The notes under the pieces: generated by a model | The model's database searches: none | What the model was told of the DNA's origin: nothing | What the model saw: only the letters and a program-made list of their open reading frames with translations | Shown: positions 1 through 64,000 of the stretch, in pieces | Position numbering within the stretch: the first letter of the stretch is position 1 | Layout of the letters: each line of letters starts with the position of its first letter | DNA from: Nanobdellota archaeon | GTDB lineage: Archaea > Aenigmatarchaeota > Aenigmatarchaeia > Aenigmatarchaeales > Aenigmatarchaeaceae | Assembly: GCA_018901755.1 (NCBI GenBank) | Contig: JAHIDZ010000015.1 | Location: 65,079 to 129,078 of the forward strand | Direction: 5' to 3' | DNA length: 64,000 nucleotides | Translations under genes and position numbers: made by a program

Positions 1-289
1 CACCTTCACCTGTTTCAAATACTTTCTTTGCATTTTCTTTAGTCATCCAGATTTCATAATATTTTCGTTTTTCAGGTGGTCCACGTGTTGCTTTAACTCT
101 GAATCCAGTCTCACATAGAGAATCATAGATGTCGTTTTTATATTCCAAATCATCAAGAACATGTATTTTAATTGTTGGTTTAAGATAGTCGTTAAATTTA
201 CCTTTTATCGTGCCACCACCAATTAGTACTGGTTTATCTTCTTCTGTAAATGTTATACATATTCCAGAACCAGCAACAGACGCTTTCAT
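1..289 (-). CDS. hypothetical protein, N-terminal part only (the ORF starts with ATG at 289 and runs past the window start)
   Basis: Open minus-strand frame with no stop from 289 to position 1. The translation begins MKASVAGSGICITFTEEDKPVLIGGGTIKGKF. I recognise no family. Confidence 0.4.
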   Translation of the reverse strand, partial: MKASVAGSGICITFTEEDKPVLIGGGTIKGKFNDYLKPTIKIHVLDDLEYKNDIYDSLCETGFRVKATRGPPEKRKYYEIWMTKENAKKVFETGEG

Positions 290-320
290 ATGTTTATTGA
301 TATAGAAAACTATTTAAGCA

Positions 321-602
321 TTGAATTTAAATAATATCATTATGACAAAAAATTGGTATCCAATAATTAATTATAAAAAATGTATTGGTTGCATGGCATG
401 TGTTAATTTTTGTGAACACGGTGTTTATACAAAAAAGAATGATAAGCCGTTTGTAAAAAATGGAAAAAATTGCATAGACCAATGTACTGGATGTGAACCA
501 ATTTGCCCAATGAAAGCAATAACTCATCATGGCGCAAATAATGTGAAAAATAAAACATCTAAATGTTCTTGTAGCAATTGTGGCCCTAGTTGCGATTGTT
601 AG
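321..602 (+). CDS. 4Fe-4S ferredoxin-like protein with a Cys-rich C-terminal tail
   Basis: CIGCMACVNFC and CTGCEPICP cluster motifs in the ORF-track protein. Confidence 0.65.
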   Translation: MNLNNIIMTKNWYPIINYKKCIGCMACVNFCEHGVYTKKNDKPFVKNGKNCIDQCTGCEPICPMKAITHHGANNVKNKTSKCSCSNCGPSCDC

Positions 603-649
603 GCTATGGAAAGCTATTTAAACGTTGGATTTAAATAATCTTACTACGA

Positions 650-1249
650 GTGATTATCATGGCATTTGAAAATTTACTATCAACAGGAATGCATATAGGC
701 ATGAAGCAACAGAATGCTAAAATGCAGAAGTTTGTTTACAAGACAAGAGAAGACGGGCTTGCAATTTTAGACCTGCAAACAATAGAGAATAGAATAAAGA
801 TAGCTGGAAAATTCATATCCCAATATGACAAAATAATGGTTACTTCAAGAAAAGGAATAGCATTTAGAGCAATAAAGAAATTTGCTGAAGTTACTGGATC
901 TAAGTCAGTTACTGGTAGATTTTTACCAGGTATCATTACGAATCCTTCTTTTAGAGGCTATTATGAACCACAGGTTTTGTTAGTAGCTGATCCTTCAACA
1001 GATTATCAAGCAATTGATGAAGCAACTAAAATGAGAATACCAATAATTTCATTGTGTGGTACATATAATGAAGTTGGCGGAATTGATTTTGTAATACCTG
1101 TAAATAATAAAGGAAGAAGAGCTATAGCAATGGTTTACTGGCTTTTGGCTAGAGAGATTTTGAAAGCTCGTGGTGCAATTAAAGATGATTCTGAATATAC
1201 AGCAAAGATAGAAGACTTCGAATCAGTTGAACGTTCTGAAGAAAGATAA
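650..1249 (+). CDS. rps2: 30S ribosomal protein S2 (uS2)
   Basis: LLSTGMHIGMKQ..KFVYKTREDGL..ILDL is the archaeal uS2 N-terminal signature. Length of 199 aa fits. Confidence 0.88.
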   Translation: MIIMAFENLLSTGMHIGMKQQNAKMQKFVYKTREDGLAILDLQTIENRIKIAGKFISQYDKIMVTSRKGIAFRAIKKFAEVTGSKSVTGRFLPGIITNPSFRGYYEPQVLLVADPSTDYQAIDEATKMRIPIISLCGTYNEVGGIDFVIPVNNKGRRAIAMVYWLLAREILKARGAIKDDSEYTAKIEDFESVERSEER

Positions 1250-1279
1250 TTTATTAATACCTTTAGGTGTATTATTTCT

Positions 1280-2917
1280 ATGGAAACTGCTATCATGAAG
1301 CATGCATTGCTTAATGCCGCACAATATGACGGCAAGGCTAATGAGAATGCTGTTCTTGGAAAAATTTTAAGTGAAATACCAGAAGCTAGAAAAAATATAG
1401 ATCTTGTTAGAAAATCTATTTCAACGATTGTTAAGAAAGTTAATAGCATGACACCAGAAGAGCAGAAAAAATTAATTAAAGGATTTAAGTATGAAAAAGT
1501 TGAAAAGAAAGAACGTGAAGGATTACCACCGTTACAAGATGCTATTGATAGAAAAGTCGTTATGCGTTTAGCACCATTTCCTTCAGGTCCATTGCACATA
1601 GGAAACGCAAAACAATATATCATCAATGATTGGTATGTGAAACACTATCATGGTAAATTGCTTCTAGTTATGGACGATACGATGGGTTCTATGGAAAAAC
1701 AAATTGCAGTCGATGCTTATGATTTAATACCAGCTGGATTCGATTGGCTTGGAATAAAATATGATAAGAAGATAATTTACAAATCAGATCGATTGGAGAT
1801 ATATTACAAATATGCAGAAGATATTATCAAATCTGGCAAAGCTTATGTTTGTGAATGTGAATTTAGCGATTTGCGAAATAATAGAATGGCACAAAAAGAA
1901 TGTGTACATAGAAATCAGAGCATTGAAACTAATCTGAGTAAATGGAATGACATGATTAAAGGAAAATATAAAGAAGGAAGCGCTGTTTTAAGAATTAAAA
2001 CTTCAATGAATGACCCAAATCCAGCTTTCCGCGATCGTGTATTATTTAGAATATGCGATAGAGCACATCCACGTGTTGGAAAGAAATATAAAATATGGCC
2101 ACTTTTAGAATTTTCATGGGCGATTGATGATCATCTACTTGGTATAACACATGTTCTTCGTGGTAAAGAATTAATGATGGAGTCAGAGATGGAACGTTAC
2201 ATATGGGACATATTTGGATGGAAGCATCCTGTGATAATTCATACTGGACTACTGTTTATAGAAGGACTTAAGTTAAGCAAGTCTAAAGCACAACACGAAG
2301 TAACGTCAGGTGAATATTCTGGCTGGGATGATCCTAGAACATGGTCTCTACAGTCGTTAGCAAGAAGAGGATTTGAACCAGAAGCAATAAAGAATTTTAT
2401 AATTGCATTCGGTATAACGCAACATGAATCAAAAGTATCTTTAGATAAAATATATTCAGAAAATAGAAAACTTATTGATCATAAGGCTGAACGATATATG
2501 TTTGTAACTGATCCGATTGAAGTAATTTTAGATAAACTTCCGATGAAGAGTGTGAAAGCACCACTGTTTCCAGGAAAAAGAAAATATAGAACAATACCTG
2601 TAACTAAGAAGATATTTGTTGATAAAATAGACTTTATAGCAAATCGTGAAAAAGAAGTAAGACTTATGCATTTGTGCAACATCAATCTTAATACTAAATC
2701 TAAATTCACAGGCAAGACGAATAAAGATATACCGAAAATACATTGGGTATCTGGTAAACATGTTAAAGTAAAAATTGTTTTAGAAAATGGTAAAACAATA
2801 GAAGGTTTAGCTGAACCCAGTGTTGCTAAAGTAAAACCAGGACAGATGGTGCAGTTTGAGCGTTTATTTTTTGCTAGATGTGATAAGAAGAATTTATTCT
2901 ACTATGCGCACAAATAG
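1280..2917 (+). CDS. gltX: glutamyl-tRNA synthetase, archaeal type
   Basis: Class I HIGH motif (PSGPLHIGNA), KMSKS-like LSKSK and HVLRGKE. Length of 545 aa is typical of archaeal GluRS. Confidence 0.88.
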   Translation: METAIMKHALLNAAQYDGKANENAVLGKILSEIPEARKNIDLVRKSISTIVKKVNSMTPEEQKKLIKGFKYEKVEKKEREGLPPLQDAIDRKVVMRLAPFPSGPLHIGNAKQYIINDWYVKHYHGKLLLVMDDTMGSMEKQIAVDAYDLIPAGFDWLGIKYDKKIIYKSDRLEIYYKYAEDIIKSGKAYVCECEFSDLRNNRMAQKECVHRNQSIETNLSKWNDMIKGKYKEGSAVLRIKTSMNDPNPAFRDRVLFRICDRAHPRVGKKYKIWPLLEFSWAIDDHLLGITHVLRGKELMMESEMERYIWDIFGWKHPVIIHTGLLFIEGLKLSKSKAQHEVTSGEYSGWDDPRTWSLQSLARRGFEPEAIKNFIIAFGITQHESKVSLDKIYSENRKLIDHKAERYMFVTDPIEVILDKLPMKSVKAPLFPGKRKYRTIPVTKKIFVDKIDFIANREKEVRLMHLCNINLNTKSKFTGKTNKDIPKIHWVSGKHVKVKIVLENGKTIEGLAEPSVAKVKPGQMVQFERLFFARCDKKNLFYYAHK

Positions 2918-2948
2918 GGTTTAAATCTTTTTCTGTTCAAGTATTATT

Positions 2949-3215
2949 ATGACACTACTTAGAAAAGAAGGTAGCCATTTGTATAATTCTATAGGTCATA
3001 TTTTAATTGGTATTGGACTCACAGAAGATGTTGCATATGGAACACTTAATCGATCAGTTGAAAAGCTTGGTTTATCGCCTGGTTGCGTTCAAGAAGATAA
3101 TATAAACGGAATTTGTGACAATTTAGAGGTAGCTTTGTGTATTAGTCTTGATACGAAGAGAATGTCTGATTTGAGAAACAATATATACAAGCTTAAAGGC
3201 TCTGCTTCGAAATAG
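2949..3215 (+). CDS. hypothetical protein
   Basis: ORF only. No recognisable motifs. Confidence 0.3.
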   Translation: MTLLRKEGSHLYNSIGHILIGIGLTEDVAYGTLNRSVEKLGLSPGCVQEDNINGICDNLEVALCISLDTKRMSDLRNNIYKLKGSASK

Positions 3216-3275
3216 GGTCCATAAACCTTTAAATAGTTTATTAAATAACATAAGAATACAAAAATGGAACTAATG

Positions 3276-3293
3276 AAATGAGGTGATGATATG
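3276..3293 (+). promoter_or_regulatory. possible K-turn-like autoregulatory element in the L7Ae 5' leader overlapping the SD and start codon
   Basis: GAGGUGAUGAUAUGGAUGAA contains a C-box-like GUGAUGA and a second GAUGA. Archaeal L7Ae is known to bind a K-turn in its own leader. No paired D-box was found. Confidence 0.2.
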
Positions 3294-3605
3294 GATGAAT
3301 CAAAAATTCTTCATATAGTAGAAATTGCTAAAAATACAGGAAAAATAAGAATCGGCACAAATGAAACAACTAAAGCAGTAGAAAGAGGAATAGCAAAGTT
3401 AGTTGTAGTAGCTGATGATGTTACTCCTAGAGAAGTTATAATGCATCTAGAGCCGTTGTGTAATGAGAAGAAAATACCGTTAGCGCATGTAAATGGTAAG
3501 ATGGATTTAGGAAGAGCATGCGGAGTTACAGTACCTGCAGCAAGCATAGCAATTATTGAAGAAGGCGACGCAAAGAAAGATATTGCTGATATGAAAAAAG
3601 AGTGA
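3291..3605 (+). CDS. rpl7ae: 50S ribosomal protein L7Ae (K-turn binding)
   Basis: [19 protein letters not shown]...HLP.LC.EK.IP match the L7Ae/L30e family. Position is upstream of S28e, as in the conserved L7Ae-S28e-L24e cluster. A GGTGA Shine-Dalgarno lies 6 nt upstream. Confidence 0.9.
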
Positions 3606-3610
3606 TATGA

Positions 3611-3820
3611 ATGGCACAAGAACCAGTTCCAGCTGAAGTAGTTCAGTGTTTAGGAAGAACAGGAATAAAGGGAGTTAATCAAGTTAGATGTAAAGTTCTT
3701 GAAGGAAAGGATACTGGAAAGATACTTGTTAGAAACGTTTTAGGTCCTATTAGAAAAGGAGACATACTGGTACTTAGAGAAACTGAAATGGAACACGCTG
3801 GTACAATGGAGTTGAGATAA
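3611..3820 (+). CDS. rps28e: 30S ribosomal protein S28e
   Basis: [46 protein letters not shown] matches eS28. Confidence 0.9.
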
Positions 3821-4450
3821 ATGAAATGTGAGATAGATGTTAGGAGAGAAGACGATATCGGTTATACACTAGGTGTTATTGCTGGTGATGGGTTTATTGG
3901 AAAGAATACAGAAACGACAAGAATGATTATGCTATCTGTAAAAGATAAAGAATTTTGTGATAATTTTTCAAATAGTTTGTTTAATATATGCGGCCGAAAA
4001 TATAAGGTTAGTAGGGTTAATAATTATAGATATAGACAAGGTTATTGCTGGGTAACAAGATGTTGTATTCGACAAGTAGTTAACTTTTTTGAAAATTATG
4101 ATATTTATCAATTATCAGAAAATACAGATAAGATCAAGCTAGGTTTCTTAAGAGGTATGTTTGATGCAGAAGGTTGTAGCTTTTGTAAGCTTTATCCTAA
4201 AAGAGGAGGTTATTCAAGAACGGTTGCTGTTTTTAATAAAAATAAAAAATTACTTAATCTGTGTCAAGAATTATTGAATTCTTTCGAAATAAAAACAAGA
4301 AAATTTTCTAAAGATAAGGATGGTGTATATGCACTTCACCTGAGTCTTTCAAAAGAAAATCTAACGAAATTTAGGGATTTGATAAATTTTTCAATCCCGC
4401 GCAAAATTTCAAACTTGGAAACATGCTTAGAGAGTTATACGGGTGGTTAA
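3821..4450 (+). CDS. free-standing LAGLIDADG homing endonuclease-like protein
   Basis: Two LAGLIDADG motifs (LGVIAGDGFIG and LRGMFDAEGCS). The ATG abuts the S28e stop and the 3' end overlaps the L24e start. Confidence 0.8.
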   Translation: MKCEIDVRREDDIGYTLGVIAGDGFIGKNTETTRMIMLSVKDKEFCDNFSNSLFNICGRKYKVSRVNNYRYRQGYCWVTRCCIRQVVNFFENYDIYQLSENTDKIKLGFLRGMFDAEGCSFCKLYPKRGGYSRTVAVFNKNKKLLNLCQELLNSFEIKTRKFSKDKDGVYALHLSLSKENLTKFRDLINFSIPRKISNLETCLESYTGG

Positions 4451-4619
4451 TATCAAATGTAGCTTTTGCACTAAAGAATTAGAAAAAGGAACAGGTAAAA
4501 TGTACATAAAAACAGATTCAAAAATATTTTATTTTTGTTCGAGAAGATGCGAGAAAAACATGTTTAAATTAGGACGTGATCCTCTTAGAGTAAAATGGAT
4601 CACTAAAAAGAAAAAATAG
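4443..4619 (+). CDS. rpl24e: 50S ribosomal protein L24e (start assigned to GTG)
   Basis: My own translation from the GTG at 4443 is VVNIKCSFCTKELEKGTGKMYIKTDSKIFYFCSRRCEKNMFKLGRDPLRVKWITKKKK. It shows the L24e zinc-ribbon signature C-x2-C...C-x3-C plus KMYV-like and VKW motifs. The ORF is missing from the track because it is under 60 aa and lacks an ATG start. Confidence 0.72.
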   Translation: MVNIKCSFCTKELEKGTGKMYIKTDSKIFYFCSRRCEKNMFKLGRDPLRVKWITKKKK

Positions 4620-4689
4620 TTTCACTCATCTGGTTGAATTTACTTGGGGTATATATTCTTTTTTTGTTTAGAATATTTAACAGGTTAAA

Positions 4690-5472
4690 ATGTTAAATCA
4701 AATCCTGTTATCTGATCTAAAGATGTTTGGTCTAAGCGAATACGAAGCGCGTGCGTATCTTGTTCTATCTATGTATGGTCCATCGTCAGCATCATTTATT
4801 TCTGAGCATAGTAAGATACCTTCTTCAAAAATATATGATATTTTGAATTCTTTGCGTTTCAAAGGACTATTAGATGCGTGTAATACAAAACCTAAAAGAT
4901 TCAAATTAATTGATCCGAAGTATGCGTTAACTAGTATTCTTGCTTCAAAAGAACTTATGATAGAAGAAATGAGAATTAAAACTAAAAATCTTTTAGAAAA
5001 ATTAAATCCGCCGCAGAATAGCATAAAATCAGAAATATGGCATTCTAGAGGAAAGAGACCGTTTTATGATAAAGCATGTGAGATATTGAATAAAACTAAA
5101 GAGCATGCTATAGCGACAACTAAAGACTTTTCACGTTATCCATTTCTAGATTATGAGTTTCTTGATGCAACTAAGAGAGGTGTTAAGATAAGGATACTTT
5201 GTACTTCGAATCTTACAGATGATGCTATCTCAAGAGCAACGTGGTATGTTAAAAATGGAGCTGATATTAGAGTTCTTCCAATGAAAACAAGCCCGATACT
5301 TGGTATAATAGATGACAGTGAAGTTGTCTTTAAGATTAATTCGCAAGTAGATTGTGATTTCATGTGGTCTAACAATGAGAATCTTATTAGTATAATGAAA
5401 AATTATTTTGAGAATTTGTGGTTAAAAGCGAGTCCTATCCAGCAATGCTTATCGGTTTTGCAAGAGAATTAG
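4690..5472 (+). CDS. TrmB-family transcriptional regulator
   Basis: N-terminal wHTH (LSEYEARAYLVLSMYGPSSASFISEHSKIPSSKIYDILNSL) and a TrmB-like C-terminal domain. Confidence 0.7.
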   Translation: MLNQILLSDLKMFGLSEYEARAYLVLSMYGPSSASFISEHSKIPSSKIYDILNSLRFKGLLDACNTKPKRFKLIDPKYALTSILASKELMIEEMRIKTKNLLEKLNPPQNSIKSEIWHSRGKRPFYDKACEILNKTKEHAIATTKDFSRYPFLDYEFLDATKRGVKIRILCTSNLTDDAISRATWYVKNGADIRVLPMKTSPILGIIDDSEVVFKINSQVDCDFMWSNNENLISIMKNYFENLWLKASPIQQCLSVLQEN

Positions 5473-5728
5473 AAGGTAAAGGATACTTGAATTTGACTTT
5501 CAATGTTCCATTTCTTCCATGGAAGCCTGAAACATGCCCAACATATTTGTTTCCTTTCTTATCTTTGTAAAGTGCTTTCTTACCAATGAATTTACCAGCA
5601 TCTTTTTTAGAGTTTATTCCAGTTATTTCTACTAAAACCTCTTTCGTATAGGCCAAATGATGGTTTATAATTATTCCTTTTGGGTCATTCATAAATATAC
5701 GTCTCCCGACGATTTTTGAGTATAACAT
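5435..5728 (-). CDS. rpl35ae: 50S ribosomal protein L35Ae (eL33)
   Basis: VGHVSGFHGRNGTLKVKFKYPLP resembles the L35Ae C-terminus (RPHGNSGVVRAKF...LP). Confidence 0.75.
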   Translation of the reverse strand: MLYSKIVGRRIFMNDPKGIIINHHLAYTKEVLVEITGINSKKDAGKFIGKKALYKDKKGNKYVGHVSGFHGRNGTLKVKFKYPLPSNSLAKPISIAG

Positions 5729-5759
5729 GTTAGTTCTTTCTGATTTATATTGCTATCGG

Positions 5760-6329
5760 TTACTGGTCTAAAAGCCAGTGTACTGTTGAGACAATTGACG
5801 AAGCAAGGTACGTTCGACTTCCTAGAGAAATTCGTTCACCTTTTCGTAAAGCAAACGATTCTTCATTTTTCGGTATGCCTTTATTGTCTCCTAGAACAAA
5901 AGTTGGATTTTCTACCTTCAAACTTGTTGTTTGTGACCCTTTAACACTTAAAATGAATATATTCTTAGCTTCTTTGATTAAATCTTGAAAACTTTTTCTA
6001 GAAACAGATATACCTGTCTGTACGTTAGTCCATTCTTTGTCTTTTACTGTGTTTAATGACTTCTTAATTACTAGAGCTATAGATCGTTCAGAAGGTTCTA
6101 TACCAATCATTTTATTTCCATCAAATTTGATTGAAACTGGTGGTCGTTTTCCTGAGTTAAGAATTACTATAATCTGTGTGTCTTTTCTCATCGCTTCAGA
6201 TACCCATAATGCGCCTAGTACACAACGGCAGATTACATCAATTCTGCCAGACTCGTATAGATGATCTATATTGAAATCATCAGTTGTTCCATGTGAGTAC
6301 ATGATAAATGTTCGTGTCATAATCATCAA
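5760..6329 (-). CDS. trmY: probable tRNA (pseudouridine54-N1)-methyltransferase, SPOUT, DUF358/COG1901 family
   Basis: GRIDVICRCVLGALWVSEAMRKDTQIIVILNSGKRPPVSIKFDG..IEPSERSIALVIKKSL resembles the Mj1640/TrmY family. Confidence 0.65.
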   Translation of the reverse strand: MMIMTRTFIMYSHGTTDDFNIDHLYESGRIDVICRCVLGALWVSEAMRKDTQIIVILNSGKRPPVSIKFDGNKMIGIEPSERSIALVIKKSLNTVKDKEWTNVQTGISVSRKSFQDLIKEAKNIFILSVKGSQTTSLKVENPTFVLGDNKGIPKNEESFALRKGERISLGSRTYLASSIVSTVHWLLDQ

Positions 6330-7132
6330 TGTTTTGTTATCGTAATTTCCTTTCCGACAATATCAATAATAAGATATTTTCCTTCTGAACCAACATTTAT
6401 TATTTTAGTTTTTCCAAGCATCTCCATTCCAGCATTTTCATGCATATGGCCGCATAGAACAATCTTCGGTTCTGTTTTTTTAATATAATCTAATAGTATT
6501 TTACTTCCAGCATGTTTTCCTTGCCAACTTTGCGTTGCTGACGGATTCCGGACTTTATCCATTATTCCATAAGGAAGATCATGCATCATGACAATATCAG
6601 CTTTTCCCAATTCTTTTAGATGCTGCCTAGCAAGTTCTTGTTTTTTCTGTGCTCTTAATAGTGATACTTCATTTTCAGGTGTAAATCTCATTATCCAATC
6701 CGCGTCTTTGAAATAAGGAATACCGATAAAAGTAATGTCTTCAAATTTACTTTTTTTATAATTTATCAATTTTACATTATCAAATTTCATATCTGACAAT
6801 TTTGTAACATTAAGTTTGTATTTTTCTATTCTATCATCTATCGTATCTTCTACGTTTCCATGTATCCAATAGGTTGGAATTTTAGCTTTATCGAAATGTT
6901 TAAGTATTTTTTCTATTGTTGAGACGATTTCAAGAAATGCTTCTTCTACTTTTTCTTTTGGTAAAGTTTCTCCCCACGGCTTACTTTGTTTTATATCATA
7001 TTCAAAATAATATTTTCTTGCCAAGTTTGAACTTCCTAAGTCGCCAGGTATTAGAACACAATCAATATTATCTAAAGGAATATCAAATATTTTTCTATTT
7101 CCATGCGGATCTCCAATAACTAGAATCCTCAT
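6326..7132 (-). CDS. calcineurin-like metallophosphoesterase
   Basis: MRILVIGDPHGN...GDLG...GNVEDT...GHMHE metallophosphatase motifs. A 4-nt overlap with the upstream gene suggests translational coupling. Confidence 0.75.
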   Translation of the reverse strand: MRILVIGDPHGNRKIFDIPLDNIDCVLIPGDLGSSNLARKYYFEYDIKQSKPWGETLPKEKVEEAFLEIVSTIEKILKHFDKAKIPTYWIHGNVEDTIDDRIEKYKLNVTKLSDMKFDNVKLINYKKSKFEDITFIGIPYFKDADWIMRFTPENEVSLLRAQKKQELARQHLKELGKADIVMMHDLPYGIMDKVRNPSATQSWQGKHAGSKILLDYIKKTEPKIVLCGHMHENAGMEMLGKTKIINVGSEGKYLIIDIVGKEITITKH

Positions 7133-8382
7133 TTCTTACCACGTTTTTTCTTTTCGACTTTTCCATTTTCCGGGAGCTTTTCAATTTCCTTTGCAGTTTT
7201 TACAAGTTCTTTTGCTTCTTCCATTTTTTGTTCTGCAGCAAATCGTCCAGGTTCATCGTGTGGTTTTTGTAAGGCTGATCTTAATTCGTGGATAAATCTT
7301 CTAACATATTCTTTATTCATGTAGACATCTTTTTCTGTAATATCATCAATGTTTTTATCTCCAGTTCTTTTCTTCATTGCCATCACTTTATCAAATATGT
7401 CAGCATAGTTAGGACTTATTTTACCAGTTTCAATTAAATGTTTTTTGAATGCTATTGGAAGTTCTTTTGGATCTTTTGGCAATTTATTCATAGTCTTTAA
7501 TGCTGTTATAGAAGCTTTTAGCATGATTTCATAATTTGTATTAATATCATCAATCTTTTTTATATTTTCTAATCTTGTAAGTAATTTGGTCATTGTGTCA
7601 ACATAATCTTGAACTTTCTTAATCCATTCATCGACATCTTTTCCAGAAACTTCTCCAACATGTTCTTTATATTCTATTCTTTTTCTAAATGCATAGATAT
7701 CTTCCATAATTTTTGCATATTTTTCATCTAATAATTTTTCATTAACTAGATGTTTTCTTAATTCATCTGCACATTGGCCAGGTGCTGGTTGTCCAACTCC
7801 AACATACATTAGTATTGCTTGAGCCGCGTCAAGCACTGCATAATAGAGATCTTCAGCAATCATTAATTTTTTAACATCTCTTACTCTGACGATTCGTTTA
7901 GGAACAGATTCCATTCTTAGATAAGCTGATTCTTTCGTTCCAGGAAACTTACCTTGTTCTAACATTTTTCTCATCGGAATAAAAAAACCTGCATCATAAA
8001 CAGCATATCCGTCACGTGTTAAAGTATAGAATACTGGATTGGATTTTCTCATACCATCCCAAAATTCAGTTAGTGCAATAACAGGTTGTGGATGAAGTCG
8101 TGGATCTACTGTTCTAGCTACCTTATACATATCATTTGTAATTTTGTCACGTATTTCTTCAAATTTTTTCAAAGGAAGTTTTGTATCATCAAAAATCATA
8201 TAAATATCAACGTCAGACTTTCCATGTTGTTCACCACGAGTTATAGAACCAAACATGATAATTGCTTTAACATATGCTTTAAACATTCCAAGAAGTTTTT
8301 CTTTATATTCATTTGTTGATTTGTATCTAGTTTCAAAAGAAAATTCTTTCAATTTTTTACCGAGTTTTTTTTGTTTAGTCAT
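7129..8382 (-). CDS. Pol-beta superfamily nucleotidyltransferase domain protein with a helical C-terminal (HEPN-like?) extension
   Basis: FGSITRGEQHGKSDVDIYMIFDD minimal nucleotidyltransferase motif (GS-x9-DxD). Confidence 0.7.
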   Translation of the reverse strand: MTKQKKLGKKLKEFSFETRYKSTNEYKEKLLGMFKAYVKAIIMFGSITRGEQHGKSDVDIYMIFDDTKLPLKKFEEIRDKITNDMYKVARTVDPRLHPQPVIALTEFWDGMRKSNPVFYTLTRDGYAVYDAGFFIPMRKMLEQGKFPGTKESAYLRMESVPKRIVRVRDVKKLMIAEDLYYAVLDAAQAILMYVGVGQPAPGQCADELRKHLVNEKLLDEKYAKIMEDIYAFRKRIEYKEHVGEVSGKDVDEWIKKVQDYVDTMTKLLTRLENIKKIDDINTNYEIMLKASITALKTMNKLPKDPKELPIAFKKHLIETGKISPNYADIFDKVMAMKKRTGDKNIDDITEKDVYMNKEYVRRFIHELRSALQKPHDEPGRFAAEQKMEEAKELVKTAKEIEKLPENGKVEKKKRGKK

Positions 8383-8421
8383 TGAATCATCTATTAAAAT
8401 AATGTACTTTACATATATTTA

Positions 8422-9975
8422 TTATCTATATTCTTCTTCTACCCATTCTTTAGCTTTACCTTTTTTATGGGCGCTAGTTCCAAAGAAACCAAAATCTTCT
8501 TCATGTACAGTGAGTAGACCTTTTAATGGGTCGAGCATATGTTGCCGTATTGTTAATTCTTGACGTTTTATTTCAGGACCAAATTCTTTAAGTCCAAAGA
8601 ATTCCAACGGTAGATCTTTTGGAGGAACATTTTTTTCTAGAAACATTGCAATTAATTTTATAGATAAAACACTATCTTGAATTCCTTCTTCACCAGATCT
8701 TTCAAATATAAGCCATGCGTCTTTAAAGCCCTTTTCTCTTAATTCCCAAAGTCTTTCATAGATATACACTTGTGCATCAGATGCTCTTGGGATTCCGAGA
8801 TGTGCTGGGGCATAAGGAACAGGTGCTCCTAAGTGAACTACTTTTACTCGATTTCCTCCTTTCATAGGAAATTTGTTTATCGTCTCTTTTGGATCAATTT
8901 TACTTCCAAGCATATGTTCGAAATCTATAGCAACACCGACCCAATCAGAACCAATGCATTCTGCCAAATAATAAATGTGTAATGGATTTGAAAATCTCAT
9001 ATTTAATTCATGTCCTGGTGATGCCATTGGAGTTTCCATTACAAAATACATTTTACTTTTTTCAAGTTCTTTTTTAAGATTTTGTTCTTTGTATTCGGGT
9101 AATGATGTATTAAAATGTCCCCAGATGTATTTTCCCGCAACTGCAGAAACCCATAATTCTGGTTTTGCAATAAGGTCTGCATCTGATAAATCTTTTCCAA
9201 CAATATTTTTCCATAGGACATCATAACTATTCATCATATACTTTGCAATGATATAATAGGCAAGTCTTTCTGGTCCATATTCACTTTCCTGCGAATTGAA
9301 AAAATCAAATAATTGTCCATCTGCCTCTTCCTTCGAATCCTTCCGCATTTTATCAGCTTCTTCTTTTGGTGGCTGTTTACCTTCATGGGAATAATAATAA
9401 CTTTCAATTTTTTTCTCGAAATAACGATTTTCACCAACTATATATCTTCTCAGCTGTGCAGGCATGTCTTCTCGGTTGATAAATTTCCAGAACCAATCAA
9501 GCAATTTTGGGTTTTCTTCAAATAATTTTCTTAACGGTCTTCCATTAAAATCAACCAAGTCAACTGGTTTAAGATCGTGCCACAATGTAACAAATGGTTC
9601 AGATTCAGAAGAATGTACAAGCATATATTTTGCGCCAAGTTCTCCACTATGTTTTAAATGCAAATAAAGTCTTTCATGAGATAATTTATATTGATCTCGA
9701 TAAGGAGAATCTAAAAACAGAGTAGTTCTTCCGATTGCTTCACATTCGCCATGAATTCCGAATTCAAATCCTTCTTTAATAACTTTTTTCATTGCATCTT
9801 TCAAGCCAGGCTGTCCAAATTCTGTAATTGTTTCTATATCAACTTGTGTAAATTTGGTACCAAATCTAGAAGAATTATAAATCTTTTGATGTATACCTGC
9901 AACAAATTCTGCGCCAGAGCCTTTCTGAGATGCAATTTTAAAATATCCACTGGATATGCCAACAGTATAAGCCAT
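8422..9975 (-). CDS. hypothetical protein (517 aa), possibly a xylose-isomerase-like TIM-barrel fold
   Basis: Long coding ORF with a GISSGYF N-terminus and HLG/FEH motifs. The fold assignment is a weak guess. Confidence 0.55.
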   Translation of the reverse strand: MAYTVGISSGYFKIASQKGSGAEFVAGIHQKIYNSSRFGTKFTQVDIETITEFGQPGLKDAMKKVIKEGFEFGIHGECEAIGRTTLFLDSPYRDQYKLSHERLYLHLKHSGELGAKYMLVHSSESEPFVTLWHDLKPVDLVDFNGRPLRKLFEENPKLLDWFWKFINREDMPAQLRRYIVGENRYFEKKIESYYYSHEGKQPPKEEADKMRKDSKEEADGQLFDFFNSQESEYGPERLAYYIIAKYMMNSYDVLWKNIVGKDLSDADLIAKPELWVSAVAGKYIWGHFNTSLPEYKEQNLKKELEKSKMYFVMETPMASPGHELNMRFSNPLHIYYLAECIGSDWVGVAIDFEHMLGSKIDPKETINKFPMKGGNRVKVVHLGAPVPYAPAHLGIPRASDAQVYIYERLWELREKGFKDAWLIFERSGEEGIQDSVLSIKLIAMFLEKNVPPKDLPLEFFGLKEFGPEIKRQELTIRQHMLDPLKGLLTVHEEDFGFFGTSAHKKGKAKEWVEEEYR

Positions 9976-11667
9976 TTATCCAACACCCATTTTACCTTTT
10001 AAGAATTTGTTAATCATATTAAATTCTCCACCAATAACATTAAGATAATATTTTGTTATTCTATCAGCATAATCTGTTTCATATTGGCCAGGCTTTGAAA
10101 ACATTATACCTTCCATTTTAGGCATTTTCATAGCAGATGATGATCTGCTTATACCACTAAACATAACACGCAACTCTTTCATAAATTTGTCAAGCGCGTT
10201 TTCTTCTTCACCCTTTTTACCAAATAGGAGAGGAAACTCCTTTTTAACAACATCCATTATATCTTCTTGTCCTAGTTTTAATCCTATTATTTCATCAATA
10301 TATCTTTCAAATTCCATTTCTCGACATTTTAATTCAAGCAATTTTACAAGCATTATGTTTTGCGATATTGCATATGCATATACACTAAATGTGATATCTT
10401 CGATTTCACCGATTGTTAATCTTGAGCCTGATCTGAATACATCTATGATGAAAAATGAATAGTATAATTCTGATGGATTTAGTGCAAATCTTTTAGCTTT
10501 CCAATCTGGTAGGATTTGCTCTTCAACAACTTCATCTGCAACTGTTCTTTTTTCTACTGGTCTTTTACATTTCGGACATAGATCTGTTTTTGAAGCATAA
10601 TATTTTTTACAATCACTGCAATAAAATCTTTCATTTGCCAACCACGGATATTCTTTAGCAAGTCCTTTTTTTGGATCTAGTATTAAATTGTCTCTAACAT
10701 AGGAATCGTAAGGATGTATAATAAAATCACCTTCTTTTATAACATCACTTTTTCTTGCTTCAGTAGGTTTCAGGTCTTTCCAGGCCCATATTGTTATATT
10801 GTTTGTATAAGTAGAAATGCCAGCTAAGTCTGAAAATGATTTGAATACATTGGCTCTACCTAGAGCAGATTCAGAACCAAGTTTTGTCATCTTATATCTA
10901 GAAATGTAAGGTTTTAACCAGATTTTATATTCTTCTATTGATTTTTTTCTAGCTGTTTCTAAACCTTTAAGGGTTTCATATCTTCGTTTTACAACGTTTA
11001 GGAATTCTCCTTTCCAGTTTACAAACATTTTATTTTTTGTAACAAGAATAGTTGACTCTGCTTTACTGACATTAAGTTTTTTAGCAACTGGATTAATTTC
11101 TAAATCAGTATCATTCATTGCTTGAAAGTCTGTAATTATTGTAGGCCATCTTTTTGGCATACTAAATAGAGAAAATCCTTCACCAGTGTGCATATCGACT
11201 TGATCAATAAACATTGATCTAAGACTATGTTCATCTTTTTCTGAGAAAAGTTTCATAATTCGTCCATATTTTCTCAAATCGTGTTCAACAAGTTCATAAT
11301 CTGCAACAGCGCTTGCAGCTGAACCAAGACCTTCTTTTATTTGAGCTTCTAATTGTCTTTTGCTAGAAACTGTTTTTTGATAATATTCTGTAAAAGTTGG
11401 AGATATTTCAATCCATTCGTCTATTTTCGAAACATTGAATTTTTCAGTTCCAAGCATGAATACTAGAGAATAATACATAGCAGATGCGATTCCAACTGGA
11501 CCAGTGAAATTAAGTTTTGTAATTTGATTACAGTTTTCTTCTTCATTAACAACTCTGTTATCTGGTCCGTTGCAAAGATAGATACCCATGGTTGGTTTAT
11601 CTGGTACATTAATAGGAATGCCCCATCCCTTTCCATTTGTGAAATCAAAAATAGGTTTATCTATCAT
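9976..11667 (-). CDS. hypothetical protein (563 aa) with an internal zinc ribbon
   Basis: CSDCKKYYASKTDLCPKCKRP zinc ribbon. The start overlaps the stop of the upstream small ORF (ATGA), and the gene abuts the downstream 517-aa gene. Confidence 0.55.
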   Translation of the reverse strand: MIDKPIFDFTNGKGWGIPINVPDKPTMGIYLCNGPDNRVVNEEENCNQITKLNFTGPVGIASAMYYSLVFMLGTEKFNVSKIDEWIEISPTFTEYYQKTVSSKRQLEAQIKEGLGSAASAVADYELVEHDLRKYGRIMKLFSEKDEHSLRSMFIDQVDMHTGEGFSLFSMPKRWPTIITDFQAMNDTDLEINPVAKKLNVSKAESTILVTKNKMFVNWKGEFLNVVKRRYETLKGLETARKKSIEEYKIWLKPYISRYKMTKLGSESALGRANVFKSFSDLAGISTYTNNITIWAWKDLKPTEARKSDVIKEGDFIIHPYDSYVRDNLILDPKKGLAKEYPWLANERFYCSDCKKYYASKTDLCPKCKRPVEKRTVADEVVEEQILPDWKAKRFALNPSELYYSFFIIDVFRSGSRLTIGEIEDITFSVYAYAISQNIMLVKLLELKCREMEFERYIDEIIGLKLGQEDIMDVVKKEFPLLFGKKGEEENALDKFMKELRVMFSGISRSSSAMKMPKMEGIMFSKPGQYETDYADRITKYYLNVIGGEFNMINKFLKGKMGVG

Positions 11668-11825
11668 CCAAACACCAGCAGAAGTATTCCAATAATCAAA
11701 CTTCCAAATCCAAGATATATTCCAGTACTTAACATGTTAGATCTTTGATAGGCTCCACCTGGAAAGATTATTAGCATGAATAACCCGAATAAGATTAAAA
11801 GTATACCTATTAGCTTAAATAACAT
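11664..11825 (-). CDS. small hydrophobic membrane protein (53 aa), first gene of the operon
   Basis: My own translation is MLFKLIGILLILFGLFMLIIFPGGAYQRSNMLSTGIYLGFGSLIIGILLLVFG, predicted as two TM helices. The TGA stop overlaps the ATG of the 563-aa gene. Confidence 0.4.
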   Translation of the reverse strand: MLFKLIGILLILFGLFMLIIFPGGAYQRSNMLSTGIYLGFGSLIIGILLLVFG

Positions 11826-11896
11826 AAATCTAATTTGTTTTAAGTCAAATAAAAAGGTTTTTATTTGAGGAAATCATATAGAATATAGGTTTTAAC

Positions 11897-12391
11897 ATGG
11901 TATGGGCAAGAACAAAACTAGTAATACAGGATGATTTAATTAATCCGAGAACAAGAATGGTAATAGATTTTAAGGGAAAAAATCCTCAAAAATTTTATCA
12001 CGAAATACCAAAACTTATAGCAACATCATTTCGAGTTCATTCTGATTCGATTCAAGAGAAGAAATTCCTTATGCATAAAGGAGATCCTGAAAAATTTGAA
12101 GCAGATTGGGAAATAATTAAAGATCTTGATAAATTTTCATATTATAGAATATTGGTTTCTATGAAAGGCGCATCAAGTGGGGGCCATGGTTCGGCTGGTA
12201 TTACAATTGAAGGACTTTTACGAACAGAATATCCGCAAGACACATATTGGCAGAAAAGTCTTTTTTATGAAATAATGAGAATGTTTTGGCATAGCTTTTT
12301 CTATACGTCTAAAAGACAAAAATATTTAGATGACGGAAAAAGTTTGATATCATTTTTCTTAGATGACCTGAAAAATTTAACGAGGATATAA
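11897..12391 (+). CDS. hypothetical protein, paralog 1 of a tandem pair
   Basis: Its C-terminal region (EGLLRTEYPQDTYWQKSLFYEIMRMFWHSFFYTSKRQKYLDDGKSLISFF) aligns with the next ORF. Confidence 0.5.
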   Translation: MVWARTKLVIQDDLINPRTRMVIDFKGKNPQKFYHEIPKLIATSFRVHSDSIQEKKFLMHKGDPEKFEADWEIIKDLDKFSYYRILVSMKGASSGGHGSAGITIEGLLRTEYPQDTYWQKSLFYEIMRMFWHSFFYTSKRQKYLDDGKSLISFFLDDLKNLTRI

Positions 12392-12392
12392 C

Positions 12393-12884
12393 ATGGCAGG
12401 ATCGATGTCAATTAAATCTGACATAATGTCACCATCGGCATCAAAAGTAATTGAATATGTCGGGCCTAATCCAACGATAGTTTATAAAATAATGGCAGAT
12501 CTTCTTCGAGATGTATTTAGACTGGGCGCATCTAAAATATATGAAGATGAAGTTAAATGGGATGTGACTTCTGAACCAACTCAATTTTATGGATACTGGA
12601 GAGCAAAAGATAAGAAAGATAGCCTGACAACGATATGGATTCATGTTGAAGTGAAGGGCAGACAGTATAAAGACAAGACTGGTGAAGTTAAGTTAAAAAT
12701 TAAAGGCACAATAACAACAGCATTTAAGTACAAAAATCCGATAATGAAAGCATTATATTATTTTTATAAAATAACTTTTTACAGAAATCAAAGAGCGGTA
12801 TATATAGATGATGCCAATAAACGTCTTGATAATTTCGAAAATATATTTAGATCACATCTTAATATGATGAGGAAATCGGCATGA
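12393..12884 (+). CDS. hypothetical protein, paralog 2 of a tandem pair
   Basis: KGTITTAFKYKNPIMKALYYFYKITFYRNQRAVYIDDANKRLDNFENIF is similar to the previous ORF. The start is 2 nt after the previous stop. Confidence 0.5.
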   Translation: MAGSMSIKSDIMSPSASKVIEYVGPNPTIVYKIMADLLRDVFRLGASKIYEDEVKWDVTSEPTQFYGYWRAKDKKDSLTTIWIHVEVKGRQYKDKTGEVKLKIKGTITTAFKYKNPIMKALYYFYKITFYRNQRAVYIDDANKRLDNFENIFRSHLNMMRKSA

Positions 12885-13204
12885 AATTACTTGATATTTT
12901 TAATGTGTTTAGAAAGAAACAAGAAATAGTTTCAGAATTACCACAACCAAGTCAATTACCAGATGATTTCGAAAGATTCAGAGTTAAAAGATATCCAGAG
13001 GCGCCTCCTGAACCAGAATATCCATCATCTGACGCGGCAAGATTTAATATGCCAGCACCGGAGATAGAAACACCGCAAATAGAACCTGCAGTTAAGGAAG
13101 AGCCACAAGAATTAATTCAAACAGATAAAATAGATCTTATTCTGCAAAAATTAGAAACAATAGATACTAGATTAAGATTGATAGAAGAACGAACTAGAAA
13201 ATAA
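12881..13204 (+). CDS. hypothetical Pro/Glu-rich protein with a C-terminal coiled coil
   Basis: 4-nt overlap with the upstream gene. Low-complexity PEPE-rich middle region. Confidence 0.4.
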   Translation: MKLLDIFNVFRKKQEIVSELPQPSQLPDDFERFRVKRYPEAPPEPEYPSSDAARFNMPAPEIETPQIEPAVKEEPQELIQTDKIDLILQKLETIDTRLRLIEERTRK

Positions 13205-13209
13205 AATTA

Positions 13210-13446
13210 TTATAGAAAGGTTTTTGCAATTTGTGACAATTGATTCTGAATGCTTTCGACTTCTATATTTTTTTTGACAATTGTGCGTTCTACACTTTCG
13301 AGGGTTTCATTAAGTTTTTCCGTACACTCATAGCAAAGTGCTTGCCCCTGAACACTGTCACCACAATTTCTACAATGAGTATTATATTCATTCATTGGTT
13401 CAATTTCTTCCATAAGAACACCAATAACATGTGACACATAACTCAT
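13210..13446 (-). CDS. small zinc-ribbon protein (track ORF 13210..13521, trimmed to the internal Met)
   Basis: CRNCG...CYEC pairs. The longer track ORF would overlap the TFB 3' end by 59 nt, so the internal Met start is more plausible. Confidence 0.35.
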   Translation of the reverse strand: MSYVSHVIGVLMEEIEPMNEYNTHCRNCGDSVQGQALCYECTEKLNETLESVERTIVKKNIEVESIQNQLSQIAKTFL

Positions 13447-13462
13447 TTTAATACACCTAAAA

Positions 13463-14401
13463 TTATGATTCTTCTCTAATTTTTTTCTCAATTTCTTCTT
13501 CGATACCCATTTTTTCAACAAGTTCTTTAAATCTATTTCTAATTGTAACTTCAGTTACTCCGATAGCATCAGCAATTTCTCTTTGGGTCCTTTTTTCACC
13601 AAGTAAAACAGCTGCTATGTACAAAGCTGCTGCTGCAACACCAGTAGGTCCTTTACCTGAAGTGGCTTCATTTTTCTTAGCTTGTACTAGAATTCTAATT
13701 GCTTTAGCTTGGACATTGTCAGTTAAACCAAGCATTGATGCGAATCTAGGAATATAATCTTGTGGCGGTGCAGGAAGTATTCTTATTGCTAATTCTCTTG
13801 AAATGTAACGGTAAGTTCTTCCGATTTCTCTACGTTCAACTCCAGATGCTTCAGATATTTCTTCTAAAGTTCTAGGAGATTCCATTTCTCTACAAACAGC
13901 GTATAATAATGATGCGATTACTGATTCCATTGATCTTCCTCTTACTAAACCGCGATCAACAGCTTCTTCATATTTTTTAGCAACTTCTTCATGAACGCAT
14001 TTTGGAAGGCCTAGGAATGATACTAATCTTTGTAATTCAGATAAAGCAAATGATAGATTACGATCTTTAGATTCAACAAGTCTTTTCTGCCATTTTGCTA
14101 ATCTAATATATTGAGATCTTTTTGCAGCAGTTACTTTGAATAATTCACCACGGCCACGACCTATTTCAGTTGTCATTCCTTTATCATGTTTAGTGTGAGT
14201 TAAAGGAGCTCCTGCTCTTGTTCTTTTTGATCTTTGATCATCATCAAATGCTCTCCATTCTGGAGAAGTATCAACCATAGAATCTGCTAAAACAAGACCA
14301 CATTTTCCGCAAACTGTTTCACCACGTGCGCCATCTTCAAAGAATTGTGTACATCCACAGTCCGGACATTTTTTCTTAACGTTTTTTGCCAATAAATTCA
14401 T
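13463..14401 (-). CDS. tfb: transcription initiation factor IIB (TFB)
   Basis: N-terminal zinc ribbon CPDCG...CGKCG followed by two cyclin-fold repeats. Full-length match to archaeal TFB. Confidence 0.95.
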   Translation of the reverse strand: MNLLAKNVKKKCPDCGCTQFFEDGARGETVCGKCGLVLADSMVDTSPEWRAFDDDQRSKRTRAGAPLTHTKHDKGMTTEIGRGRGELFKVTAAKRSQYIRLAKWQKRLVESKDRNLSFALSELQRLVSFLGLPKCVHEEVAKKYEEAVDRGLVRGRSMESVIASLLYAVCREMESPRTLEEISEASGVERREIGRTYRYISRELAIRILPAPPQDYIPRFASMLGLTDNVQAKAIRILVQAKKNEATSGKGPTGVAAAALYIAAVLLGEKRTQREIADAIGVTEVTIRNRFKELVEKMGIEEEIEKKIREES

Positions 14402-14562
14402 CTCTTTTTAGTAGTAATTTAACTTTTATAACGTAACTAAGAGTTGGTTAAACTAGTATATAAAGGTTTCGGTAGGTATAGCTTTGCTCAAATAGTCGTT
14501 TTTGCACAATAAGTAGACTGCCTGCCCAAAAAGTATATATAACGAGATTCCTTAATAATAGC

Positions 14563-15528
14563 ATGAATATTAAGAAGTTTTGCGATTTTTTCAAGATAAA
14601 GCATTCTATAGAAAATGATCCAAGCTCATTGGATGATATATATCAATTTTTTGAAAGGTTACGAAAAAGCATAGAAAGTGGAGAACCGAATGCACTTATA
14701 ATAGGAGAATATCTTTTCCAGAATATATCATCTGAAAAGGTAAGGCAAAGGAAATCATCTGCCACCGAATTTGAGGATTTTCTTGAATTTTCTCTTGGTG
14801 GTAAGGTAACAGACAAAGATGCAAGAAAAAATATAGAGCTTTCAGATATTTCTAAAATAGACGATGAAATCGCAACTTACATATCAAGCAATAGAAGGGA
14901 AAAGATGGATATTACATTCCAAAGCGGATATGGTGTTTCGCTTAAAACATCTGTTCCAGAAAATAAGGAAATAAATATGGGGTCATTTGCCAGAGAAGCA
15001 TTATTTAAGGGATTTTTAACTCCGAGAGAATATGGCGGGGAAAGAAAGGGTGGTCTTGGATCTAAACCTCAGATAAAATCAACGTTTGAAAAAATACAAA
15101 GTAAAAAAACAATGTGGAAGAAATTCTCAAAAGGATTTGAAACAATGGTTAATAATATTTATGTTGATGACATGGTGTTTGTAATAAAAGGCGGAACATA
15201 TCTTGAACTTTATTTTATTGACAGCAAAATACTACAAAAAATATTGACCGATGCTGTCGAAGGAGGACCATCAAAGTCTATTGGTGTTATCAATCGATAT
15301 GAGGGCAATTCAATGCGAATAGAAAGAGACAAGATAATAAAGCATGGAAAAAAAGTAAAGTTAGACTTTACATCTGAAAATTTCACAAAATTAAGAGGCA
15401 TAATTTCTCATATTAGAATAATAGAGCAGATAACGCTTGAAAATATTGGTAATAAAAAAATCTCAGAAGCCGAAAAAGCACTTTATTCTCAGATTAAATT
15501 AATGTTGAAAGATATGGAATCGTTTTAG
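14563..15528 (+). CDS. hypothetical protein; candidate Type II restriction endonuclease partner of the adjacent C5 methyltransferase
   Basis: Convergent with the Dcm-type MTase and 4 nt from its stop. A possible D...(S/E)xK core lies at MDITF...VSLKT. The functional call is inference only. Confidence 0.35.
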   Translation: MNIKKFCDFFKIKHSIENDPSSLDDIYQFFERLRKSIESGEPNALIIGEYLFQNISSEKVRQRKSSATEFEDFLEFSLGGKVTDKDARKNIELSDISKIDDEIATYISSNRREKMDITFQSGYGVSLKTSVPENKEINMGSFAREALFKGFLTPREYGGERKGGLGSKPQIKSTFEKIQSKKTMWKKFSKGFETMVNNIYVDDMVFVIKGGTYLELYFIDSKILQKILTDAVEGGPSKSIGVINRYEGNSMRIERDKIIKHGKKVKLDFTSENFTKLRGIISHIRIIEQITLENIGNKKISEAEKALYSQIKLMLKDMESF

Positions 15529-15532
15529 ATGG

Positions 15533-16489
15533 TTATTTTATTGGTATCATTTTTGCAATATTATATGCAAGTGGCCACGGAACGGCATTTCCGATTTGTC
15601 TATATTGTGATGAAATGGATCCTTCAAAGATAAAATCATCGGGAAAATTTTGAAGTCTTGCAACTTCTCTTACAGTCATCCTTCTTTTCAGATTTGGATG
15701 CGGTATTATAACAGGCCCTCCTGTTCCGCCACCTCTACCAACTATTGTTGGAGAAGGCTCATTCCATTTTGTTGCACGGTTTCCTATATGTCCGTTTATC
15801 TTAACTTGATGTTCAGTTCCGTGATGGTTTGGTATATCTCCATCAGTTTTTTCAGGAATTCCTTTTAACCCATCTTTTACTGTTTTCCACAGTGGAAGAT
15901 TATCTTTTCCATCTTTGGAATGCGTCGGATTAGGGTGTATTATTTTTGGTTCAATATCATTTCTTGTTCCAAGTATTATGATTCTTCTTCTTGCCTGTGG
16001 AACACCATAATCCGCAGAATTAAGTATTTTAAAATTAACAGTATAGCCAATTGAAATTGCATTTTCAAGTTCCTTTAAAATAATCTTTAATACCTTTCCA
16101 GTTTTTTTAGCCCGATCTTTAGAAGTTTCATAACCTCCGGCTGAACATAATCCGACAACATTTTCAGCAACGAAATATTTCGGTTCCTTATCCCTAATAA
16201 TACGAAGAAGTTCAAGGTATAATTTATTTCTTTTGTCTTCTGTGTGTCTATATGGATTAGCGATTGAAAATCCCTGACATGGAAATCCACCAATAACTAT
16301 ATCGGCATTAGGAATTTCCAATGATGGAATCTTTTCTATATTGGTGCAAATTGGCCTATGTTTGAAGTATTTTTCATATGTTTTACATGAATCTGAATCA
16401 TTATCATTGGACCAGACTATTATGTGTCCAGCTTTAACAAATCCGAGATCCATCCCACCTGCACCACAAAATAATGATATTATTTTCAT
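15533..16489 (-). CDS. dcm: DNA (cytosine-5)-methyltransferase
   Basis: Motif I FCGAGG, motif IV GFPCQGFS, motif VI ENV (FVAENVVGL) and motif X QIGNAVP. Confidence 0.9.
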   Translation of the reverse strand: MKIISLFCGAGGMDLGFVKAGHIIVWSNDNDSDSCKTYEKYFKHRPICTNIEKIPSLEIPNADIVIGGFPCQGFSIANPYRHTEDKRNKLYLELLRIIRDKEPKYFVAENVVGLCSAGGYETSKDRAKKTGKVLKIILKELENAISIGYTVNFKILNSADYGVPQARRRIIILGTRNDIEPKIIHPNPTHSKDGKDNLPLWKTVKDGLKGIPEKTDGDIPNHHGTEHQVKINGHIGNRATKWNEPSPTIVGRGGGTGGPVIIPHPNLKRRMTVREVARLQNFPDDFIFEGSISSQYRQIGNAVPWPLAYNIAKMIPIK

Positions 16490-16557
16490 TTATATACACC
16501 ATGCTTACTTTCGTAAGTTTCTTCAGTATAAAGCTTCCTTTCACTGAACGGAGTTCT

Positions 16558-16722
16558 CTATTTAGTATTCTGAACCTTTAAGATTAAATTCTTACCGTTT
16601 ACTGCCAGAGCAAACTCAGTTTTGTCATCCCAGCCCATTGTCTCAACAACTGCTTTGGGTATTGTGACGGTATAAACTCCCTCTCCCTTCCTGTGAATAA
16701 GCCTCATAATCTTCTTAGCCAT
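16558..16722 (-). CDS. AbrB/MazE/SpoVT-type swapped-hairpin DNA-binding protein (54 aa)
   Basis: My own translation is MAKKIMRLIHRKGEGVYTVTIPKAVVETMGWDDKTEFALAVNGKNLILKVQNTK, which shows the AbrB-fold pattern. It is missing from the track because it is under 60 aa. The segment is GC-richer than its surroundings. Confidence 0.55.
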   Translation of the reverse strand: MAKKIMRLIHRKGEGVYTVTIPKAVVETMGWDDKTEFALAVNGKNLILKVQNTK

Positions 16723-16778
16723 GCTATATAGTTATCTCTATAGGTATTTATATATTACTGAAGCAACAGATATATTTC

Positions 16779-17213
16779 ATGGAGCATCTTGCAATAATGA
16801 AGAAGTCTTGGAAACTTCTGCCGAAGATTCTTTCCGGTGAAAAAAAGATAGAATCACGCTGGTATATGTCAAGATATCCGCCGTGGAACAGCATTAAGAC
16901 AGGCGAGACAGTCTATTTCAAGGATTCTGGCGAACCAGTCACAATAAAGGCAGAAGTCAAAAAAGTAATTCAGATTTCTAATCTTACTCCCGACAAGGTC
17001 AGAGAGATATTCGATAAGTACGGAAAGACTGATGGTATAGGAGTTACTGACATATCGAAATACATTAAAATGTTCAAAGACAAGAATTACTGCATGTTGA
17101 TATTCCTGAAGAACCCGCAGAATATCAAACCATTCAATATTGATAAGACTGGATTTGGATTAATGTCAGCATGGATAACAGTCAGCAGCATTAATCAAAT
17201 AAGAAAAAAATAA
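16779..17213 (+). CDS. ASCH domain protein (PUA-like beta-barrel)
   Basis: SGEKKIESRW matches the ASCH GxKxxExR signature. Size of 144 aa fits. Confidence 0.6.
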   Translation: MEHLAIMKKSWKLLPKILSGEKKIESRWYMSRYPPWNSIKTGETVYFKDSGEPVTIKAEVKKVIQISNLTPDKVREIFDKYGKTDGIGVTDISKYIKMFKDKNYCMLIFLKNPQNIKPFNIDKTGFGLMSAWITVSSINQIRKK

Positions 17214-17218
17214 CATAC

Positions 17219-17587
17219 TTATTTCAGATCATGCTCCCAGATTCTGATGACTTTCCATCCCTTCTTTCTGAGAATACAGTTTACTTTTCTGTCTCTTTTT
17301 ACGTTCCGTGCTATCTTAGGCAGCCAGTATAGTCTATTTGATTTAGGTGCTCTATAGTGCTTTGGGCACTTGTGCCAGAAGCAACCGTCAATAAAGAGGG
17401 CTATATTATATGATTTGCTGGCATAATCCGGTCTGCCGTAAATGCCTTTAGGCTGGTATGAGAAACCAAGCCTTTTCATGAGTTTCTTTATACTGAGTTC
17501 TGGCTTGGTCTTAGATGATTTGATACGGGACATGTTATAGCTACGCTGGGCTCTTGTATGCACATCTGTCATAAAAATATAAGACAC
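17219..17587 (-). CDS. vsr: very-short-patch repair endonuclease (Vsr)
   Basis: YNMSRIKSSKTKPE...FIDGCFWHKCP...RIWEHDL matches Vsr. Vsr is the functional partner of Dcm. Confidence 0.85.
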   Translation of the reverse strand: MSYIFMTDVHTRAQRSYNMSRIKSSKTKPELSIKKLMKRLGFSYQPKGIYGRPDYASKSYNIALFIDGCFWHKCPKHYRAPKSNRLYWLPKIARNVKRDRKVNCILRKKGWKVIRIWEHDLK

Positions 17588-17684
17588 ATTTAAGTAATTA
17601 ATAGGTAACCGAAAAGCTTAAATATATGTAAATCAAACACTGTATTACATAACTTATTCAGTTTGTGAACGAAGGTGAATCAAA

Positions 17685-18509
17685 ATGACAAAGGAAGAAC
17701 ATGAAAAATACCCACTGCCGTATTATGGTCGGATAAATATAGTAAATAGCATAATAGGAGAACTAAAAGGAGCTACAGAAAGGAAAGAAAAAATCATAAT
17801 TAAAAGAAATATAAGACAGAGCACTGTTGGTATAACATTTAGTTTATCATTGGGGAAGTTCTTGCATCTTCTTGATTCTGATAGTAAACGTATCTGGCTA
17901 ACCGATTTTGGATACAGATATTCAATGCTTTCACAACAGCAACAGAAAGAACTGGTAGCAAAAAATCTTCCAGATGCTTATGTAACACTTCTAAAATGGA
18001 TAAAAAATAGCGAACAAAGAATGATGACGATTGATACTTTAAAGGATGAAATACTTAAAAACTTTATAGAATGGAAACCAACGGAAAGAGTTTTTTATGA
18101 ATCATTATTGACGTTTGCTGATGTTGTAAAATACTGTCACCTTGCAGATTTTGTAAAGGGTAGCAGAGGATCAAGTTCAAGGTTTAAAATCACAGAAGAA
18201 GGAATTAACTTTTTTGATAGTGGCAATTTTGCTACGTCATCAGAAAATACCGATAAATCTGAAACTAAAGGAGATAGAGATCAAAGAAACAGGGAATGGT
18301 ATAATCAGAATCCATTTAACTTAAATATGACAGAAGGAACCACTGTCAGATTAATATCTAATCTTGGTGCGATTGAAAAAAAGATAGAAACTGATGGAGA
18401 CTGGGATAAACTTAAAATTATTATTGATCATTGGAAAGAGATATGGAAAGTTTTAGACAAAGAAAGAAAGAATAAGCCTGCGGAAGACGGGAAATCGCAA
18501 AAGGCATAG
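17685..18509 (+). CDS. hypothetical protein
   Basis: ORF-track protein. No recognised motifs. Confidence 0.45.
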   Translation: MTKEEHEKYPLPYYGRINIVNSIIGELKGATERKEKIIIKRNIRQSTVGITFSLSLGKFLHLLDSDSKRIWLTDFGYRYSMLSQQQQKELVAKNLPDAYVTLLKWIKNSEQRMMTIDTLKDEILKNFIEWKPTERVFYESLLTFADVVKYCHLADFVKGSRGSSSRFKITEEGINFFDSGNFATSSENTDKSETKGDRDQRNREWYNQNPFNLNMTEGTTVRLISNLGAIEKKIETDGDWDKLKIIIDHWKEIWKVLDKERKNKPAEDGKSQKA

Positions 18510-18599
18510 GATTCAGAAGAGAGAGCGACGGAACCTTCATAATAATGAAGAAAAACTATGGACTCTCCGCCCATAGAACAGATCATGAGCTGTGAGGGT

Positions 18600-19790
18600 C
18601 CAAGCCCTTTTCGGTCCGGTAATTTCAGCAGGCTTAGAATGATAATAATTAACCGTTATGGTTTTTATATCTATCTTGCTATATAGTTTGCTATATAGTG
18701 TATTTAAATCCTTTTGGGTGCAATTATACAATATGAAAATGGTGAAACAATCATATGCACAAAACTGGTCAGCATACAACAAAGCTCAGATGAATGAGAA
18801 ACAGCTATTCATGGAACTATTATGCGATTTGTGCAACGATGCTGAAGAACCGGAGTATGTATTCGGAAGACTTAAGATACCAGTTGCTGATATTTTATTC
18901 TGCAGTGCTTTTAAGATATATTCCGGCTATTCTGGTAGAAGATTTACAACAGATATGAGAACTGCAAAGGAAGACAACTACATCAGTAAAGTTCCGCATT
19001 ATAATTCGTTGTTTAATTTTTTGAAGAATCTTAATACATCAGCTATTCTTATGAAAATGATACAGAAATCAGGGCTTTCGTTAAAAGACGTTGAAACAAA
19101 ATTTGCTATTGATGCATCTGGATTTTCAACAACGAGATACAGAAGATGGTTTGATTTCAAATACGGTCATGAAAGGGACTTCAGAATATGGGTGAAAGCA
19201 CATGTAGTTTGCGGAGTAGGAACGAACATAGTTACAGCTGTTAGGCTGTCTGAAGCGAGGGCACACGATAATAAATTTTTCAAGGAGCTTATTAATGATA
19301 CTTCATCAAATTTCAATGTCTGCGAGATGTCAGCTGACAAAGCGTATATGTCAAGAAATAATCTTGAATTGGTTGATAGCCTTGGCGGAAAAGCATACAT
19401 ACCATTCAGATCTAATGTAACAGGAAAACAAAGAGGTTCTAAGCTGTGGGGTAAAATGTATCATTATTTCAAATATAACAATGAGGATTTTATGAAACAC
19501 TACCACCTTAGATCAAACGTCGAATCAACCTTTTCAATGATTAAACGAAAATTTGGTGATACTGTTAGAAGCAAAGATAAAACAGCACAATTTAATGAGA
19601 TTCTATGCAAGATTTTATGTCATAATATTTGTGTTGTTATACATGAAATGCACGAAATGGGTTTCTATAAGAAGACGGAATGGGCAAGTTAGTATTATCA
19701 GGTAAAAATTTATTCAAAAAGAAAAAGAGTTTAAGGACGAAATCCGATTTCTCGTTAAGGACAATTGTCCGATTTCGCCCTATCTATTAT
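18600..19790 (+). mobile_element. IS4/IS5-superfamily insertion sequence (boundaries approximate)
   Basis: Single DDE transposase ORF flanked by GC-rich segments carrying GGTCC/GGAC-GAAA motifs in inverted orientation (near 18603-18626 and 19737-19780). The terminal inverted repeats are imperfect and not firmly delimited. Confidence 0.45.
18733..19692 (+). CDS. DDE transposase, IS4/IS5 family
   Basis: NWSAYNKAQ N-terminal motif, DDE residues in DASGF, SADKAY and ESTFSMIKRKFG (E-x6-K/R). The start is taken at MKMVKQ (18733) rather than at the track's 18658. Confidence 0.8.
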   Translation: MKMVKQSYAQNWSAYNKAQMNEKQLFMELLCDLCNDAEEPEYVFGRLKIPVADILFCSAFKIYSGYSGRRFTTDMRTAKEDNYISKVPHYNSLFNFLKNLNTSAILMKMIQKSGLSLKDVETKFAIDASGFSTTRYRRWFDFKYGHERDFRIWVKAHVVCGVGTNIVTAVRLSEARAHDNKFFKELINDTSSNFNVCEMSADKAYMSRNNLELVDSLGGKAYIPFRSNVTGKQRGSKLWGKMYHYFKYNNEDFMKHYHLRSNVESTFSMIKRKFGDTVRSKDKTAQFNEILCKILCHNICVVIHEMHEMGFYKKTEWAS

Positions 19791-19831
19791 TATAAATTTA
19801 ATTAGTGATTGGGTTATTTAAGCTTTACGTT

Positions 19832-20527
19832 TTATTGTCGAATGGAAGTTATATAATCATCTAAAAATATTAATTTATCAGCGACTTCTTTCAAATCGTC
19901 TCCAAGTGCACTTCTGAAAGAAGCAACTTCAACTCTTTTCCCCATAGATTTGACACACTCAATTGCATTCTTATAATCATTATCTCCACTGACAACAAGA
20001 GCAGTATCATAAACATCCTCTCTTGCCATTCTTAAAAGTTCAGTTACTAATGCAACATCTATACCTTTCTGAAATTCTTGATTGAATTTAGTTGGATATC
20101 CGATTGGTTCGCCATTTTCAATATTAAATGGTTTGATACCAGCATTTCCTTTTTTAACGGCTTCTTCGTGTATATTTTTCCAAAGTTTACATCTTTCGCA
20201 ATCTAAAGTTTTATATCTAACTGGTCTCGTTATAACTGTTATACCTTGTTTTCTTAATGCATTGAAAAAATATTCTTTATTATTTGGAGACCTTTCAGGT
20301 TTTCCATCAAAAAAGTATGTTCTTCTTTTATCTCTTGAATCTGATAATAATTCCACAAGTTTAACATAATCAATTTTAATTTTATTTATTTTTTGTTCTG
20401 GTGGTAAATCTACATTTTTTCTTTCTATTTCTTCATTGATAGTTTTTATAGCACCAAAGACATTGGCACCATCAATAAATATCATTATTTTCTCGCTCAT
20501 ATTATAATAATAGTAATTCTTATACAT
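19832..20527 (-). CDS. NYN/LabA-like (PIN-fold) domain protein with an inserted zinc ribbon
   Basis: IFIDGANV...KGIDVALVTELL...DTALVVSGDNDY match COG1432. CERCKLW is the zinc-ribbon insertion. Confidence 0.7.
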   Translation of the reverse strand: MYKNYYYYNMSEKIMIFIDGANVFGAIKTINEEIERKNVDLPPEQKINKIKIDYVKLVELLSDSRDKRRTYFFDGKPERSPNNKEYFFNALRKQGITVITRPVRYKTLDCERCKLWKNIHEEAVKKGNAGIKPFNIENGEPIGYPTKFNQEFQKGIDVALVTELLRMAREDVYDTALVVSGDNDYKNAIECVKSMGKRVEVASFRSALGDDLKEVADKLIFLDDYITSIRQ

Positions 20528-20639
20528 TTATACCTTTACTTTCTGTGCAGGACCCATTCACACAAAAAGCCGTGTTTTACTACGACATTTTAGGCAAAGC
20601 AGGTAGGTATTTATATGGTTTTCATTTATAATAAGAAAT

Positions 20640-20837
20640 ATGATACCAAAGGCAGCGATTGAAAGAATTATTAGAAAGGCTGGGGTTGATAGAATATCTG
20701 CTGAAGCAATTGAAGAACTTCAAAAGACTACGGAAGAATTAGCTCTTGAATTAGCTAGAGATGCGGCCGAAGTAGCTAAACACGCTAAGAGAAAAACAAT
20801 AACAGAAGAAGATATTAAACTTATATCAGGGAAATAA
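20640..20837 (+). CDS. archaeal histone (HMf-like histone fold)
   Basis: IPKAAIERIIRKAGVDRISAEAIEEL...AKHAKRKTITEEDIKL matches archaeal histones. A TATA-like TTTATAT lies about 30 nt upstream. Confidence 0.85.
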   Translation: MIPKAAIERIIRKAGVDRISAEAIEELQKTTEELALELARDAAEVAKHAKRKTITEEDIKLISGK

Positions 20838-21158
20838 CTAACTCCAAATTCGACGATGTTCATTTACATTTACATCTTCAGTTAATACACTACATTCTTT
20901 AGGTTTGTGTATTTCGCCTGCTAATCTTTTTAGATAATTTATCTCTTTTACATCTTCGATTGGTTGGCCATCTAATCTTCTATAAGTTACAGTATCATCT
21001 CCTACAATAACTTCATATTTTTTTGTCCGACCTATCACTGGTCCATTCCCTATTTGTGCAATATTATAATTAAATTTTTGAAGTATCCATTTTGCGCCAT
21101 CTATTGTACCACTATATTTTAATATGATTTCTTTTAGTTCGGTTGTATGTTTTTCCAT
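20838..21158 (-). CDS. hypothetical protein
   Basis: ORF only. Confidence 0.4.
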   Translation of the reverse strand: MEKHTTELKEIILKYSGTIDGAKWILQKFNYNIAQIGNGPVIGRTKKYEVIVGDDTVTYRRLDGQPIEDVKEINYLKRLAGEIHKPKECSVLTEDVNVNEHRRIWS

Positions 21159-21210
21159 TTCATAATTACATATAGAAAACTATTTATATGAATTTAACCG
21201 GTATAATACC

Positions 21211-21600
21211 ATGACTGAAACAAAAACAGCAATTAAAAGTTTGAAACCAGGAAGATATTGTTTAATAGACGGTGAACCTTGTAAGGTTATTTCTGTTAGC
21301 ATTTCCGCGTCAGGTAAACATGGTGCAGCTAAAGCACGATTGGAAGCAGTCGGAGTTTTTGATAATAATAAAAGAAGTATTGTAAAACCAGCAAATTCTG
21401 AATTTGATGTTCCTGTTGTAGAGAAAAAAAATGGACAGGTTGTTGCTATACTTGAAAACACAGCTCAGGTTATGGATCTTGAAAACTATGAAACATTTGA
21501 TGCAATTGTCCCAGAAGAATTAAAAGATAAAGTAACACAGGGTTGTGAAGTTCAATATTGGATTTTATGCGGTAGAAAAATGCTTGTTGGAGTAAAGTAA
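21211..21600 (+). CDS. eif5a: translation initiation factor 5A (aIF-5A)
   Basis: Hypusination loop SASGKHGAAKARLE (canonical GKHGHAK) and a C-terminal OB domain. Confidence 0.9.
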   Translation: MTETKTAIKSLKPGRYCLIDGEPCKVISVSISASGKHGAAKARLEAVGVFDNNKRSIVKPANSEFDVPVVEKKNGQVVAILENTAQVMDLENYETFDAIVPEELKDKVTQGCEVQYWILCGRKMLVGVK

Positions 21601-22035
21601 TTATCCGCCTATTTTTCTAACTTCCGGTGAAACTAGTAGTTCAGCAAGTTTTTCAATCATTTTTTGTTCATATGCAACTAAATCACTTGCAGTCACTATA
21701 CCTACAATTTTACCCACTTCATCTATAACTGGAAGTTTTTTAATTTTATTTTCAGTCATTTCTTTAGCAGTTTCTTCTAATGTATTTTCTGGTGAAATTG
21801 TTATGATATTAGTTGTCATAATTTCTTCAACTTTAGTGTTAGTGCAATCCCCACCAAGTGCAACAACATCAGAAAGAATATCTCTTTCAGTTATGATGCC
21901 TTTAACTTGCCCTTCTGTAGAAATAACTACTAAAGAACCGATATGATTTTTTGTCATTTTTTCAGCAGCATTTTTTACAGAATCAGTTGGTTTAATTGTT
22001 TTAACATTAATGTTCATTACGTCTTTAATTAGCAT
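21601..22035 (-). CDS. CBS-pair domain protein
   Basis: Two CBS repeats (VKDVM..V..I.PTDSV.....M.....G.L.V; VTASDL). Confidence 0.8.
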   Translation of the reverse strand: MLIKDVMNINVKTIKPTDSVKNAAEKMTKNHIGSLVVISTEGQVKGIITERDILSDVVALGGDCTNTKVEEIMTTNIITISPENTLEETAKEMTENKIKKLPVIDEVGKIVGIVTASDLVAYEQKMIEKLAELLVSPEVRKIGG

Positions 22036-22083
22036 ACTAAATAGTAGGAGTTTTAAATATATAAAAATAAAAAAAGAAAGGGT

Positions 22084-22713
22084 TTATCGTCTTCGCTTTG
22101 CTTTGCCTACATAGTCTTTAGCAACAGAGGCTACTACATCTTTCATTCCTAGACCAATTGCAATCGCCATACCAACTCCGACAGATCCTATTATTATCAA
22201 TAGAATCCAGTTGATTAGCATTGTGTCAATTCCTATGAATGGTAGTGCTAATGCAATTGAGACATAAACTAATAGGAAGAAGATTAATTTTCCTACGATT
22301 GCTCCGTAGAATGTCTTCTTTGATACTAGTTTGTCTTTAATATATTCTGCTAGTAGTGAACCCACTATTACTATTACAGCTGCTTCTATTAGTCCAGGTA
22401 GGAATCCGATTATACTGTTCACAAAGTTTGAAATTGCGACTATGCCTAGGAATACAGTTGCTTGCTGTATGAACACTAAGTATATCCACCATCTAGCTAT
22501 TAACGATGATACCATCGAAAATTTGAATAGATGTTTTTCATCTTCTAGAACGTATTCATCAATTTTTAGTCGTGTGAATAATTCTTTTACTACTTTTCCA
22601 ACGACCTTACCTACAACTAGACCTATTATCAATGTTATAAGTGCTGCAATAAGTCCTGGTAAGCTGGCAATGAAGTTTATCCATATTGTCATTAAGACTG
22701 TTTCTAGTGCCAT
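22084..22713 (-). CDS. integral membrane protein with conserved TM-helix repeats (MscS-associated type)
   Basis: Repeated LPGLI(A/E)A..I..IG hydrophobic segments. Confidence 0.55.
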   Translation of the reverse strand: MALETVLMTIWINFIASLPGLIAALITLIIGLVVGKVVGKVVKELFTRLKIDEYVLEDEKHLFKFSMVSSLIARWWIYLVFIQQATVFLGIVAISNFVNSIIGFLPGLIEAAVIVIVGSLLAEYIKDKLVSKKTFYGAIVGKLIFFLLVYVSIALALPFIGIDTMLINWILLIIIGSVGVGMAIAIGLGMKDVVASVAKDYVGKAKRRR

Positions 22714-22766
22714 ATTTTTACCTTAACCTTTATTTAGTTAGCCACCTTATAAATTAATAGGTTGAT

Positions 22767-24161
22767 ATGGGTAAAAACGATGTATTGCGAAGTGTTTTAT
22801 CTAGCATAAGACCAAGTAAGATTGAGAGAGACCACGCTGAAATGTTTGCATTAAAACTTATAATGGTATCTAAACAGATATCAAAAAGTTATTCTATTGA
22901 ACCTATGTTCGTTGGTTCTTATGAAAAAAATACATGGTTAGCTGGAAATGATGAATTAGATTTATTTTTATTGTTTAGTCCTTCAACGCATAGAAAAAAA
23001 TTAGAAGAACAAGGATTGGAAATTGCTAAAAAGATAATAAATCAAATGGGCGGAACATATCAGAAAAAATATTCTGAACATCCTTATCTTTGCGCTACTG
23101 TAAAATTTGAAGGAATTGAATTTGATGTGGATATTGTTCCTTGCTATGACATTAAAGAGCTTAAAAAAATTAAATCTGCTGTTGATCGGACACCACATCA
23201 TGTTAGATTTGTAAAGAAAAATTTATTATTACCAGATGAAGTACGACTTTTGAAACAATTTTGTAAAGCTGCAGGAATTTATGGAGCCGATGTTAAAACA
23301 AATGGATTTTCTGGTTATCTTTGCGAGCTTATGATAATTAATTATGGTAAATTTGAAAACTGCATTAAAGATGCTATAAAATGGCGAGCACCAACTGTAA
23401 TGACTATAACTGAAATGGATAAGAAAAAATTAATTGATGTGTATAAAGGGCCGTTTATTGTAATAGATCCTGTTGATTTGAATAGAAATGTAGCTGCAGC
23501 TGTTTCAATTGAAAACTTTTATAAATTTATTGAAGCTGCTAGAAAATATATGAACAAGCCTTCTGAAAAATTATTCTTCCCAGATAAAGTTAAATCATAT
23601 TCTGTTAATGAGATAGGTAAAGAAATTGCTAATCGTGGAACAAGATGGTATGCAATTAAATTTGATAAACCAGATGTAACAGATGATATTCTTTATCCTC
23701 AGATGAGAAGGTGTGAAAACATTATAGAGAAGATAATGAATGAAGATGGTTTTGAAGTTATGAGAAAAGACTTTTATGTTGGTGAATTGTGTGTTATGCT
23801 TTTTGAAATGGAAAATTGGGAAGTACCGAGAGTATTCAAAAATATCGGTCCGAATATTTATACTAAACATGCTGAAGAATTTTTAAAACACTATAAAGAC
23901 CGTAAGATATTCTTAGAAGGAGAATACTGGGCAGTTGAGCTAGAACGAAAATACACAACGGCATTACACTTGTTGAAAGATCTTGTTTCAAACACTGATG
24001 CTAAATTAAAGGAAAAAGGAATTCCTAGCAAGATCGTATCTAATTTCAAGAATGCGTCTGTTGTATCTGGTTCTGATATGATTAAATTAATTGAAAAATT
24101 ACCTGAAGATTTTAGAGTCTTTATGAGAAACTGGTTTGAAAAGGATATTGATATTGTTTAA
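22767..24161 (+). CDS. cca: CCA-adding enzyme (archaeal class I tRNA nucleotidyltransferase)
   Basis: N-terminal Pol-beta NTase core (FVGSYEKNTWLAGNDELDLFLLF) followed by the archaeal CCA body and tail. Length of 464 aa fits. Confidence 0.85.
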   Translation: MGKNDVLRSVLSSIRPSKIERDHAEMFALKLIMVSKQISKSYSIEPMFVGSYEKNTWLAGNDELDLFLLFSPSTHRKKLEEQGLEIAKKIINQMGGTYQKKYSEHPYLCATVKFEGIEFDVDIVPCYDIKELKKIKSAVDRTPHHVRFVKKNLLLPDEVRLLKQFCKAAGIYGADVKTNGFSGYLCELMIINYGKFENCIKDAIKWRAPTVMTITEMDKKKLIDVYKGPFIVIDPVDLNRNVAAAVSIENFYKFIEAARKYMNKPSEKLFFPDKVKSYSVNEIGKEIANRGTRWYAIKFDKPDVTDDILYPQMRRCENIIEKIMNEDGFEVMRKDFYVGELCVMLFEMENWEVPRVFKNIGPNIYTKHAEEFLKHYKDRKIFLEGEYWAVELERKYTTALHLLKDLVSNTDAKLKEKGIPSKIVSNFKNASVVSGSDMIKLIEKLPEDFRVFMRNWFEKDIDIV

Positions 24162-24283
24162 TGAGTTTAAGGTATATCTACACGGTTTTGAATATATACT
24201 GTTCCCCATGTTTCATCTGATAAATCAGCATCTATTTTTGTTGGTGGATAATATATATCTAAATCATCTGGCATCATAATCAC

Positions 24284-24514
24284 CTAATAAATATATTGTC
24301 CGGTTTTTTCAAATTCTCCAAGTGCCTTTTTACCATCTTCTGTTATAGAGTAAGAATCGCCTTCATTTTTTACAAATTTGTGTTCGTATAGTCTTGATAC
24401 TGTAGTTAGAGGATGTCCTTTACTACCAGATAATTTATGTAGTATTAGTAAATCTGTATTTCCAATTGATAGTGTTTGTAACACCTTAACTTCAGTCGAT
24501 TTCATTTCAACCAT
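24284..24514 (-). CDS. small winged-helix-like protein
   Basis: ORF only. Helix-turn-helix-like pattern. Confidence 0.35.
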   Translation of the reverse strand: MVEMKSTEVKVLQTLSIGNTDLLILHKLSGSKGHPLTTVSRLYEHKFVKNEGDSYSITEDGKKALGEFEKTGQYIY

Positions 24515-24590
24515 AATATATATTACTCTAAAGTAGTATATAAATCTATCGGTTAGACGAAATTATTAATAAAGAGCGCCTATAACCTTT

Positions 24591-25478
24591 ATGCCAGAAC
24601 CAATAGAAATAACATTTCTAGGAACAGGAGCAGCCGTTCCAACAATACGAAGAAATCATTCAGCAATAGTATTACATTATACCGGAGAGTATATTTTATT
24701 TGACTGCGGAGAAGGGACACAATTACAGCTACAGAAAGCTAAGATATCACCATTAAAGATATCAAAAATATTCATAACACATTGGCATGCTGACCATTTC
24801 GCTGGACTATTGCCACTAATAGAAACATTACATCTTGAAAAACGGACGGAACCGCTGGAAATATATGGTCCTGAAGCATCACGGTTTGTAGACGCTATAA
24901 TTGAATTAAGTTATTGGGGAACAGGATTTGACATAATAGCTAAAGATGTAGAATCTAATCAGAAAATATTTGAAAATGATTTATTTGAAATTTCAACAAT
25001 TAAGACAAGGCATTCTGTTCCATCAGTTGGATATTGTTTCAAAGAAAAGGATCATGTTCATATTGATATCGGTAAAGCAAATAAATTTGGATTAAGAGGA
25101 ATAGATATTAGAAAAATCAAGGAAGATGGAAAAATAAAGATAGGAGATAAAATCATTAAATTGGAAGATGTTTCTAAAATTACACCTGGTAGAAAAATAA
25201 TTTACACCGGAGATACAAGAATATGTCCTGAAATTTTTAAGGCAGCTAAAAATATTGATTTGCTTATACATGAAGGCACGTTTATTGAAAGATTTGAGGA
25301 AAGAGAACATTCTTCTGCTAAAGAAGTTGCGAGACTTGCAAAAAAGAATAATGTAAAAAAGTTAATTTTAACACATTTCAGTAAAAGATATAAAACTTCT
25401 AAGGAGATAGAGAAAGTCGTTAAACTGATTTTTAGTAAAGCCATTGTTGCACAAGATTTGATGAAGGTAAAAATATGA
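24591..25478 (+). CDS. rnz: ribonuclease Z (tRNA 3' endonuclease)
   Basis: ITFLGTGAAVPT, metallo-beta-lactamase HxHxDH (THWHADHFAGL). Confidence 0.9.
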   Translation: MPEPIEITFLGTGAAVPTIRRNHSAIVLHYTGEYILFDCGEGTQLQLQKAKISPLKISKIFITHWHADHFAGLLPLIETLHLEKRTEPLEIYGPEASRFVDAIIELSYWGTGFDIIAKDVESNQKIFENDLFEISTIKTRHSVPSVGYCFKEKDHVHIDIGKANKFGLRGIDIRKIKEDGKIKIGDKIIKLEDVSKITPGRKIIYTGDTRICPEIFKAAKNIDLLIHEGTFIERFEEREHSSAKEVARLAKKNNVKKLILTHFSKRYKTSKEIEKVVKLIFSKAIVAQDLMKVKI

Positions 25479-26275
25479 TTAGATTAGGAACAGCAGGAAT
25501 ACCAATTTCTTTTGATGGAAGTTCTATTGAAGCTATTCCGTTTATAAAAAAATTAGGTCTTCAGGCACTTGAAGTTGAATTTGTTCGTGGAGTTCATATG
25601 AGCATACCTATAGCAAAGGAACTTGGTAAAATTGCAAAAGAAAATGATATTGCGCTTTCTATCCATGCACCATACTATATTAATTTAGCAAGTCATGAAA
25701 AAGTTAAAATAATTGATTCTAAAAAAAGAATACTTGATTCATTGGAGCGCGGAGATGCGATGGGAGCAAGAATTGTTGTCATGCATCCTGGTTACTATGG
25801 CAAACATTCCAAAGAAGAATGTTATAAAATAATTAAAGAACAGTGCCAGGAAATAATAGATAAATTTAATGGAAAATGTTTATTGGGTTTAGAGACAACT
25901 GCAAAACAAGCTGCTTTCGGAACAGTTGAAGAAATTCTACAAATTTGTAAAGATGTTAAAGGATGTGTACCAGTTATAGATTTTGCACACTTGTTTGCAA
26001 GAGATTCAAAGATTGATTATTCAGAGGTTTTGGATAAATTCAAAGGTTACAAACATTTACATTGTCATTTTTCAAATATGAAAAAAAACAAGGATGGTAG
26101 TTATACTGATAATCATGTTCCAATCGATAACGCGCCAGCATTTGAACCATTAGCAAAAGAAATCTTAAAAAGAAAATTAGATATAACAATTATTTCAGAA
26201 AGTCCATTAATAGAGAAAGACGCATTGAAGATGAAGAAAATCTTTGAGAAATTGGGTTATAAATTTATTTTTTAA
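25475..26275 (+). CDS. nfo: AP endonuclease family 2 / endonuclease IV-like TIM-barrel protein
   Basis: SIHAPYYINLAS matches the Nfo H-A-x-Y-L-I-N-L-A signature. 4-nt overlap with rnz. Confidence 0.65.
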   Translation: MIRLGTAGIPISFDGSSIEAIPFIKKLGLQALEVEFVRGVHMSIPIAKELGKIAKENDIALSIHAPYYINLASHEKVKIIDSKKRILDSLERGDAMGARIVVMHPGYYGKHSKEECYKIIKEQCQEIIDKFNGKCLLGLETTAKQAAFGTVEEILQICKDVKGCVPVIDFAHLFARDSKIDYSEVLDKFKGYKHLHCHFSNMKKNKDGSYTDNHVPIDNAPAFEPLAKEILKRKLDITIISESPLIEKDALKMKKIFEKLGYKFIF

Positions 26276-26648
26276 TTAAAATACCGTTTAACATTCCATG
26301 CTGTCCTGGTTTAGAAGTTATTTTAACAAGTCCAAGTTCAGTATCAACCACAGTTCCTTTTGTCATAATATTCATTCGTACATAGTTAGGATTTGCTGGG
26401 TTTTCTTTAACAGTGATTGCTTTGACTATTTTTGTTTTTCCCGTGTTTGTGTCGGTAACATTTATTTGATCAGAATCCATTAATCTCATTTTCTTACTCC
26501 CACCCATTGTTCTGATGGCTTTCTTTCTAACTTTAGCAATTTTAACAGGGATAAAATCATTACCAAAATCTCTTTTTTTCTTCTTTCTATAATTATTTAA
26601 AACTGCACTTGTTGGTCTCCTTGCGCTTCTTCTCTGTGCTATAGCCAT
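26265..26648 (-). CDS. rps8e: 30S ribosomal protein S8e
   Basis: Basic N-terminus (QRRSARRPTS) and overall eS8 pattern (...GGSKK.RL...D..NV.....GKTK...I). Confidence 0.85.
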   Translation of the reverse strand: MAIAQRRSARRPTSAVLNNYRKKKKRDFGNDFIPVKIAKVRKKAIRTMGGSKKMRLMDSDQINVTDTNTGKTKIVKAITVKENPANPNYVRMNIMTKGTVVDTELGLVKITSKPGQHGMLNGILIKK

Positions 26649-26742
26649 ACCCTATATACATAATAGCAATATTTATAAAGTTTATTAATTACCAAAGCAC
26701 GAGTAAAAACAAAGATTTAAATAGGTTATAGCTATAACTAAA

Positions 26743-26973
26743 TTGATGAATATGAGTTCAAGACCGTTAGATGTATTGGATAAAGCGAAAGGAAAAAGAG
26801 TAATAGTCAAACTGAAAAATGGAGTAGAAGTTACTGGTGTTTTACAAGCATTTGATTTACACTTAAATATCTGGCTTGAAGAATCAGTAGAAAGAAAAGA
26901 TAATTCAGAAATAAAGCTTGGTTCGTCTTTAGTAAGAGGCGACACAATAATCTTAATTTCTCCAGCAGAGTGA
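26743..26973 (+). CDS. Sm-like archaeal protein (SmAP/LSm)
   Basis: Sm1/Sm2 motifs (RPLDVLDKAKGKRVIVKLKNGVEVTGVLQAFDLHLNIWLEE...RGDTIILI). It is adjacent to L37e, as in the conserved archaeal pair. Confidence 0.85.
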   Translation: MMNMSSRPLDVLDKAKGKRVIVKLKNGVEVTGVLQAFDLHLNIWLEESVERKDNSEIKLGSSLVRGDTIILISPAE

Positions 26974-26977
26974 TTTT

Positions 26978-27163
26978 ATGAGTAAAGGAACACCGTCCTT
27001 TGGTAAGCATAATAAGACTAGTCACATTCCTTGTAGAAGATGCGGAATACACGCATACCACGTTAAACATAAGAGATGTGCACACTGTGGGTACCCTGAT
27101 TCTAAAATATATAAATTTAGATGGAATTGGAAAAATATTCTAACCAGAAACAGAAAGAAGTAA
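26978..27163 (+). CDS. rpl37e: 50S ribosomal protein L37e
   Basis: GTPSFGKHNKTSHIPCRRCG...CAHCGYP zinc ribbon typical of L37e. Confidence 0.9.
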   Translation: MSKGTPSFGKHNKTSHIPCRRCGIHAYHVKHKRCAHCGYPDSKIYKFRWNWKNILTRNRKK

Positions 27164-27251
27164 GTTATATAAATATTGTAATAACACTAACTTATTTGCG
27201 AGTAAACTCTACAAATCGAGTCATAATATAATATATGTATTTGAGACATAT

Positions 27252-27992
27252 ATGATACTTTCAATGGAAAGATTTAATGAAAAAATTATTATTGAAAATA
27301 GTATGCAGAGAAAGCTATTTCTAGAAATTAAGAAAATGGAAGGTTTGAGTCAAAGGAAGCTTGCAAAACGGTTAAAAATAAGTCGAAACAGCATTAAAAA
27401 CTGGGCAAGTGAGGATAGAAAATTACCGAAATTTATTTTCGAGGAAATATTAGAAAAGTTTCCATGGGCATCGGAATATAGAAATTATGTACATGGCACC
27501 CTTCCTAGAAACTGGGCTCAGATTAAGGGTGGTAAGATTCGAAGTAAGATGAAGAATAATTTAACAAATGATGATAGAGTAAAGGGATTTAGGCTGGGCA
27601 GATTGGGGATTAAAAGAAAAACAGTTGGGCCAAATGGCGAACTGATGTTTAATGATGGCGAAAAAAGAATTGCTGAGGAGTTGATACGAAATAAAATTAA
27701 CTATGTGTATGAGCCGGTAATTTTACTTGGAGAAAATTATGCTATCCCAGATTTCATTGTGAATAATACTGTTATCGAAAGATGTGGTTATCGCGATTGG
27801 AAGCCGTATTGGTCGAATATTAAGAGAAAGATTAAAAGATTAAAGAAATATGAAAATTATAAAATCATTATTTTAGTCCCATCAAAAAATTTTGATATGG
27901 TAGTTAAAATTTTAAAAAATGTCAGAGGCATCACTATATTGAAGGAAGAAAATTTGGAAGCACTTTTAGATATTTTGAAAATATACCATTGA
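27252..27992 (+). CDS. HTH fused to a PD-(D/E)xK (DUF559/Vsr-like) endonuclease domain; homing-endonuclease-like
   Basis: Its N-terminal HTH (LFLEIKKMEGLSQRKLAKRLKISRNSIKNWASEDRKLPKFIFEEILEKF) aligns with the N-termini of the LAGLIDADG genes in this window. The C-terminus IAEELIRNKINYVYEPVIL...IPDFIV...IERCG resembles the DUF559 nuclease core. Confidence 0.55.
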   Translation: MILSMERFNEKIIIENSMQRKLFLEIKKMEGLSQRKLAKRLKISRNSIKNWASEDRKLPKFIFEEILEKFPWASEYRNYVHGTLPRNWAQIKGGKIRSKMKNNLTNDDRVKGFRLGRLGIKRKTVGPNGELMFNDGEKRIAEELIRNKINYVYEPVILLGENYAIPDFIVNNTVIERCGYRDWKPYWSNIKRKIKRLKKYENYKIIILVPSKNFDMVVKILKNVRGITILKEENLEALLDILKIYH

Positions 27993-28063
27993 TTATTTGT
28001 ATATAGAAAGCAATTTAAATGATAGGATGAAATCTTATTAAAGGGTCTAACCCCCAGGCAACT

Positions 28064-28166
28064 GGGTCCATAAGTTAAATTTTAATTTAACTGGAATGCT
28101 CAGTTTGGCTAGAGCACCTGCCTCTTAAGCAGGGGGTCGCGGGTTCAAATCCCGTTGGACCCACCA
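28064..28166 (+). tRNA. tRNA-Lys (anticodon CUU) with a 25-nt intron between positions 9 and 10; CCA encoded
   Basis: Acceptor GGGUCCA/UGGACCC, D-stem GCUC/GAGC, anticodon arm CCUGC-CUCUUAA-GCAGG and T-arm GCGGG-UUCAAAU-CCCGU. The intron at 28073..28097 (AGUUAAAUUUUAAUUUAACUGGAAU) forms an 8-bp hairpin. Confidence 0.78.
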
Positions 28167-28219
28167 ATTATTTTTGAATTATTAATATGTTTAAATATTT
28201 GACTAGTAGATAATTATTT

Positions 28220-31087
28220 ATGAAAGGCATAACACAAATTTTGATATTTGCAATATTTTTGTCTATTTTGAGTACTTCGTTTTATGCATATAATATTACA
28301 GATTCTGGTTACTATTGCCACAATTGTACAGATTGTATGGACGCTATTAACAATGTTACAATGAATGTGACATATCTTAATATGAGCATATATGTAGAAT
28401 CATCATGTGTAGATAATCCTGAAAATTTTACAAATGAAATATTCGATTGCCAAAATTATAACATAACTGGAAGCGGAACTGCTGCAATTTATTTGAATAA
28501 TAGAAATAATGTTACAGTTAGAAATTGTGATATTGCTGGTTATAATGGATATGGTATATTGTTAACATCTTCTACAGATAATACAATTCTTAATAATACA
28601 ATATGGACGCCGTCTACTATATCTATACTGCTACAAACATCAAGTGATAATAATGTAATTGCCAGCAATACATTGAGAATGCCAGACTGGTATTATAATT
28701 TATATGGTGGTTATTCGAGTCGAAATATTAAAATTACTGATTCTTCAAATAATAATATAACTGGAAATAATATTAGTCATGCATATAGAGGTCAGGGTCC
28801 ATATATTGAAATTTCTAATGCAACATATACCAACATTATCAATAATAATGTTTATGGTAGTTATTGCTCTTATCTTCCGCCAGCTCAGTTATGTGATGGT
28901 TCTGGAATATATGCAGCAGATTTTACTGATAGTGTAATAGCAAATAATACAATATCTGGTAATTTAACCGGTATTTACATTTCATCTGCTTCAGATAATA
29001 CAATTATTAATAATAGTATTAGTGGACATACCAGTGCTGCTACTTATAGTGGAATAAATTTGTATGCATCCGAAGCAAATAATGTAACTAATAATAGTAT
29101 AATAGATGCAACTTCTACATCATATGGAATTTCATTATATGCAGCTTCCAACATTAATAATATAACAGCAAATATCATATCTTCGGCTGCAAACATATAT
29201 CTTCAATTGTCTGATGAAAATATTATCAATGATAATACAATTTACAATGGTGTAAGAGGATTTTTAACCTATATGGCAAATTATAATAATTTTACAAACA
29301 ATATAGTAACAGGCTCAACACTTACTAACATATATCTTTTGGCATCATCATATAATAATTTTACATATAATACTATGACAAATACGAAATATGGTATTCA
29401 GATAGAAGATGATCCTGGTGATTGGTCAATATCACCTATACCAGAGTATTTTGATAATTATATAGATACTACAAATACGATAGGTGGAAAAACAGTTTAT
29501 TATTATCGTAATCAATATAATACAACATTGAGTCCGTCTAGTCCAGGATTTTTAGGATGTTTTAATTGCACAAATGTTACAATACGAGATACATCTATTT
29601 CAGAAAATGGACAGGGAATATTGCTTGCAAGTACAAATGATTCTCTTATTACAAATTGTACAATTGGCTCAAATTATATGGGATTTTATTTTGATACGGC
29701 AACTTATAACAATAATGTTACCAATTCTCTAATTTACGGAAACGATTATTTAACAGTTGTTGATTTGGGGGTAAATAATATTTTCGGAAATGATAATATT
29801 TATTTATATGATATGATTGTTCCAGTATCAAATACATGGTATACAAGTTTTGATGAAATGTCATTTAAAATATCAAATTTGACCTATGCTAATATGATAT
29901 GTAGTCAATATATTAATAATACTCTTACAAAAACAAATACATCTGTTAAAGATAATCAGAAAACAAACTTTACATATACTGCATCGGAAGGACCACATTC
30001 TTATTATTTTTATTGTAATGATACTAACGGAACCGATATGTTTGACTTTTCAACAGCAGCAATAACATATGGATTGAAGTATTCTAATAATATAGCAGGA
30101 TGCACGCTAGGAACACATTGTAAATCTGGTTTTTGTGTACATAACATATGTCGAGCAGCAGCAACATATTGTGGAGATGGATATTGTGATGCTGGGGAAG
30201 GGGCATGTACAGTTGATTGTGGTTCTGGCGGTAGCACCGGGGGAAGCTTACCAATATCATCTGTAATAACACCAATAGTATCAACACTCCCACCGTCAAT
30301 AACATTCCCAAATACTGTATTCAATAATGCGAACGGATTGTTAATAATACCTGAAGATGGAGCAGTTATGTCATTGTCAATCGATGGAAAGTATATAATA
30401 GATCCAAGTGGGTATCCGATATCTTTTGTATTATTTGGTAGTGCAGGAACAGCAAATGTAATTAAAACTGTTGAAATAACACCAGACCAATTCAAAGAAA
30501 CAAAATGTTACCAAGAAACTTTAGCATCATATGTTTTAGAAATAGAAGGTGAAAATAAATATTTATGTTTAAACATAGAAGATTATAGTAAAGAAAATGT
30601 AATAGATATCAAAACATACAAATTTGTAGATGATGATTGGCAAGAGATATCATATCAAGATTATAATGGAAAATTATGCTCACCAATAACTTCAACACCA
30701 TACATGATTGCGGGGTTCAAATCTAGCTCAACGCAGCAAGAAGCTCTTACTAAAATATTAATGGCTGAAAGTACATTAGAAGTTGCATCTGAGAGTGGGC
30801 AAGATACCGAATATGCAGAACAATTAATTACTGAAGCTAATGTCGCATATTGGTCTTGTCAATATGCTAGTGCATCAGATTTAGCTATACGTGCCGTACA
30901 AAGTGTAAAGACGATAGAATTACCACTTTATATGATTTTATCAGGAGTTGCTATTATTTTAGCTGGAATTTTATACTTATTTAGAAACAAATTAAATTTC
31001 ATTAAATTTCCAAAGAAGGAAATAACTTCAATAAATGAAACAACTGTATCAGAGATATCAAAAAAGAAATTAAAGAAACAAAAATAA
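28220..31087 (+). CDS. cell-surface protein: signal peptide, parallel beta-helix repeats, Cys-rich stalk and C-terminal TM anchor; likely heavily N-glycosylated (S-layer or adhesin candidate)
   Basis: N-terminal hydrophobic signal (ILIFAIFLSILSTSF). Dozens of NxS/T sequons within N-N-T-I/N-N-S-I beta-helix repeats. Cys-rich segment CTLGTHCKSGFCVHNICRAAATYCGDGYCDAGEGACTVDC. C-terminal TM helix LPLYMILSGVAIILAGILYLF followed by a basic tail. Confidence 0.75.
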   Translation: MKGITQILIFAIFLSILSTSFYAYNITDSGYYCHNCTDCMDAINNVTMNVTYLNMSIYVESSCVDNPENFTNEIFDCQNYNITGSGTAAIYLNNRNNVTVRNCDIAGYNGYGILLTSSTDNTILNNTIWTPSTISILLQTSSDNNVIASNTLRMPDWYYNLYGGYSSRNIKITDSSNNNITGNNISHAYRGQGPYIEISNATYTNIINNNVYGSYCSYLPPAQLCDGSGIYAADFTDSVIANNTISGNLTGIYISSASDNTIINNSISGHTSAATYSGINLYASEANNVTNNSIIDATSTSYGISLYAASNINNITANIISSAANIYLQLSDENIINDNTIYNGVRGFLTYMANYNNFTNNIVTGSTLTNIYLLASSYNNFTYNTMTNTKYGIQIEDDPGDWSISPIPEYFDNYIDTTNTIGGKTVYYYRNQYNTTLSPSSPGFLGCFNCTNVTIRDTSISENGQGILLASTNDSLITNCTIGSNYMGFYFDTATYNNNVTNSLIYGNDYLTVVDLGVNNIFGNDNIYLYDMIVPVSNTWYTSFDEMSFKISNLTYANMICSQYINNTLTKTNTSVKDNQKTNFTYTASEGPHSYYFYCNDTNGTDMFDFSTAAITYGLKYSNNIAGCTLGTHCKSGFCVHNICRAAATYCGDGYCDAGEGACTVDCGSGGSTGGSLPISSVITPIVSTLPPSITFPNTVFNNANGLLIIPEDGAVMSLSIDGKYIIDPSGYPISFVLFGSAGTANVIKTVEITPDQFKETKCYQETLASYVLEIEGENKYLCLNIEDYSKENVIDIKTYKFVDDDWQEISYQDYNGKLCSPITSTPYMIAGFKSSSTQQEALTKILMAESTLEVASESGQDTEYAEQLITEANVAYWSCQYASASDLAIRAVQSVKTIELPLYMILSGVAIILAGILYLFRNKLNFIKFPKKEITSINETTVSEISKKKLKKQK

Positions 31088-31121
31088 TTATCTTTTTATA
31101 GCACTTCTACGAATTACACTT

Positions 31122-31373
31122 ATGAAGAAAATAGTCGCGATGAGTCTTTTAATATTATCTATAATGATTGGTTCTATTTTTGTCATTGCAGGCACCGTGT
31201 CTGATACTGAATTTTTTATTTGGGTTGGAATGGTTATAATTGCAATTGGTGTGATAAATCTATTGTTAAAAATGATAATAATTGAACCAAAATATCAACC
31301 AAACATTGTAACTGTACGAAAAAATGTAAGAAAAACAGTTAAAAAGAAGCTAAAAAAGAAGGCTAAACGGTAA
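31122..31373 (+). CDS. small membrane protein with a Lys-rich tail
   Basis: Two hydrophobic segments followed by KKKLKKKAKR. Confidence 0.4.
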   Translation: MKKIVAMSLLILSIMIGSIFVIAGTVSDTEFFIWVGMVIIAIGVINLLLKMIIIEPKYQPNIVTVRKNVRKTVKKKLKKKAKR

Positions 31374-31471
31374 ATCTCAAAATACGACAATAACCGTAAA
31401 CTTTATAAAGATATAAAAACAATAAAAGAAAAGCAATTTTACATTTATCTCTCAAAGACGGGAGTATCTAA

Positions 31472-31741
31472 TTGGGTGGTTTATTGGCTAAAGAAGAAAA
31501 TGAAATTGAAATTGATGTTTTATCGCATAGATTTGTACCGGAACACATAATTCTAGGAGAAAAAGAGATAAAAGAATTAATGGACAAATATAATATAATA
31601 CCAGAACAATTGCCAAAACTTTTGAAAAATGATCCAGCAGTTAAAGCTATCAATGCAAAAGAAGGAGATGTAGTAAAATTGATAAGAAAATCAATAACAG
31701 CAGGCGTAACAACATATTATAGATTTGTTGTTAAGAAGTGA
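31472..31741 (+). CDS. rpoH: DNA-directed RNA polymerase subunit H (Rpb5 homolog); apparent TTG start
   Basis: VPEHIILGEKEIKELMDKYNI...LP.L...DP....I.AKEGDVVKLIR.S...G....YR.VV matches RpoH. It lies immediately upstream of rpoB. Confidence 0.85.
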   Translation: MGGLLAKEENEIEIDVLSHRFVPEHIILGEKEIKELMDKYNIIPEQLPKLLKNDPAVKAINAKEGDVVKLIRKSITAGVTTYYRFVVKK

Positions 31742-34700
31742 TTTCATGGAACCTAAACCACTATTAAACGGATTTGAAAGAGATGTTGGATTTATAAAAT
31801 TCCAGATTGAAAGTTATAATAATTTTATTAATAACAGATTACAGAAAATAATAAATGAGATTAAAGAAATAAAACCTGAAGTTCCTGAGATAGGCGAATT
31901 GACAATAAAACTCGGTAAAGTAACTGTTGGTCAGCCATCTGTAAAAGAAGCTGAAGGTTCTATTAGAAAAATTATTCCAATTGAAGCAAGATTGAGAGAT
32001 CTTTCTTATACAGCTCCGGTTTTTGTTGAATTAACACCTATTGTGAATAAAACAGAACAGGAACCAATAAACGTACAATTTGGAGAAATACCAGTAATGG
32101 TAAAATCTAGTTTATGTCCATTGAGTAAAATGTCAAATGAAGATTTGATAAAAAATGGAGAAGATATTTATGATACAGGTGGGTATTTCATAGTTAATGG
32201 AACTGAACGTGCTTTAGTTCTTATAGAAGAAATAGCACAGAACAAAATGATTGTTCAGAAACAGAATATTGGTAATTATACTGAAATGCTTAGAGTTAAT
32301 TCAGAACATAACGGATATGTTCAGCGTCATCTTATTGAAAGAAAAAATGATGGAACAATTTATATTTCATTTGCAAACATCAGAAGACTTCCTATTGTTG
32401 TATTAATAAAAATGCTTGGGATTTTGAAAGATAAAAATATCGTTGATGAAATAGGCGATGAAGCAATAGTAAATGAATTTTATAATAATCTTTATGAAAC
32501 AGAAGTTGAAACAACAGGCCAGGCAATTGAATACATTAGTTCTCATTTGAAAATCGCACAAAAAGAATATCAAAAACAAAGAGTTGAACAATTAATAGAT
32601 AAATATCTTTTACCACATTTAGGACAAGATTCTAGTGATAGAACAAGCAAAGCGCAATATCTATTAAAGTCAGTTCGGAAAATAGTTCAGCTTGCTTTAG
32701 AAATAATACCTGAAGATGATTTAGATCATTATGGAAATAAAAGAATCAAAATGTCCGGCGATATGTTAGAATTATTATTTAGATCTATTCTTGTTGGTAA
32801 ATGGGGGCTAATTGCAAGAGTAAAATATAATTATCAGAAAATGGCTAAACGTGGTAAATTACCACCAATTCAAACAATAGTTGAATCTAATGTTGTAACG
32901 AATCAATTAATTTCTGCAATGGCTACTGGTTCATGGGTAGGTGGAAGAACTGGAGTTTCACAGAGATTAGAAAGAAAAAATTATGTTCATGCATTATCTC
33001 ATTTAAGACTTATTTTATCACCGTTAACAACAACACAAGAACATTTCGAGGCAAGAGAACTTCATGCTACACATTGGGGAAGATTTTGTCCAGCCGAAAC
33101 ACCAGAAGGACCTACAATTGGATTGAGAAAACACTTAGCATTATTTGCTGAAATTACAAGAGGTGTACCTGAAGTAGATAGAAAAAAAATAGTTTCATTT
33201 TTAAAGTTTGATAAGGGCGCAAAAATAGACGTATTTCTTGACGGCGTTGTTATTGGAGCAACATTAGATGGCGGAAAGTTTATAGAATCGTTAAGAGAAA
33301 AAAGAAGAACAAATAAAATATCAGGAGAAACAAATTTCTCATTTTATCCAGAACTTAATGAGCTTAGAATAAGCACGGACTCAGGAAGAGTTAGAAGACC
33401 ATTGGCAGTTGTCGATAATGGCAAATCAAGATTAACAGATGATCATTTAAGAAAATTAAATGAAGGTGAACTTAAATGGAATGATCTTTTCGAATCAGGT
33501 ATGCTTGAATATATTGATGCTGAAGAAGAAGATGCTTTATTTATTGCATTGAATGAAAAGGAAATTAATACTCATACACATATGGAATTATCACCAATTG
33601 CATTGCTTGGACTATCTGCAAGTTTAGTAACATTCCCAGAACACAACAGAGGAGATAGAGTAAACTTGGGGGCTAAAATGTTAGGACAGGCAGTTGGAGT
33701 ATATGCAAATAATTTTGCACTGAGAACAGATACAAAATCAAATATACTTCTTTATCCTCAAACACCACTGATAGATACAGATACAACGGCTATGTGTGGT
33801 TTAACTCATCATCCGGCAGGACAGAATGTTGTCATCGCTGTGTTAAGTTATCATGGATATAATATGCAAGATTCTGTAGTATTCAATAAAGATTCAATTG
33901 ATCGTGGTATGTTTAGATCATTATTTTATAGAATTTATAGCGCCGATCAGAAAAGATATTGGGGTGGCCAAGAGGATTTAATTGGAATACCTGATAAAGA
34001 TGTACGTGGATTTAAAGCAGAAGAAGATTATGCCCAACTTGCAGAAGACGGAATAATATCTTTAGAAACACGAGTTAAAGGAGAAGATGTTCTTGTAGGA
34101 AGAATGTCACCATTAAGATTCTTAAGTGCAAATGAGCTTATGTCAGGAATTTCTAATATGAGAGAAAATTCTACATGTGTTAGACATAGCGAAGGCGGTG
34201 TTGTTGATAGAATTTTCCTAACGCAGACAACAAATGGTGTAAAACTTGTTAAAACAGCAGTTAGAGATATGAGAATACCTGAACTTGGTGATAAATTCGC
34301 ATCAAGACACGGGCAGAAATCTGTAGTAGGATTAATACTTCCTGGCGAAGATATGCCATTTACAGCAGCTGGTATAACACCAGATATAATTTTAAATCCA
34401 CACTCAATTCCTTCGAGACAAACAATTGGACAGTTATTAGAAATAATATCTGGAAAAGTTTCTGCTATGAACGCTAAGAAAGTTAATGGCTCTGCATTTA
34501 CGGGCGATGAGGAAATGAATATACGTGATTTGCTAAGAACACTTGGATTGAGAAGTGATGGGAAGGAAGTTATGTATAACGGAATAAATGGAGAAAAGTA
34601 CGAGGTTGAAATTTATACTGGTATGGTTTATTATCAGAAACTTGATCATATGGTTGCAAATAAAATACAATCAAGATCAAGAGGTCCTGTAACATTATTA

Positions 34701-35001
34701 ACAAGACAACCAACAGAAGGTAAAACTAAAGAAGGTGGTTTAAGATTAGGAGAAATGGAAAAGGATTGCCTAATAGCTCATGGGGCTGTTTTAGCACTTA
34801 AGGAAAGATTCGATTCAGATAAAGTTACCGTACCGATATGTAGACAATGTGGTTTGATTGCAGTTTGGGATAAGGTGAAAGATAAATATGTTTGTCCTAG
34901 CTGTAAAGAAGATAACATTGTTGATACAGACATGTCCTATGCATTCAAATTGCTATTAGATGAACTAAAGGCAATGATGACATATCCAAAATTAAATGTG
35001 A

Positions 35002-35009
<8 letters not shown>
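31725..35009 (+). CDS. rpoB: DNA-directed RNA polymerase subunit B, unsplit (the start may be the ATG at 31746)
   Basis: 1094-aa Rpb2 homolog with a C-terminal zinc ribbon CRQCG...CPSCK. A single ORF covers both the B'' and B' regions. Confidence 0.95.
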
Positions 35010-38642
<3,633 letters not shown>

Positions 38643-38643
38643 T

Positions 38644-38913
38644 ATGACAGAAAAAACATTAACTGAAAAAATAAAAGATGCAATGTCAGCGAAAAAGATA
38701 ATGTTAGGTGGAAAAGTGACAATTAAACACCTTAAGATGAAAGAATTGAAATCTGTTATAATTTCAAATAATTGTCCAGAGAATATGAAGAAAGACATAA
38801 ATCGTTACGCAGAATTGGTTGGAATAGAAGTGGAAGTATTTGATGGAACATCAAAACAATTGGGTATAGTTTGCGGAAAACCATTTCCAATAGCGGTATT
38901 GTCAATAAAGTGA
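38644..38913 (+). CDS. rpl30e: 50S ribosomal protein L30e
   Basis: GK..IG.K.T.K......K.VI...N.P......I...A.L..I.V..F.G.S.ELG..CGKPF fits the L30e pattern. Position after rpoA2 is canonical. Confidence 0.88.
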   Translation: MTEKTLTEKIKDAMSAKKIMLGGKVTIKHLKMKELKSVIISNNCPENMKKDINRYAELVGIEVEVFDGTSKQLGIVCGKPFPIAVLSIK

Positions 38914-38917
38914 TCTT

Positions 38918-39319
38918 GTGAGAGAATTTGATACAGATACAATAAAACTGATTGCAGCTTTTGAAGACCTTAGCAAAACAGAAGTTAGAGATTGTTGCAT
39001 TAATCCAGATAGTATATATTTCTTAGTTAATAGTGGCAAGATAGCTGTTGCTATAGGTAAAGGTGGACAGACAATAAAACAAGCAGAAAAGATGTTTAAA
39101 AAACCAATAAAAATATTTGAGTGGGCCGAATCTGATGAAGCATTCTTAAAAAATATGATACCAAAAGCTAAAAAAATAGTAATAAAAGATACTTTTGCTC
39201 AAGTAACACTTGATTCAAAGAATAGAGGAGCTGTACTTGGAAGAGCTGGTTCTAACATAAAGGCAATAAGAGAACTTTTAGAGAGAAATAGTAACATAAA
39301 AGAACTTAAGATTCTTTAG
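38918..39319 (+). CDS. nusA: transcription termination/antitermination factor NusA homolog (KH domains)
   Basis: GKIAVAIGKGGQTIKQAEKMFKKPIKI and GAVLGRAGSNIKAIRELL KH GxxG loops. Position after L30e is canonical. Confidence 0.85.
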   Translation: MREFDTDTIKLIAAFEDLSKTEVRDCCINPDSIYFLVNSGKIAVAIGKGGQTIKQAEKMFKKPIKIFEWAESDEAFLKNMIPKAKKIVIKDTFAQVTLDSKNRGAVLGRAGSNIKAIRELLERNSNIKELKIL

Positions 39320-39417
39320 ATAACTGATTAGAGAATTTTTATTGTTGACGCATTCATGATAAACTGAATTTCTCATAACTCATAATATACAACTATATCG
39401 AAAAGCATTTAATCTCA

Positions 39418-40554
39418 TTATAATGAAGGTCCGAAGAAGTTATATAAGATTATTAGGAGCATTATACCGCTTATAATTTTTATAGTTGTTTTTGATCTTT
39501 TCTTTAGATATTTGTCAGTAAGCGCTTCAATCATTAAACCACCATCCAATGGATATAATGGTAATATGTTAAACAATCCAACTGCAAATGAGAATAACCA
39601 TATCATAGTAAGTAGTGGTAGTAGAATAGTTGTTAGAAATATAGCATCTGCCTTGAAAACAGGTTTATAGATAATACCAATGTAAGGTTTTCCATTATTT
39701 TCTGTTATATTTACATTATAATCTATATGGTTTTCAGACGTAAACGTAATTGTTTGATTTACAGATACCGTACCGAGTTCGTTTGATAGATAACCAGTGC
39801 CAGCAAGATATTCTTGATAGGTTGTTGTAATTAATTTATTATCAACTTGCATTAGTGTCATGTTTGGTCTTAGTCCTGCTAGATATGAAGGGCTCGTTTC
39901 ATTAACATTTATTATTTCTATTCCGCCAGATGTGTACATCGGCCATATAATATAGGAGGCTAAAAGCAGTACAAACGCTGCAACTAAGAAATTTGCACCA
40001 GAACCAGCGGCAAATACTCTTAATTTTTTCAGAGTACTTGATTTCTTAAGTTGCTTTTCATCAGGTTCTACAAATGCACCTGGGAATATTGCAAAAAGTA
40101 ATAGGCCTACTGATTTTAGTTTTATTTTTTCAGCTCTTGCTATTATACCATGAGATAGTTCATGAGGAATCAGTATGCATGCAATTGTTATGAACCAGAA
40201 CCAAAATGGAATTAGCATATAACCTGGACCACTTGAAGCAGTTGCACCCAATGATGGTAATACTAACTGTAAACCAGGTTGAGTGATTGTTCCGAGCATT
40301 ATTGCTTTTGATTGAACTAATAACAGATATACTCCCTGTGCCATATAATAGAAGCAAACTAAAATAGCTATAGTTGATATAAATTTCCAGAATTTAGGTG
40401 ATTTATTAGCTATTCTATCAATAAGCTTGCTAAATCTTTTCGTTCGGACCATAAATAAAACGTAATACTTATAATCTACTTTTTTTCTATATTTGTATAA
40501 TAGCGATCCAACTATTGTAAAGAATAATATTATAGATATTAGATATATATCCAT
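39418..40554 (-). CDS. site-2 protease family (M50) membrane metalloprotease with a PDZ-like region
   Basis: HELSHGIIA HExxH in a TM helix, multiple TM segments, and LDGG near the C-terminus. Confidence 0.8.
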   Translation of the reverse strand: MDIYLISIILFFTIVGSLLYKYRKKVDYKYYVLFMVRTKRFSKLIDRIANKSPKFWKFISTIAILVCFYYMAQGVYLLLVQSKAIMLGTITQPGLQLVLPSLGATASSGPGYMLIPFWFWFITIACILIPHELSHGIIARAEKIKLKSVGLLLFAIFPGAFVEPDEKQLKKSSTLKKLRVFAAGSGANFLVAAFVLLLASYIIWPMYTSGGIEIINVNETSPSYLAGLRPNMTLMQVDNKLITTTYQEYLAGTGYLSNELGTVSVNQTITFTSENHIDYNVNITENNGKPYIGIIYKPVFKADAIFLTTILLPLLTMIWLFSFAVGLFNILPLYPLDGGLMIEALTDKYLKKRSKTTIKIISGIMLLIILYNFFGPSL

Positions 40555-40607
40555 AAACTAATTTCCTACTCTCTATATTTAAATATAATAATCTTGGATT
40601 ATTAGTT

Positions 40608-42068
40608 ATGGTAAAGGAGCTAAAGTACCCTAAAGAGATAGAGGAAATACGAAAACTCGGTTTTAATCCTTATGCTCATAAATTTGATAAAGATACAAAC
40701 ATTTCTCAACTTATAGAAAAATATAGTGGATTTAAGGCAAATGATAAAGATGAGAAAATTAAATATAAGGTTGCTGGAAGAATACGTTCAGTAAGAGGAC
40801 ATGGTAAATTATTTTTCATGGATTTAGAAGATTTTTCCGGAAGAATACAATTATACATAGATGCTTCTAATATTTCTGATAAAGAGTTGAAATTAGTAAA
40901 TTTATTACATGCAGGAGATATCGTTGGTGTAGAAGGCGGAGTGTTAAAAACAGCACGAGGCGAGTTAAGTCTTTTAGTTAAGAAAATAACAATTTTAACA
41001 AGATCTTTACAAGTATTACCGAAAGAATGGTTCGGACTTAAAGATGAAGAACTGAAGTATAGGAAAAGATATTTAGACATGCTGATGAATAAAGAGACAA
41101 GAGATATCTTTGTAAAGAAAGGAATATTTTGGGATTCGTTTAGAGAATTTTTGAAATCTAAAGGATTCATAGAAGTAGAGACACCGGTGTTTGAAAATAA
41201 AACAGGCGGTGCTGATGCCCGTCCTTTTGTAACGCATCATAATGCTTTAGATATTGATGTTTATCTTAGAATATGCGCCGGAGAATTATGGCAAAAAAGA
41301 TTAATGGTTGCCGGTTTCGAGAAAACATTTGAAATAGGACGTGTCTTTAGAAATGAAGGAATTGATTTAGAACATGCTCAAGATTATACTCTTTTAGAAT
41401 TTTATTGGAGCTATGCTGATTACGAGATGGCTATGAAACTTGTAGAAGAAATGTATAAATATGTGATTAAGAAAACATTCGGTACATTGAAATTTGAAAT
41501 TGGTGAACATAATGTTGATTTTTCAAAGAAATGGGAAAGATATGATTATACTGAACAAGTAAAGAAACACACTGGTATAGATATTAATAAAGCTACTTTG
41601 AAAGATATTGAAAAGAAACTAAAAGAATTGAAAATAAATTATGATAAGAAAGGATTCAACATGACACGTGCTATTGATAATCTCTGGAAATATTGTAGAA
41701 AAAAATTATCAGGACCAGGTTTCTTAATTAATGAACCATTAGCAGTATCACCTTTAGCTAAGAAAAGAGACAATAATCCAAATGTTGTAGAAAGGTTCCA
41801 TCCTATAATTGCTGGAACTGAAATGGGTAATGGTTATTCTGAATTAAATGATCCTATAGATCAGGCAGCTAGGTTTGAAGAACAGAACGAAATGAGAGAA
41901 GCTGGCGATGAAGAAGCACAAATGTATGATAAGGAGTTTGTAGAAGCTTTAGAATATGGTATGCCACCAACAGCTGGTTTTGGTGTATCTGAAAGATTGT
42001 TTAGTTTATTGTTGAATAAATCAATTAGAGAATGTCAGGCGTTCCCATTACTAAGACCAGAACAATAA
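40608..42068 (+). CDS. lysS: lysyl-tRNA synthetase, class II
   Basis: N-terminal OB anticodon-binding fold (KVAGRIRSVRGHGKLFFMDLED). Class II motif 1 (FIEVETP), motif 2 (FRNEGID..H..DYTLLEFY) and motif 3 (GMPPTAGFGVSERL). Confidence 0.9.
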   Translation: MVKELKYPKEIEEIRKLGFNPYAHKFDKDTNISQLIEKYSGFKANDKDEKIKYKVAGRIRSVRGHGKLFFMDLEDFSGRIQLYIDASNISDKELKLVNLLHAGDIVGVEGGVLKTARGELSLLVKKITILTRSLQVLPKEWFGLKDEELKYRKRYLDMLMNKETRDIFVKKGIFWDSFREFLKSKGFIEVETPVFENKTGGADARPFVTHHNALDIDVYLRICAGELWQKRLMVAGFEKTFEIGRVFRNEGIDLEHAQDYTLLEFYWSYADYEMAMKLVEEMYKYVIKKTFGTLKFEIGEHNVDFSKKWERYDYTEQVKKHTGIDINKATLKDIEKKLKELKINYDKKGFNMTRAIDNLWKYCRKKLSGPGFLINEPLAVSPLAKKRDNNPNVVERFHPIIAGTEMGNGYSELNDPIDQAARFEEQNEMREAGDEEAQMYDKEFVEALEYGMPPTAGFGVSERLFSLLLNKSIRECQAFPLLRPEQ

Positions 42069-42798
42069 TTATTTACCAAACTTCTTTTTCTGGGCAAAAT
42101 ACCATTTCATTATTTTATCAAATTCTTTTTTAGAGAAATCTGGCCATAATGTGTTGGAAAAGTATATTTCAGCATAAGCTGATTGAAACAATAAAAAGTT
42201 TGATAATCGATGATAGCCGCCTGTTCTTATTACGAGGTCTACCGGTTTTTTAACAAGCAAGAATTTATTAAAGGCATCTCCAGCGATTGGTATTTTTTTT
42301 ATTCCTCTTTTCAATAGGTTATTCATAGAAGCGATTATTTCAAATTGACCACCATATGCAAGAAGAATATTTAATACACTTTTTGTATAATTTTTAGTAT
42401 TAATCATAACTTCTTTTGCAGTTTTTTTAACATCTGAACGCCATAAATTATGATTACCAAGAACATTAACTTTTATTTGATCCTTTTTAAATTCTTTGTT
42501 TTTTGTTAATTTTCTAAGATTGTCCATGTAGACTTTCCATAGATAATTTAATTCCTGCTTATCTCTTCCTAGATTTTCGGTTGATAGAGCATATACGCTA
42601 ATCATTTTTATTTCAGGATATTTTTTAGACCATTTCAAGAAATTTTCTAAAGTTTTTGCTCCAGCCTGATGGCCTTGTAAAGTCGCTTTATTTTCTTTCT
42701 GCGCCCATCTGCGATTTCCATCGGGTTTATTGTTTGCTCAACAGAAGCTAAGCAAATATCAATGCCACATGGATACCGCTTGATCCATCTTTGTTCAT
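42069..42798 (-). pseudogene. uppS: undecaprenyl/di-trans,poly-cis-prenyl diphosphate synthase (cis-prenyltransferase) disrupted near the 5' end by a roughly 28-31 nt frameshifting insertion
   Basis: The main ORF (TTG start at 42638) carries DLVIRTGGYHRLSNFLLFQSAYAEIYF and YALSTEN. In-frame upstream lies PDGNRRWAQKENKATLQGHQAGAK, the catalytic DGNRRWA motif, preceded immediately by TGA. An N-terminal fragment MNKDGSSGIHVALIFA (42798..42751) sits in another frame and ends at TAG. Confidence 0.55.
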
Positions 42799-42806
42799 AA
42801 CATATA

Positions 42807-43616
42807 TCACCATCTAAATTTTGAAGGTTGCAGTCTGCATATCATTCTTTGTGTATTTACCTTTTTATAATAACATTCATATTCTATATCTTTAAGCGTA
42901 TTATTGTAGAAATCTGTCAGTGATTTATTATGCAAAAGTATCGAAAACTCATTTCTTTTATGATATATGCATAATTTATGTGAATAATTATTTTTTAATA
43001 GTTGAACAATTTGTTTGGCGAGTATTTCGTTTTTTAAAGAAGATGCCACTAAAATATTATCTTTCAATTTAATTTTACCATTGCTTCCTTCATCAATAAA
43101 ACATGCTCTTAAGATGGAGTTTTTCCAGCTTGGATTTTTTAGAGCAAGTGCAATTATTTTTTTAGGAAGTTTCCTTCTTTCAAACCCATAATGATTTATT
43201 AGTAAATTTGATGCTACAGAAGATAGCCCGTATGATTTTACACCGTTTTGATTGCTATGGTATAGAGCGGTGCCCATTCCAATTTTTTTAACTAAATCAG
43301 AAAACATTTCTTGTTCCATGTTGTTGCGCGTTTCATAATAAAAGGAGTTTCCCCTTCCTACGGTGCCATCAAATAAAGTATGTGCTATTATTTCGGCGTG
43401 TTCTGGCATTTCTTTATACGGAAATTTATTAAGTATAAAATTTATTTTCGGGTAGTTAAATATGATTATGTGCGATTCTATAGATTTTTTTGATATTTTA
43501 AGAACGTCAATCCATTTAAGGAATATGTTAATCGTTGGGTGTCTATGACCATTTTCATAGTGAGATATGCGTCCTTTTTTAATTTGTATTAATTTTGCTA
43601 TGGCTTTCTGTGTCAA
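42807..43616 (-). CDS. HTH (XRE-like) fused to a LAGLIDADG homing endonuclease-like domain
   Basis: N-terminal QKAIAKLIQIKKGRISHYENG HTH. LAGLIDADG motifs IIAHTLFDGTVG and LRACFIDEGSNG. Confidence 0.75.
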   Translation of the reverse strand: MTQKAIAKLIQIKKGRISHYENGHRHPTINIFLKWIDVLKISKKSIESHIIIFNYPKINFILNKFPYKEMPEHAEIIAHTLFDGTVGRGNSFYYETRNNMEQEMFSDLVKKIGMGTALYHSNQNGVKSYGLSSVASNLLINHYGFERRKLPKKIIALALKNPSWKNSILRACFIDEGSNGKIKLKDNILVASSLKNEILAKQIVQLLKNNYSHKLCIYHKRNEFSILLHNKSLTDFYNNTLKDIEYECYYKKVNTQRMICRLQPSKFRW

Positions 43617-43740
43617 TTTCAGTTCATTTTTTTTAGAAACCAGAAGTTTTTTAAAATATGGCGTTATTATAACCCTGCTTCGTTGAGAGGCTTCCCACCA
43701 ATGAATTAAATTATTGTTGGTTGGTATTAAATCACCATTA

Positions 43741-43860
43741 TGGTGCGGGAGGCAGGATTTGAACCTGCGAATGAACTAATCAACTGGGTCCTAAGCTTCG
43801 CTCAAGAATAAACGTATTTAATCTTGTCCAGCGCCTTAGACCTAGCTTGGCAACTCCCGC
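43741..43860 (-). tRNA. tRNA-Leu (anticodon UAG) with a 31-nt intron at the anticodon-stem position 30/31 (or 31/32); CCA encoded
   Basis: Minus-strand read GCGGGAG-UU-GCC...GGC-G-CUGG[ACAAGAUUAAAUACGUUUAUUCUUGAGCGAA]G-CUUAGGA-CCCAG-UUGAUUAGUUCAUUC(variable arm)-GCAGG-UUCAAAU-CCUGC-CUCCCGC-A-CCA. Removing the intron gives a perfect CUGGG/CCCAG anticodon stem with G37. The D-arm and long variable arm match archaeal tRNA-Leu. Confidence 0.7.
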
Positions 43861-43904
43861 ATGTAAGATATTATTAAACATATTAGTTTATATAAATTTA
43901 AGAA

Positions 43905-44360
43905 TTAGATGTTTTCTGTCCTATCGCCAATTTCTTTCAATTCACTTTCCATTTGGTTGATATTTCCATCAATTGGTCTACTATTGTCTTTTATGAAAGG
44001 TTCGAACGATTGTGGTCTTACTAGTTCCTGATCTAATTGGTTAAGAAGACCTGAGAATTCGTCAAGATTTTTCTTTTCATTAGCTTCTATTTGTGATGCT
44101 ATTTTTTCGACTTCTCCTTCTAGTCTAGCTAAAGCACTAAGATTACTTAGGATTGTTTTTAATTTTTGAACTCTTTGAAGAACTTCTTTATATTTATCTA
44201 TTTTGATGTATAGTGGAGCGAAGTTTTTAGGTTCTTGCATTGAAGGCATTTCTATTTTTCTAATTTCTGGTATTTCTGTAGGTCTAGTAAATACAGGTTG
44301 GCTTGGTTCCACTGCATCTTTTATTTCTTGCACATCGTCTTTCTTTTTATTCCAAAACAT
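43905..44360 (-). CDS. hypothetical coiled-coil protein
   Basis: ORF only. Confidence 0.45.
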   Translation of the reverse strand: MFWNKKKDDVQEIKDAVEPSQPVFTRPTEIPEIRKIEMPSMQEPKNFAPLYIKIDKYKEVLQRVQKLKTILSNLSALARLEGEVEKIASQIEANEKKNLDEFSGLLNQLDQELVRPQSFEPFIKDNSRPIDGNINQMESELKEIGDRTENI

Positions 44361-44480
44361 TCAATCATCCTTTTAATTTATTCAAACTCAGAGTATTTAA
44401 TGATTATGGTGCACTGTGCGAGATTCACCACCAAGGGTGAAAACGTGCTTTAAACTGAAGCAACAACATTTCATTAATTT

Positions 44481-45224
44481 ATGAATAACATTGATAAAAA
44501 TAAGGTATTACGTCTGTATAAAGATGGGTATACATTAGCACAGATTTCTATAAACACTGGACTAAGTAAAACTACAATTTATTATCATACGCGGAAGCAA
44601 TTTGGGAGAAAATATAAGCTCATAACGATTTCAGATAACAGAGAGAAAATTGGTGAATTCATTGGTGTTTTTACAGGAGACGGGTATTTCATTAAGGATA
44701 AGATAGGACATTACAAAACAATGATAACTGTTTCGATTAAAGCATCTGAATACATAAAGCACTTAGATACGATTTTTACAGAACTGTTTTCTAAATCCCC
44801 ACTTATTATCAAAAGACTTAAATATAATACAGTCGAACTTCGATACGATTCTAAAGAAATATACGAATTGATAAAAAACTATTTGTTTTGGGATGGAAAG
44901 AAACATAACTCAGTTAGACTGCTGGTAATTGAGCACGATAAGGAATTTCTTACAGGATTCTTAAGAGGTTGCCTAGATACAGATGGTCATGTTCATAAGA
45001 ATTATAAAAGAATATGCTTTTCTACCACATCTCTATTTTTGGCGAACCAGCTTTCTTCTATTTTAACTAATCTTGGTTTTGAGAACAAAATTCTAATAGC
45101 AAGAGATAAGAGATTGAATAGAAAATTGTTATATAATGTAAGATTGTTGGGAGAAGAAGCTATTAGATTGATTAAAACAATTAAACCAGGAAATCCTTCA
45201 AAGAGAAGAGATTGGTGCGAGTGA
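44481..45224 (+). CDS. HTH fused to a LAGLIDADG homing endonuclease-like domain
   Basis: N-terminal HTH (YKDGYTLAQISINTGLSKTTIYYHTRKQ). LAGLIDADG motifs IGVFTGDGYF and LRGCLDTDGHV. The last 9 nt overlap the acceptor stem of tRNA-Gly on the opposite strand. Confidence 0.8.
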   Translation: MNNIDKNKVLRLYKDGYTLAQISINTGLSKTTIYYHTRKQFGRKYKLITISDNREKIGEFIGVFTGDGYFIKDKIGHYKTMITVSIKASEYIKHLDTIFTELFSKSPLIIKRLKYNTVELRYDSKEIYELIKNYLFWDGKKHNSVRLLVIEHDKEFLTGFLRGCLDTDGHVHKNYKRICFSTTSLFLANQLSSILTNLGFENKILIARDKRLNRKLLYNVRLLGEEAIRLIKTIKPGNPSKRRDWCE

Positions 45225-45303
45225 GGGGATTTGAACCCCTGTTGTAAACTTTTTGCGAAATTCTTGGCAAGCTTACGTACTGGCCAGACTATACGACACT
45301 CGC
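45213..45303 (-). tRNA. tRNA with a 14-nt intron at the canonical 37/38 position, most likely tRNA-Gly (anticodon GCC); CCA encoded
   Basis: Minus-strand read GCGAGUG-UC-GUAU-AGUCUGGCCA-GUAC-G-UAAGC-UUGCCA[AGAAUUUCGCAAAA]A-GUUUA-CAAC-AGGGG-UUCAAAU-CCCCU-CACUCGC-A-CCA. UUGC of the loop can pair with GCAA in the intron, giving a BHB-like helix flanked by 3-nt bulges. Confidence 0.62.
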
Positions 45304-45337
45304 GTTAATAAGAATTCTGCGTATGATTATTTAAATA

Positions 45338-45616
45338 TTAAATTGGTATGCCGAAAGCATCTGTAATTTCTTGTATTTTTCTAAATTCGACTATAAACTG
45401 AACGCCTTTTTTGGTTATCTTAAAATGTGTGTGTCCGCGCTCAGAAACCATTTCTAAAAAGCCATTTTCTATAAGCGCATCTAAGTATAATTTTAATCTT
45501 TTATGAGAAAGATTTGCGCCATAAAGAATATGTGTTGATTTTGCCGTTCCTCCTTTTCGATGAACAAGCCTTAGAATATCTACAAGTATCTGAGTCTTTG
45601 AACGCCTTTCTTTCAT
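45338..45616 (-). CDS. small winged-helix DNA-binding protein (putative transcriptional regulator)
   Basis: KTQILVDILRLVHRKGGTAKSTHILYGANLSHKRLKLYLDALIENGFLE has a wHTH pattern. The start overlaps the stop of the upstream membrane-protein gene (ATGA). Confidence 0.5.
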   Translation of the reverse strand: MKERRSKTQILVDILRLVHRKGGTAKSTHILYGANLSHKRLKLYLDALIENGFLEMVSERGHTHFKITKKGVQFIVEFRKIQEITDAFGIPI

Positions 45617-46251
45617 TAGAATCTACCTTTTTTTCGACTGACTCTAAAGATCATCCAAAACATACCAATAAATCCAGCCAGTAGACACAGGTGAGCTATT
45701 ACAAACATCCATTCACTAAATGATGTGAAGAACATGAATGTGTGATAAAAACCGATTGATAAGAATGATAACATAATTAACATTGAATTCTTGGTTCTCG
45801 TGACAAACCAATTTGCAGTTGCTCTGAATATGACGTATGATATTAAGAATAGTGACAATACGTGGAAGTACGGGAATCCCTTATACCAATAAGGAAGAAA
45901 TAGCGCAAATTTCAAATCTTTTGGAAGATAGATTAAACACAATAATGAATATGACATAATTGAACAAATGTAATACATCCATATACCAAGATCTCTGAAT
46001 GATGCGAAGTTTTCAAACATGTTTGCTGTTCCTTGCATAATACTTAGGTATGTGTATAATTCTGTTACACCGAGAACTAAGAATCCCATGCTCAGTGATG
46101 CGAAACTTAGATACATATAATAATGATTTTTTTGCTTCGAAAACGTGAAACTTCGATAGAAGTAAAAACTAACTAGAAAACCAATCATGCTTGCTAAAAT
46201 ATAGATAAATGGTTGTATGCTGAAAAACCACTCTGGTATCAGTATTAACAT
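45616..46251 (-). CDS. integral membrane protein, unknown function
   Basis: Six predicted hydrophobic helices. Coupled to the downstream wHTH gene. Confidence 0.5.
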   Translation of the reverse strand: MLILIPEWFFSIQPFIYILASMIGFLVSFYFYRSFTFSKQKNHYYMYLSFASLSMGFLVLGVTELYTYLSIMQGTANMFENFASFRDLGIWMYYICSIMSYSLLCLIYLPKDLKFALFLPYWYKGFPYFHVLSLFLISYVIFRATANWFVTRTKNSMLIMLSFLSIGFYHTFMFFTSFSEWMFVIAHLCLLAGFIGMFWMIFRVSRKKGRF

Positions 46252-46476
46252 ATTTCTATTACATTTTTGGTATTAATAAATTTACCTATGAACCATTCGT
46301 CTAGATTATACTTTCACAAATGGTTTATATACTAATTTCTAATTCTAATTAGATTCCTCCGTGGAAAAGGTGTAAATAATTGGTGTAAAAAATGAAAACA
46401 AAACTATGTCCGTGTTGCGGGCGAATTGGCGCATATAACATAAGAGTACTTACAGATACTGTTAAGGGCGCTAAGA

Positions 46477-46767
46477 GTGGTGATTAAAATGGTTTCAGCT
46501 ACTATAAGTGAAATGTGTATGCATACTGAATCTTGGGGTGATCCGATAGAAGAAGCTAGGTCTTCTTGTTCAAATTTACAATCAGAAACAATGTGTAAAT
46601 ATCCTGGTGTTTGTAAAGACCAATACAGATTTGGAAGACCTATTAATTTAAATGGTGTAGCCTATTTGGCTTATTGTAAAAAAGCAGTTGGAGAAAGTAA
46701 AAAGAAACCCATTCAGAAAAATACACATAATGACTTTTTTGTTAGAAAAAAACCATATATCTGCTAA
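46477..46767 (+). CDS. hypothetical Cys-containing protein
   Basis: ORF only. Confidence 0.3.
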   Translation: MVIKMVSATISEMCMHTESWGDPIEEARSSCSNLQSETMCKYPGVCKDQYRFGRPINLNGVAYLAYCKKAVGESKKKPIQKNTHNDFFVRKKPYIC

Positions 46768-46772
46768 AATGA

Positions 46773-48065
46773 TTATTCTTTCATTGGCCAACCAATTAGT
46801 GTAGTAGGTGTTGCATCATCTATTCTTACTTTAACTATTTTTCCAAGAAGTTTTCCTGATTTATTTATAACAACAGGTTTATATGCAAAGTTTCTACCAA
46901 TCCACTGTCCTGGTTTTTTACCAGGTTCAGTTATTAGTATATCACCATTCCATTTTAACCATTCCATATTTTTTTTAAAAGAAATGTTATTTACCAGGCT
47001 TGTAAGCGTGGCTGTCCTTCTTTTCATTTCCTTGGTATCTAGCTGTTGCAATTTACTAGCAACTGTGTTATCTCTTTTAGCAAATCTTGAGATATTAACA
47101 TAATCTGGTTTTAGTCGTTTTATTAATTCTAATGTATTCCTAAATTGTTCTTCTGTTTCACCCGGATATCCAACTATAATATCAGTCCATATTGTGCAAC
47201 GAAATGCATCTCTGAAAGCAGCGATAATCTCTTCAAAATCTTCTATAGTATATCCACGATTCATGTTTTCAAGTATATCATTGTCTCCAGATTGTATTGG
47301 TATATGAACGAATTTGTATATTTTTTTATTATTGAAAGCTGATACTAGATCATTTAGTATTGGTTTTATGTTGTTTGGATTTATCATACCTACGCGCACG
47401 GAAAATTTTCCAGGTAGGTTGGATATTTTATCTAATAAATCTGGAAGATGTGATTCATCATATTTGTCTAATTCATATGCGCCAACGTCTTGAGCAGTTA
47501 ACCATATTTCTTTACATCCACTTCCTATAGAGTTTGATATCTCTTCAAGTATTTTATTTTTAGGATATGACAATAATTTTCCTTTCGCTAGTCTAGTTTC
47601 ACAATATGTACATTCACCAACACAACCAGAAGATATTGGTACTATTCCAATAATAGGATTTTTTCTTAAAATAGGTAAACATAATTTAATATCATTTGAC
47701 CCACCGAGCAATTCTATCTCTTTACCATCAATTATTTTTTTAATAGATTGTGGTATTTTTTTAATTTGATTAGTACTGATAAGACTTATGTGAGGATTGA
47801 CACCGTATAGTTTTTCTCTAATTGTTTCTGGTGCACAGCCTGCTATGATAATTTTCTTCCCAGGATAGTTTTTTGTAATTTCTTCTAATCTGAACAGTAG
47901 TTTTTGTTCTGTTACAGATTTTACTATACAAGAATTGATGATTATTATGTCAGAATTATCTATATTGATTACAATATCATATCCAGCTTTTTGAAGAAGG
48001 CCGGCAATTATCTCTGATTCATGTATATTTGTACTACAACCGTAAGTTTCTATGAAAATATTCAT
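46773..48065 (-). CDS. radical-SAM methylthiotransferase of the MiaB/MtaB/RimO family (probable tRNA t6A37 methylthiotransferase)
   Basis: N-terminal MTTase domain (IETYGCSTN). Radical-SAM CxxxCxxC (CVGECTYC). C-terminal TRAM domain. Confidence 0.85.
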   Translation of the reverse strand: MNIFIETYGCSTNIHESEIIAGLLQKAGYDIVINIDNSDIIIINSCIVKSVTEQKLLFRLEEITKNYPGKKIIIAGCAPETIREKLYGVNPHISLISTNQIKKIPQSIKKIIDGKEIELLGGSNDIKLCLPILRKNPIIGIVPISSGCVGECTYCETRLAKGKLLSYPKNKILEEISNSIGSGCKEIWLTAQDVGAYELDKYDESHLPDLLDKISNLPGKFSVRVGMINPNNIKPILNDLVSAFNNKKIYKFVHIPIQSGDNDILENMNRGYTIEDFEEIIAAFRDAFRCTIWTDIIVGYPGETEEQFRNTLELIKRLKPDYVNISRFAKRDNTVASKLQQLDTKEMKRRTATLTSLVNNISFKKNMEWLKWNGDILITEPGKKPGQWIGRNFAYKPVVINKSGKLLGKIVKVRIDDATPTTLIGWPMKE

Positions 48066-48142
48066 AATATTTATTTATATTCTGTCGTATATGAGTTTAA
48101 CTTAAATCCTTTTCGGACCAATTATTATTATGAGGTAGTACT

Positions 48143-48988
48143 ATGACTAACAAAAACTGCTCGGCATTCATACCACCAGGTGTGATAGAATTCGCTAGAA
48201 CCGTGTACAGTGCAGACTATGAAGGTTCTAATACTGCTAAAACTGTTATAGACAAATTCATGGATATAATAGATGATTCAGATGGTAATGATAGAGTATA
48301 TTTATTGGAGTATGTTTCAGCAGCTTGCGATGTTGCTTTGGGTCTAAAGGATACTCGTGATTATAAGAAAAATATGTATGAAAAGATAGATTTTGATAGA
48401 CGTGATGCTATTAATACAGCTATAGAAAGTAAGAATTCGGAAATTAAAGCAACAAATGAGAATAAATTTTCAGAAATCAAATCAGTGGATGAGAAAGAAA
48501 AAAGCCTATTGAAGAGATTCATACCAGCCGGATCTATTTATGTACCACTAAAATCAGCAACTTTAAATATAGGGTCAGGTCTTCCAGAATATTTACAATG
48601 GGTTCCAGAATTAGTTGGTTCTATTGTATTGGTTGGAGCAGATCTTAATGCAAGATATGTGGCTAGAAAAGATAGAAGGAAAATAAGAGATTTAACTATA
48701 GTTAAAAATAAAGAAATAAGAAAGAAATATAGTAAACAAATTAAAGACATAAGCCAGAATTATATAGATGCAGTAAGTGAGCTTGAAACACTTACAGATG
48801 AAAAGAATAGAGAAAGATTTGATAGAGCTGAAGAGAAAATGACAAATTGTTATGAAAGTTGTTATGGAATAGATCTTAGAGGTGTTTGGGACATGTTAAA
48901 TCAATATAGAACCAGCGCTGAAGAATTTAAAAGTGATAATGGTAAATTGACAAAAGAACATCTTAAGAGAGTAGATCCTATTGTTTAA
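48143..48988 (+). CDS. hypothetical protein
   Basis: ORF only. Confidence 0.45.
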   Translation: MTNKNCSAFIPPGVIEFARTVYSADYEGSNTAKTVIDKFMDIIDDSDGNDRVYLLEYVSAACDVALGLKDTRDYKKNMYEKIDFDRRDAINTAIESKNSEIKATNENKFSEIKSVDEKEKSLLKRFIPAGSIYVPLKSATLNIGSGLPEYLQWVPELVGSIVLVGADLNARYVARKDRRKIRDLTIVKNKEIRKKYSKQIKDISQNYIDAVSELETLTDEKNRERFDRAEEKMTNCYESCYGIDLRGVWDMLNQYRTSAEEFKSDNGKLTKEHLKRVDPIV

Positions 48989-49135
48989 TATATAATAAGT
49001 TCTCCGCTTTCTGTTTTATTATCCCATATGATTTTAGTTTTACCTATTTTTAGAGGTTCTTTGAATAATGGACAGTTTATTACGAGACTTTCGACTTCCC
49101 ACGTCAATAGACTTATATAGAATGGGGGCAATAAG

Positions 49136-50263
49136 TTGTGCATGATAAAATCTTTTAAACAGTATGTTCAATTGGCTCCTATTATAGGGAAGATACATTA
49201 TTGGGATTTACCAAAGGAAATAACGATAAACTTAAAAACTAAGGAAAAAATGAAGTTAAAAAATTTATTAAATCTTTATGGAAAAGATAAATATATAGAA
49301 AAGAAAATTGAAGCTATTTCCCACGCAGGAAATAAAATGCATATATCTTTTCCACTGAAATTAAGAAATATTGATTATGTTAAGTTGTACGCATTAATGA
49401 TTTCCGAAGGATACTTTAAAAGAGAATTTAGTATACATGTTCCAGAAGAAGAATTTCATAGTATATTTAAAAATACATTGAAAAATATTTTTAATCAAAA
49501 TGTTATAAATGCACAAAATTTAGTAGTTAGCTGTTTCAAAACAAGAGCTACAAAATTTATTAGATATCTAATTCCTATACCAGAGTATATTCCACGGTTT
49601 ATAGTTAAAAGTAAAGATTATTCTAGAGAATATCTAAAGATAGCATTTGAAGCAGAAGCCTATCCGCATTACTCCACGCCAAGGACTGGTATTAAGAGAT
49701 ATATTAAACTTGCTCGTTCTGTTGATATATCTGACATAGCAAAAGAAGTTAAATATGAAGAAAGTAAAAGAATTTCGTTTGGTAAATTAAAAAGAGAATA
49801 TCCTGCAATTATAAAAAAAATAGATAAAAGACCACCAGTCACTCTTCTAGGAGAATATTATATGTTACAGGAGCATTTTAATATATTCAGTGTTATGAAG
49901 CCTGATTCGTTGAGAGTAAATAAAACTGAATATAAACGTGGTAAAATTAGTATGAGATGGTGTCTCTATATTTATAGCGATTCCCTAGACAAATTTATAC
50001 GCGAAATCAATTTCATAACAAAGCGGAAGAAATTAATAACAGCAAAAATGAAAAAGGTTAAAGGACAAAAAAGAAAATTTTCCACGGTAAAAATAATGAA
50101 ATTGGTTTCAAAGAATAATATTTTTATAACTAAAGATGTTGTAAAGAAAATGAAAGAATTAGGATATAAGAGTCCATATTCCTTTATATGGAAATATAAT
50201 AAAAGAGGAATTATTAAAAAAATCTCAAGGGGGAAATATAAAATTATTTATCAATTAAAATAG
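49136..50263 (+). CDS. LAGLIDADG-like endonuclease domain protein with a C-terminal wHTH-like tail (permuted domain order)
   Basis: Degenerate LAGLIDADG motifs LYALMISEGYF and LKIAFEAEAYP. C-terminal KDVVKKMKELGYKSPYSFIWKYNKRGII. Confidence 0.5.
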   Translation: MCMIKSFKQYVQLAPIIGKIHYWDLPKEITINLKTKEKMKLKNLLNLYGKDKYIEKKIEAISHAGNKMHISFPLKLRNIDYVKLYALMISEGYFKREFSIHVPEEEFHSIFKNTLKNIFNQNVINAQNLVVSCFKTRATKFIRYLIPIPEYIPRFIVKSKDYSREYLKIAFEAEAYPHYSTPRTGIKRYIKLARSVDISDIAKEVKYEESKRISFGKLKREYPAIIKKIDKRPPVTLLGEYYMLQEHFNIFSVMKPDSLRVNKTEYKRGKISMRWCLYIYSDSLDKFIREINFITKRKKLITAKMKKVKGQKRKFSTVKIMKLVSKNNIFITKDVVKKMKELGYKSPYSFIWKYNKRGIIKKISRGKYKIIYQLK

Positions 50264-50930
50264 ATTCTTCAATAATTAGTTCTCCACTTTGTGTGTTTTT
50301 TTGCCATATTTTTTTAGACTTCAGAATTTTTATTCTTTTCTTGAATAATGAGCAATCTAATACCAGTGTTTCATATTCACCGCCTTCTCCTATTACACAT
50401 GTATAACACATGTCATGTAAATTTGTTAGCTCAACAACAGCTGTTTTATCTATCTTTCTACCAAGCCATTCTTTTCCAAGTCCGCCAGCAGCAACAGCAG
50501 TAATTATTATTTCAAACCCAACATCTATCATATTTTTCCATAATTTATTCGGTTCCATACCCCATAATGGAGTTAGTGATTTTAAATCAAGTTCATTGCA
50601 TATTTTTTCAATTCTATCTTTTTGATATTTTGAAGCAATTGCACCAGAAACAACACCTTCTATTTCATATTTTTCTTTAGCTTCTATGATGACATTTTTG
50701 AGATCTTCTAATTCTTCCTCTTTAATACCTTTTGTTTCTTCGAATATAATTGGTATACCCATTAACACTGCCTGTTCTTTTACAAGGTTAATTCCAGGTA
50801 CATGGAACATATATGATTCTGGATTTTCTGATTTCATTGTTACGATTACTGAAATTTCATGTTCTTTTTTGGCTAAGAATAATGAATATATTGAGTCTTT
50901 ACCACCAGACACAAGAGCTGCAAGTTTCAT
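50244..50930 (-). CDS. diphthine-ammonia ligase / PP-loop ATP pyrophosphatase (Dph6/MJ0570-like)
   Basis: SGGKDS PP-loop at the N-terminus. Overall alpha/beta ATPase pattern with EGGEYETLVLD. Confidence 0.72.
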   Translation of the reverse strand: MKLAALVSGGKDSIYSLFLAKKEHEISVIVTMKSENPESYMFHVPGINLVKEQAVLMGIPIIFEETKGIKEEELEDLKNVIIEAKEKYEIEGVVSGAIASKYQKDRIEKICNELDLKSLTPLWGMEPNKLWKNMIDVGFEIIITAVAAGGLGKEWLGRKIDKTAVVELTNLHDMCYTCVIGEGGEYETLVLDCSLFKKRIKILKSKKIWQKNTQSGELIIEESILIDK

Positions 50931-51208
50931 AGGTTTATTGTTGAGCGTTAGGTTTATATATCTTAATTTCCTATGATTGATATGTCAGGGTTCGATTTAC
51001 TCGGAAAAAAGGGTGAAGCAAGAGGTTACCCATGTAAAGATGATTATGATAAAAGAATATCTCATCTTAATAGTATGGTGCCACGGAACACATACACTGG
51101 CAATGATGACAAGCTTGGCGACGGATTTTAGTTCTAAAAAGCCTTTATAAATAGCCTTTAAATACCTTGATTAGCTATATTTATATACTATTTAAAGGAG
51201 GTTTTAAG

Positions 51209-51757
51209 ATGGGTTTTAGGATAAAAATCGAAAATGTTGTTGCGTCGGCTTCTTTCAATATTCCAATAAAACTTGAAAAGATTGTTTCTTCATTGGAAGG
51301 CATTGAATATGAACCTGAACAGTTTCCAGGTTTAGTTATGAGATTAGCTGAACCAAAGGTAGCTGCATTAATATTTTCTTCGGGAAAAACAGTTTGTACA
51401 GGAGCTAAATCACCGAAAGATTCAAAGATAGCGATTGGTAAGATAGTTGTAAAGCTTAGAAAAATTGGATTTAAAATTCCACCTAATTATAAAGTGAAGT
51501 TAGAAAATATTGTTGCTTCAGCTAAACTAGATCAGTTATTGAATTTAGACATGATTGCATTCTCATTAGTTAATACAGAATATGAACCAGAACAATTCCC
51601 AGGATTAGTGTATAGAATGGATGATCCGAAAGTTACATTTCTTCTATTTGGTAGTGGAAAAATAATTTGCACTGGTGGACGTAGTATAGCAGATGTTAAA
51701 AGAGCAGTAGAAAAGATAGATAAAAGACTAAAAGAACTCGTAAAAAATAAGAAATAA
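51209..51757 (+). CDS. tbp: TATA-box binding protein
   Basis: Two TBP repeats (IENVVASA...FPGLVMRL...K.AALIFSSGK.VCTGAKS and IVASAKL...FPGLVYRMD.PKVTFLLFGSGKIICTGG). AGGAGG lies 7 nt upstream of the ATG at 51209. The track ORF starts earlier at 51167. Confidence 0.9.
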   Translation: MGFRIKIENVVASASFNIPIKLEKIVSSLEGIEYEPEQFPGLVMRLAEPKVAALIFSSGKTVCTGAKSPKDSKIAIGKIVVKLRKIGFKIPPNYKVKLENIVASAKLDQLLNLDMIAFSLVNTEYEPEQFPGLVYRMDDPKVTFLLFGSGKIICTGGRSIADVKRAVEKIDKRLKELVKNKK

Positions 51758-51792
51758 GGGATATAAATAATTTTAGGTTCAATTAGAAGTAG

Positions 51793-53796
51793 GTGCATTT
51801 TATGGAAATGGAGAAATTTGAAGAGTTTTTCAGGCAATTTTATGAGAAAGATTTAATGGCAGCAGCAGCGCTCGGAGAAAAGTCAATACTAGTTGATTTT
51901 TCTCTTTTAGATAAATTTGATCCTATACTTGCTGATAAACTTTTGAATGATCCAGACGAGATTATAGAACAGGCTAGATTGGCAATACGAAATATAGATT
52001 TGCCAGAAGGTTCTATAAAGATTGAACCACGATTTTTGAATTTTCCACAACAGCAGAATATTAGAATTAGGAATTTGCGTTCAGAACATATTGGTAAATT
52101 TATGTCTATCGATGGTATAGTAAGACTGGCTTCTGAGGTTTTGCCACAAATTGAATGTGGTGTTTATGAGTGTATGGATTGTGGATATAAGACGGAAGTT
52201 AAACCAACAGATAAAATGTTAGCTCCACCTATGTCGTGTGATAAGTGTAATAGACGTGGGAGATTCGATCTTGTTTCTAAAAAACTTTATGATTTTAGAA
52301 TGATAAAAATCGAAGAACCGTTTGAAATCGCAAGTGGTGAAAAATCATGTCAGCTTCGAGTATTTTTAAAAGAAGATTTAACGTCTCCAGAACTTCAGAG
52401 AAAACATGATCCCGGAAATAGACTGAGAATAAATGGTATTCTTCGTGAACAGAAAAGAATAACAAAAGGAAAAATGAGTACAACTCTTGAATTGTTCCTT
52501 GATGCAAATAACATAGAAGCTACAGAAATAGAATGGGACGAAGTTGATGTTAATGATGCTGATGTAAAAAAGATTAAAGAATTATCTGTAGATCCACTAG
52601 TGTTTAGAAAAATAGTTAATTCAATCGCGCCGTCAATTTATGGACTTGATAGAATTAAAGAAGCAATTGCTTTACAAATGTTTAGTGGTGTGCCACACGT
52701 GCTTAATGATGGTGTTAGAATAAGAGGAGATATTCATGTTCTATTACTTGGTGATCCGTCAACTGCAAAATCTCAAATATTAAAATTAATTTCAAAAGTT
52801 ATGCCACGTGGAAAATATGTCAGTGGTAAAGGGTCAAGTGCTGCAGGTTTGACAGCTACTGTTGTTAAGGACGAAGAACTAACTGGTGGTTGGATATTAG
52901 AAGCAGGTGCAATGGTTCTTGCTAATAAATCTTTAATTTCTATTGATGAGTTTGATAAAATTGCTAAAGAAGATATGGTAGCACTTCACGAAGCAATGTC
53001 AATACAGACCATTTCTATCGCGAAAGCATCTATAATAGCAACACTACCGGCACAGGTTTCTGTTTTAGCTGGTGCAAATCCTAAATTATCGAGATTTGAT
53101 AAATTCAAACCAGTATCTCAACAAACAGATATACCTGAAACAATTTTGTCTAGATTTGATTTGAAATTTGTTTTAAAAGATATACCAGATAAGGACATGG
53201 ATCGAAGACTTGCAGATCACATTGTTTCTACTAGATTAAATCCTGAAACAACAGTACCAGAACTGGGTTCTGGTTTCATAAGAAAATATGTTGCCTATGC
53301 TAGAAAATATTGCAAACCTGAAATGACAAAAGAATCTGCAAATAAAATGGCACAATTTTATGTTGACATGCGTGCTAAATCTACACCCGATTCATTAGCA
53401 ATTACACTTAGACAGAATGAAGCTTTAATGAGATTGGCTGAAGCATCTGCTAAAATCAGATTATCTCCTACAGTTGAAGTACAGGATGCAGATAGAGCCA
53501 TTAGTATAATGGAATATTCTATAAATGAACTTGGTTATGATGCTGAGACGGGAAAAATTGATATTGATAGAATGAATGAAAAAACATCATCGACTCAACG
53601 AGCAAAGATACACACAATACTTGATATTATTGAAATGCTTGGTAAGAAAATAGGAATACCTACACCAAGAGAAGAAATAATTGCTGCGGCTGAAGATAGA
53701 GGAATATCTACAAAAGATGTAGAAGAATTATTATTTAGATTAAAGAAAGAAGGATTTACATTTGAACCAAAACCTAATTTTATACAAAAGATATGA
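51793..53796 (+). CDS. mcm: MCM replicative helicase, no intein
   Basis: Zinc finger C-x2-C...C-x2-C, Walker A (LLLGDPSTAKSQ), Walker B (IDEFDK), arginine finger (SRFDL) and a C-terminal wH. Confidence 0.92.
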   Translation: MHFMEMEKFEEFFRQFYEKDLMAAAALGEKSILVDFSLLDKFDPILADKLLNDPDEIIEQARLAIRNIDLPEGSIKIEPRFLNFPQQQNIRIRNLRSEHIGKFMSIDGIVRLASEVLPQIECGVYECMDCGYKTEVKPTDKMLAPPMSCDKCNRRGRFDLVSKKLYDFRMIKIEEPFEIASGEKSCQLRVFLKEDLTSPELQRKHDPGNRLRINGILREQKRITKGKMSTTLELFLDANNIEATEIEWDEVDVNDADVKKIKELSVDPLVFRKIVNSIAPSIYGLDRIKEAIALQMFSGVPHVLNDGVRIRGDIHVLLLGDPSTAKSQILKLISKVMPRGKYVSGKGSSAAGLTATVVKDEELTGGWILEAGAMVLANKSLISIDEFDKIAKEDMVALHEAMSIQTISIAKASIIATLPAQVSVLAGANPKLSRFDKFKPVSQQTDIPETILSRFDLKFVLKDIPDKDMDRRLADHIVSTRLNPETTVPELGSGFIRKYVAYARKYCKPEMTKESANKMAQFYVDMRAKSTPDSLAITLRQNEALMRLAEASAKIRLSPTVEVQDADRAISIMEYSINELGYDAETGKIDIDRMNEKTSSTQRAKIHTILDIIEMLGKKIGIPTPREEIIAAAEDRGISTKDVEELLFRLKKEGFTFEPKPNFIQKI

Positions 53797-54518
53797 TTTT
53801 TATGGAGACAAGAAGAATAACTTCAAAAAAAGCATCAATCGAAGAAATTGTTAATGGAAAATTTGTAAAGAAAACTGGTTTTGAAAGTAGTTATGTTTTA
53901 ACAGATCTTGGAAGAAAACTTTCTAGAGTTAGAATACTTGCATTAATTGTTGATAAATACATTAAGGATGGTTCTAATTATGGTGCAATTACTTTAGATG
54001 ATGGTACAGAGACGGTAAGATGTAAAGTATTTGTAAGTGTCAAAATATTTGATAATTTAACAAAAGGAGATCTGGTAGACATATTTGGCAAATTGAAAGA
54101 ATATAATGATGAAGTTTACATAATGCCTGAAATAATTAGAAAAGCTGATTCTAATCTTGAAGCTCTCAGACTTTTAGAAATAGAACAAGTTCACAAATAT
54201 CAGAATGAATTGATAAATAAGATAAAATCATTAGAGACGCGAGATGTGAATGAATTGAAAATACTTCTGAAAGATTTAAAAGGAGAAGATATTGAATCGA
54301 TAATAGAATCTGAATGTTTGGAAATAGTTAAACCAGAAGTTAAGTTAAATGAAAAAGATACAATTATGAATATAATTAAAGAGAATGATGGAATTGATTA
54401 TCTTTCAATTATACAAAAATCTGGTTTCGATGAGAATGTGGTTGATCAGATTGTTCAAGATTTCTTAGAGAAGAGAATATGTTTTGAACCATCTCCTGGT
54501 GTGATTAAAGTTTTATAA
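53793..54518 (+). CDS. OB-fold plus C-terminal winged-helix protein, RPA32-like
   Basis: Central OB fold (RVRILALIVDK...ITLDDGTETVRCKVF) and an RPA32-like C-terminal wH. 4-nt overlap with the mcm stop. Confidence 0.45.
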   Translation: MIFMETRRITSKKASIEEIVNGKFVKKTGFESSYVLTDLGRKLSRVRILALIVDKYIKDGSNYGAITLDDGTETVRCKVFVSVKIFDNLTKGDLVDIFGKLKEYNDEVYIMPEIIRKADSNLEALRLLEIEQVHKYQNELINKIKSLETRDVNELKILLKDLKGEDIESIIESECLEIVKPEVKLNEKDTIMNIIKENDGIDYLSIIQKSGFDENVVDQIVQDFLEKRICFEPSPGVIKVL

Positions 54519-54540
54519 GTCTTAATTATATATTATTCTT

Positions 54541-54942
54541 ATGAATTACGAAGAACTATTGAATAAAGCATTTGATAAGCTTCCTAAGATTAAGGATTCT
54601 GGAGAAAGATTTGAGATACCTAAAATAGATTTGATGATTGAAGGAAGCACTACAATAATAAAGAATTTTGTTCAAGTGTCAAATACTCTTAGAAGAGAAC
54701 CAGAGCATATGCTAAAGTTTCTTACAAAAGAACTAGCAGCACCTGGTGCAATAAAACAACAAAGAGCTGTTTTTACAGCTAGATTAACACCAAACGCTGT
54801 ACAGCAAAAATTAGAATTATATGTTAGAGATTATGTTATTTGTAAAGAATGTAAAAGACCAGATACGAAATTAGTCAAAGAAAATAGAATAACTATTTTG
54901 ACTTGTGAAGCATGCGGAGCAAAATATGGTGTTAAAGGATGA
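54541..54942 (+). CDS. eif2b: translation initiation factor 2 subunit beta (aIF-2 beta)
   Basis: C-terminal C4 zinc ribbon CKECKRPDT...CEACG. Conserved central helix (TIIKNF...EHMLKFL). Confidence 0.85.
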   Translation: MNYEELLNKAFDKLPKIKDSGERFEIPKIDLMIEGSTTIIKNFVQVSNTLRREPEHMLKFLTKELAAPGAIKQQRAVFTARLTPNAVQQKLELYVRDYVICKECKRPDTKLVKENRITILTCEACGAKYGVKG

Positions 54943-55304
54943 AGGGTCAATTTTTTATAATATCAACAGTAATAATGATTTCTGCACTTATTTTGATAAT
55001 GAATTATCTTTATGATTATGGTAAAGTTGATTTAAGCAACGTCGAAAAGATGCAGGAATTAAATTATATCGGTGATGTGAAAAATAGTTTAATGCAAACA
55101 TTGCAAATATCATGTGCTAATTCTCAGAATCCAGAAATGAATCTTGTTCTTTCGGAGAAGAATCTTAAAGAAAGATTATTAGAACGTGGTATAGTTCTTG
55201 AAGTGGCTCATACTAATGTAGGATGCAACCCAGAACCAGTAGGAGATATTACTTTTAAGATTAAATCAAATACTTTTTCTATAGAAAATAGTTTTTCAGT
55301 CTAA
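54939..55304 (+). CDS. small secreted/membrane protein with a possible class III (type IV pilin-like) signal peptide
   Basis: MKG|QFFIISTVIMISALILIM: a short basic leader, Gly, then Gln followed by a hydrophobic helix. Confidence 0.35.
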   Translation: MKGQFFIISTVIMISALILIMNYLYDYGKVDLSNVEKMQELNYIGDVKNSLMQTLQISCANSQNPEMNLVLSEKNLKERLLERGIVLEVAHTNVGCNPEPVGDITFKIKSNTFSIENSFSV

Positions 55305-56384
55305 GCCCGTTATTATTTTAAGATATGGCAGTTGAGTTTTTATGCACCTTTTTGAGCAATGCAACTCTTGCGCTAATTTACCATGTGTTTCATTATTTTC
55401 AGCTCTATCTTCTTTGCTTTTACCGAGTATCATGATTTTTTCTGGAGGCTTATATGGTGTGTATGAATTGTCTTTTCTTATTAGTGTCATAGATACCATC
55501 ATGTTTTTCATATATAATAACATTCTGTAGTTTTTTCCAACATAAACTTTTTCTCTAAACATATCTGCTTTACTAAGTATATCAAATGCGAATGCAATTT
55601 CTTCAGGTTTTTTATATTCGTTTGTAATATTTTGTTCCATCCACCAAAAGATTTCTTCAATATCTTTATCACAAGAATCAATTGCTTTTGAGGCATCATT
55701 GAGACTATTAGATTTGAATATTATTCTAATAGCTTCGAAAATGTTTATACCTCTTTCTCTGAATCCAATTATTTCAGTATGTGTTACTTTTTTTCTATTA
55801 GTTATTATTATTTGTAGATCATTTATTGCAGATCTTAAATCTCCGCCAGAACTTTCTGCTATTCTTACAATTATATCATTGTCTACTTCTACACCTTCTT
55901 TAGCACATATTTCTCTTAGTTTTTTACCAATTGATAATGTTCCAATTCTTCTAAATTGAATTAATGTGCAGTAGCCTCTTAATGTTCTGAGACCTTTATC
56001 ATATGCATCGTTAGCAGTAAGTATTACAGGAAATTTGCTGGTTTTAATAAGATTTATTATTTCAGTAACAGTTCCTTTGTCAGTATAATTATCAATTTCA
56101 TCTACAACTATTATTCTTTTTGCACCAAGCAGAGACATCATTGTTGAAGATGATTTTATTTTTTTTACTTCTTCTATTTCAGATGCGTGAACTTCGGTTA
56201 TATTTATTTTATTATCAATTGATATTACCTGTGATATAATTGTTTTTCCAATACCAGGTGCACCATAAAGAAGAATCGCTTTTCCAGTTTTGAATGTTTT
56301 AATATATTCTACAATATTTGCCAAAGCTGTAGAATTTCCAACAATGTCTGATACTTTTTTTGGTTTATATCTGTTTACTAACAT
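55296..56384 (-). CDS. rfcL: replication factor C large subunit
   Basis: NRYKPKKVSDIVGN, Walker A GAPGIGKT, Walker B VVDEID and SRC-like region. The start overlaps the stop of the upstream LAGLIDADG gene by 7 nt. Confidence 0.8.
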   Translation of the reverse strand: MLVNRYKPKKVSDIVGNSTALANIVEYIKTFKTGKAILLYGAPGIGKTIISQVISIDNKINITEVHASEIEEVKKIKSSSTMMSLLGAKRIIVVDEIDNYTDKGTVTEIINLIKTSKFPVILTANDAYDKGLRTLRGYCTLIQFRRIGTLSIGKKLREICAKEGVEVDNDIIVRIAESSGGDLRSAINDLQIIITNRKKVTHTEIIGFRERGINIFEAIRIIFKSNSLNDASKAIDSCDKDIEEIFWWMEQNITNEYKKPEEIAFAFDILSKADMFREKVYVGKNYRMLLYMKNMMVSMTLIRKDNSYTPYKPPEKIMILGKSKEDRAENNETHGKLAQELHCSKRCIKTQLPYLKIITGLD

Positions 56385-57373
56385 CGTGATACCCCTACTA
56401 TTGCTCTCATATTATTTGCTCTTTTAATACGGTTTGGATGTTGCAATGGCGTATTGTTTAAAAATGTAGGAATAGAATCAACCTTTAAAGAAAAATCGTA
56501 TGTGATACCAAATTCCTTTACCCTTGTAGATATCTTTCCAGATTGCATATTCAAGCGTTCGGTAAATAATTTTAATTCTTCTAGAAACATTCTGTCTGCT
56601 TGGGCGAATATAATTTTTTTATCGGGTTCATATATACAACCATCGGCATCGAAAAACCCTGCGATAAAGGCATTTTTGATTTCTTTTGAACCATTATATA
56701 TAATATCCGGTATTTTTAGTTGTCCTTTCTTTTTACCCATTGGTATACCGCATATTTTATTAAGAAAAATAAACAACACCTTAGACTGTATGTAAATTTC
56801 AAAGCATTTGGAATTTGTTTTATATATATTAGCTTTCAAATCAAATTGATTATTGATAAATTTGTTGAATTTATTAGCAAATTTTACCGTGTCTGAAGCT
56901 ATTTCAATCATGTATTTGAAATTTCCAGTTCTCATTTTTGGTTTCCATATATCTACAAGACAACCATCACCTATGATATAACCGATAATGTATGACAGTT
57001 CTTCTGTAATTTCTTTTGGAAGTTTTACTATTTTACCCTTAGCCACAGAAAAATACTCATTTTCTTTGAATGCAGATTCAATTATTTTGTTTTTTTCATC
57101 TTCTGATTTTCTGCAAACTCCTTTCCAAATATTTATTAGTTGAAAGAATTTCGATATGGGTATTGGTGAAGTTCCGTTAATCCAATTTGAAACTGTTCTC
57201 CTCGGAACGCCAAAAGACATCGTTGTAAGTTTAATAATTCCCTTCCCATGCTCCTTCTTTATTTCAGAATATAAATTTTTAGTTATGTTACTTATATCAC
57301 ACATTCTAATTTCATCATTTCTATCGTAATTAGACAAAACCATAAAATAGTTTGGGATTTTAATAATTATCAC
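56378..57373 (-). CDS. HTH fused to a LAGLIDADG homing endonuclease-like domain; GTG start
   Basis: N-terminal HTH-like region (GVPRRTVSNWINGTSPIPISKFFQLI). LAGLIDADG motifs IIGYIIGDGCLV and FIAGFFDADGCIY. It sits between rfcS and rfcL. Confidence 0.8.
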   Translation of the reverse strand: MIIIKIPNYFMVLSNYDRNDEIRMCDISNITKNLYSEIKKEHGKGIIKLTTMSFGVPRRTVSNWINGTSPIPISKFFQLINIWKGVCRKSEDEKNKIIESAFKENEYFSVAKGKIVKLPKEITEELSYIIGYIIGDGCLVDIWKPKMRTGNFKYMIEIASDTVKFANKFNKFINNQFDLKANIYKTNSKCFEIYIQSKVLFIFLNKICGIPMGKKKGQLKIPDIIYNGSKEIKNAFIAGFFDADGCIYEPDKKIIFAQADRMFLEELKLFTERLNMQSGKISTRVKEFGITYDFSLKVDSIPTFLNNTPLQHPNRIKRANNMRAIVGVSRC

Positions 57374-57377
57374 CTAG

Positions 57378-58346
57378 TTATTCCTTTCTGAACAGTGCAA
57401 ATTGTGCAAGCAAACTTTCCAACTGTATTTGTTCATTACCACCTTGGTTGATTCTGAATTCAAATTCTCCAACCTTTTCAATAAGATTTACTTTTTCTTT
57501 TTCTGTTAAATCGATACTGTATATTTGCTGCATTATCTGTTTTATTATATCTTGCCCACAAATTCCATCTTTTAAAATCATATTATTTAAAATTTTTCTT
57601 GCTTCTAAGAAATTTCCTTTTAATGAAATTTCAAGCATATTTTTTACTTCTTTTGGCTCTGCGATTGAAGCTACATCATATATGGCTTTCTCGGTGATAT
57701 TTTTAGTATTAATTGCGGCAGTTTGAAGAATGTTTATTGCTTTTCTAATATCACCTTCAGATAATTTGCATATTGCATCTATTGCATCTGAATCTGCACT
57801 TACCTTTTCCATTCCGATTATCAGATCGAGCCGTTTCTTTATACTTTCATCTGAAATTGTTTTAAATCTAAAAACACAGCATCTAGACTGCAATGGTTCT
57901 ATTATTTTTGAAGAATAATTGCATGATAGGAAGAATCTGCACGAATTACTATAGCTTTCCATTGTTCTTCTTAGTGCATTTTGCGCGTCAGCTGTTAGTG
58001 CATCTGCTTCATCTAGAAATATTATTTTATACGGTATGTTTCCGACAGATTTTGTTCTTGCGAAATCTTTTACTTTTGATCTAATTACGTTAATTCCTCT
58101 TTCATCTGAAGAATTAAGTTCAAGGAAGTTCTGTCTCCAGTTGCTTCCAAATAGCTTTTTTGCTATTATTATTGATATTGTTGATTTACCACACCCGGCA
58201 GGTCCTGCGAACATTAGATGTGGGATTTGTCGAGAATCAACAAAAGCTGAGATTCTTTCAATTATGTTTTCTTGCCCAACAACATCTGAAAATTCAGTTG
58301 GTCTGTACTTTTCGGTCCATATTTGATATTCAGTCATAGTAATCAT
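57378..58346 (-). CDS. rfcS: replication factor C small subunit, no intein
   Basis: WTEKYRP, Walker A GPAGCGKST, DEAD-like FLDEADALT, and SRC motif (SRC in LQSRCCVFRF). Confidence 0.92.
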   Translation of the reverse strand: MITMTEYQIWTEKYRPTEFSDVVGQENIIERISAFVDSRQIPHLMFAGPAGCGKSTISIIIAKKLFGSNWRQNFLELNSSDERGINVIRSKVKDFARTKSVGNIPYKIIFLDEADALTADAQNALRRTMESYSNSCRFFLSCNYSSKIIEPLQSRCCVFRFKTISDESIKKRLDLIIGMEKVSADSDAIDAICKLSEGDIRKAINILQTAAINTKNITEKAIYDVASIAEPKEVKNMLEISLKGNFLEARKILNNMILKDGICGQDIIKQIMQQIYSIDLTEKEKVNLIEKVGEFEFRINQGGNEQIQLESLLAQFALFRKE

Positions 58347-58374
58347 CTATATATTTATAAGCAAACAATTTAAA

Positions 58375-59922
58375 ATGATATGTATGATTAAACAATTTAT
58401 ATTAGTGATTATGCTTGTTTCTATGTTTTCATTCTCAGTATACGCTCAGATTGATAATCCGTATACTATAGATTATCTTAAAGTTGATATTATACAGACC
58501 GGCGAGATAGACACAACTGGTAGAGTCGAGGATATGGAACTTACGCTATCAATACCACAAAATGATCAATATCAGAAGGTTGAAAACATCGAATCAAATG
58601 TTAATTATACCGAATACTATGACGATATTGGCAATAAATATTTGAAATTAAAATGGATTAAGCCAGAAGTTGTTAATAAGTTTAGAGTTAAAACAACAGT
58701 CACTATAAATCGAAGAAATACTATGGATGTAGAAAAATTTCCAGAATTCATAGATTCAACACAATTAGTTGATTATGATACAAATGATATTGATGTTCTG
58801 TCGAAGACATTTAGAGGCAATGATATAGATAAAATATTTTCTGTAGCTACATGGGTAAATAAAAACATAAAATATGATATGGAATATGCACAAGTGAATA
58901 TGTCAGCTTCTTGGGTTTTAGAAAATAGAAAAGGTGTTTGTGATGAAATTACAACATTGTTTGTCGCGCTTACTAGGAGCATGGGGTATTATTCACCATA
59001 TATAGCTGGTTATGCTTATTCGAAGGATGCTAATTCAATGGATGGTTTTGTAGCACATGGTTGGGCAGAGGTGAACGGAATACCCGTTGATGTCACATGG
59101 TCACAGGGTGGATTTTTAGATGCTACACATATTAAATTTGCAAAATTGGCAGATTCATCATATACACAGGCTTCTTTGAATGCAAGAGGTCTTGGTAGTT
59201 TTAAAGTAGATCTTAAAGATATTACAACAGAGATAACCACTGTTGAAAACACTGAAAGTTTGATTATTGGTTCTACATCTTCGCTTCTTGATGATATTGT
59301 ATACAAAGGATATGTCGTTGTTAAGAGTGATGTTACATCTGATAGATGTGTATTAACAAAATTGAAAGTTCAGGGATGTATTGATAGTAGTGGAGAAAAT
59401 GTCATGAGAAATACAGAAAATAATGATGCTTTCTATTTTTGCAATCAGAGGAAAGTCTTTTCTATACTTGAATTGTTAGATGAAGGAAACGCACTTGGAT
59501 TGTACAAATGTCCGATTGTTGTTTTGCCTTATGGTGGTGAAACTGAAACCGTTTCTGTGAAAGTTTCTTTTGAGAATGAGAAGAAAGTCGATCTATCTAC
59601 TGATAAAACTAATCTTGCTGCGGGAGAAGAATATAGTGTTTATGCAAAGGATAGTTACATATTTACAAGTAATGGTGATTTTGCATATCAGAAATCACAA
59701 TTTATAGCACCACATAATGATTTTATTTTATATGGATATAATTCAGGAACACTTGTTTCGGAAAATATGCATGTGACAGATACTAATTCTATTTTAATTG
59801 AAACAGAAGTATCCCAGCCCGATATTGAAATTATTGTCGAAAAGCCTGAAGATGTAAGTATCGGATTTTTCTCTATGATTTTTAATATGTTCAGCAACTT
59901 GTTCAAAGGGTTGAGTATATGA
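58375..59922 (+). CDS. secreted transglutaminase-like (papain-fold Cys-His-Asp) domain protein with a C-terminal hydrophobic anchor
   Basis: Signal peptide. RKGVCDEITTLFVALTRSMG ... HGWAEV is the transglutaminase core. Confidence 0.68.
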   Translation: MICMIKQFILVIMLVSMFSFSVYAQIDNPYTIDYLKVDIIQTGEIDTTGRVEDMELTLSIPQNDQYQKVENIESNVNYTEYYDDIGNKYLKLKWIKPEVVNKFRVKTTVTINRRNTMDVEKFPEFIDSTQLVDYDTNDIDVLSKTFRGNDIDKIFSVATWVNKNIKYDMEYAQVNMSASWVLENRKGVCDEITTLFVALTRSMGYYSPYIAGYAYSKDANSMDGFVAHGWAEVNGIPVDVTWSQGGFLDATHIKFAKLADSSYTQASLNARGLGSFKVDLKDITTEITTVENTESLIIGSTSSLLDDIVYKGYVVVKSDVTSDRCVLTKLKVQGCIDSSGENVMRNTENNDAFYFCNQRKVFSILELLDEGNALGLYKCPIVVLPYGGETETVSVKVSFENEKKVDLSTDKTNLAAGEEYSVYAKDSYIFTSNGDFAYQKSQFIAPHNDFILYGYNSGTLVSENMHVTDTNSILIETEVSQPDIEIIVEKPEDVSIGFFSMIFNMFSNLFKGLSI

Positions 59923-60416
59923 AGATTGGAATAACTGGAACCCCAGGCGTCGGCAAGACTATAGTTTCTAAAAAACTTGCTAAACAGATGAAATATCGAT
60001 TAGTGGAATTAAACAAAGATGTTAAAACGAAAAAATTATACGATTCTTATGATAAAAAGAGAAAGTGTTTTGTGGTCGATGTAAAAAAAATAAATAGATA
60101 TTTTAAGAAAATAGAAGAAAAAAATGTTATAATTGACAGTCATTTATCACATACACTAATTGGGCTAGATAAGATTTTTGTTCTTAGATGTAGACCAAAT
60201 ATCCTGGAAAAACGATTACATAAAAAGAGATGGAATAAGGAAAAAATACGGGAAAATCTTGAAGCAGAGTACATTAGTTTGATAAGTTGGGAGGCAAGGC
60301 AAATGAATAAAAATGTTTATGACGTAGATAACACAGGAAGTAAGGCTTTAAATACAATAAAACAAATTATAAATGGAAGGGGAAACAAGTACAAAAAACA
60401 AATAAATTGGATGTGA
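59919..60416 (+). CDS. Fap7/adenylate-kinase-isoenzyme-6-like P-loop NTPase (COG1936)
   Basis: MKIGITGTPGVGKT Walker A at the extreme N-terminus. About 165 aa. 4-nt overlap with the upstream gene. Confidence 0.68.
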   Translation: MKIGITGTPGVGKTIVSKKLAKQMKYRLVELNKDVKTKKLYDSYDKKRKCFVVDVKKINRYFKKIEEKNVIIDSHLSHTLIGLDKIFVLRCRPNILEKRLHKKRWNKEKIRENLEAEYISLISWEARQMNKNVYDVDNTGSKALNTIKQIINGRGNKYKKQINWM

Positions 60417-60420
60417 TTTA

Positions 60421-60597
60421 ATGGGAAAAATAAGAGCACCGGCGAATGTTAAAAGAGTATATGATAGAATGTTTATTTGCATGAAATGTAACTCAAAAAT
60501 GAGAACAGACATGCTTAGAGTAAAAGCTAAGAAAGTTAAATGTAGAAAATGTGGTTACAAAGGATTAAGACCAAAGAAAAAAGATAGAAAGGCATAA
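60421..60597 (+). CDS. rpl40e: 50S ribosomal protein L40e
   Basis: My own translation is MGKIRAPANVKRVYDRMFICMKCNSKMRTDMLRVKAKKVKCRKCGYKGLRPKKKDRKA, which shows the L40e zinc-ribbon pattern (ICM.C....A..C.KCGY..LRPK). It is missing from the track because it is under 60 aa. Confidence 0.78.
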   Translation: MGKIRAPANVKRVYDRMFICMKCNSKMRTDMLRVKAKKVKCRKCGYKGLRPKKKDRKA

Positions 60598-60600
60598 ATA

Positions 60601-61410
60601 ATGAATTCTCTACTACAGCTAATGAGGCCGTCTGTAGTTATTCTGGGGAGTCTTGGAGCTTTAGTTGGAGCACTTGTAATTGGGTATTATGATATTTTTG
60701 ATATAGTAATAGCAATGTTCGTAGTAGTATTATTATCAGGTGCAGGAAATGCGCTTAATGACTATTATGACTATAAGATCGATAAGACCAATAAACCAGG
60801 AAGACCGATACCTTCTGGAAAAATTAAAAGGATAGATGCTTTCAGATTTGCTACAATTCTTTATGTGGCAGGTTTACTACTTTGCATGACACTTAGCATT
60901 TATTGTTTTATTTTAGCAATTGTTAACACTATATTGACAGTTATTTATTCTAAAAAAATAAAAACAATGACAGTATTTGGTGGTGCGTTTCCAAGTTGGT
61001 TGGCAGCATCAACATTCCTATTTGGAGGACTGTTGACTGAAACAGTAAACATAACAATACTTGCGCTTGTTGCAATAGCATTCTTTGGTAATTTTGGACG
61101 TGAAATTGTTAAAGATATTGAAGACATTGAAGGAGATAAAAAGGGTGGAAAGAAAACAATACCGATTATATATGGTGAAGACGTCGCAAGAGCTTATTCA
61201 ATAATATGTGTTTTCATAGCAATTATTCTGATGGCGCTTCCTTGGGTATTTGATTTGTTAAATGTTTATTATATTTTCTTTATACTAATTACAGATATTG
61301 TACTGTTTAGAGCAATTCGACATTTGAAGAAAAATCCAGCAAAATCACAAAAATTAATGAAGTTAGCTATGTTTATAGTTATACTTGCCTTCATAGCTGG
61401 TACAATATAG
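60601..61410 (+). CDS. digeranylgeranylglyceryl phosphate synthase (UbiA prenyltransferase family)
   Basis: NDYYDYKIDKTNKPGRPIPSG is the first Asp-rich motif; a second occurs at KDIEDIEGD. 8-9 TM helices. Confidence 0.82.
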   Translation: MNSLLQLMRPSVVILGSLGALVGALVIGYYDIFDIVIAMFVVVLLSGAGNALNDYYDYKIDKTNKPGRPIPSGKIKRIDAFRFATILYVAGLLLCMTLSIYCFILAIVNTILTVIYSKKIKTMTVFGGAFPSWLAASTFLFGGLLTETVNITILALVAIAFFGNFGREIVKDIEDIEGDKKGGKKTIPIIYGEDVARAYSIICVFIAIILMALPWVFDLLNVYYIFFILITDIVLFRAIRHLKKNPAKSQKLMKLAMFIVILAFIAGTI

Positions 61411-61444
61411 AAAAGTATTTAAGACAATCATTCGATTTCTAATT

Positions 61445-61744
61445 ATGGACGAGATAAGTAAAATAATAGAAAAAAGAGGAATTAAGCCAGCCGATTGTGC
61501 TTATCATACTCTTAGAGATTTTGAAAATGGTGGACGACTTAGAGCTCTTCTAATTAAAGGTGAAACAATAACTCACGTAGAATATAAGTGTCCTGAATGT
61601 GGGCATGTAGCGTATACAACTCAGCCATGGGTACCGGTTTCTAAGGCAGCTTCAGTGCGATTTATTGTAGAATGCGTTAAGTGCAAGTTTAAGATTAAAG
61701 TTGAGAAGTTGAAAGGAAAGAAAAAGAAAGCCAAGAAAGAATAA
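61445..61744 (+). CDS. small zinc-ribbon protein with a Lys-rich tail
   Basis: CPECGH...CVKCKF. Confidence 0.4.
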   Translation: MDEISKIIEKRGIKPADCAYHTLRDFENGGRLRALLIKGETITHVEYKCPECGHVAYTTQPWVPVSKAASVRFIVECVKCKFKIKVEKLKGKKKKAKKE

Positions 61745-61786
61745 AGTTATTATTTAAATTCTAACAATCTAAGATATTAGTTAGAT

Positions 61787-61863
61787 GCCTCGGTAGTTCA
61801 GTCGGTACGAATGCTCGCTTGGTAAGTGAGAGGTCGTGGGTTCAATTCCCACCCGAGGCTCCA
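61787..61863 (+). tRNA. tRNA-Thr (anticodon GGU), no intron, CCA encoded
   Basis: GCCUCGG-UA-GUUC-AGUCGGUAC-GAAU-G-CUCGC-UUGGUAA-GUGAG-AGGUC-GUGGG-UUCAAUU-CCCAC-CCGAGGC-U-CCA. Confidence 0.9.
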
Positions 61864-61898
61864 GATTATTTATATATTTAATCAATGTAATTATATTT

Positions 61899-62408
61899 AT
61901 GGCTAAAGAAATCGAAAAGAAATATTTGTTTCAAGGAAAAGCTAGGGATAAAGTTCTCTATGTACTAGGTTTACCAGAAATAAATTTGAATAAAGGTACG
62001 AAGATAAGACAGGGTTACCTTCCTGTAGATATGGCACATAAGATTGCATGTATTTTGAATTTGCCGGAAGGTTTCAAACCAGGTGAACTGCGTGTTAGAG
62101 ATAAGGGTGGAAAATATTTTTTGACTGCTAAAAGTGCAGGTGGAATAAAGCGTGATGAATATGAAAAGCAGATAGATAAAAAATTATTTGAAGCACTTTG
62201 GCCAGAGACTGAAGGTAGGAGAATAGAAAAGGTAAGATCAACTTTTGATTACGGGGGGCATGAAGTGGAACTTGATTTTTTTACAGATAGAAAACTTATT
62301 TTGGGTGAAGTTGAGGTTAAATCTTTGAAAGAGGCCAGAAAAGTCAGTTTGCCTGGAAAGGATGTTACCGAGGATCAAACATACAAGAATAAAAATTTAG
62401 CTAAATGA
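61899..62408 (+). CDS. CYTH-domain protein (triphosphate tunnel metalloenzyme; CyaB/ThTPase family)
   Basis: EIEKKYL has the ExExK signature at the N-terminus, with later acidic strands (ELDFF, GEVEV). The track ORF starts at 61836 inside tRNA-Thr, so the start was trimmed to the Met at 61899. Confidence 0.72.
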   Translation: MAKEIEKKYLFQGKARDKVLYVLGLPEINLNKGTKIRQGYLPVDMAHKIACILNLPEGFKPGELRVRDKGGKYFLTAKSAGGIKRDEYEKQIDKKLFEALWPETEGRRIEKVRSTFDYGGHEVELDFFTDRKLILGEVEVKSLKEARKVSLPGKDVTEDQTYKNKNLAK

Positions 62409-62443
62409 ATCATTATTGGTTTAGATTCTATTCAAGATTCCAT

Positions 62444-62656
62444 TTAAGCTTTAAACGTATCAATCTTACCCGGATTTCTTTGCTTACAAATGCCAGTTTC
62501 CATATCTATAATCATATCATCTCTCCTGACTCTAGTTTTATTTCCAGCACTGTCTGTAAACATCATAAATCTATTTCCAAATTGATCTACTCCGTATCTG
62601 TCTGGACTCGTAAGAGTTTTTTCATCTAAAACAAGCGTAAATTTTTTCTCTTCCAT
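62444..62656 (-). CDS. hypothetical small protein
   Basis: ORF only. More protein-like than the overlapping plus-strand ORF. Confidence 0.35.
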   Translation of the reverse strand: MEEKKFTLVLDEKTLTSPDRYGVDQFGNRFMMFTDSAGNKTRVRRDDMIIDMETGICKQRNPGKIDTFKA

Positions 62657-62697
62657 AAAATTACCTATAAAATTATCATAATTACATATATTTAAGT

Positions 62698-63282
62698 CTA
62701 TTTCAGAATCTTACCAGTTTCCATGTACCATAAATATAAATCTAATTCTGCTAAATTCAGGCTAACTTTCTTTCCCATTTCTCTTAATTTGTTTTCTATT
62801 TCTAAATATGTTTTCGGTGTGAGTGTTTTAGGTTGTTTAATTATTTTATGTTTAACAAGCAAGTCGATTATATGAAAATCAATTATAGCATAGTCTGTGA
62901 ACCCAACGTTACGTAGAAAGTGAGAAGCTTCCTTCATACCTAGTCCTTTAACGTTTTTAACAATCCATTCTCTTGTGCAATTATTTTTAAGACAGGTTTT
63001 ATGTTTTCTAGCTTCCATAATATATTCTGCTCTTTTGTTTGGGTAACGATGCCCATGTTTTTTTAATGTGTTTTTTAATTCCGCTAGAGTTAGTTTTGAG
63101 AAATCTTTAATGTTATTCTGAATTTTTATCGAACGTTCTGCATTAAAATTTGCAGTAAGTATACAGAAACATAATTCATTGAATAAATCTTTATTGTTCT
63201 TGAATTCATTCATTCTAGTTTTAATAAGTTTGCTAACTTCACTTTCTTTTAATTTGTTTATAGAACTGATTAATTCTTTCAT
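62698..63282 (-). CDS. HhH-GPD N-glycosylase/DNA lyase (archaeal Ogg-type 8-oxoguanine glycosylase)
   Basis: VKGLGMKEASHFLRNVGFTDYAIIDFHI matches the helix-hairpin-helix plus Gly/Pro-Asp loop. Confidence 0.72.
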   Translation of the reverse strand: MKELISSINKLKESEVSKLIKTRMNEFKNNKDLFNELCFCILTANFNAERSIKIQNNIKDFSKLTLAELKNTLKKHGHRYPNKRAEYIMEARKHKTCLKNNCTREWIVKNVKGLGMKEASHFLRNVGFTDYAIIDFHIIDLLVKHKIIKQPKTLTPKTYLEIENKLREMGKKVSLNLAELDLYLWYMETGKILK

Positions 63283-63403
63283 ATTATCTATACTTATACA
63301 AAGGTTTTTAAAATGTAGTTATAGTAATAGTTTGTAAGGGCTCGTCGTATACTATTTCAAAGTATACAACGCATTTATATATTTCGATTGACGTAGTTAT
63401 TTC

Positions 63404-64000
63404 ATGAAAATGTGTAAAACCGATAGATTAATTTTCAAATCTGGAAAACAGAAAATTTTTATAGAAGATGTTAAGAACCAGACAGGTTTATCATGGAAGG
63501 AACTATCTAGTAAAATAAATAAAAGTGAAATAGCATTAAGACATGAATTAAGGAATGAAAAATATAACATATCATATTCCGATTTTATGAAATTGTGCGA
63601 TATTTGTAAGTGCCCTAAAAAATTGTATACAAGATATATTCTAAGAATAGAAGATAAAAATTGGGGTCAGAAAAAAGGCGGTCGAATTGGCGGGTTATCA
63701 AAAAAACACAATATGCCAAGAATCATTATAAATAAACCTAAACATTCTGAAAAACTTGCTGAGTTTGTTGGCATAATGCTTGGTGATGGAAGTATTAGCA
63801 AAACGAATTATACTATTGATATAACTCTTAACAGATTTATTGAGAAGCATTATTCAAAATATGTTTCTAATTTGATACGTGAACTTTTTAAGATAAATCC
63901 TCACATTTTTTATCCTAGGAATAAGAATACGATTCAGATTAGAGTAAATTCGTTAGAATTATTTAATTTTTTGAATGAAATTGGATTGGTAACTGGAACG
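63404..64000 (+). CDS. HTH fused to a LAGLIDADG homing endonuclease-like domain, truncated by the window end
   Basis: Its N-terminal region aligns with the other members (KQKIFIEDVKNQTGLSWKELSSKINKSEIALRHEL). First LAGLIDADG motif FVGIMLGDGSI. Confidence 0.72.
   Translation, partial: MKMCKTDRLIFKSGKQKIFIEDVKNQTGLSWKELSSKINKSEIALRHELRNEKYNISYSDFMKLCDICKCPKKLYTRYILRIEDKNWGQKKGGRIGGLSKKHNMPRIIINKPKHSEKLAEFVGIMLGDGSISKTNYTIDITLNRFIEKHYSKYVSNLIRELFKINPHIFYPRNKNTIQIRVNSLELFNFLNEIGLVTGT

What the first reader, a model, noticed from the sequence alone, without database searches (positions are those of the whole stretch)
27252..28166. HTH plus PD-(D/E)xK (DUF559/Vsr-like) endonuclease immediately upstream of tRNA-Lys with a D-arm intron
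This 246-aa protein has the same N-terminal HTH module as the LAGLIDADG family but a different nuclease core (YEPVIL...IPDFIV...IERCG). It ends 72 nt before tRNA-Lys(CUU), whose 25-nt intron lies at the unusual 9/10 position. It is a third case of an endonuclease beside an intron-bearing tRNA. The module swap (HTH plus a different nuclease) suggests the HTH supplies targeting and the nuclease core is exchangeable.
Basis: partly seen in the sequence, partly recalled or inferred. Interest (0 to 1): 0.55.

Follow-up and report, generated by a model that had tools for sequence, protein, structure and literature searches.

The report
Mobile nuclease gene inside archaeal tRNA-Lys
A DNA-binding nuclease gene and a short spliceable intron form an optional, apparently mobile insertion in the lysine tRNA gene of tiny DPANN archaea, which offers a testable candidate for how archaeal tRNA introns spread.

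Summary
ORF 27252/27264-27992 encodes an Xre-type HTH followed by a confidently modelled restriction-endonuclease-like (PD-(D/E)xK) domain. It ends 71 nt before tRNA-Lys(CUU), which has a 25-nt intron at 9/10 in a textbook bulge-helix-bulge (BHB) motif.

Comparative data add more. In 36 distinct related loci anchored on ribosomal protein S8e, all 29 tRNA-Lys genes with no nuclease ORF and no 8/9-9/10 intron sit directly after L37e. Every locus with the ORF has that intron (Fisher p = 5.6e-5). Filled and empty sites occur in hosts whose marker proteins are 95-99% identical. ORF and host similarities disagree.

At the same site one relative carries a LAGLIDADG nuclease fused to the same ~95-aa N-terminal module. 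Distant family members sit before intron-bearing tRNA-iMet and tRNA-Pro genes and inside a 16S rRNA insertion.

Most filled alleles outside this window keep an ~11-nt stub of the old tRNA 5' end upstream of the ORF. All carry a second copy of the 5' acceptor strand just upstream of the tRNA. In folding models this copy frees the true strand to form the BHB.

Best reading: a homing-endonuclease-like selfish element whose intron protects its own target. Nuclease activity and homing are inferred, not shown. A specific DUF559/Vsr assignment is not supported.

The parts
27165..27173 (+). TATA-like box (TTATATAAA) directly after the L37e stop codon (27161-27163). It corresponds to the promoter that drives tRNA-Lys in ORF-less relatives. 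Here it lies upstream of the nuclease ORF.
   Evidence: Read. Compared with 33 intron-less loci in which TTTATAAA lies about 24 nt before tRNA +1. Promoter function is inferred.
27264..27992 (+). Nuclease ORF, 242 aa from MERFN (an upstream in-frame ATG at 27252 gives 246 aa). The end coordinate includes the stop codon.
   Evidence: 35 homologues at 33-100% identity; the NCBI copy is 242 aa.
27264..27542 (+). N-terminal DNA-binding module of about 95 aa, with an Xre-type HTH at 27318-27455 and ending in the NWxQIKGGK motif. The module is shared with a LAGLIDADG family.
   Evidence: Pfam HTH_3 and HTH_19. L052 LAGLIDADG protein is 39% identical over 93 aa. LAGLIDADG proteins match profile positions 6 to about 100.
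27624..27989 (+). PD-(D/E)xK (restriction-endonuclease-like) domain. Candidate catalytic residues are E137 (27660-27662), D167 (27750-27752) and E176 (27777-27779). The canonical Lys of ExK is Cys178.
28014..28020 (+). Second TATA-like box (within AAAGCAATTTAAAT), 29 nt before the upstream acceptor copy.
   Evidence: Read. The same box is seen in L005, L062 and L052. Promoter function is inferred.
28043..28049 (+). 'U': an extra copy of the 7-nt 5' acceptor strand (GGGTCTA), 14 nt upstream of tRNA +1. It can pair with the 3' acceptor strand.
   Evidence: Present in all intron-bearing tRNA-Lys genes and in none of 33 intron-less ones. In folding models it pairs with the 3' acceptor strand.
28064..28072 (+). 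tRNA-Lys(CUU) exon 1 (positions 1-9, GGGTCCATA).
28073..28097 (+). 25-nt BHB intron at position 9/10. It forms a hairpin (GUUAAAU/AUUUAAC), then UGGA that pairs with exon positions 4-7, then AU.
   Evidence: BHB geometry and the compensatory changes of the central helix across 19 loci.
28098..28166 (+). tRNA-Lys(CUU) exon 2 (positions 10-73) plus an encoded CCA. The anticodon CTT is at 28124-28126.
   Evidence: Rfam tRNA 43.2 bits, model positions 10-63. nhmmer match to spliced tRNA-Lys positions 10-74.

Best explanation
The ORF is the nuclease gene of a selfish, homing-type element that lives in the 5' part of the tRNA-Lys gene.

Composition of the element:
- the endonuclease gene: a roughly 95-aa HTH-containing DNA-binding module, a basic linker, and a PD-(D/E)xK catalytic domain
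- a replacement copy of the tRNA 5' exon
- a short BHB intron at position 9/10 (8/9 in a sister lineage)

Proposed mechanism (inferred):
1. The protein recognises the uninterrupted tRNA-Lys gene around positions 8-12 and cuts it.
2. The break is repaired from an element-bearing allele. This copies in the nuclease gene, the new 5' exon and the intron.
3. The intron splits the recognition sequence and so protects the carrier. This is the logic of 'collaborative homing' between a free-standing endonuclease and an intron, and of the yeast WHO elements that replace one end of their target gene.
4. The host splicing endonuclease and ligase remove the intron, so the tRNA stays functional.

The extra upstream copy of the acceptor strand (U) probably pairs with the 3' acceptor strand in the precursor. 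That would leave the true 5' strand free to build the BHB.

Shown here: the fold, the conserved acidic residues, the BHB with covariation, the strict ORF-intron coupling, filled and empty sites in near-identical hosts, discordant phylogeny, and nuclease-domain replacement at the same site.

Inferred: DNA cleavage, the target site, homing itself, and the role of U.

For: 2. Optional insertion at a fixed site. In S8e-anchored loci, 29 distinct ORF-less loci have tRNA-Lys directly after L37e with no 8/9-9/10 intron. Five loci with a nuclease ORF all have the intron, and two have the intron only. Fisher p = 5.6e-5.

3. Recent gain or loss. Filled and empty pairs have 99.2% (L067/L065), 95.0% (L048/L056) and 94.6% (L062/L058) identical host marker proteins.

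4. Horizontal signal. Hosts L003 and L062 are 84% identical but their ORFs only 51%. Hosts L001 and L062 are 50% identical but their ORFs 60%.

5. Same site, different nuclease. L052 carries the shared N-terminal module fused to LAGLIDADG_3.

6. Generality. Remote relatives (25-33% identity) precede tRNA-iMet genes with 9/10 BHB introns in Micrarchaeota. P0036 precedes an intron-bearing tRNA-Pro. P0105 lies in an insertion in a 16S rRNA gene.

7. Stub. Filled alleles keep GGGYYCATAGC, the old tRNA positions 1-11, right after the old promoter and upstream of the ORF. L015 keeps an 18-nt iMet stub. This mirrors the target-gene fragments of WHO elements (PMC7282813).

8. BHB. Every locus shows the 3-4-3 geometry with compensatory central-helix changes, and splicing restores U8-A9-G10.

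9. U. None of 33 intron-less genes has it, and all intron-bearing genes do. In partition-function folding, without the U leader the 5' acceptor strand pairs with the 3' strand at P = 0.78-0.97 (0.95-0.97 in 8 of 10 loci) and the BHB central helix is at about 0 in 9 of 10 loci (0.13 in L003). With U, the central helix rises to 0.7-1.0 in 7 of 10 loci.
Against: - No biochemical evidence exists for cleavage or homing.
- The canonical Lys of the ExK motif is Cys or Thr in this family. The catalytic arrangement is therefore non-standard and activity is not guaranteed.
- No sequence profile places the domain in a characterised nuclease family.
- The window's own copy has no recognisable stub upstream of the ORF. 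This particular element may be old or immobile.
- In one host clade (L001, L006, L007, L008, L010) all sampled loci carry the ORF. Those loci were found through the ORF, so this is uninformative, but it is compatible with long vertical retention.
- Precise loss rather than gain could produce some of the empty sites.
- The U effect on folding fails in 3 of 10 loci (L005, L067, L047) and rests on thermodynamic prediction only.
- One remote relative (Thaumarchaeota, L012) and P0046 (L077) have no detectable tRNA next to them.
Confidence: 0.7

Rival explanations
1. The element was once mobile, but the protein in this window is now a domesticated or decaying DNA-binding protein. It might act as a repressor of the adjacent promoters or have no nuclease activity. 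The arrangement would then be inherited vertically.
For: The ExK lysine is replaced by Cys. The window lacks the upstream stub seen in most relatives. Synteny S8e-LSm-L37e-ORF-tRNA is stable across relatives with 45-70% identical ORFs. An Xre-type HTH is typical of repressors.
Against: The ORF is intact. D167, E137 and E176 are conserved across very distant relatives. That is not expected for a protein that only binds DNA. Filled/empty polymorphism between 95-99% identical hosts and the ORF-host discordance indicate ongoing turnover in the family.
Confidence: 0.12
2. The protein is an RNA-processing nuclease for its own transcript. It would separate the mRNA from the tRNA or remove the U-containing 5' leader, possibly in an organism with reduced RNase P function.
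Against: A trans-acting processing factor need not be encoded next to each substrate and would not be optional. L047 and L055 have intron plus U but no ORF at the site. A LAGLIDADG domain, a DNA endonuclease family, substitutes at the same site. The HTH suggests duplex DNA binding.
Confidence: 0.08
3. It is an unrelated accessory gene, such as a restriction-like, toxin-antitoxin or defence gene, that merely landed in a tRNA-adjacent recombination hot spot.
For: The region 3' of tRNA-Lys is highly variable between relatives. HTH-nuclease fusions occur in defence contexts.
Against: The ORF is strictly coupled to an intron at one position and to duplicated 5'-exon fragments. The coupling recurs with other tRNAs and in a 16S rRNA insertion. 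No partner genes are present. No relatives were found in IMG/VR.
Confidence: 0.04
4. It is a remnant of an integrase-mediated integrative element that targeted the tRNA gene and duplicated part of it as an attachment site.
For: Partial tRNA duplications flanking inserted DNA are typical of tRNA-targeting integrative elements. Here the stub and U are partial 5' copies.
Against: The insertion is only about 0.9 kb and holds one gene. No integrase is present at any of more than 12 loci. The repeats are 7-11 nt at the 5' end. The insertion is always accompanied by a BHB intron.
Confidence: 0.03

Closest known systems
I-Bth0305I (EDxHD / Vsr-like homing endonuclease family; PDB 3r3p)
   Different: There is no detectable sequence-profile relationship. 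The conserved residues here are E...D...ExC/T rather than EDxHD. I-Bth0305I is encoded inside a phage group I intron, whereas this gene is associated with an archaeal protein-spliced BHB intron in a tRNA gene.
I-Ssp6803I (PD-(D/E)xK homing endonuclease in the group I intron of cyanobacterial tRNA-fMet; Zhao et al. 2007, cited in PMC6083498; details from my own knowledge)
   Same: A restriction-fold homing endonuclease whose target is a tRNA gene.
   Different: It is bacterial and encoded within a self-splicing intron in the anticodon loop. It is a small tetrameric enzyme without an HTH module. It did not appear among the top structural matches.
F-CphI and the psbA intron of cyanophages ('collaborative homing'; PMC6083498)
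   Same: The endonuclease gene lies beside, not inside, a short ORF-less intron. The intron interrupts the enzyme's target and protects the carrier, and the two move together.
   Different: That system is a phage with a group I intron and an Endo VII-type nuclease. Here the host is an archaeal chromosome, the intron is a BHB intron, the nuclease is PD-(D/E)xK or LAGLIDADG, and 5'-exon fragments are also duplicated.
WHO elements of Torulaspora/Lachancea yeasts (PMC7282813)
   Same: The endonuclease gene sits between a fragment of the target gene and a full-length, resistant copy whose end was replaced on integration. Successive events leave target-gene fragments behind.
   Different: WHO replaces the 3' end of a protein gene, and resistance comes from sequence divergence. 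Here the 5' end of a tRNA gene is replaced and resistance would come from an intron. The fragments are only 7-18 nt. There is no evidence yet for allele-specific cleavage.
LAGLIDADG homing endonucleases in archaeal rRNA BHB introns (e.g. I-DmoI; my own knowledge; see also PMC4496867)
   Same: An archaeal BHB intron associated with a homing endonuclease gene. One family member (P0105) lies in a 16S rRNA insertion, and a LAGLIDADG version exists at the tRNA-Lys site.
   Different: The known cases are in rRNA genes with the ORF inside the intron. Here the host gene is a tRNA. The spliced intron is only 18-34 nt and the ORF lies upstream of a duplicated exon 1.
Bax1 (DUF790), the archaeal XPB-associated nuclease
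   Different: Bax1 is larger (about 375-480 aa) and works with the XPB helicase in repair. No XPB is nearby, and the domain architecture and genomic context differ.

Membership tests
PD-(D/E)xK (restriction-endonuclease-like) superfamily | Alpha-beta-beta-beta-alpha-beta core fold. | tested here: met
PD-(D/E)xK (restriction-endonuclease-like) superfamily | Acidic residues at the start of strand 2 (PD) and in strand 3 (D/E), plus a Glu in helix 1. | tested here: met
   P166-D167-F168 is invariant in the close family (A2). D167 is also invariant across distant relatives, where F168 is nearly so. E176 and E137 are at least 90% conserved in 56 distant relatives.
PD-(D/E)xK (restriction-endonuclease-like) superfamily | Lysine two residues after the strand-3 acidic residue (ExK). 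| tested here: not met
   The motif is E176-R177-C178 here and E-x-T/C in relatives. A conserved Lys follows in the next helix (consensus of A3). Whether it substitutes was not tested.
Vsr / DUF559 | Match to the family sequence profiles. | tested here: not met
   No DUF559 or Vsr hit at E up to 10 for the protein, nor at E up to 0.05 among the 25 most frequently matched of 35 families for 56 relatives.
Vsr / DUF559 | Structural similarity to Vsr and DUF559-like structures. | tested here: met
DUF790 / Bax1 | Match to the Pfam DUF790 profile above its cut-off. | tested here: inconclusive
Homing endonuclease genes (functional class) | The gene lies in or next to an intervening sequence in a conserved host gene. 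| tested here: met
   Family members also occur at tRNA-iMet, tRNA-Pro and 16S rRNA.
Homing endonuclease genes (functional class) | Presence/absence polymorphism at the same site in close relatives, and a phylogeny discordant with the host. | tested here: met
   Filled and empty pairs with 95-99% identical host markers. Patchy NJ tree. ORF and host identities disagree.
Homing endonuclease genes (functional class) | Site-specific cleavage of the empty allele and gene conversion. | not testable with these tools
   Needs protein expression and cleavage or homing assays.
Archaeal BHB (bulge-helix-bulge) intron | Two 3-nt bulges separated by a 4-bp helix, with splice sites after the second bulge nucleotide. 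Splicing restores a canonical tRNA. | tested here: met
   Window: UCCA/UGGA, UA|A, AU|G, h' 7 bp, giving GGGTCCATA^GCTCAG. The same geometry holds in 19 loci with compensatory central-helix changes.
Archaeal BHB (bulge-helix-bulge) intron | Cleavage by the splicing endonuclease EndA and ligation in vivo. | not testable with these tools
   No transcript data are available.
LAGLIDADG homing endonucleases | LAGLIDADG domain. | tested here: not met
   No LAGLIDADG hit for this ORF. Only the N-terminal module is shared with LAGLIDADG proteins.
WHO-like 'target-end replacement' homing elements | The endonuclease gene is flanked by a fragment of the target gene on one side and a full-length resistant copy on the other. 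| tested here: inconclusive
   Met in relatives: stub GGGYYCATAGC upstream of the ORF in L001, L005, L007, L011, L062, L067 and L052, and an 18-nt stub in L015. The window itself has no recognisable stub. Resistance of the intron-bearing copy was not tested.

The most novel reading that the evidence does not exclude
Archaeal tRNA BHB introns can be mobilised at the DNA level by neighbouring endonuclease genes through a WHO-like mechanism. Each invasion would replace the 5' end of the tRNA gene, and the old 5' end would remain as a stub. The element would also supply a leader-encoded mimic of the acceptor strand (U). U would act as an RNA switch that sequesters the 3' acceptor strand so that an acceptor-proximal intron can form its BHB and be spliced. 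This would be a first mechanism for archaeal tRNA-intron spread and a new kind of cis-acting splicing helper.
Probability: 0.35. Interest if true: 0.85.

Novelty: new variant of a known kind. Interest (0 to 1): 0.72.

Why it matters
Archaeal tRNA introns occur at many non-canonical positions and have clearly moved between genes. [quoted passage not shown] In the papers searched here, homing endonucleases came up for archaeal rRNA introns and bacterial group I introns. None was described for archaeal protein-spliced tRNA introns.

This locus and its relatives provide the following:
- a natural filled/empty series at one chromosomal site
- two interchangeable nuclease domains on a common DNA-binding module
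- predicted target, immunity (intron) and processing (U) elements, all short enough to synthesise

Together these make the question directly testable.

The work also defines an uncharacterised HTH-PD-(D/E)xK family. A profile search returned 1059 proteins at E up to 1e-3. That number includes matches to the HTH or N-terminal module alone. Public databases currently label these proteins only as 'helix-turn-helix domain-containing'.

Practically, tRNA genes with introns at 4/5, 8/9 or 9/10 are missed by standard tRNA finders (ARAGORN; only partial Rfam hits). DPANN genomes may therefore appear to lack tRNA-Lys.

Tried and rejected
- Sequence profiles for the C-terminal half (Pfam, NCBIfam, PDB phmmer and hmmsearch) gave only HTH hits.
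- The afdb50 fold library was unavailable.
- IMG/VR holds no relative.
- The two HTH/LAGLIDADG ORFs beside the other intron-bearing tRNAs in the window (42810-43616, 44481-45221) were tested as carriers of the same N-terminal module. They are not (BLASTP E 0.029 and no match; no HMM hit).
- U as the true exon 1 was rejected. Splicing from U would give A8/C9 (window) or G8/G9 (L001) instead of U8-A9. Only the proximal copy gives a 3-4-3 BHB (and direct reading).
- The upstream stub as exon 1 of a roughly 1-kb ORF-containing BHB intron was considered unlikely. No h' helix can form next to the stub, but this is not excluded for broad-specificity splicing endonucleases.
- Comparison of the DNA 3' of the tRNA between filled and empty loci was uninformative, because that region is variable in all relatives.
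- The Thaumarchaeota relative (L012) and P0046 (L077) show no adjacent tRNA.
- Sigma-70 promoter scanning was not used because the organism is an archaeon. Promoter statements rest on reading TATA-like boxes and their constant spacing.
Full report
**1. What is at the coordinates**

The + strand carries an ORF at 27252..27992 (246 aa). The alignment with 33 homologues and the identical 242-aa NCBI protein place the likely start at 27264 (MERFN...). That NCBI protein is annotated 'helix-turn-helix domain-containing protein [Nanoarchaeota archaeon]'.

Pfam finds only an Xre-type HTH (HTH_3, E = 1.2e-5, above the curated cut-off; residues 27-68). NCBIfam and PDB sequence searches add nothing for the C-terminal half.

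ARAGORN does not see the tRNA downstream of the ORF. Rfam matches it only from model position 10 onward (28098-28155, 43.2 bits). Reading the sequence gives:
- exon 1 GGGTCCATA at 28064-28072
- a 25-nt insert at 28073-28097
- exon 2 from G10 (28098) to the discriminator at 28163, plus an encoded CCA
- anticodon CTT at 28124-28126

The ORF stop and tRNA +1 are 71 nt apart.

**2. The intron is a genuine BHB intron**

A search for the 3-nt bulge, 4-bp helix, 3-nt bulge geometry gives the following for the window: central helix UCCA (tRNA 4-7) / UGGA, 5' bulge UA|A, 3' bulge AU|G, an intron-internal helix of 7 bp and an outer helix. Splicing yields GGGTCCATA^GCTCAG, that is U8-A9-G10.

The same geometry is found in all 16 related tRNA-Lys genes and in three tRNA-iMet genes. 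The central helix changes in a compensatory way:
- 9/10 register: UCCA/UGGA, CUCA/UGAG, CUCG/CGAG, CCUG/CAGG
- 8/9 register: GCCC/GGGU, GCCC/GGGC, GUCC/GGAU, GCUC/GAGC
- tRNA-iMet genes: GGGG/CCCU, GAGG/CCUU

There are two registers, 9/10 (the window and its closest relatives) and 8/9. The 8/9 register lacks the outer helix and is therefore a relaxed motif.

**3. The protein**

An AlphaFold2 model built on the 34-sequence alignment is confident (mean pLDDT 87.8). It has an N-terminal helical HTH domain, a basic helical linker and a C-terminal alpha/beta domain.

In an alignment of 56 relatives at 20-45% identity, D167 is invariant. N134, E137, Y153, E154, F168 and E176 are at least 90% conserved. 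These fall where the fold places its metal-binding residues: helix 1, the start of strand 2, and strand 3.

The lysine of the classical ExK motif is absent (E-R-C here, E-x-T/C in relatives).

Sub-threshold profile hits among relatives go to Phage_endo_I (9 of 56), DUF790/Bax1 (5 of 56) and EcoRII-C (1). PHROG 'endonuclease' and 'Holliday junction resolvase' families also give weak hits. None of the families listed was DUF559 or Vsr.

The conclusion is that this is a PD-(D/E)xK-fold domain with an intact acidic core, in a family of its own. The specific DUF559/Vsr label is not supported.

**4. The gene-tRNA linkage is conserved**

In every locus recovered through close homologues (L001-L011), the ORF is followed at once by tRNA-Lys with an 8/9 or 9/10 intron. 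The tRNA is Lys(CUU) except in L008/L009 and L010, where it is Lys(UUU). The arrangement lies in the neighbourhood S8e - LSm - (L37e) - ... - ORF - tRNA. In several loci other genes lie between L37e and the ORF.

In several loci the ORF reads through the start of the tRNA and stops inside the intron. This explains the odd C-terminal extensions ('GPITT...') seen in the protein alignment.

**5. The element is optional**

A scan anchored on the S8e protein, which is independent of the ORF, returned 59 loci. I scored each for the ORF (HMM of the family) and for tRNA-Lys (nhmmer with spliced tRNA-Lys). After de-duplication the counts are:

| State | Distinct loci |
|---|---|
| No ORF, tRNA-Lys directly after L37e, contiguous from position 1 | 29 |
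| Nuclease ORF plus 8/9-9/10 intron | 5 |
| Intron but no ORF (L047, L055) | 2 |
| ORF without the intron | 0 |

Fisher's exact test gives p = 5.6e-5.

On a neighbour-joining tree of S8e+LSm+L37e, the ORF-bearing loci are scattered among ORF-less sisters. Host-marker protein identity between filled and empty pairs is 99.2% (L067/L065), 95.0% (L048/L056) and 94.6% (L062/L058).

ORF and host similarities disagree. Hosts L003 and L062 are 84% identical but their ORFs are 51% identical and belong to the 8/9 and 9/10 types respectively. Hosts L001 and L062 are 50% identical but their ORFs are 60% identical.

These are the standard signatures of a selfish element that is repeatedly gained and lost.

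**6. Same site, exchangeable nuclease**

In L052 the site between L37e and the 9/10-intron tRNA-Lys holds a 390-aa protein with a LAGLIDADG_3 domain. Its first 93 residues are 39% identical and colinear with this ORF (E = 8e-17).

A profile search of 1.8 billion representative proteins gave 1059 hits at E up to 1e-3. These include many 250-270-aa full-length relatives. A second group of 320-390-aa proteins matches only profile positions 6 to about 100-130, at E of 1e-16 to 1e-19. The four of that group that were tested carry LAGLIDADG_3, two above the curated cut-off and two just below it.

The window contains one such paralogue at 63392-64000, cut off by the window end (HMM E = 3e-12; LAGLIDADG_2).

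It does not apply to the HTH/LAGLIDADG ORFs at 42.8-45.2 kb, which do not share the module.

**7. Generality beyond tRNA-Lys**

- Remote relatives (25-33% identity) in Micrarchaeota genomes are each followed by tRNA-iMet with a 24-34-nt BHB intron at 9/10.
- P0036 is followed by a tRNA-Pro whose 19-nt BHB intron lies at 4/5.
- The LAGLIDADG-type P0060 precedes tRNA-Ile with a D-loop intron.
- P0105 lies within a roughly 1.2-kb insertion in a 16S rRNA gene, just 5' of GCCGCGGTAA.
- Two relatives show no adjacent tRNA (L012, L077).
- No relative was found in IMG/VR.

**8. Duplicated 5'-exon fragments**

Aligning filled L067 with empty L065 shows near-identity through L37e, the promoter and the first 11 nt of the tRNA (GGGTCCATAGC). 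After that point the filled allele continues with ATGATTTATT... and the ORF.

The same stub-plus-junction, GGGYYCATAGC|ATGATT, precedes the ORF in L001, L005, L007, L011 and L062. L052 carries the stub (GGGTACATAGC) followed by a different sequence. The stub is shortened in L003, L035 and L048. In L008, L010 and the 'MGPQHA...' subgroup it has become the first codons of the ORF. A Micrarchaeota locus (L015) keeps an 18-nt tRNA-iMet stub after a TATA-like box. The window itself has no recognisable stub.

A further copy of the 7-nt 5' acceptor strand, which I call U, lies 0-15 nt upstream of the functional exon 1 in every intron-bearing tRNA-Lys. It is absent from all 33 intron-less genes. U tracks the lineage-specific acceptor sequence and almost always keeps the ability to pair with the 3' acceptor strand.

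Where a spacer exists, U lies 22-29 nt after a TATA-like box, which is the position held by tRNA +1 in empty alleles (read). L047 and L055 look like the product of ORF deletion between the stub and U.

The layout [promoter - target-gene fragment - endonuclease gene - full-length, interrupted target gene] mirrors the yeast WHO elements. Those elements replace one end of FBA1 at each integration and leave fragments behind (PMC7282813).

**9. A possible role for U**

In minimum-free-energy folds of all nine precursors examined, U pairs with the 3' acceptor strand and the true 5' strand pairs with the 3' part of the intron. Partition-function calculations on ten loci give:

| Construct | P(5' strand : 3' acceptor strand) | P(U : 3' acceptor strand) | P(BHB central helix) |
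|---|---|---|---|
| No U leader | 0.78-0.97 (0.95-0.97 in 8 of 10) | not applicable | about 0 in 9 of 10 (0.13 in L003) |
| With U | about 0 | 0.82-0.99 | 0.72-1.00 in 7 of 10 |

With U, the window's central-helix probability is 0.78. L005, L067 and L047 do not respond. Shuffled U gives intermediate values.

An intron whose BHB must use the 5' acceptor strand competes with the acceptor stem. A leader-encoded decoy for the 3' strand would resolve that conflict. This is an inference from thermodynamic models. The alternative is that U is only a fossil of an earlier invasion. A U-like copy also accompanies the 4/5 intron of tRNA-Pro in L076.

**10. Mechanism and status**

The best-supported reading (confidence about 0.7) is a homing-type element. 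The protein would cut the uninterrupted tRNA-Lys gene near the intron insertion site. The stub end-point suggests positions 9-12. Repair would copy in the ORF, a new 5' exon and the intron. The intron would protect the carrier's own gene, as in 'collaborative homing' of F-CphI and the psbA intron (PMC6083498). The host splicing machinery would then restore the tRNA.

Cleavage, target and homing are untested. The missing ExK lysine and the missing stub in this window leave room for an inactive or domesticated copy.

**11. Literature and novelty**

I found no description of homing endonuclease genes associated with archaeal tRNA BHB introns. A review states that the mechanism of archaeal tRNA intron transposition is unknown (PMC4090602).

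The kind of element is known: homing endonuclease plus intron, collaborative homing, and WHO-like end replacement. The nuclease family, the host (a protein-spliced tRNA intron), the 5'-exon fragments and the possible acceptor mimic are new variants of it.

Noticed in passing
window 63338-64000: A TATA-like box and a tRNA-5'-end-like GGGCTCGT precede an ORF (63392 to the window end). The ORF has the same N-terminal module (profile E = 3e-12; 26% identity) fused to a LAGLIDADG_2 domain. It is probably a second element of the same kind whose tRNA lies beyond the window.
   Followed up: partly
window 42807-45303: Two more intron-bearing tRNAs lie on the minus strand (43744-43860, and tRNA-Trp at 45216-45303). 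They are flanked by an HTH_3 ORF (42810-43616) and an HTH_7+LAGLIDADG_3 ORF (44481-45221). These ORFs do not share the N-terminal module of the target ORF.
   Followed up: partly
L008/L009 5762-6368; L010 5600-6236: These loci have two tRNA-Lys genes. Lys(UUU) lies right after the ORF and Lys(CUU) about 450 nt further on, after a DUF5654 gene. Both have an upstream acceptor copy and an acceptor-proximal BHB intron (9/10 and 8/9 respectively). Only the first has an adjacent ORF.
   Followed up: partly
L076 560-1560: Family member P0036 is followed by tRNA-Pro(UGG) with a 19-nt BHB intron at 4/5 in the acceptor stem. A U-like copy (GGGGAGG) lies 8 nt upstream of exon 1, and a stub-like GGGGATTCAGCATAGCTT lies upstream of the ORF.
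   Followed up: partly
L078 719-2746: Family member P0105 (HTH_3 plus the same nuclease domain) lies in a roughly 1.2-kb insertion that splits a 16S rRNA gene just 5' of GCCGCGGTAA. A second small ORF (1191-1415) lies in the same insertion.
   Followed up: partly
L079 1501-2640: The LAGLIDADG protein P0060, which carries the shared module, is followed by tRNA-Ile(GAU) with a 26-nt BHB intron in the D-loop (15/16).
   Followed up: partly
L001, L003, L006, L007, L011 (ORF 3' ends, e.g. L001 5700-5760): The nuclease ORF reads through the upstream acceptor copy and tRNA exon 1 and stops inside the intron. 5' processing of the tRNA would therefore remove the mRNA's stop codon. This implies co-transcription and possible coupling of tRNA maturation with nuclease expression.
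   Followed up: no
about 5-40 nt 3' of tRNA-Lys in L003, L047, L048, L056, L058, L062, L065: A conserved motif, TTCTTCA...TTCAACGGGATGA(G/T), lies immediately downstream of the tRNA. It resembles a C box (RUGAUGA) and could belong to a small RNA or a terminator. The window lacks it.
   Followed up: no
L022, L028, L037, L058, L038, L030, L024 (tRNA-Lys genes): tRNA-Lys genes without the 8/9-9/10 intron often carry other short introns, in the D-arm or D-loop, the anticodon stem, and in L024 also the T-loop. Intron turnover in this one gene is very high.
   Followed up: no
L008/L009 1-2269: The eRF1 gene upstream contains an intein with a LAGLIDADG domain, which is another selfish element in the same neighbourhood. 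L010 2503-2574 holds a fluoride riboswitch.
   Followed up: no
window 28064-28166: Standard tRNA finders fail on this gene. ARAGORN finds nothing and Rfam aligns only positions 10-63. Genome annotations of these archaea may therefore wrongly lack tRNA-Lys(CUU).
   Followed up: yes

Follow-up and report, generated by a model that had tools for sequence, protein, structure and literature searches.

A tRNA-Lys(CUU) gene of a DPANN archaeon with a putative bulge-helix-bulge intron at position 9/10 and a leader element complementary to the 3' acceptor strand

The window, i.e. the whole stretch of 64,000 nucleotides that was analysed, has a GC content of about 31% and carries archaeal core genes (CCA-adding enzyme, RNase Z, S8e, LSm, L37e, RpoH/B/A'/A'', TFB, TBP, MCM and RFC), together with four tRNA genes, three of which contain introns, all with strict 3-4-3 bulge-helix-bulge (BHB) motifs. 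One of these interrupted genes, a tRNA-Lys(CUU) gene located on the forward strand at positions 28064-28166, has the direct read GGGTCCATA-(AGTTAAATTTTAATTTAACTGGAAT)-GCTCAGTTTGGCTAGAGC-A-CCTGC-CTCTTAA-GCAGG-GGGTC-GCGGG-TTCAAAT-CCCGT-TGGACCC-A-CCA, where the first block is exon 1, the parentheses enclose the intron and the remainder, GCTCAG...TGGACCC-A-CCA, is exon 2. Another public assembly (L124, GCA_018899515.1, contig JAHIIB010000044.1) contains the identical 25 nt of the intron, with 99.955% identity to the window over 4,432 bp (window 24477-28908). The L37e protein is also encoded on this contig, and the NCBI label of its proteins is 'Nanoarchaeota archaeon', i.e. DPANN. The features of the locus and the other tRNA genes of the window are presented in Table 1.

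Table 1. Positions of the tRNA-Lys(CUU) gene, its upstream elements and the other tRNA genes in the window. Sub-parts are listed below the feature to which they belong.
Feature	Positions	Strand	Basis
HTH and PD-(D/E)xK-like nuclease gene, conserved upstream neighbour, 246 aa	27252-27992	+	Pfam, AlphaFold/Foldseek, synteny
BRE/TATA-like element AAAGCAATTTAAAT	28007-28020	+	Direct read; motif conserved upstream in L125 and L127
Leader element GGGTCTA, mimic of the 5' acceptor strand; can pair 7/7 with the 3' acceptor strand 28156-28162 (TGGACCC)	28043-28049	+	Leader search and folding
Last four leader bases AACT; may lengthen helix h to 7 bp via AGTT 28102-28105	28060-28063	+	Constrained fold
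Exon 1, tRNA positions 1-9 (GGGTCCA-TA)	28064-28072	+	Sequence and BHB register
Exon 1: top of outer helix h	28064-28066	+
Exon 1: top of central helix H	28067-28070	+
Exon 1: 5' bulge, bases 1-2	28071-28072	+
BHB intron, 25 nt	28073-28097	+	Inverted repeat and BHB register; cleavage geometry after PMC12397907
Intron: 5' bulge, base 3 (A)	28073	+
Intron: hairpin h', 7 bp, loop TTTA 28081-28084	28074-28080/28085-28091	+
Intron: bottom of helix H (TGGA)	28092-28095	+
Intron: 3' bulge, bases 1-2 (AT)	28096-28097	+
Exon 2, tRNA positions 10-76, with D arm, anticodon arm (CTT 28124-28126) and T arm	28098-28166	+	Sequence, Rfam, BHB register, ARAGORN
Exon 2: 3' bulge, base 3 (G)	28098	+
Exon 2: bottom of helix h (CTC)	28099-28101	+
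Exon 2: 3' acceptor strand	28156-28162	+
Exon 2: discriminator A	28163	+
Exon 2: encoded CCA	28164-28166	+
T-run directly after CCA	28171-28175	+	Direct read
tRNA-Leu(UAG), 31-nt strict BHB intron 43797-43827 at non-canonical 30/31, H CGCU/AGCG	43744-43860	-	Called correctly once spliced
tRNA-Gly(GCC), 14-nt minimal strict BHB intron 45251-45264 at 37/38, H UUGC/GCAA	45213-45303	-	Called correctly once spliced
tRNA-Thr(GGU), intronless	61787-61863

The Rfam tRNA model (RF00005) matched only positions 28098-28155 of the unspliced DNA, which correspond to model positions 10-63 (43.2 bits, gathering score 29), so that the match starts exactly 3' of the proposed insert, and no tRNA-Lys was called by ARAGORN at 28064-28166. 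After in-silico deletion of 28073-28097, ARAGORN called a tRNA-Lys(ctt) of 78 nt, whose acceptor stem has 7 bp and whose CCA is encoded. A previous sequence-only reading of this locus, which had placed a 25-nt endonuclease-type intron between positions 9 and 10 of a tRNA-Lys(CUU) and had obtained a regular tRNA-Lys after its removal, is thus borne out, including its coordinates and exon sequences. The T-run downstream of the gene is, as judged from its bases, a likely transcription stop. The 3' CCA is encoded in the four tRNA genes of the window (28164-28166, 43744-43746, 45213-45215 and 61861-61863) despite the presence of a CCA-adding enzyme gene (22767-24161), and it is encoded in 0/45 of the most similar tRNA-Lys genes from other archaea among the matches listed.

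The insert borders form a strict 3-4-3 motif (hBHBh'), in which two 3-nt bulges on opposite strands are separated by a 4-bp helix and enclosed by flanking helices. The central helix H is made by U4-C5-C6-A7 and the UGGA of the intron (4/4 pairs), the bulges are U8-A9|A on the 5' side and A-U|G10 on the 3' side, the inner helix h' has 7 bp and a UUUA loop, and the outer helix h consists of 3 bp between G1-G3 and C11-U12-C13 (GGG/CUC). The splicing endonuclease EndA cuts between the second and third base of each 3-nt bulge flanking the 4-bp helix, as visible in the ARMAN-2 enzyme-RNA structure (PMC12397907), and the cuts predicted here, 28072/73 and 28097/98, fall exactly at 9/10. When random 25-mers drawn from the window, or shuffled versions of the intron, were set in the same register, about 1-2 in 10,000 of these controls gave a 4-bp H together with an h' of at least 4 bp, which makes a chance origin of the motif unlikely.

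The perfect 8-bp inverted repeat described in the sequence-only reading is present (28073-80/28085-92), but its outermost pair A28073-U28092 must open in the BHB, leaving 7 bp. The relaxed BHB with CCA/UGG pairing that had been proposed has to be replaced by the strict 3-4-3 motif with a 4-bp UCCA/UGGA helix, A28073 being bulged and U28092 being paired with A28070. None of the arrangements that define a relaxed BHB (HBh', hBH or BHL, with a missing or altered bulge or an H other than 4 bp) was found in the window motif. The strict 3-4-3 motif is the one required by the alpha4 and alpha'2 forms of EndA (PMC3239211), and the tRNA-Lys intron by itself would therefore make no demand for an EndA of relaxed specificity, contrary to what had been previously supposed, although the same work assumes that alpha4 acts at the canonical position. 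Some relatives do have relaxed motifs, with an H of 3 bp in L122 and without helix h in the 8/9 subgroup described below. No match to EndA (tRNA_int_endo) or RtcB was obtained among 55 of the window ORFs of at least 110 aa. A self-splicing group I or II intron was also considered and does not fit; the insert has 25 nt and no Rfam intron family was matched. The ribozyme core of group I and II introns comprises hundreds of bases and is usually placed in the anticodon loop of tRNA genes.

The tRNA-Leu(UAG) gene was missed by ARAGORN with default settings and miscalled as Pro(agg) with the intron option, and its Rfam match of 37.7 bits contained a 40-nt gap. The default ARAGORN label Trp(cca) for 45213-45303 was discarded, the gene being a tRNA-Gly(GCC) once introns are allowed. 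Three free-standing LAGLIDADG_3 ORFs are present in the window at 3821-4450 (+), 44481-45224 (+) and 56378-57373 (-), one of them abutting the 3' end of the tRNA-Gly gene and another located between two RFC subunit genes; those at 3821-4450 and 44481-45224 are distantly related (25% identity over 128 aa).

An exon-2 pattern scan with one genome per prokaryotic species, which represents a sample and not a census, has retrieved at least 119 tRNA-Lys(CUU) loci, both archaeal and bacterial. Among the matches listed, position 9 was directly joined to position 10 without any insert in 118 of 119, revealing that the exon junction, which in the spliced window gene equals that of these 118 homologues, is the ancestral sequence, and a single locus (1/119 among the same matches), labelled Micrarchaeota (L093), showed a 21-nt insert at the same site. 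A metagenome scan requiring the intron, in which exon 1 had to read GGGNCCRTA and relatives of the GGGCTCA type were consequently missed, gave L122 and L123 as true hits; L120 and L121 were rejected as false positives. In L122, a tRNA-Lys(UUU) gene closely precedes rpoH-rpoB, an arrangement shared with the window; besides its 28-nt insert at 9/10 it has other introns. Nine more distinct loci (L125, L127, L129, L131, L132, L133, L134, L135 and L136) were reached through homologues of the upstream HTH gene (41-70% protein identity, 29-58% locus GC), and an intron-bearing tRNA-Lys gene was found right after the HTH gene in 9/9. Altogether, 11 further distinct tRNA-Lys genes with an intron at 9/10 or 8/9 were obtained from related metagenomic archaea. 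The window gene, L125, L127, L134, L135, L136 and L122 have the register 9/10 (type A), and L129, L131, L132, L133 and L093 have a strict register 8/9 with an intron AACAAC...GUUGU and the same mature sequence (type B).

The inserts of the relatives range from 18 to 28 nt and their sequence varies freely, and helix H co-varies with the acceptor strand (UCCA/UGGA, CUCA/UGAG, CUCG/CGAG, CCUG/CAGG, GCCC/GGGC or GGGU, GCUC/GAGC, GUCC/GGAU). In an alignment of 10 genes (A1), which was built by hand around the structure and so leans towards it, 97.5% of the cells of H were paired, with changes on both sides in 4/4 pairs, and h' was 100% paired; the observed covariation score was reached by no shuffle, and slid partners were less than 50% paired. 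Many relatives have one or two extra introns (30/31, 37/38, about 39/40) and the window tRNA-Lys has only one. The tRNA-Lys(UUU) genes of L122 (2794-2945), L134 and L135, the last two placed downstream of the HTH gene, seem to be triply interrupted, at 9/10, in the anticodon stem or loop, and by a long insert before the T arm; manual fitting gave no clean BHB for the third insert of L122. Non-canonical introns had been presented as restricted to a few archaeal lineages, but they are not especially rare here, since many disrupted tRNA genes, along with modified EndA enzymes, have been reported in DPANN lineages (PMC5829648).

With regard to the gene upstream of the tRNA-Lys, Pfam identified only an N-terminal HTH_3/HTH_19 domain in its product, and the C-terminal domain has the invariant residues E137, Y151-x-Y153-E154-P, P166-D-F168 and E176-R-C-G179. 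Its AlphaFold model (pLDDT 87.8) gave weak PD-(D/E)xK matches with Foldseek, the best being PspGI (E 1e-3), together with Ecl18kI, Mus81, Can2, AF1548 and NucS, and one homologue carries the JGI name RecB-like nuclease. No EndA, LAGLIDADG, HNH or GIY-YIG structure was among the Foldseek matches, which leaves a divergent EndA unsupported. The order S8e-LSm-L37e-HTH-tRNA-Lys ... rpoH-rpoB is fixed in at least nine related loci, and a mobile insertion was rejected on account of this conserved synteny. In the more distant L107, L063 and L019, L37e is followed directly by an intronless tRNA-Lys gene, and L093 and L122 have the intron and the leader element and lack the HTH-nuclease gene. These observations characterize the gene as a lineage-specific resident neighbour, and nothing links it mechanistically to the intron. 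Its former description as homing-endonuclease-like is not supported in view of the lack of LAGLIDADG, HNH or GIY-YIG matches, the fixed synteny and the two loci with intron but without the gene. A 25-nt BHB intron encodes nothing, and no homing mechanism is known for it. In some relatives the called ORF of the HTH gene overlaps the tRNA leader. A second HTH_3 protein of 269 aa is encoded at 42807-43616 (-), directly downstream of the intron-bearing tRNA-Leu gene; both HTH genes were compared as possible paralogues and no meaningful similarity was found.

Between the HTH gene and the tRNA-Lys gene, the centre of the TATA-like box (about 28017) is located 26 nt before the leader element and about 47 nt before tRNA +1. 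The other three tRNA genes of the window have a TATA-like box only about 29-33 nt before +1, which implies leaders of a few nucleotides. Considering the known archaeal TATA-to-start spacing, the box upstream of the tRNA-Lys gene would act as its promoter, and its distance of 26 nt to the word GGGTCTA suggests that the transcript probably starts at this word with a leader of about 21 nt.

The leader word was taken as the best-pairing 7-mer within 45 nt, a selection whose bias was controlled only by the same search on intronless genes. In the intron-bearing genes the word could pair 7/7 in 10 of 12 and 6/7 in one (L133), and was lacking in one (L136), and a 7/7 word was found in only 2/118 intronless tRNA-Lys genes among the matches listed; as the intron-bearing loci are related, the Fisher test for this association (3e-11) overstates independence. 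None of the other three tRNA genes of the window has a 7/7 word (best, 3-4 of 7). The lack of the element in L136 indicates that it is not obligatory. The words lie 7-21 nt upstream of +1 and remain complementary while their sequence varies (GGGTCTA, GGGTCCA, GGGTTCA, GGGCTTG, GGGCCTG, GGGCCCA, GGGCTCA). The copy was also considered as the true exon 1, which was ruled out by the lack of U8-N9 after it. In the intronless L103, the sequence GGCTCCGTAGCTTCTCG is found about 39 nt upstream of the tRNA-Lys gene and looks like a partial copy of the 5' end of this tRNA.

When precursors were folded with the leader, the minimum-energy structure contained both pairings, leader to 3' strand and exon 1 to intron, in 10/10 cases, and forcing the acceptor stem cost 1.7-7.8 kcal/mol. 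For the window precursor, the predicted probabilities were 0.93-0.99 for the leader helix and 0.54-0.90 for H when the leader was included, and about 1 for the acceptor stem and 0 for H when it was omitted; the probability of the outer helix h in the minimum-energy fold was as low as 0.08, and the energy of the fully strict BHB conformer exceeded the minimum by 2.3 kcal/mol. An unbiased MAFFT/RNAalifold analysis of whole precursors recovered only the cloverleaf; the leader helix was missed, since differences in length had led to misaligned leaders, and the support for this helix comes consequently from the hand-made alignment A1 and the intronless-gene control.

Taken together, these data argue that the locus is very probably a functional DPANN tRNA-Lys(CUU) gene, whose 25-nt intron at 9/10 would be removed by protein-dependent splicing. 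It could be thought that the gene is dead, with an insertion that is never removed and another copy supplying tRNA-Lys(CUU), considering that ARAGORN makes no call on the unspliced gene and that 64 kb of the genome are in view, so that a second copy is possible. However, neither exon shows any damage, the gene has a promoter-like box and a T-run, the insert makes a strict BHB in exact register, an insert at the same site has been kept in 11 other diverged genes with compensatory changes, and the conserved position L37e ... tRNA-Lys ... rpoH is retained as in intronless relatives, all of which makes a dead gene very improbable. Retention of the 25 nt as an extra hairpin between acceptor stem and D stem, giving an unusual mature tRNA, would agree with the minimum-energy fold calculated without the leader, which consists of an intact acceptor stem and a free 8-bp insert hairpin, but it is still harder to believe: what is conserved and covaries among the relatives is the helix between exon 1 and the intron's 3' end, which a retained arm does not need, and the insert varies freely in length (18-28 nt) and sequence. 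Positions 8-10 make core tertiary contacts in all tRNAs known to us, which also counts against a retained hairpin. A real intron that is cut one base earlier, at 8/9, is the arrangement to which the 4-bp helix and 3-nt bulges fit in L129, L131, L132, L133 and L093, where A9 could derive from either side of the intron; in the window gene, however, an 8/9 cut yields U9 instead of A9 and leaves no 4-bp helix in register, the strict motif fitting only 9/10, and there is little chance that it applies here.

Concerning the leader element, sequence statistics and predicted folding point to a decoy that would free exon 1 for the BHB, and it is tentatively proposed, at close to even confidence, that the mimic is a built-in RNA switch kept together with the acceptor-proximal tRNA-Lys intron in this DPANN clade. 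An element without any role in processing, i.e. a duplication leftover, a preference for GGG at the start site or a side effect of the overlap with the 3' end of the upstream ORF, is a quite substantial possibility, although less than an even one. It finds support in L136, which would splice without the element, in the called upstream ORF that crosses the element in several relatives, and in the predicted nature of the folding data. Against it, the 7/7 pairing persists although the word differs between genes in sequence and in distance to +1 (7-21 nt), the element differs from exon 1 in several genes and still pairs through G-U wobble, it is present in L093 and L122, both without the upstream ORF, and it is nearly absent from intronless genes and absent from the other three tRNAs of the window.

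In the precursor, bases 4-7 of exon 1 (UCCA) would pair with the UGGA of the intron to give the 4-bp central helix, with the 7-bp intron hairpin on one side and the pairing of G1-G3 with C11-U12-C13, which the leader could extend to 7 bp, on the other. This BHB would have to compete with a very stable acceptor stem for the 5' acceptor strand, and according to the proposed switch GGGUCUA at the start of the transcript would pair with the 3' acceptor strand, leaving exon 1 free for the BHB. EndA would then cut between bases 2 and 3 of each bulge, a ligase of the RtcB type would join A9 to G10, and the cloverleaf would refold once the intron is removed. The leader of about 21 nt would be taken off afterwards by RNase P, the CCA being already encoded. 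If the switch is true, splicing precedes 5' maturation by RNase P, and the element provides a previously undescribed route to spliceable acceptor-proximal introns.

Non-canonical archaeal BHB introns have been described at 3/4, 20/21, 29/30, 30/31, 45/46 and 59/60 in Thermoproteales, Nanoarchaeum, ARMAN-2 and Thaumarchaeota (PMC4090602, PMC3239211, PMC8450103). The tRNA-Lys intron resembles them in being short and defined only by the border BHB, in that its removal restores the cloverleaf, and in that other tRNAs of the genome also have introns. However, its position 9/10 (8/9 in relatives) is outside the positions listed in those works, its motif is strict 3-4-3, many non-canonical introns having relaxed ones, and is built at the expense of the 5' acceptor strand, and it is found at one site of one isoacceptor family across a DPANN clade, other non-canonical introns being scattered. 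Neither 'positions 9 and 10' nor 'positions 8 and 9' was found together with tRNA-intron terms among the papers listed, in a text search in which strings such as '9/10' are unsearchable.

The BHB of split and permuted tRNAs is assembled through pairing between leader and trailer (Nanoarchaeum equitans, Caldivirga, Thermofilum, Cyanidioschyzon; PMC4090602, PMC3218864), and in the cited literature leader-trailer pairing is described only for these genes. The tRNA-Lys gene shares with them a sequence outside the mature tRNA that base-pairs to enable the splice motif, but it is contiguous and in normal order, and its leader is proposed as a decoy on the 3' acceptor strand, unlike the leaders and trailers that lie inside the BHB. 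The EndA variants described in DPANN archaea, alpha4 with an L3 loop, (alpha-beta)2 in N. equitans and epsilon2 in Micrarchaeota (PMC5829648, PMC12397907), include the enzyme that would be expected to act on the tRNA-Lys intron, and disrupted tRNA genes have been reported in Nanoarchaeota (GTDB/NCBI sense). The three strict introns of the window would not by themselves need a broad-specificity DPANN EndA; relaxed forms, however, are found in relatives.

The kind of intron is thus already known, and the novelty is modest, consisting of the position, the conservation across the DPANN clade and the co-varying leader element. In addition to what is known for such introns, Lys tRNAs are repeatedly interrupted at 8/9-9/10 in loci whose GC content spans 29-58%, and the BHB competes with the acceptor stem, a competition that the co-varying leader is predicted to settle. 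If confirmed, the leader element would be an example of a precursor architecture that lets introns invade the most constrained part of a tRNA, and would bear on the order of the tRNA processing steps. In practical terms, as ARAGORN and the Rfam tRNA model miss or shorten the gene, genomes of this clade will seem to be without tRNA-Lys.

Other observations in the window and its relatives were made outside the tRNA genes. In the rpoB region of L125, L127, L131 and L133 there is one called product of about 1,910 aa in which Rpb2 and Rpb1 domains are combined; either a fusion of RpoB and RpoA' or a read-through call could account for it. The corresponding genes of the window (31725-37494), rpoB and rpoA', are separate ORFs with an 8-nt overlap. 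The region 15533-19692 of the window contains genes for a C5 cytosine DNA methylase (15533-16489), a Vsr-type mismatch endonuclease (17219-17587) and a DDE transposase (18658-19692), and looks like a small restriction-modification or mobile island.

Follow-up and report, generated by a model that had tools for sequence, protein, structure and literature searches.

What kind of protein is encoded by the long, sequon-rich gene that adjoins the RNA polymerase genes in the archaeal DNA analysed here, and what does its product do at the cell surface? The original prediction expected an S-layer or host-attachment protein. To answer the question, the gene, its homologues and the 64-kb stretch of DNA around it (the window) were examined. 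The encoded protein is very probably an exported, membrane-anchored beta-helix surface protein.

Genomic context

The open reading frame call placed 955 codons and a stop, with an ATG start, at positions 28220..31087 of the forward strand. The predicted 955-aa frame is a real gene: the orthologues P0001, P0002 and P0003, with 100%, 48% and 37% identity to the query, share the same start, and M1 and K2 are invariant in their alignment. An antisense frame of 161 aa (30010-30495) was put down to the long sense frame opposite it. P0001, a partial protein identical to the query, is labelled 'Nanoarchaeota archaeon'. Together with the archaeal gene set of the window (31% GC), which includes the RNA polymerase operon, MCM, S8e and a CCA-adding enzyme, this label supports the view that the host is a small archaeon, here a small-genome DPANN lineage.

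The gene is surrounded by a tRNA, an HTH gene, a small ORF with transmembrane segments and rpoH/B/A, the latter directly downstream of the surface-protein gene. Between the 3' end of the tRNA-Lys (28166) and the ATG lies the element TTTAAATA, which suggests that the gene may have its own promoter and a near-leaderless mRNA. The 83-aa neighbour matched no Pfam family and shares 47% identity with the ORF at the same position in a related MAG (L003), where surface gene, small ORF, rpoH and rpoB are in synteny with the window. An origin from a prophage or island, prompted by the adjoining tRNA, was rejected because of this synteny; the GC content of the gene is only slightly under the window mean. 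In the genome of P0003, the gene is placed after a ribosomal-protein/SecY cluster, a neighbourhood that differs from those of the query and L003.

Table 1 Features of the surface-protein gene and its flanks (positions in the window)
Feature	Position	Strand	Basis or remark
TTTAAATA, archaeal TATA-box-like element	28191..28198	+	read from sequence; ~22 nt upstream of ATG
Putative Sec-type signal peptide (aa 1 to ~23)	28220..28288	+	MK, hydrophobic core, S-F-Y-A; hydropathy and model
N-terminal beta-helix cap (aa 24-72)	28289..28435	+	invariant columns of orthologue alignment
Right-handed parallel beta-helix (aa 73-510), ~16-17 PbH1 coils	28436..29749	+	Pfam, TIGR03804, AF2, Foldseek
Conserved beta-rich region, fold unassigned (aa 511-625)	29750..30094	+	conserved in three orthologues; pLDDT <50
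Cys knot (aa 626-668)	30095..30223	+	all 8 Cys unchanged across orthologues
Flexible Gly/Ser/Pro linker (aa 669-698)	30224..30313	+	pLDDT <50
Membrane-proximal beta-sandwich (aa 699-835)	30314..30724	+	invariant C763, C783, W807, C820, S-T-P-Y-M-I-A-G-F strand
Three-helix bundle (aa 836-897)	30725..30910	+	invariant C880
Single transmembrane helix (aa 903-925)	30926..30994	+	hydropathy peak 2.38; modelled as helix
Lys-rich, probably cytoplasmic tail (aa 926-955) and stop	30995..31087	+	read from sequence
Conserved neighbour, 83-aa ORF	31122..31373	+	co-directional, 35 nt downstream; two predicted TM segments, basic tail

Domain architecture of the predicted protein

From the N-terminus, the chain comprises a leader, a Cys-stapled cap, the beta-helix, a beta-rich region, an 8-Cys knot, a linker, a beta-sandwich, a three-helix bundle, the transmembrane helix and a basic tail (Table 1). 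The leader is hydrophobic (Kyte-Doolittle >1.6 for windows starting at aa 1-8) and was modelled as a helix over aa 2-19 (AF2); the N-termini of the orthologues are likewise hydrophobic and lead into a conserved Y-N-[IV]-T. Hydropathy and model bear out a hydrophobic leader, and the signal peptide of the original prediction stands as a putative feature. A class III (type IV pilin-like) signal peptide was considered for K2-G3-I4 of the query, which resembles the [KR]-[GA] cleavage motif, and discarded; these residues are absent from P0002, P0003, P0020 and P0048.

The cap behind the leader had been overlooked in the earlier description and was recognised in the orthologue alignment and the AF2 model. 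Six Cys are invariant, four in the cap itself (33, 36, 39, 63) and two in the first coils (77, 103). It matched no Pfam or NCBIfam family when scanned as an isolated region and is also present in the DPANN beta-helix proteins P0008, P0020 and P0048.

The assignment of the following domain to the PbH1 proteins was judged by three-stranded coils of ~22-24 residues stacked as a long helix. Such stacked coils were seen in the AF2 model, with pLDDT mostly >90 over aa 73-510, and the family scores exceeded the curated cut-offs: Beta_helix (PF13229) matched at E 2.7e-26 with 105.3 bits (cut-off 23.6), NosD (PF05048) at E 3.9e-30 with 92.5 bits (cut-off 25.9), and the NCBIfam repeat TIGR03804 matched seven times with 60.8 bits (cut-off 19.45). 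Foldseek returned 77 PDB beta-helix matches at E <= 1e-3, among them tailspikes, lyases, epimerases, PfbA and NosD, with 10-14% identity and low TM-scores; a PDB sequence search with the whole protein gave no match. The predicted beta-helix therefore stands, but not its length of about 650 aa, as the confident span is ~440 aa (aa ~73-510) with 16-17 coils. Inside the helix, a conserved insertion reads IDTTNTIGGKTVYYY...PGFLGCFNCTNVTIRD at aa 415-457. The conserved region of aa 511-625 is separate from the beta-helix and poorly modelled (AF2 pLDDT <50), and no Pfam or NCBIfam family matched it in an isolated-region scan.

A Cys-rich module follows, as had been described; the claimed density of about 12 Cys in 60 aa gave way to 8 Cys in 40 aa (positions 628, 634, 639, 644, 651, 656, 663 and 667), and no 60-aa window holds more than 8. 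The pattern is C-x5-C-x4-C-x4-C-x6-C-x4-C-x6-C-x3-C, with the motif YCGDGYCD-GE. This knot had no Pfam or NCBIfam match. It is 50-63% identical in many DPANN genomes, bears a distant likeness to sequences in Myxococcota and occurs as tandem copies in other proteins. The Gly-Ser linker was found as expected (CGSGGSTGGS at aa 667-676); other family members carry a Pro/Glu-rich spacer at this position.

The second beta-rich domain of the original prediction was recovered at aa ~700-834 in the C-terminal model, which reached pLDDT 85-97 over aa 699-924. Between this domain and the membrane, the model revealed a three-helix bundle (aa 837-896, pLDDT >90) that had been missed. The single C-terminal transmembrane helix (aa ~903-925) and its Lys tail were confirmed; the 34 residues of the latter include 10 Lys and 1 Arg. 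Each of the 26 aligned modules has a basic tail. In the query, basic residues follow the transmembrane helix and all 25 Cys fall on the predicted outside; by the positive-inside rule, the tail should reside in the cytoplasm. Sorting by a PGF-CTERM/archaeosortase system was dismissed: the sequence before the helix (...KTIELPLYMILSG) has no P-G-F, and no NCBIfam sorting signal matched.

A portable C-terminal anchor module

In an exhaustive search of representative clusters, the module formed by beta-sandwich, helix bundle, transmembrane helix and tail was found at the C-terminus of ~40 protein clusters, ranging from ~200 to >5,700 aa and carrying differing passengers. These are beta-helices, Ig-like or unassigned regions and Cys repeats, and the Cys knot usually precedes the module. 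A word-index search with a 26-sequence module profile gave four matches, and a degenerate DNA pattern for TPYMIAGF retrieved nine true loci among 22 matches in metagenomes. In these sequences, the module is a portable unit that is always C-terminal and combined with varied passengers. It was absent from the viral contigs searched, so a viral or tailspike origin finds no support.

Neither Pfam nor NCBIfam contained a family for the module when the query and eight other module-bearing proteins were scanned; scans of sub-regions yielded only sub-threshold noise (S-antigen, 20 bits; DUF7044, 16 bits), and the module profile matched no PDB sequence. The tail module is conserved yet has no match in Pfam, in NCBIfam or among PDB sequences. 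One could speculate that the last ~260 residues are an undescribed archaeal juxtamembrane 'pedestal' which defines a class of surface proteins, including giants of >5,000 aa, and which, beyond tethering, links its passengers with the S-layer or with one another or serves as a site of autoproteolysis and shedding. The idea of autoproteolysis or regulated shedding derives from the weak likeness to ZU5, GAIN and SEA-type juxtamembrane domains, and we regard the proposal as a whole as doubtful.

Sequons and N-glycosylation

The query contains 33 N-x-S/T sequons, 32 of which lie within aa 25-603 on the predicted outside. Composition shuffles gave an expectation of 22 +/- 3.9 (z ~2.7), and the density of 34.6 per 1000 aa is 6.7 times the 5.2 of the other 60 ORFs in the window. 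The prediction that almost every coil carries a sequon held by our own count, with at least one in ~13 of ~16 coils. These numbers have to be read against the family, whose median density is 32.6 per 1000 aa; of 120 homologues, 47 exceed the query. The PbH1 consensus, with NN[VIF]T and xNN[TS]I, itself generates some of the sequons, and their high number mostly reflects the repeat family rather than this gene in particular. Within the 64-kb window, neither AglB (STT3 match, WWDYG motif) nor a glycosyltransferase gene was present. We consider it fairly likely that the protein is N-glycosylated.

Evolution and family relationships

Cap, last coils, knot and anchor are conserved among the orthologues, and the central coils vary in number and sequence. 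With lengths of 955, 1340 and 887 aa, the coil number varies freely, which suits a rod of variable length better than it suits a fixed catalytic groove. The query shares 48% identity with its orthologue, while RpoB shares 84%; such fast divergence would be typical of exposed surface proteins.

A family search retrieved 264 matches, all with PF13229 and PF05048. Such proteins are annotated as 'parallel beta-helix repeat protein' in Nanoarchaeota, Aenigmatarchaeota, Pacearchaeota, Altiarchaeales, Thermoplasmata and Methanosarcinales. The protein is an ordinary member of this very large known archaeal family.

Proposed role and alternative readings

The domain order is best explained by a binding protein that is exported via Sec, anchored in type I orientation, probably N-glycosylated and projecting from the membrane, a reading to which we assign a probability of about 0.55. 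The leader would direct Sec export and then be cleaved, and the basic tail would stay in the cytoplasm. On the outer face of the membrane, beta-sandwich and helix bundle would form a rigid pedestal, probably braced by C763-C783 and C820-C880 disulfides, a pairing that we infer. Linker and Cys knot would hold the beta-helix outwards as a stiff rod of an estimated ~8 nm, given ~17 coils at ~4.8 A each, and its ~30 exposed sequons would be glycosylated by AglB. The rod would most likely bind glycans or proteins on other cells or on substrates, and be neither an enzyme nor a lattice subunit. Binding or adhesion as the primary role is a tentative assignment that we place a little short of even odds; within it, host attachment is plausible and would accord with proposals made for comparable Nanobdella proteins.

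A surface-anchored polysaccharide-degrading enzyme, such as a pectin-lyase-like lyase, hydrolase or epimerase acting on glycans of a host envelope or of the environment, would agree with the best fold matches, namely the glycan-cleaving HK620 tailspike, the fucoidan lyase FdlA, PL6 alginate lyases, AlgE epimerases and polygalacturonases. The beta-helix is, moreover, a fold on which many glycan lyases and hydrolases are built. Some family members match Pectate_lyase_3, and a glycan-degrading role was proposed for beta-helix proteins of Nanobdella (bioRxiv 10.1101/2023.10.27.564410). The query, however, matched at E <= 1 only NosD and Beta_helix and no catalytic family (PF00295, PF00544, PF12708), and the fold matches share the low identity and TM-scores given above. 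Furthermore, the central coils, where the active-site groove is usually located, vary among the orthologues, and charged residues are few (11 Arg and 6 His in 955 aa). Altogether, we regard an enzymatic function as unlikely.

The S-layer role named in the original prediction, either as an S-layer protein or as a major associated or anchoring subunit comparable to SlaB, was not supported by the comparison. Its putative signal peptide, many sequons and C-terminal membrane anchor would all suit such a protein. So would the constitutively expressed neighbourhoods, directly in front of the RNA polymerase operon in the window and L003 and behind the ribosomal-protein/SecY cluster in the P0003 genome, and the literature knows beta-helix S-layer proteins in bacteria. 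Yet no S-layer family (e.g. MSTP/S-layer PF07752 or Ig-like SLPs) matched at E <= 1 in Pfam, and no PDB sequence matched. For DPANN, the predicted S-layer proteins are of the MSTP-like beta-sandwich or Ig-like type; a published structure-prediction survey reported MSTP-like beta-sandwich S-layer proteins in Nanoarchaeota, Aenigmatarchaeota and other DPANN. A coil number that differs among close relatives is hard to square with a fixed lattice, and the third orthologue has a different gene neighbourhood. Finally, the anchor module is common to dozens of proteins with unrelated passengers, including giants of >5,700 aa, which points to a generic tether rather than a lattice element. An S-layer lattice role is unlikely, and the S-layer reading as a whole has only a slim chance of being right.

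NosD, which handles copper in the periplasm as a partner of the NosFY ABC transporter while nitrous-oxide reductase matures, is suggested by the PF05048 score and by 7osf among the fold matches, and nosD in 11 DPANN genomes was read as an accessory denitrification role (He et al. 2021), but this identity is effectively refuted and has a negligible probability: the match is confined to the generic PbH1 repeat, TIGR04247 scored 58.4 bits against a cut-off of 300 (NCBIfam), a Pfam scan of 36 window ORFs revealed no nosZ, nosF, nosY or nosL, and Cys knot, extra beta-sandwich, helix bundle and membrane anchor of the query are missing from NosD.

The findings bear on how such genes are annotated and used. 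'NosD' annotations in DPANN genomes denote surface beta-helix proteins like this one and are not to be taken for a denitrification capacity. DPANN depend on cell contact, surface proteins are obvious candidates for mediating it, and the gene offers one dissected example. The anchor module may serve as a sequence handle to retrieve membrane-tethered surface proteins from the genomes that encode it and to select targets for localisation and binding studies.

Comparison with known systems

The closest relatives are the archaeal PbH1 or 'NosD-domain' proteins, to which the beta-helix is homologous. They have the same cap, the IDT-NT-GK-YYY insertion, NNT-rich coils and a similar sequon density, whereas the full architecture was found, among database proteins, only in P0001-P0003 and the combination with the C-terminal module in a small subset. 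NosD of NosDFY(L) (PDB 7osf) is also a right-handed beta-helix with PbH1 repeats, but it is a soluble periplasmic protein that docks on an ABC transporter; the query is membrane-anchored and has four extra modules.

In its second half (YCGDGYCD-GE-x4-C-x2-DC), the knot resembles the CGDG-C-GE units of the Myxococcus-type cysteine-rich CGDG repeats (TIGR02232), and tblastn with the knot gave weak matches in two Myxococcota genomes (L032, L033). The archaeal knot differs by an additional 4-Cys half (C-x5-C-x4-CVH-x2-C), and NCBIfam gave no match. The beta-sandwich of the anchor module may have a weak likeness to ZU5 domains of ankyrin (4d8o/3f59) and of the FIIND of NLRP1/CARD8 (7crw/7crv), at 7-11% identity and with none at E <= 1e-3. 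These domains, however, are eukaryotic and cytoplasmic, and the [HS]-F-S cleavage motif of ZU5/FIIND is absent from the query, in which the conserved strand is S/x-T-P-Y-M-I-A-G-F.

By description, the protein resembles MJ1_0451, MJ1_0701 and MJ1_0776 of the cultivated Nanobdella aerobiophila, pectin-lyase-like proteins for which a function at the interface of symbiont and host was suggested (Kato et al., bioRxiv 10.1101/2023.10.27.564410). These DPANN proteins likewise combine a parallel beta-helix with 908-1320 aa and 36-52 sequons; they differ in having 1-8 Ig-like folds and in being candidate glycan degraders, and no Cys knot or ZU5-like/three-helix pedestal was described for them. At the fold level, the receptor-binding tailspike of phage HK620 (6g0x) and the surface adhesin PfbA of Streptococcus pneumoniae (4mr0) are comparable as elongated beta-helices that engage surface glycans or proteins. 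With 10-14% identity they have no detectable sequence homology to the query, and they are anchored via a phage tail and LPXTG, respectively, whereas the archaeal protein would be held by its C-terminal transmembrane helix.

Architecture of the beta-helix protein

The beta-helix gene is a single ORF, and the ATG start given by the ORF listing is backed by the invariant residues M1 and K2 in an alignment with the two full-length orthologues. The encoded protein has an extreme composition (N 110, I 100, T 98, S 98 and Y 73, with only 11 R and 6 H), and hydropathy analysis revealed exactly two strongly hydrophobic segments, one at the N-terminus and one at aa ~896-923. Pfam assigned the protein to NosD (3.9e-30) and Beta_helix (2.7e-26), and NCBIfam detected seven parallel beta-helix repeats (TIGR03804). 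Domain boundaries were drawn from AF2 models and alignments and yielded the domain order listed in the table. All 25 cysteines lie on the predicted outside, and helix 3 of the bundle is separated from the TM helix by ~6 residues only. The antisense ORF inside the gene very probably arises as a by-product of the long coding frame on the sense strand.

The original prediction was borne out for the ORF and the overall layout, including the Gly-Ser linker, in which Pro also occurs, and the C-terminal TM helix with its lysine tail, but some details had been over-counted or were incomplete. The beta-helix had been put at ~650 aa, while its confident part in the AF2 model spans aa ~73-510 only. Instead of ~12 Cys in 60 aa, the Cys-rich segment has 8 within 40 aa (628-667), which is also the most that any 60-aa window contains. 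The second beta domain and the TM helix are both present, but the three-helix bundle between them had been missed.

Features of the beta-helix protein, the surrounding window and related loci
Feature	Position	Description
Beta-helix gene	28220..31087 (+)	955 aa
Leader	aa 1 to ~23	Hydrophobic; helix 2-19 in AF2 model
Cap	aa 24-72	Cys 33, 36, 39 and 63 invariant; Cys 77 and 103 fall in the first coils
Beta-helix	aa 73-510	pLDDT mostly >90; holds the widely conserved insertion IDTTNTIGGKTVYYY...PGFLGCFNCTNVTIRD
Beta-rich region	aa 511-625	Conserved, poorly modelled
Cys knot	aa 626-668	8 Cys, C-x5-C-x4-C-x4-C-x6-C-x4-C-x6-C-x3-C
Linker	aa 669-698	Gly/Ser/Pro
Beta-sandwich	aa 699-835	pLDDT 85-97 with deeper alignment
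Three-helix bundle	aa 837-896	pLDDT >90
TM helix	aa 903-925	
Tail	aa 926-955	Lys-rich
Antisense ORF	30010-30495 (-)	161 aa, TTG start, wholly within the beta-helix gene
Small TM ORF	31122-31373 (+)	83 aa, two hydrophobic segments, Lys/Arg-rich tail
HTH gene	27252-27992 (+)	HTH_3/HTH_19 domain, just upstream of the beta-helix gene
LAGLIDADG-type ORFs	3821-4450 (+); 56378-57373 (-); 63404-64000 (+)	Free-standing, homing-endonuclease-like; the last runs off the window end
RFC-like AAA+ genes	55296-56384; 57378-58346	
C-5 cytosine DNA methylase	15533-16489 (-)	
DDE_Tnp_1 transposase	18658-19692 (+)	
Adjacent large ORFs	9976-11667 (-); 8422-9975 (-)	563 and 517 aa
tRNA-Lys(CUU), probable	28064-28166 (+)	Non-canonical 25-nt intron between acceptor stem and D-arm (around positions 8/9)
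tRNA match	43744-43860 (-)	117 nt, over-long; full-length Rfam match
tRNA-Trp	45213-45303 (-)	91 nt, over-long
P0003 gene	L001 10001-12664 / L006	Orthologue in a Nanoarchaeota MAG
Metagenome module gene	L042 8208-11399 (-)	Contig Ga0315289_10013556

Sequon load

The protein carries 33 N-x-S/T sequons (32 between aa 25 and 603 and a single one in the cytoplasmic tail, with aa 604-938 free of them) versus 22 +/- 3.9 in shuffles of the same composition. Its 34.6 sequons per 1000 aa compare with a mean of 5.2 across the 60 remaining window ORFs; the load is genuine and far above the genome background. Almost every coil had been said to bear a sequon, which agrees with at least one in 13 of ~16 coils, counted by hand from the AF2 secondary structure. 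Because homologues have a median density of 32.6 per 1000 aa, with 47 of 120 denser than the query, and sequons fall at two recurrent repeat positions (NN[VIF]T, where a short strand starts, and xNN[TS]I, within a two-residue turn), the load is a trait of the family's repeat consensus and no peculiarity of this gene. It may have been selected as such.

Relatives of the beta-helix

A word-index search with the protein returned 264 homologues, all with PF13229 and PF05048 and mostly from Nanoarchaeota, Aenigmatarchaeota, Pacearchaeota, Altiarchaeales, Bathyarchaeota, Thermoplasmata and Methanosarcinales. Among these, the full architecture was common only to the orthologues P0001 (identical, partial), P0002 (48%, 1340 aa) and P0003 (37%, 887 aa). 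Cap, last coils, mid region, knot and C-terminal module are conserved in the orthologue alignment, and the central coils vary in number and sequence. Since the beta-helix proteins of the window and the P0002 MAG are 48% identical versus 84% for RpoB and 74% for RpoH, the protein evolves far more quickly than the core, a behaviour typical of exposed surface proteins.

The best PDB fold matches were generic right-handed beta-helices with 10-14% identity, namely HK620 and other tailspikes, fucoidan lyase, PL6 alginate lyases, AlgE epimerases, polygalacturonases, the PfbA adhesin and NosD; a sequence search of the PDB gave no match. All defining features tested were found, and the protein is a member of the PbH1/'NosD-domain' superfamily. 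A NosD function is effectively excluded by the TIGR04247 score of 58 bits versus a cut-off of 300, a different architecture and the lack of nos genes among the 36 ORFs of the window scanned with Pfam. This exclusion matters, as an accessory part in denitrification has been deduced from 'nosD' in 11 DPANN genomes (PMC7906910). Proteins such as the one described here are a likely source of such DPANN 'nosD' calls. The protein was also compared with the motifs for PGF-CTERM sorting, class III signal peptides and ZU5 autoproteolysis and conforms to none of them; a class III-like K2-G3-I4 in the query is not conserved in the orthologues.

The C-terminal module

The C-terminal pedestal module is the most unusual part of the protein, and its dissection is what this analysis adds. 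With aa 615-955 as query, an exhaustive HMMER search of 1.84 billion representatives gave 213 matches in two classes. The Cys knot alone turned up in many proteins, frequently as tandem copies; its identity is 50-63% in many DPANN genomes of GTDB, and Myxococcota show weak similarity. The second class comprises ~40 representatives that match beta-sandwich, helices and TM helix, always ending at most 64 residues from the C-terminus of entries of 113 to 5,782 aa, some of them fragments. The anchor is portable: its passengers are NosD/beta-helix regions (P0024, P0125, P0134, P0137, P0151, P0158), unknown or Ig-like regions (P0122, P0129, P0130, P0136) or CGDG Cys repeats only (P0127, P0128).

In a 26-sequence alignment, residues C763, C783, W807, C820, P827, Y828, G832, A842 and C880 are invariant and the strand S-T-P-Y-M-I-A-G-F nearly so. 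Neither the query module nor that of eight other members was matched by a Pfam or NCBIfam model, and a profile search of PDB sequences found no match. A word-index search with the C-terminal query returned nothing, and a repeat with a 26-sequence profile gave four matches only. The ~91-aa tandem repeats of P0153 (2,414 aa, representative library; ~21 copies) each match only the first part of the query beta-sandwich (module positions 25-79, ~aa 714-768), which suggests that this sub-segment is also a stand-alone repeat unit.

A degenerate DNA pattern for TPYMIAGF uncovered nine further module-bearing genes in metagenomes, one of them a truncated ORF of >3,329 aa. Modules on four contigs of one sample were 47-56% mutually identical and represent paralogues or related populations. 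The L042 gene encodes the beta-sandwich through TPYMIAGF, a Pro/Ala-rich spacer and a TM helix without the three-helix bundle. On these contigs, which have ~50% GC, the module neighbours archaeal genes (Taw1-type wyosine enzyme, V4R/MetOD1). The module is therefore archaeal, though not strictly confined to DPANN. It was absent from the viral contigs searched and present once in the window. A few dozen clusters of archaeal surface proteins, among them giant ones, share the module, which appears unannotated in the libraries searched. That it serves in docking or cleavage beyond mere tethering seems improbable.

Host and gene neighbourhood

The window has 29-35% GC throughout and encodes the archaeal RpoH, RpoB, split RpoA'/A'', a NusA-like KH protein, MCM, S8e, TFB, RFC and a CCA-adding enzyme. 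A 729-aa partial protein with 100% identity to the beta-helix protein is labelled 'MAG: right-handed parallel beta-helix repeat-containing protein, partial [Nanoarchaeota archaeon]', and on this ground the host is assigned to the DPANN archaea. The gene is preceded by a tRNA gene and, 22 nt ahead of the ATG, by a TATA-like TTTAAATA box, the putative promoter. The small TM ORF, without a Pfam family match, follows after 35 nt and precedes rpoH and rpoB; this order recurs in the MAG contig JAQUSH010000026.1 (L003), where the small ORF is 47% identical. The P0003 gene occupies another housekeeping neighbourhood, co-directional after a ribosomal-protein/SecY/adk/EMC3-like/L34e cluster and before cbf5.

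The probable upstream tRNA-Lys gene has a genomically encoded CCA end, and its intron contains a palindromic hairpin, AGTTAAAT-TTT-AATTTAACT. The Rfam match was limited to model positions 10-63 and ARAGORN missed the gene; after in silico deletion of 28073-28097 it called tRNA-Lys(ctt). The 117-nt match was also missed by default ARAGORN and, with introns allowed, was called with uncertainty as tRNA-Pro with a 33-nt intron. Both this gene and the tRNA-Trp gene probably contain introns.

One LAGLIDADG-type ORF sits between the two RFC-like genes. The ORF at the window end combines an N-terminal HTH-like region with a GIMLGDGSI motif, and the HTH gene upstream of the beta-helix gene has a similar '...W.Q.KGG...' segment. 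The methylase and transposase genes lie in an otherwise housekeeping region. For the 563- and 517-aa ORFs, Pfam gave no significant family, only a weak zinc-ribbon and a sub-threshold AP_endonuc_2 match.

Proposed role and comparison with known systems

Cysteines and sequons lie on one side of the TM helix, and the basic residues are segregated on the opposite side. The protein would be exported in a Sec-dependent manner with cleavage of its leader, and the positive-inside rule predicts a type I topology. Putative disulfides C763-C783 inside the sandwich and C820-C880, stapling the bundle to the sandwich, would create a rigid pedestal directly on the membrane. Linker and knot may serve as spacer for the beta-helix, a presumably stiff projecting rod of ~8 nm (~17 coils x ~4.8 A per coil). 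The predicted sequon sites may be glycosylated by AglB; neither AglB nor a glycosyltransferase gene was found in the 64-kb window.

A binding or adhesive role is tentatively favoured, with a probability of about 0.4-0.5, over an enzymatic one, because the number of central coils varies among the orthologues, no catalytic family matches the protein and charged residues are scarce. An enzymatic role seems unlikely. The architecture had also been thought to fit an S-layer protein. This reading is weakened by a structure-prediction survey which assigned MSTP-like beta-sandwich S-layer proteins to Nanoarchaeota, Aenigmatarchaeota and other DPANN (bioRxiv 10.1101/2024.05.28.596244), and a lattice-forming role is very unlikely.

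The beta-helix protein is an unremarkable representative of a very large class of archaeal surface proteins that had been recognised before. Biologically, its nearest counterparts are the pectin-lyase-like proteins of Nanobdella aerobiophila, which comprise 908-1320 aa with 36-52 sequons and for which an action on the host envelope was proposed (bioRxiv 10.1101/2023.10.27.564410).

Follow-up and report, generated by a model that had tools for sequence, protein, structure and literature searches.

The cis-prenyltransferase gene uppS in the 64,000-nucleotide stretch of DNA analysed here (the window), which comes from a Candidatus Aenigmatarchaeota (DPANN) archaeon, looks broken but is most likely intact, because the 31-base interruption within it folds into the shape cut by the archaeal tRNA-splicing enzyme. 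Judged from the sequence, positions 42757..42727 very probably constitute a bulge-helix-bulge (BHB) intron in the uppS pre-mRNA. In its anatomy the insert corresponds to a BHB intron acting at the RNA level, an option absent from an earlier note on this locus, which had weighed an assembly or sequencing indel, a recent pseudogenisation and a small inserted element.

In the proposed mechanism, the transcript would fold such that UCCAU.UGG in exon 1 pairs with CCG.AUGGA in exon 2, placing a 4-bp helix (AUUG/CAAU) between staggered 3-nt bulges (AUA and AAA), with the intron forming a 10-bp hairpin. EndA, the tRNA-splicing endonuclease, would cut at both bulges and RtcB, the tRNA ligase, would seal the exons, restoring the reading frame of a 232-aa cis-prenyltransferase; without splicing, the uppS mRNA would yield a 16-residue peptide only.

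Gene structure and predicted fold

The uppS gene lies on the minus strand (42798..42069), and the break sits directly 5' of its catalytic PDGNRRWA motif. An ATG at 42798 opens MNKDGSSGIHVALIFA, which is closed by a TAG; PDGNRRWA... picks up again at 42725 in the +1 frame, and the sole listed ORF start in the exon-2 frame is a TTG at 42638, 3' of the catalytic motif. Read on the minus strand, these frames, the TAG and the late TTG start bear out the earlier observation that uppS is split just 5' of DGNRRWA, while the insert length then given as 28-31 nt can be refined to exactly 31 nt (42757..42727, ATTTGCTTAGCTTCTGTTGAGCAAACAATAA) on the basis of a 31-column gap in the alignment with intron-less relatives; the borders can slide by 1 nt with the product unchanged. 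When the 31 nt are taken out, the uppS ORF comprises 699 nt and its product 232 aa, matching Pfam PF01255 over profile positions 1-219 of 219 (E 3e-63, 213.7 bits). The full PF01255 domain, including the N-terminal DGNRRWA catalytic segment, is obtained only once the 31 nt have been removed.

Exon 1 (42758..42798, minus strand; ATG ... GCA TTG AT) encodes MNKDGSSGIHVAL and the first two bases of an Ile codon, and its coding capacity (..IH[VIL][AG]LI) is the same in all alleles, intron-bearing and intron-less. A GGTGAT motif, read directly 7 nt 5' of the ATG (42806..42811, minus strand), is kept in the relatives examined, and we take it to function as a Shine-Dalgarno (SD) sequence, as it is complementary to the archaeal 16S 3' end. 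Exon 2 (42069..42726, minus strand; A CCC GAT GGA AAT CGC ..., stop at 42071..42069) carries PDGNRRWA and the remaining enzyme.

The whole BHB element spans 69 nt (42711..42779, minus strand) and takes in the intron together with the exon portions that pair as the outer helix. Its minimum free energy (MFE) is -27.2 kcal/mol (z = -5.1), none of 200 shuffles folded equally well, the covariance model scores 80 bits at this element, and the BHB geometry is present in both the MFE and the centroid folds of the uppS region. In the MFE fold, the central helix consists of 4 bp between AUUG (42760..42763) and CAAU (42729..42732), flanked by a 5' bulge AUA (42757..42759, predicted cut between 42758 and 42757) and a 3' bulge AAA (42726..42728, predicted cut between 42727 and 42726), and the inner hairpin (42733..42756) consists of 10 bp, UUUGCUUAGC and GUUGAGCAAA enclosing a UUCU loop. 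The outer exon-exon helix joins UCCAU.UGG in exon 1 (42765..42773) to CCG AUGGA inside the P-D-G codons of exon 2 (42717..42724), all on the minus strand. It comprises 3 + 5 bp, and at its first position every lineage has an unpaired C or a C-C mismatch (C 42764 in the window); because of this conserved unpaired C beside the 3' bulge, the motif is mildly relaxed rather than strict hBHBh'.

Cutting after the second nucleotide of each bulge is predicted to give GCA UUG AU|A CCC GAU GGA, and the BHB cleavage sites match the 31-column gap to the nucleotide. The predicted exon-exon junction reads ...GCAUUGAU|ACCCGAUGG... (also written GCATTGAT|ACCCGATGG), and the predicted spliced protein reads ...HVALI|PDGNRRWA across it (junction peptide ...GIHVALIPDGNR, active-site segment ...HVALIPDGNRRWA).

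An argument from the BHB motif alone was given up, since such motifs are common by chance in this AT-rich window: they are not enriched window-wide (5 real matches vs. 13.6 in shuffles when the inner helix has 10 bp or more), the chance rate being ~8e-7 per candidate site pair (13.6 in ~1.8e7 shuffled pairs). The case for the uppS intron is built instead on positional coincidence and comparative evidence. A group I or group II self-splicing intron was rejected because there was no Rfam match in 42600..42900 at E values up to 10, and because 28-31 nt falls far below the size of a ribozyme core.

Two tRNA genes in the window served as positive controls for the cleavage rule. Applied to tRNA-Leu(UAG) (43744..43860, minus strand), which has a 31-nt BHB intron in the anticodon stem (43827..43797), the uppS cutting rule gave a spliced product identical to the intron-less ortholog in a relative (L004); applied to tRNA-Lys(CUU) (28064..28166, plus strand), which has a 25-nt BHB intron after position 9 (28073..28097), it gave a complete tRNA. 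Both introns are at non-canonical positions. As two tRNA genes with BHB introns are present in the window, the needed splicing activity must exist in the cell; a scan of window ORFs turned up neither EndA nor RtcB, and from the intron-bearing tRNA genes we infer that both are encoded in the genome. A common origin of the uppS intron, the two tRNA introns and a second uppS intron found in one relative (L015, described below) was considered and rejected, as the similarity was unconvincing.

The window was also screened for further mRNA introns by ORF fusion, which mostly returned adjacent same-frame genes; under stricter settings uppS was top-ranked and the remainder looked like noise. The most promising other candidate, an intron at 57389..57338 that would fuse two ORFs of ~320 codons, was rejected, as the region holds three complete genes (RFC-small, LAGLIDADG_3 and RFC-large).

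Comparison across uppS lineages

Protein-pattern scans of metagenomes and genomes returned few uppS loci, and most of the useful relatives, which carry the name Candidatus Aenigmatarchaeota, were reached through contig look-ups that started from truncated UppS calls or from homologs of a neighbouring HTH gene. Six uppS lineages with only ~55% protein identity share an intron at exactly the same site. In the relatives, its length at the identical codon position is 31 nt (L002), 30 nt (L012), 29 nt (L014 and L008) or 28 nt (L015/L016), so that all three residues modulo 3 are represented. The intron sequences differ while the architecture is the same: the bulge-4-bp helix-bulge register is common to all six intron-bearing lineages and the 5' bulge AUA is invariant. 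Each intron has an in-frame stop, and every intron-bearing allele has the SD-like motif, keeps exon 1 open and gives a complete ORF when spliced in silico. Six further lineages are intron-less, reading I-P/I-D-G-N-R-R-W uninterrupted over the junction; two N-terminally short calls (P0094 and P0116) that were suspected of interruption proved to be intron-less genes with late start calls.

Over the five distinct, related sequences that make up the covariation set, 94.5% of cells are paired, a value reached by none of 500 shuffles and compared with 30-49% in slid controls, and 10 pairs have changed on both sides. The central helix is 100% paired in these sequences, with three of its four pairs changed on both sides, and the inner helix measures 9-10 bp throughout the lineages, with 94% of its cells paired and six pairs changed on both sides. 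RNAalifold independently recovers the BHB core. In L008, the central helix is made mostly of G-U pairs and is missing from the MFE fold of that sequence. In the L015/L016 lineage, the first intron is followed after 13 nt by another predicted BHB intron, and the central helix of this intron 2 (AUGG) competes with the outer helix of intron 1. The outer helix is specific to intron-bearing alleles: the exon-exon pairing energy is -14.1 kcal/mol in the window, compared with -2.3 to -3.6 kcal/mol in three intron-less alleles.

Translational recoding, in which ribosomes would hop or frameshift over the insert in the manner of T4 gene 60 bypassing and leave the RNA uncut, can draw on some features of these sequences. 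In the window, the GCU (Ala) codon before the TAG has a GCA in the exon-2 frame 13 nt downstream, with a hairpin between the two, and L012 has an Ile/Ile codon pair. However, a matching landing codon is absent from L014, L015/L016 and L008 (a same-amino-acid pair occurs in two of the five distinct alleles), and the exon-2 frame of L008 stays closed as far as the Pro codon. A hop would, moreover, add 3-5 lineage-specific residues before the invariant PDGNRRWA, where intron-less homologs have none. The window intron carries a stop in the exon-1 frame at offset 7 and another in the exon-2 frame at offset 17, which rules out a single frameshift, and introns of 28, 29, 30 and 31 nt would need differing shifts per lineage. 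It is the base pairing that is conserved and not the codons, and we consider recoding exceedingly unlikely.

The evidence for a functional gene also bears on the possibility that uppS is a pseudogene, or makes an N-terminally truncated, inactive protein only, with its function supplied elsewhere. Gene callers indeed return a 178-aa product without the DGNRRWA motif (P0002), and similar motif-less calls are found for P0009 and in L012 and L014; DPANN archaea, too, have reduced genomes and are often host-dependent. Against this, exon 2 is under strong purifying selection: between the two closest intron-bearing alleles, synonymous sites are saturated, with pS 0.75 vs. pN 0.10. Over a protein divergence of ~45%, all intron-bearing lineages keep exon 1 in frame together with its start codon and the SD-like motif, the catalytic motif, which lies 5' of any possible internal start, is intact, and compensatory changes keep the RNA structure, which a decaying locus would have no reason to do. 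The earlier note had proposed looking for a second cis-prenyltransferase in the genome; in the 64-kb window, a second cis-prenyltransferase motif was absent. The recent pseudogenisation suggested there is contradicted by the pS and pN values and by the completeness of the spliced ORF, and a pseudogene in any form is very unlikely.

The third suggestion of that note, a small inserted element, came closest to the reading preferred here, but the insert is not a miniature DNA repeat, a point that the note had proposed checking: the 31-mer is unique in the window, allowing up to three mismatches. A small DNA insertion (MITE-like or another mobile DNA element) that is palindromic by chance and involves no RNA processing would account for the inverted repeat within the insert, for its patchy distribution among close relatives and for the fact that the uppS region is a recombination mosaic. 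Yet the 31-mer is also absent from viral contigs, the covariance model matches uppS only, and the conserved pairing includes exon-intron (central helix) and exon-exon pairs, which are relevant at the RNA level only. Nor is there a target-site duplication around the insert, as the ATGGTGAT repeat occurs in all lineages with the insert present or absent. We regard such a DNA element as extremely improbable. The same repeat, which is found 5' of uppS in the relatives examined, was considered as a target-site duplication around the HTH gene and rejected, since it represents the ...W-stop of the upstream ORF followed by the GGTGAT SD-like motif.

An assembly or sequencing artefact, the first of the earlier suggestions, might be expected given that the window derives from a metagenome assembly and that some relatives are short, low-coverage contigs. 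The insert is nevertheless identical in the window and in the ENA/MEGAHIT (L009) and Logan (L010) assemblies, and thus across JGI, ENA/MEGAHIT and Logan; in L002, which comes from another sample, exon 2 is divergent but is preceded by this very insert, and homologous inserts occur in four further lineages from other samples. Because it is identical in three assemblies and present in a divergent allele from another sample, the insert is real sequence, and we regard the chance of an artefact as practically negligible.

The BHB intron in uppS appears to be old, as homologous copies occupy the same site in lineages that are ~55% identical in protein sequence, and it appears to have been precisely lost in some lineages. 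The window and L002 lineages have probably exchanged it recently through recombination: the window and L002/L011 share a near-identical tract that starts at the HTH gene's 3' end and extends to the BHB end, whereas beyond this tract their uppS genes show saturated synonymous divergence.

BHB introns in other transcripts

A BHB intron in the cbf5 pre-mRNA of Crenarchaeota was reportedly described by Watanabe et al. in 2002 and by Yoshinari et al. in 2006, and is the closest precedent of the predicted uppS intron, which lies in a different gene and in DPANN. Introns in the pre-mRNA of cbf5, which encodes a pseudouridine synthase, have been described further (Yokobori et al. 2009, PMC2738675); they measure 16-44 nt, their motifs are often relaxed, and both gain and loss have been seen (PMC2738675, PMC7714728). 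As in cbf5, the uppS intron is short (28-31 nt), ORF-less and within coding sequence, with a single conserved site and lineage-specific presence or absence; the hosts of both have many non-canonical tRNA introns. In contrast to cbf5, which encodes an RNA-modification enzyme of TACK archaea, uppS encodes a lipid-carrier enzyme of DPANN/Aenigmatarchaeota, its splicing is a prediction, one of its lineages has two introns 13 nt apart, and there are signs of recent exchange between lineages. Membership of the cbf5-type intron family of Desulfurococcales or Sulfolobales was rejected, as the gene is uppS (PF01255) and its relatives are Aenigmatarchaeota.

In the literature covered, the crenarchaeal cbf5 intron of 2002 stands alone as a BHB intron within the coding sequence of an archaeal gene, and papers from 2020-2025 name no other (PMC7714728). 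The uppS intron would be a second example, in a metabolic gene and a different superphylum, and mRNA splicing by the tRNA-splicing endonuclease would cease to be a one-gene crenarchaeal curiosity. The alleles may provide natural variants for the study of EndA recognition of non-tRNA substrates (28-31 nt, a relaxed outer helix, a two-intron allele), and a tangible example of introns being gained, lost and transferred for testing how BHB introns move. Gene-calling programs reduce this probably essential gene to a motif-less fragment of 178 aa, and because uppS is truncated in this way, metabolic reconstructions of DPANN could mis-score lipid-carrier synthesis as missing or pseudogenised, and glycosylation and envelope capacity along with it. 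Other 'frameshifted' genes in DPANN genomes merit a check for BHB motifs.

BHB introns at non-canonical positions in archaeal tRNA genes were reportedly documented by Marck & Grosjean in 2003 and by Fujishima et al. in 2011. They are also covered in PMC5829648. Motif geometry and cleavage rule are identical in uppS, but the predicted substrate is an mRNA without a tRNA body, with an outer helix made from codons of the enzyme's most conserved motif. In the Haloferax volcanii HVO_1309 mRNA, a BHB in the 5' UTR is cut by the splicing endonuclease in vivo and in vitro (PMC7714728). The uppS transcript is predicted to be a splicing-endonuclease substrate of the same mRNA BHB kind; the HVO_1309 intron, however, lies in the untranslated leader and leaves the frame unbroken, whereas excision from uppS would be needed to make the protein.

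In eukaryotes, the HAC1/XBP1 mRNAs are processed by the IRE1/RtcB pathway, in which a protein endonuclease recognises stem-loops and a tRNA-type ligase joins the exons. A very short intron in a mature-looking mRNA, the removal of which changes the reading frame, is common to HAC1/XBP1 and, by prediction, uppS, but HAC1/XBP1 splicing relies on an unrelated endonuclease with an unrelated recognition motif and serves as a regulated stress switch. IRE1/RtcB splicing is mentioned in PMC13149111.

The neighbouring HTH gene and possible intron mobility

Immediately upstream of uppS lies a gene for a protein with an HTH_3 domain and a LAGLIDADG-like fold (42807..43727, minus strand), assigned from Pfam HTH_3, an AF2 model and Foldseek. 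The AF2 model has a pLDDT of 71, and its top Foldseek matches are I-DmoI, I-SceI and I-Tsp061I (E 4e-4 to 3e-2, TM ~0.57 on target). The protein gave no Pfam LAGLIDADG match and no significant sequence match to the LAGLIDADG_3 genes of the window or to PDB sequences, so that it is fold comparison that suggests the LAGLIDADG-like fold; the motifs FDGT and CFIDEGS are invariant in its homologs. The gene adjoins uppS in five of six intron-bearing vs. one of six intron-less lineages, and is not at the uppS-adjacent position in the closest intron-less relatives. The exceptions are L008, in which the intron occurs but not the HTH gene, and L013, in which the HTH gene occurs but not the intron.

The ORF-less uppS intron and the free-standing HTH-LAGLIDADG gene might form a cooperating, homing-like mobile unit, a proposal that we put forward as speculative and rather unlikely. 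The endonuclease would cut intron-less uppS at or near the conserved site coding for ...IIPDGNRRW, the BHB intron would disrupt the target site and so protect its carrier, and the recipient genome would acquire copies of the nuclease gene, of exon 1 and of the intron during double-strand-break repair. Such mobility would explain the near-identical tract from the HTH gene to the BHB end shared by the window and L002/L011, as well as the bias of the HTH gene to intron-bearing lineages. L008 and L013 count against it; in addition, the HTH protein may be a regulator resembling WhiA, and common descent could account for the association between gene and intron. If true, homing-like DNA mobility would be described for the first time for short ORF-less BHB introns.

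For cyanophage psbA, Zeng, Bonocora & Shub reportedly described in 2009 the 'collaborative homing' of an intron that lacks an ORF and a free-standing gene for a homing endonuclease. As in psbA, an ORF-less intron in a conserved gene adjoins a free-standing gene whose product has a (here predicted) LAGLIDADG fold, close relatives tend to have the intron and the adjoining gene together, and a mosaic tract of high identity is present. The psbA case differs in that it concerns a self-splicing group I intron in a phage; for uppS, the association of intron and HTH gene is imperfect. The tRNA-Leu gene flanking the locus has its 31-nt intron, which is lacking in an HTH-less relative, and an HTH or LAGLIDADG gene stands beside each of the window's other two intron-bearing tRNA genes, a pattern that homing-like mobility would likewise explain.

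The interrupted uppS gene and its predicted RNA fold

The cis-prenyltransferase gene uppS lies on the minus strand (42798..42069) of a window of 31.7% G+C that carries archaeal core genes (TBP, TFB, MCM, RFC, RNA polymerase A'' and aIF2-beta) and has Candidatus Aenigmatarchaeota MAGs as its nearest named relatives. The split described in the earlier note is confirmed: an ATG at 42798 starts MNKDGSSGIHVALIFA, which is terminated by a TAG, and PDGNRRWAQKENK... resumes in a different frame from 42725. The sole listed ORF start of the long downstream frame is indeed a TTG (42638), far past the catalytic motif. Removal of 31 nt (42757..42727) yields a 699-nt ORF whose 232-aa product is a cis-prenyltransferase (PF01255, profile positions 1-219 of 219, E 3e-63), and an exact 31-column gap in the homolog alignment defines the same insert independently of any RNA motif. 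The insert is a real feature, and very probably a spliced intron of the bulge-helix-bulge (BHB) type recognized by the archaeal tRNA-splicing endonuclease.

We give almost no credence to an assembly or sequencing artefact, the indel envisaged earlier: the ENA/MEGAHIT and Logan contigs of this genome agree with the window without a mismatch across 3.5 kb and 2.4 kb, respectively, and in L002, a contig from another run (SRR22387764), the identical 31 nt are fused to an exon 2 whose DNA identity to that of the window is only 77%. Logan contigs are assembled with k = 31, and L002 and the window have just 18 nt of exon 2 in common before the first difference; the L002 intron is therefore not explicable by a chimeric join.

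The predicted RNA fold comprises an exon-exon helix, a 4-bp helix (AUUG/CAAU) and a 10-bp intron hairpin, with the 4-bp helix flanked by one 3-nt bulge per strand: AUA on the 5' strand, beside the intron hairpin, and AAA on the 3' strand, beside the exon helix. This geometry is that of the archaeal BHB motif, and the 69-nt element is unusually stable (MFE -27.2 kcal/mol, z = -5.1, 0/200 shuffles as stable). Canonical tRNA introns are laid out with position 32 paired to the third base from the intron's 3' end; the corresponding rule, by which each bulge is cut 3' of its second nucleotide, excises exactly 42757..42727 and joins GCA UUG AU|A CCC GAU GGA. BHB-like patterns are not enriched in the window and, by comparison with shuffles, are frequent by chance in its AT-rich DNA, so that the positional coincidence is the meaningful statistic: in shuffled sequence, BHBs whose inner helix reaches 10 bp or more turn up 13.6 times in ~1.8e7 site pairs, a chance of ~8e-7 for any given pair. 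Rfam contains no match to the element; a covariance model built from it scores 73-85 bits at the uppS sites, with no other match in the window or the other loci.

Conservation of the probable uppS intron, with its likely losses and possible transfer

Relatives were found by retrieving contigs that encode either a truncated UppS call or a homolog of the gene upstream of uppS. Five additional lineages bear an intron, all interrupted between the second and third bases of the Ile codon preceding PDGNRR: L002 (31 nt, central helix AUUG/CAAU, the same as in the window), L012 (30 nt, CUUG/CAAG), L014 (29 nt, CUUG/CAGG), L015/L016 (28 nt, CUUG/CAAG) and L008, an uncultured archaeon of about 55% protein identity (29 nt, GCUU/GGGU). 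The junction is uninterrupted in six intron-less lineages (L001, L003/4/7, L006, L013, L017 and L018). Two different loci of the latter kind, L006 and L007 (84% and 78% identical to the window), occur in a single Aenigmatarchaeota MAG, STD1_92 (GCA_028715225.1); they share downstream synteny on low-coverage contigs, and are probably two strains in one bin rather than paralogs.

Across the five distinct intron-bearing sequences, standard pairs fill 94.5% of pair cells, a value equalled by 0/500 column shuffles and falling to 30-49% when partners are slid by 1-3 columns. Both sides have changed in 10 of the 22 pairs, including six covarying pairs in the inner hairpin and three of the four pairs of the central helix, which is paired in all five; RNAalifold independently recovers the BHB core. 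The bulges (AUA and AAA/AAU/UAA) are conserved too, as is one unpaired C that precedes the central helix; the outer helix thus begins with a C-C mismatch, a mild relaxation of the strict BHB motif. In L015/L016 a second BHB intron (31 nt, central helix AUGG/CCAU, inner helix of at least 9 bp) follows 13 nt downstream of the 28-nt intron (L015 1120..1300, L016 950..1117), and excision of both restores ...DIHLALIPDGNRRWARKRNK... The AUGG of the intron 2 central helix occupies exon bases of the intron 1 outer helix, an overlap suggesting that the two structures fold in a set order or exclude each other.

The spliced ORF is complete in all lineages. Exon 2 of the closest intron-bearing pair, the window and L002, has a pS of 0.75 (saturated) and a pN of 0.10, and these selection data, together with the maintained RNA pairing, exclude the recent pseudogenisation raised previously, leaving a pseudogene very unlikely. 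Compensation by a paralog found no backing either, as there is no second cis-prenyltransferase motif within the 64-kb window. Exon 1-exon 2 pairing amounts to -14.1 kcal/mol in the intron-bearing allele vs -2.3 to -3.6 in three intron-less alleles: codon choice in the exons of intron-bearing alleles favours this pairing. Intron lengths span all three residues mod 3, and each intron has a stop in the exon-1 frame. Translational recoding, in which the ribosome would hop or shift frame past the insert with no RNA splicing, is highly improbable. In the window, stops within the insert close both reading frames, which rules out a single frameshift; a gene-60-like hop could use the matching codon pairs of the window (Ala/Ala) and L012 (Ile/Ile), but such a pair is absent in L014, L015 and L008, and hopping would put extra lineage-specific residues before the invariant motif. 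Equally improbable is a DNA-level mobile element lacking RNA processing. The miniature repeat that the earlier note had proposed checking for is excluded by the uniqueness of the 31-nt stretch, which has no second copy in the window at up to 3 mismatches and none in viral contigs.

In a UppS distance tree, intron-bearing alleles fall into two clades of 56-60% mutual identity plus the outgroup L008, with intron-less alleles intermingled, and intron-1 sequences are alignable across all lineages; most simply, the intron would be old and have been lost precisely several times. The window and L002 are identical at 70/70 positions over the intron and whole BHB, the remainder of the gene being 77% identical (0.768^70 ~1e-8), and by UppS distance L002 is nearer to intron-less L001 and L006 than to the window. 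A contig from the same sample (SRR22387764), L011, ends ~18 nt before the start of L002. Compared with window positions 42700..43741, L011/L002 has no homology upstream of 43741; from there on identity is 85-97%, then 65-78%, then 97-100% (~42880 to 42709), and ~77% over the remainder of uppS. We infer that the intron may have been carried by a recent recombination or gene-conversion tract, and the alignment points to putative breakpoints near the HTH gene upstream of uppS and near the intron.

The only BHB intron in an archaeal coding sequence named in the literature searched is that of crenarchaeal cbf5, which is 16-44 nt long, often relaxed in motif, and subject to gain and loss (PMC2738675). 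Haloferax has one BHB intron in a 5' UTR (PMC7714728), and a 2025 paper on archaeal splicing endonuclease cites only the cbf5 work (PMC12397907). Our literature search found no paper tying BHB introns to undecaprenyl or cis-prenyltransferase genes, and none reporting mRNA introns in Aenigmarchaeota or DPANN. The uppS intron would share its mode of working with that of cbf5, but lies outside the cbf5 family, in a different gene and superphylum and with two introns in one allele.

tRNA introns and neighbouring genes

The cleavage rule was also applied to tRNA genes in the window. tRNA-Leu(UAG) (43744..43860, minus strand) contains a strict hBHBh' intron of 31 nt (43827..43797) at a non-canonical position, in the 5' strand of the anticodon stem, and its removal leaves a sequence identical to the intron-less L004 ortholog. 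tRNA-Lys(CUU) (28064..28166, plus strand) contains a 25-nt BHB intron after position 9 (28073..28097), whose removal gives a complete cloverleaf. These correct tRNAs mean that the cell must possess an endonuclease for BHBs at non-canonical places. ARAGORN missed both genes; Rfam detected tRNA-Leu, and matched tRNA-Lys over model positions 10-63 only, with weak opposite-strand matches (HPnc0260, Plastid-ycf2) that are evidently tRNA-Lys read backwards. tRNA-Trp(CCA) (45216..45303, minus strand) has ~14 extra nt in the anticodon loop region, where a scanner set to inner helices of 3 bp or more resolved no BHB motif.

Between tRNA-Leu and uppS lies a gene (42807..~43727, minus strand) that is missing there in the closest intron-less relatives: in L004 tRNA-Leu adjoins uppS directly, and L006 and L001 have unrelated genes at that place. 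Its product has an HTH_3 domain and a C-terminal part that, modelled from seven homologs (pLDDT 71), resembles the monomeric LAGLIDADG homing endonucleases I-DmoI, I-SceI and I-Tsp061I in Foldseek (E 4e-4 to 3e-2). The gene is next to uppS in 5/6 intron-bearing vs 1/6 intron-less lineages; because L008 (intron without gene) and L013 (gene without intron) break the association, a cooperative homing role for gene and intron would be of low probability.

Every intron-bearing gene in the window has an HTH or LAGLIDADG neighbour; tRNA-Thr (61787..61863) is intron-less and has no LAGLIDADG neighbour. Free-standing LAGLIDADG_3 genes are located at 3821..4450 (plus strand), at 44481..45224 (plus strand), abutting the intron-bearing tRNA-Trp gene, and at 56378..57373 (minus strand), between the genes for the RFC small and large subunits. 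Directly upstream of tRNA-Lys, an HTH_3/HTH_19 protein (27252..27992, plus strand) shares the HTH domain alone with the uppS neighbour; its C-terminal half (..YEPVILLGENYAIPDFIV..ERCGY..) looks, by eye, like a PD-(D/E)xK nuclease motif.

In three genes an ATG, GTG or TTG start is missing, but an in-frame ATA follows a GGTGAT Shine-Dalgarno-like motif at a distance of 3-6 nt. One is the HTH gene (43616..43742, minus strand), where the TTG listed as start is downstream of the conserved N-terminus IHWWEAS...; the others are the uppS genes, free of introns, of L001 (~130..160) and L004 (~1495..1535), in which NCBI placed the start at a more internal ATC. ATA may serve these archaea as a start codon. 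On the minus strand, ORFs of 517 and 563 aa (8422..9975 and 9976..11667), neither with a significant Pfam domain, share a frame with one stop codon between them, and could be adjacent genes or a single gene with an in-frame stop. A C5 cytosine DNA methylase (15533..16489, minus strand), a Vsr-type mismatch endonuclease (17219..17587, minus strand) and a DDE transposase (18658..19692, plus strand) lie within 4 kb of one another and resemble a small island that is mobile or linked to restriction-modification.
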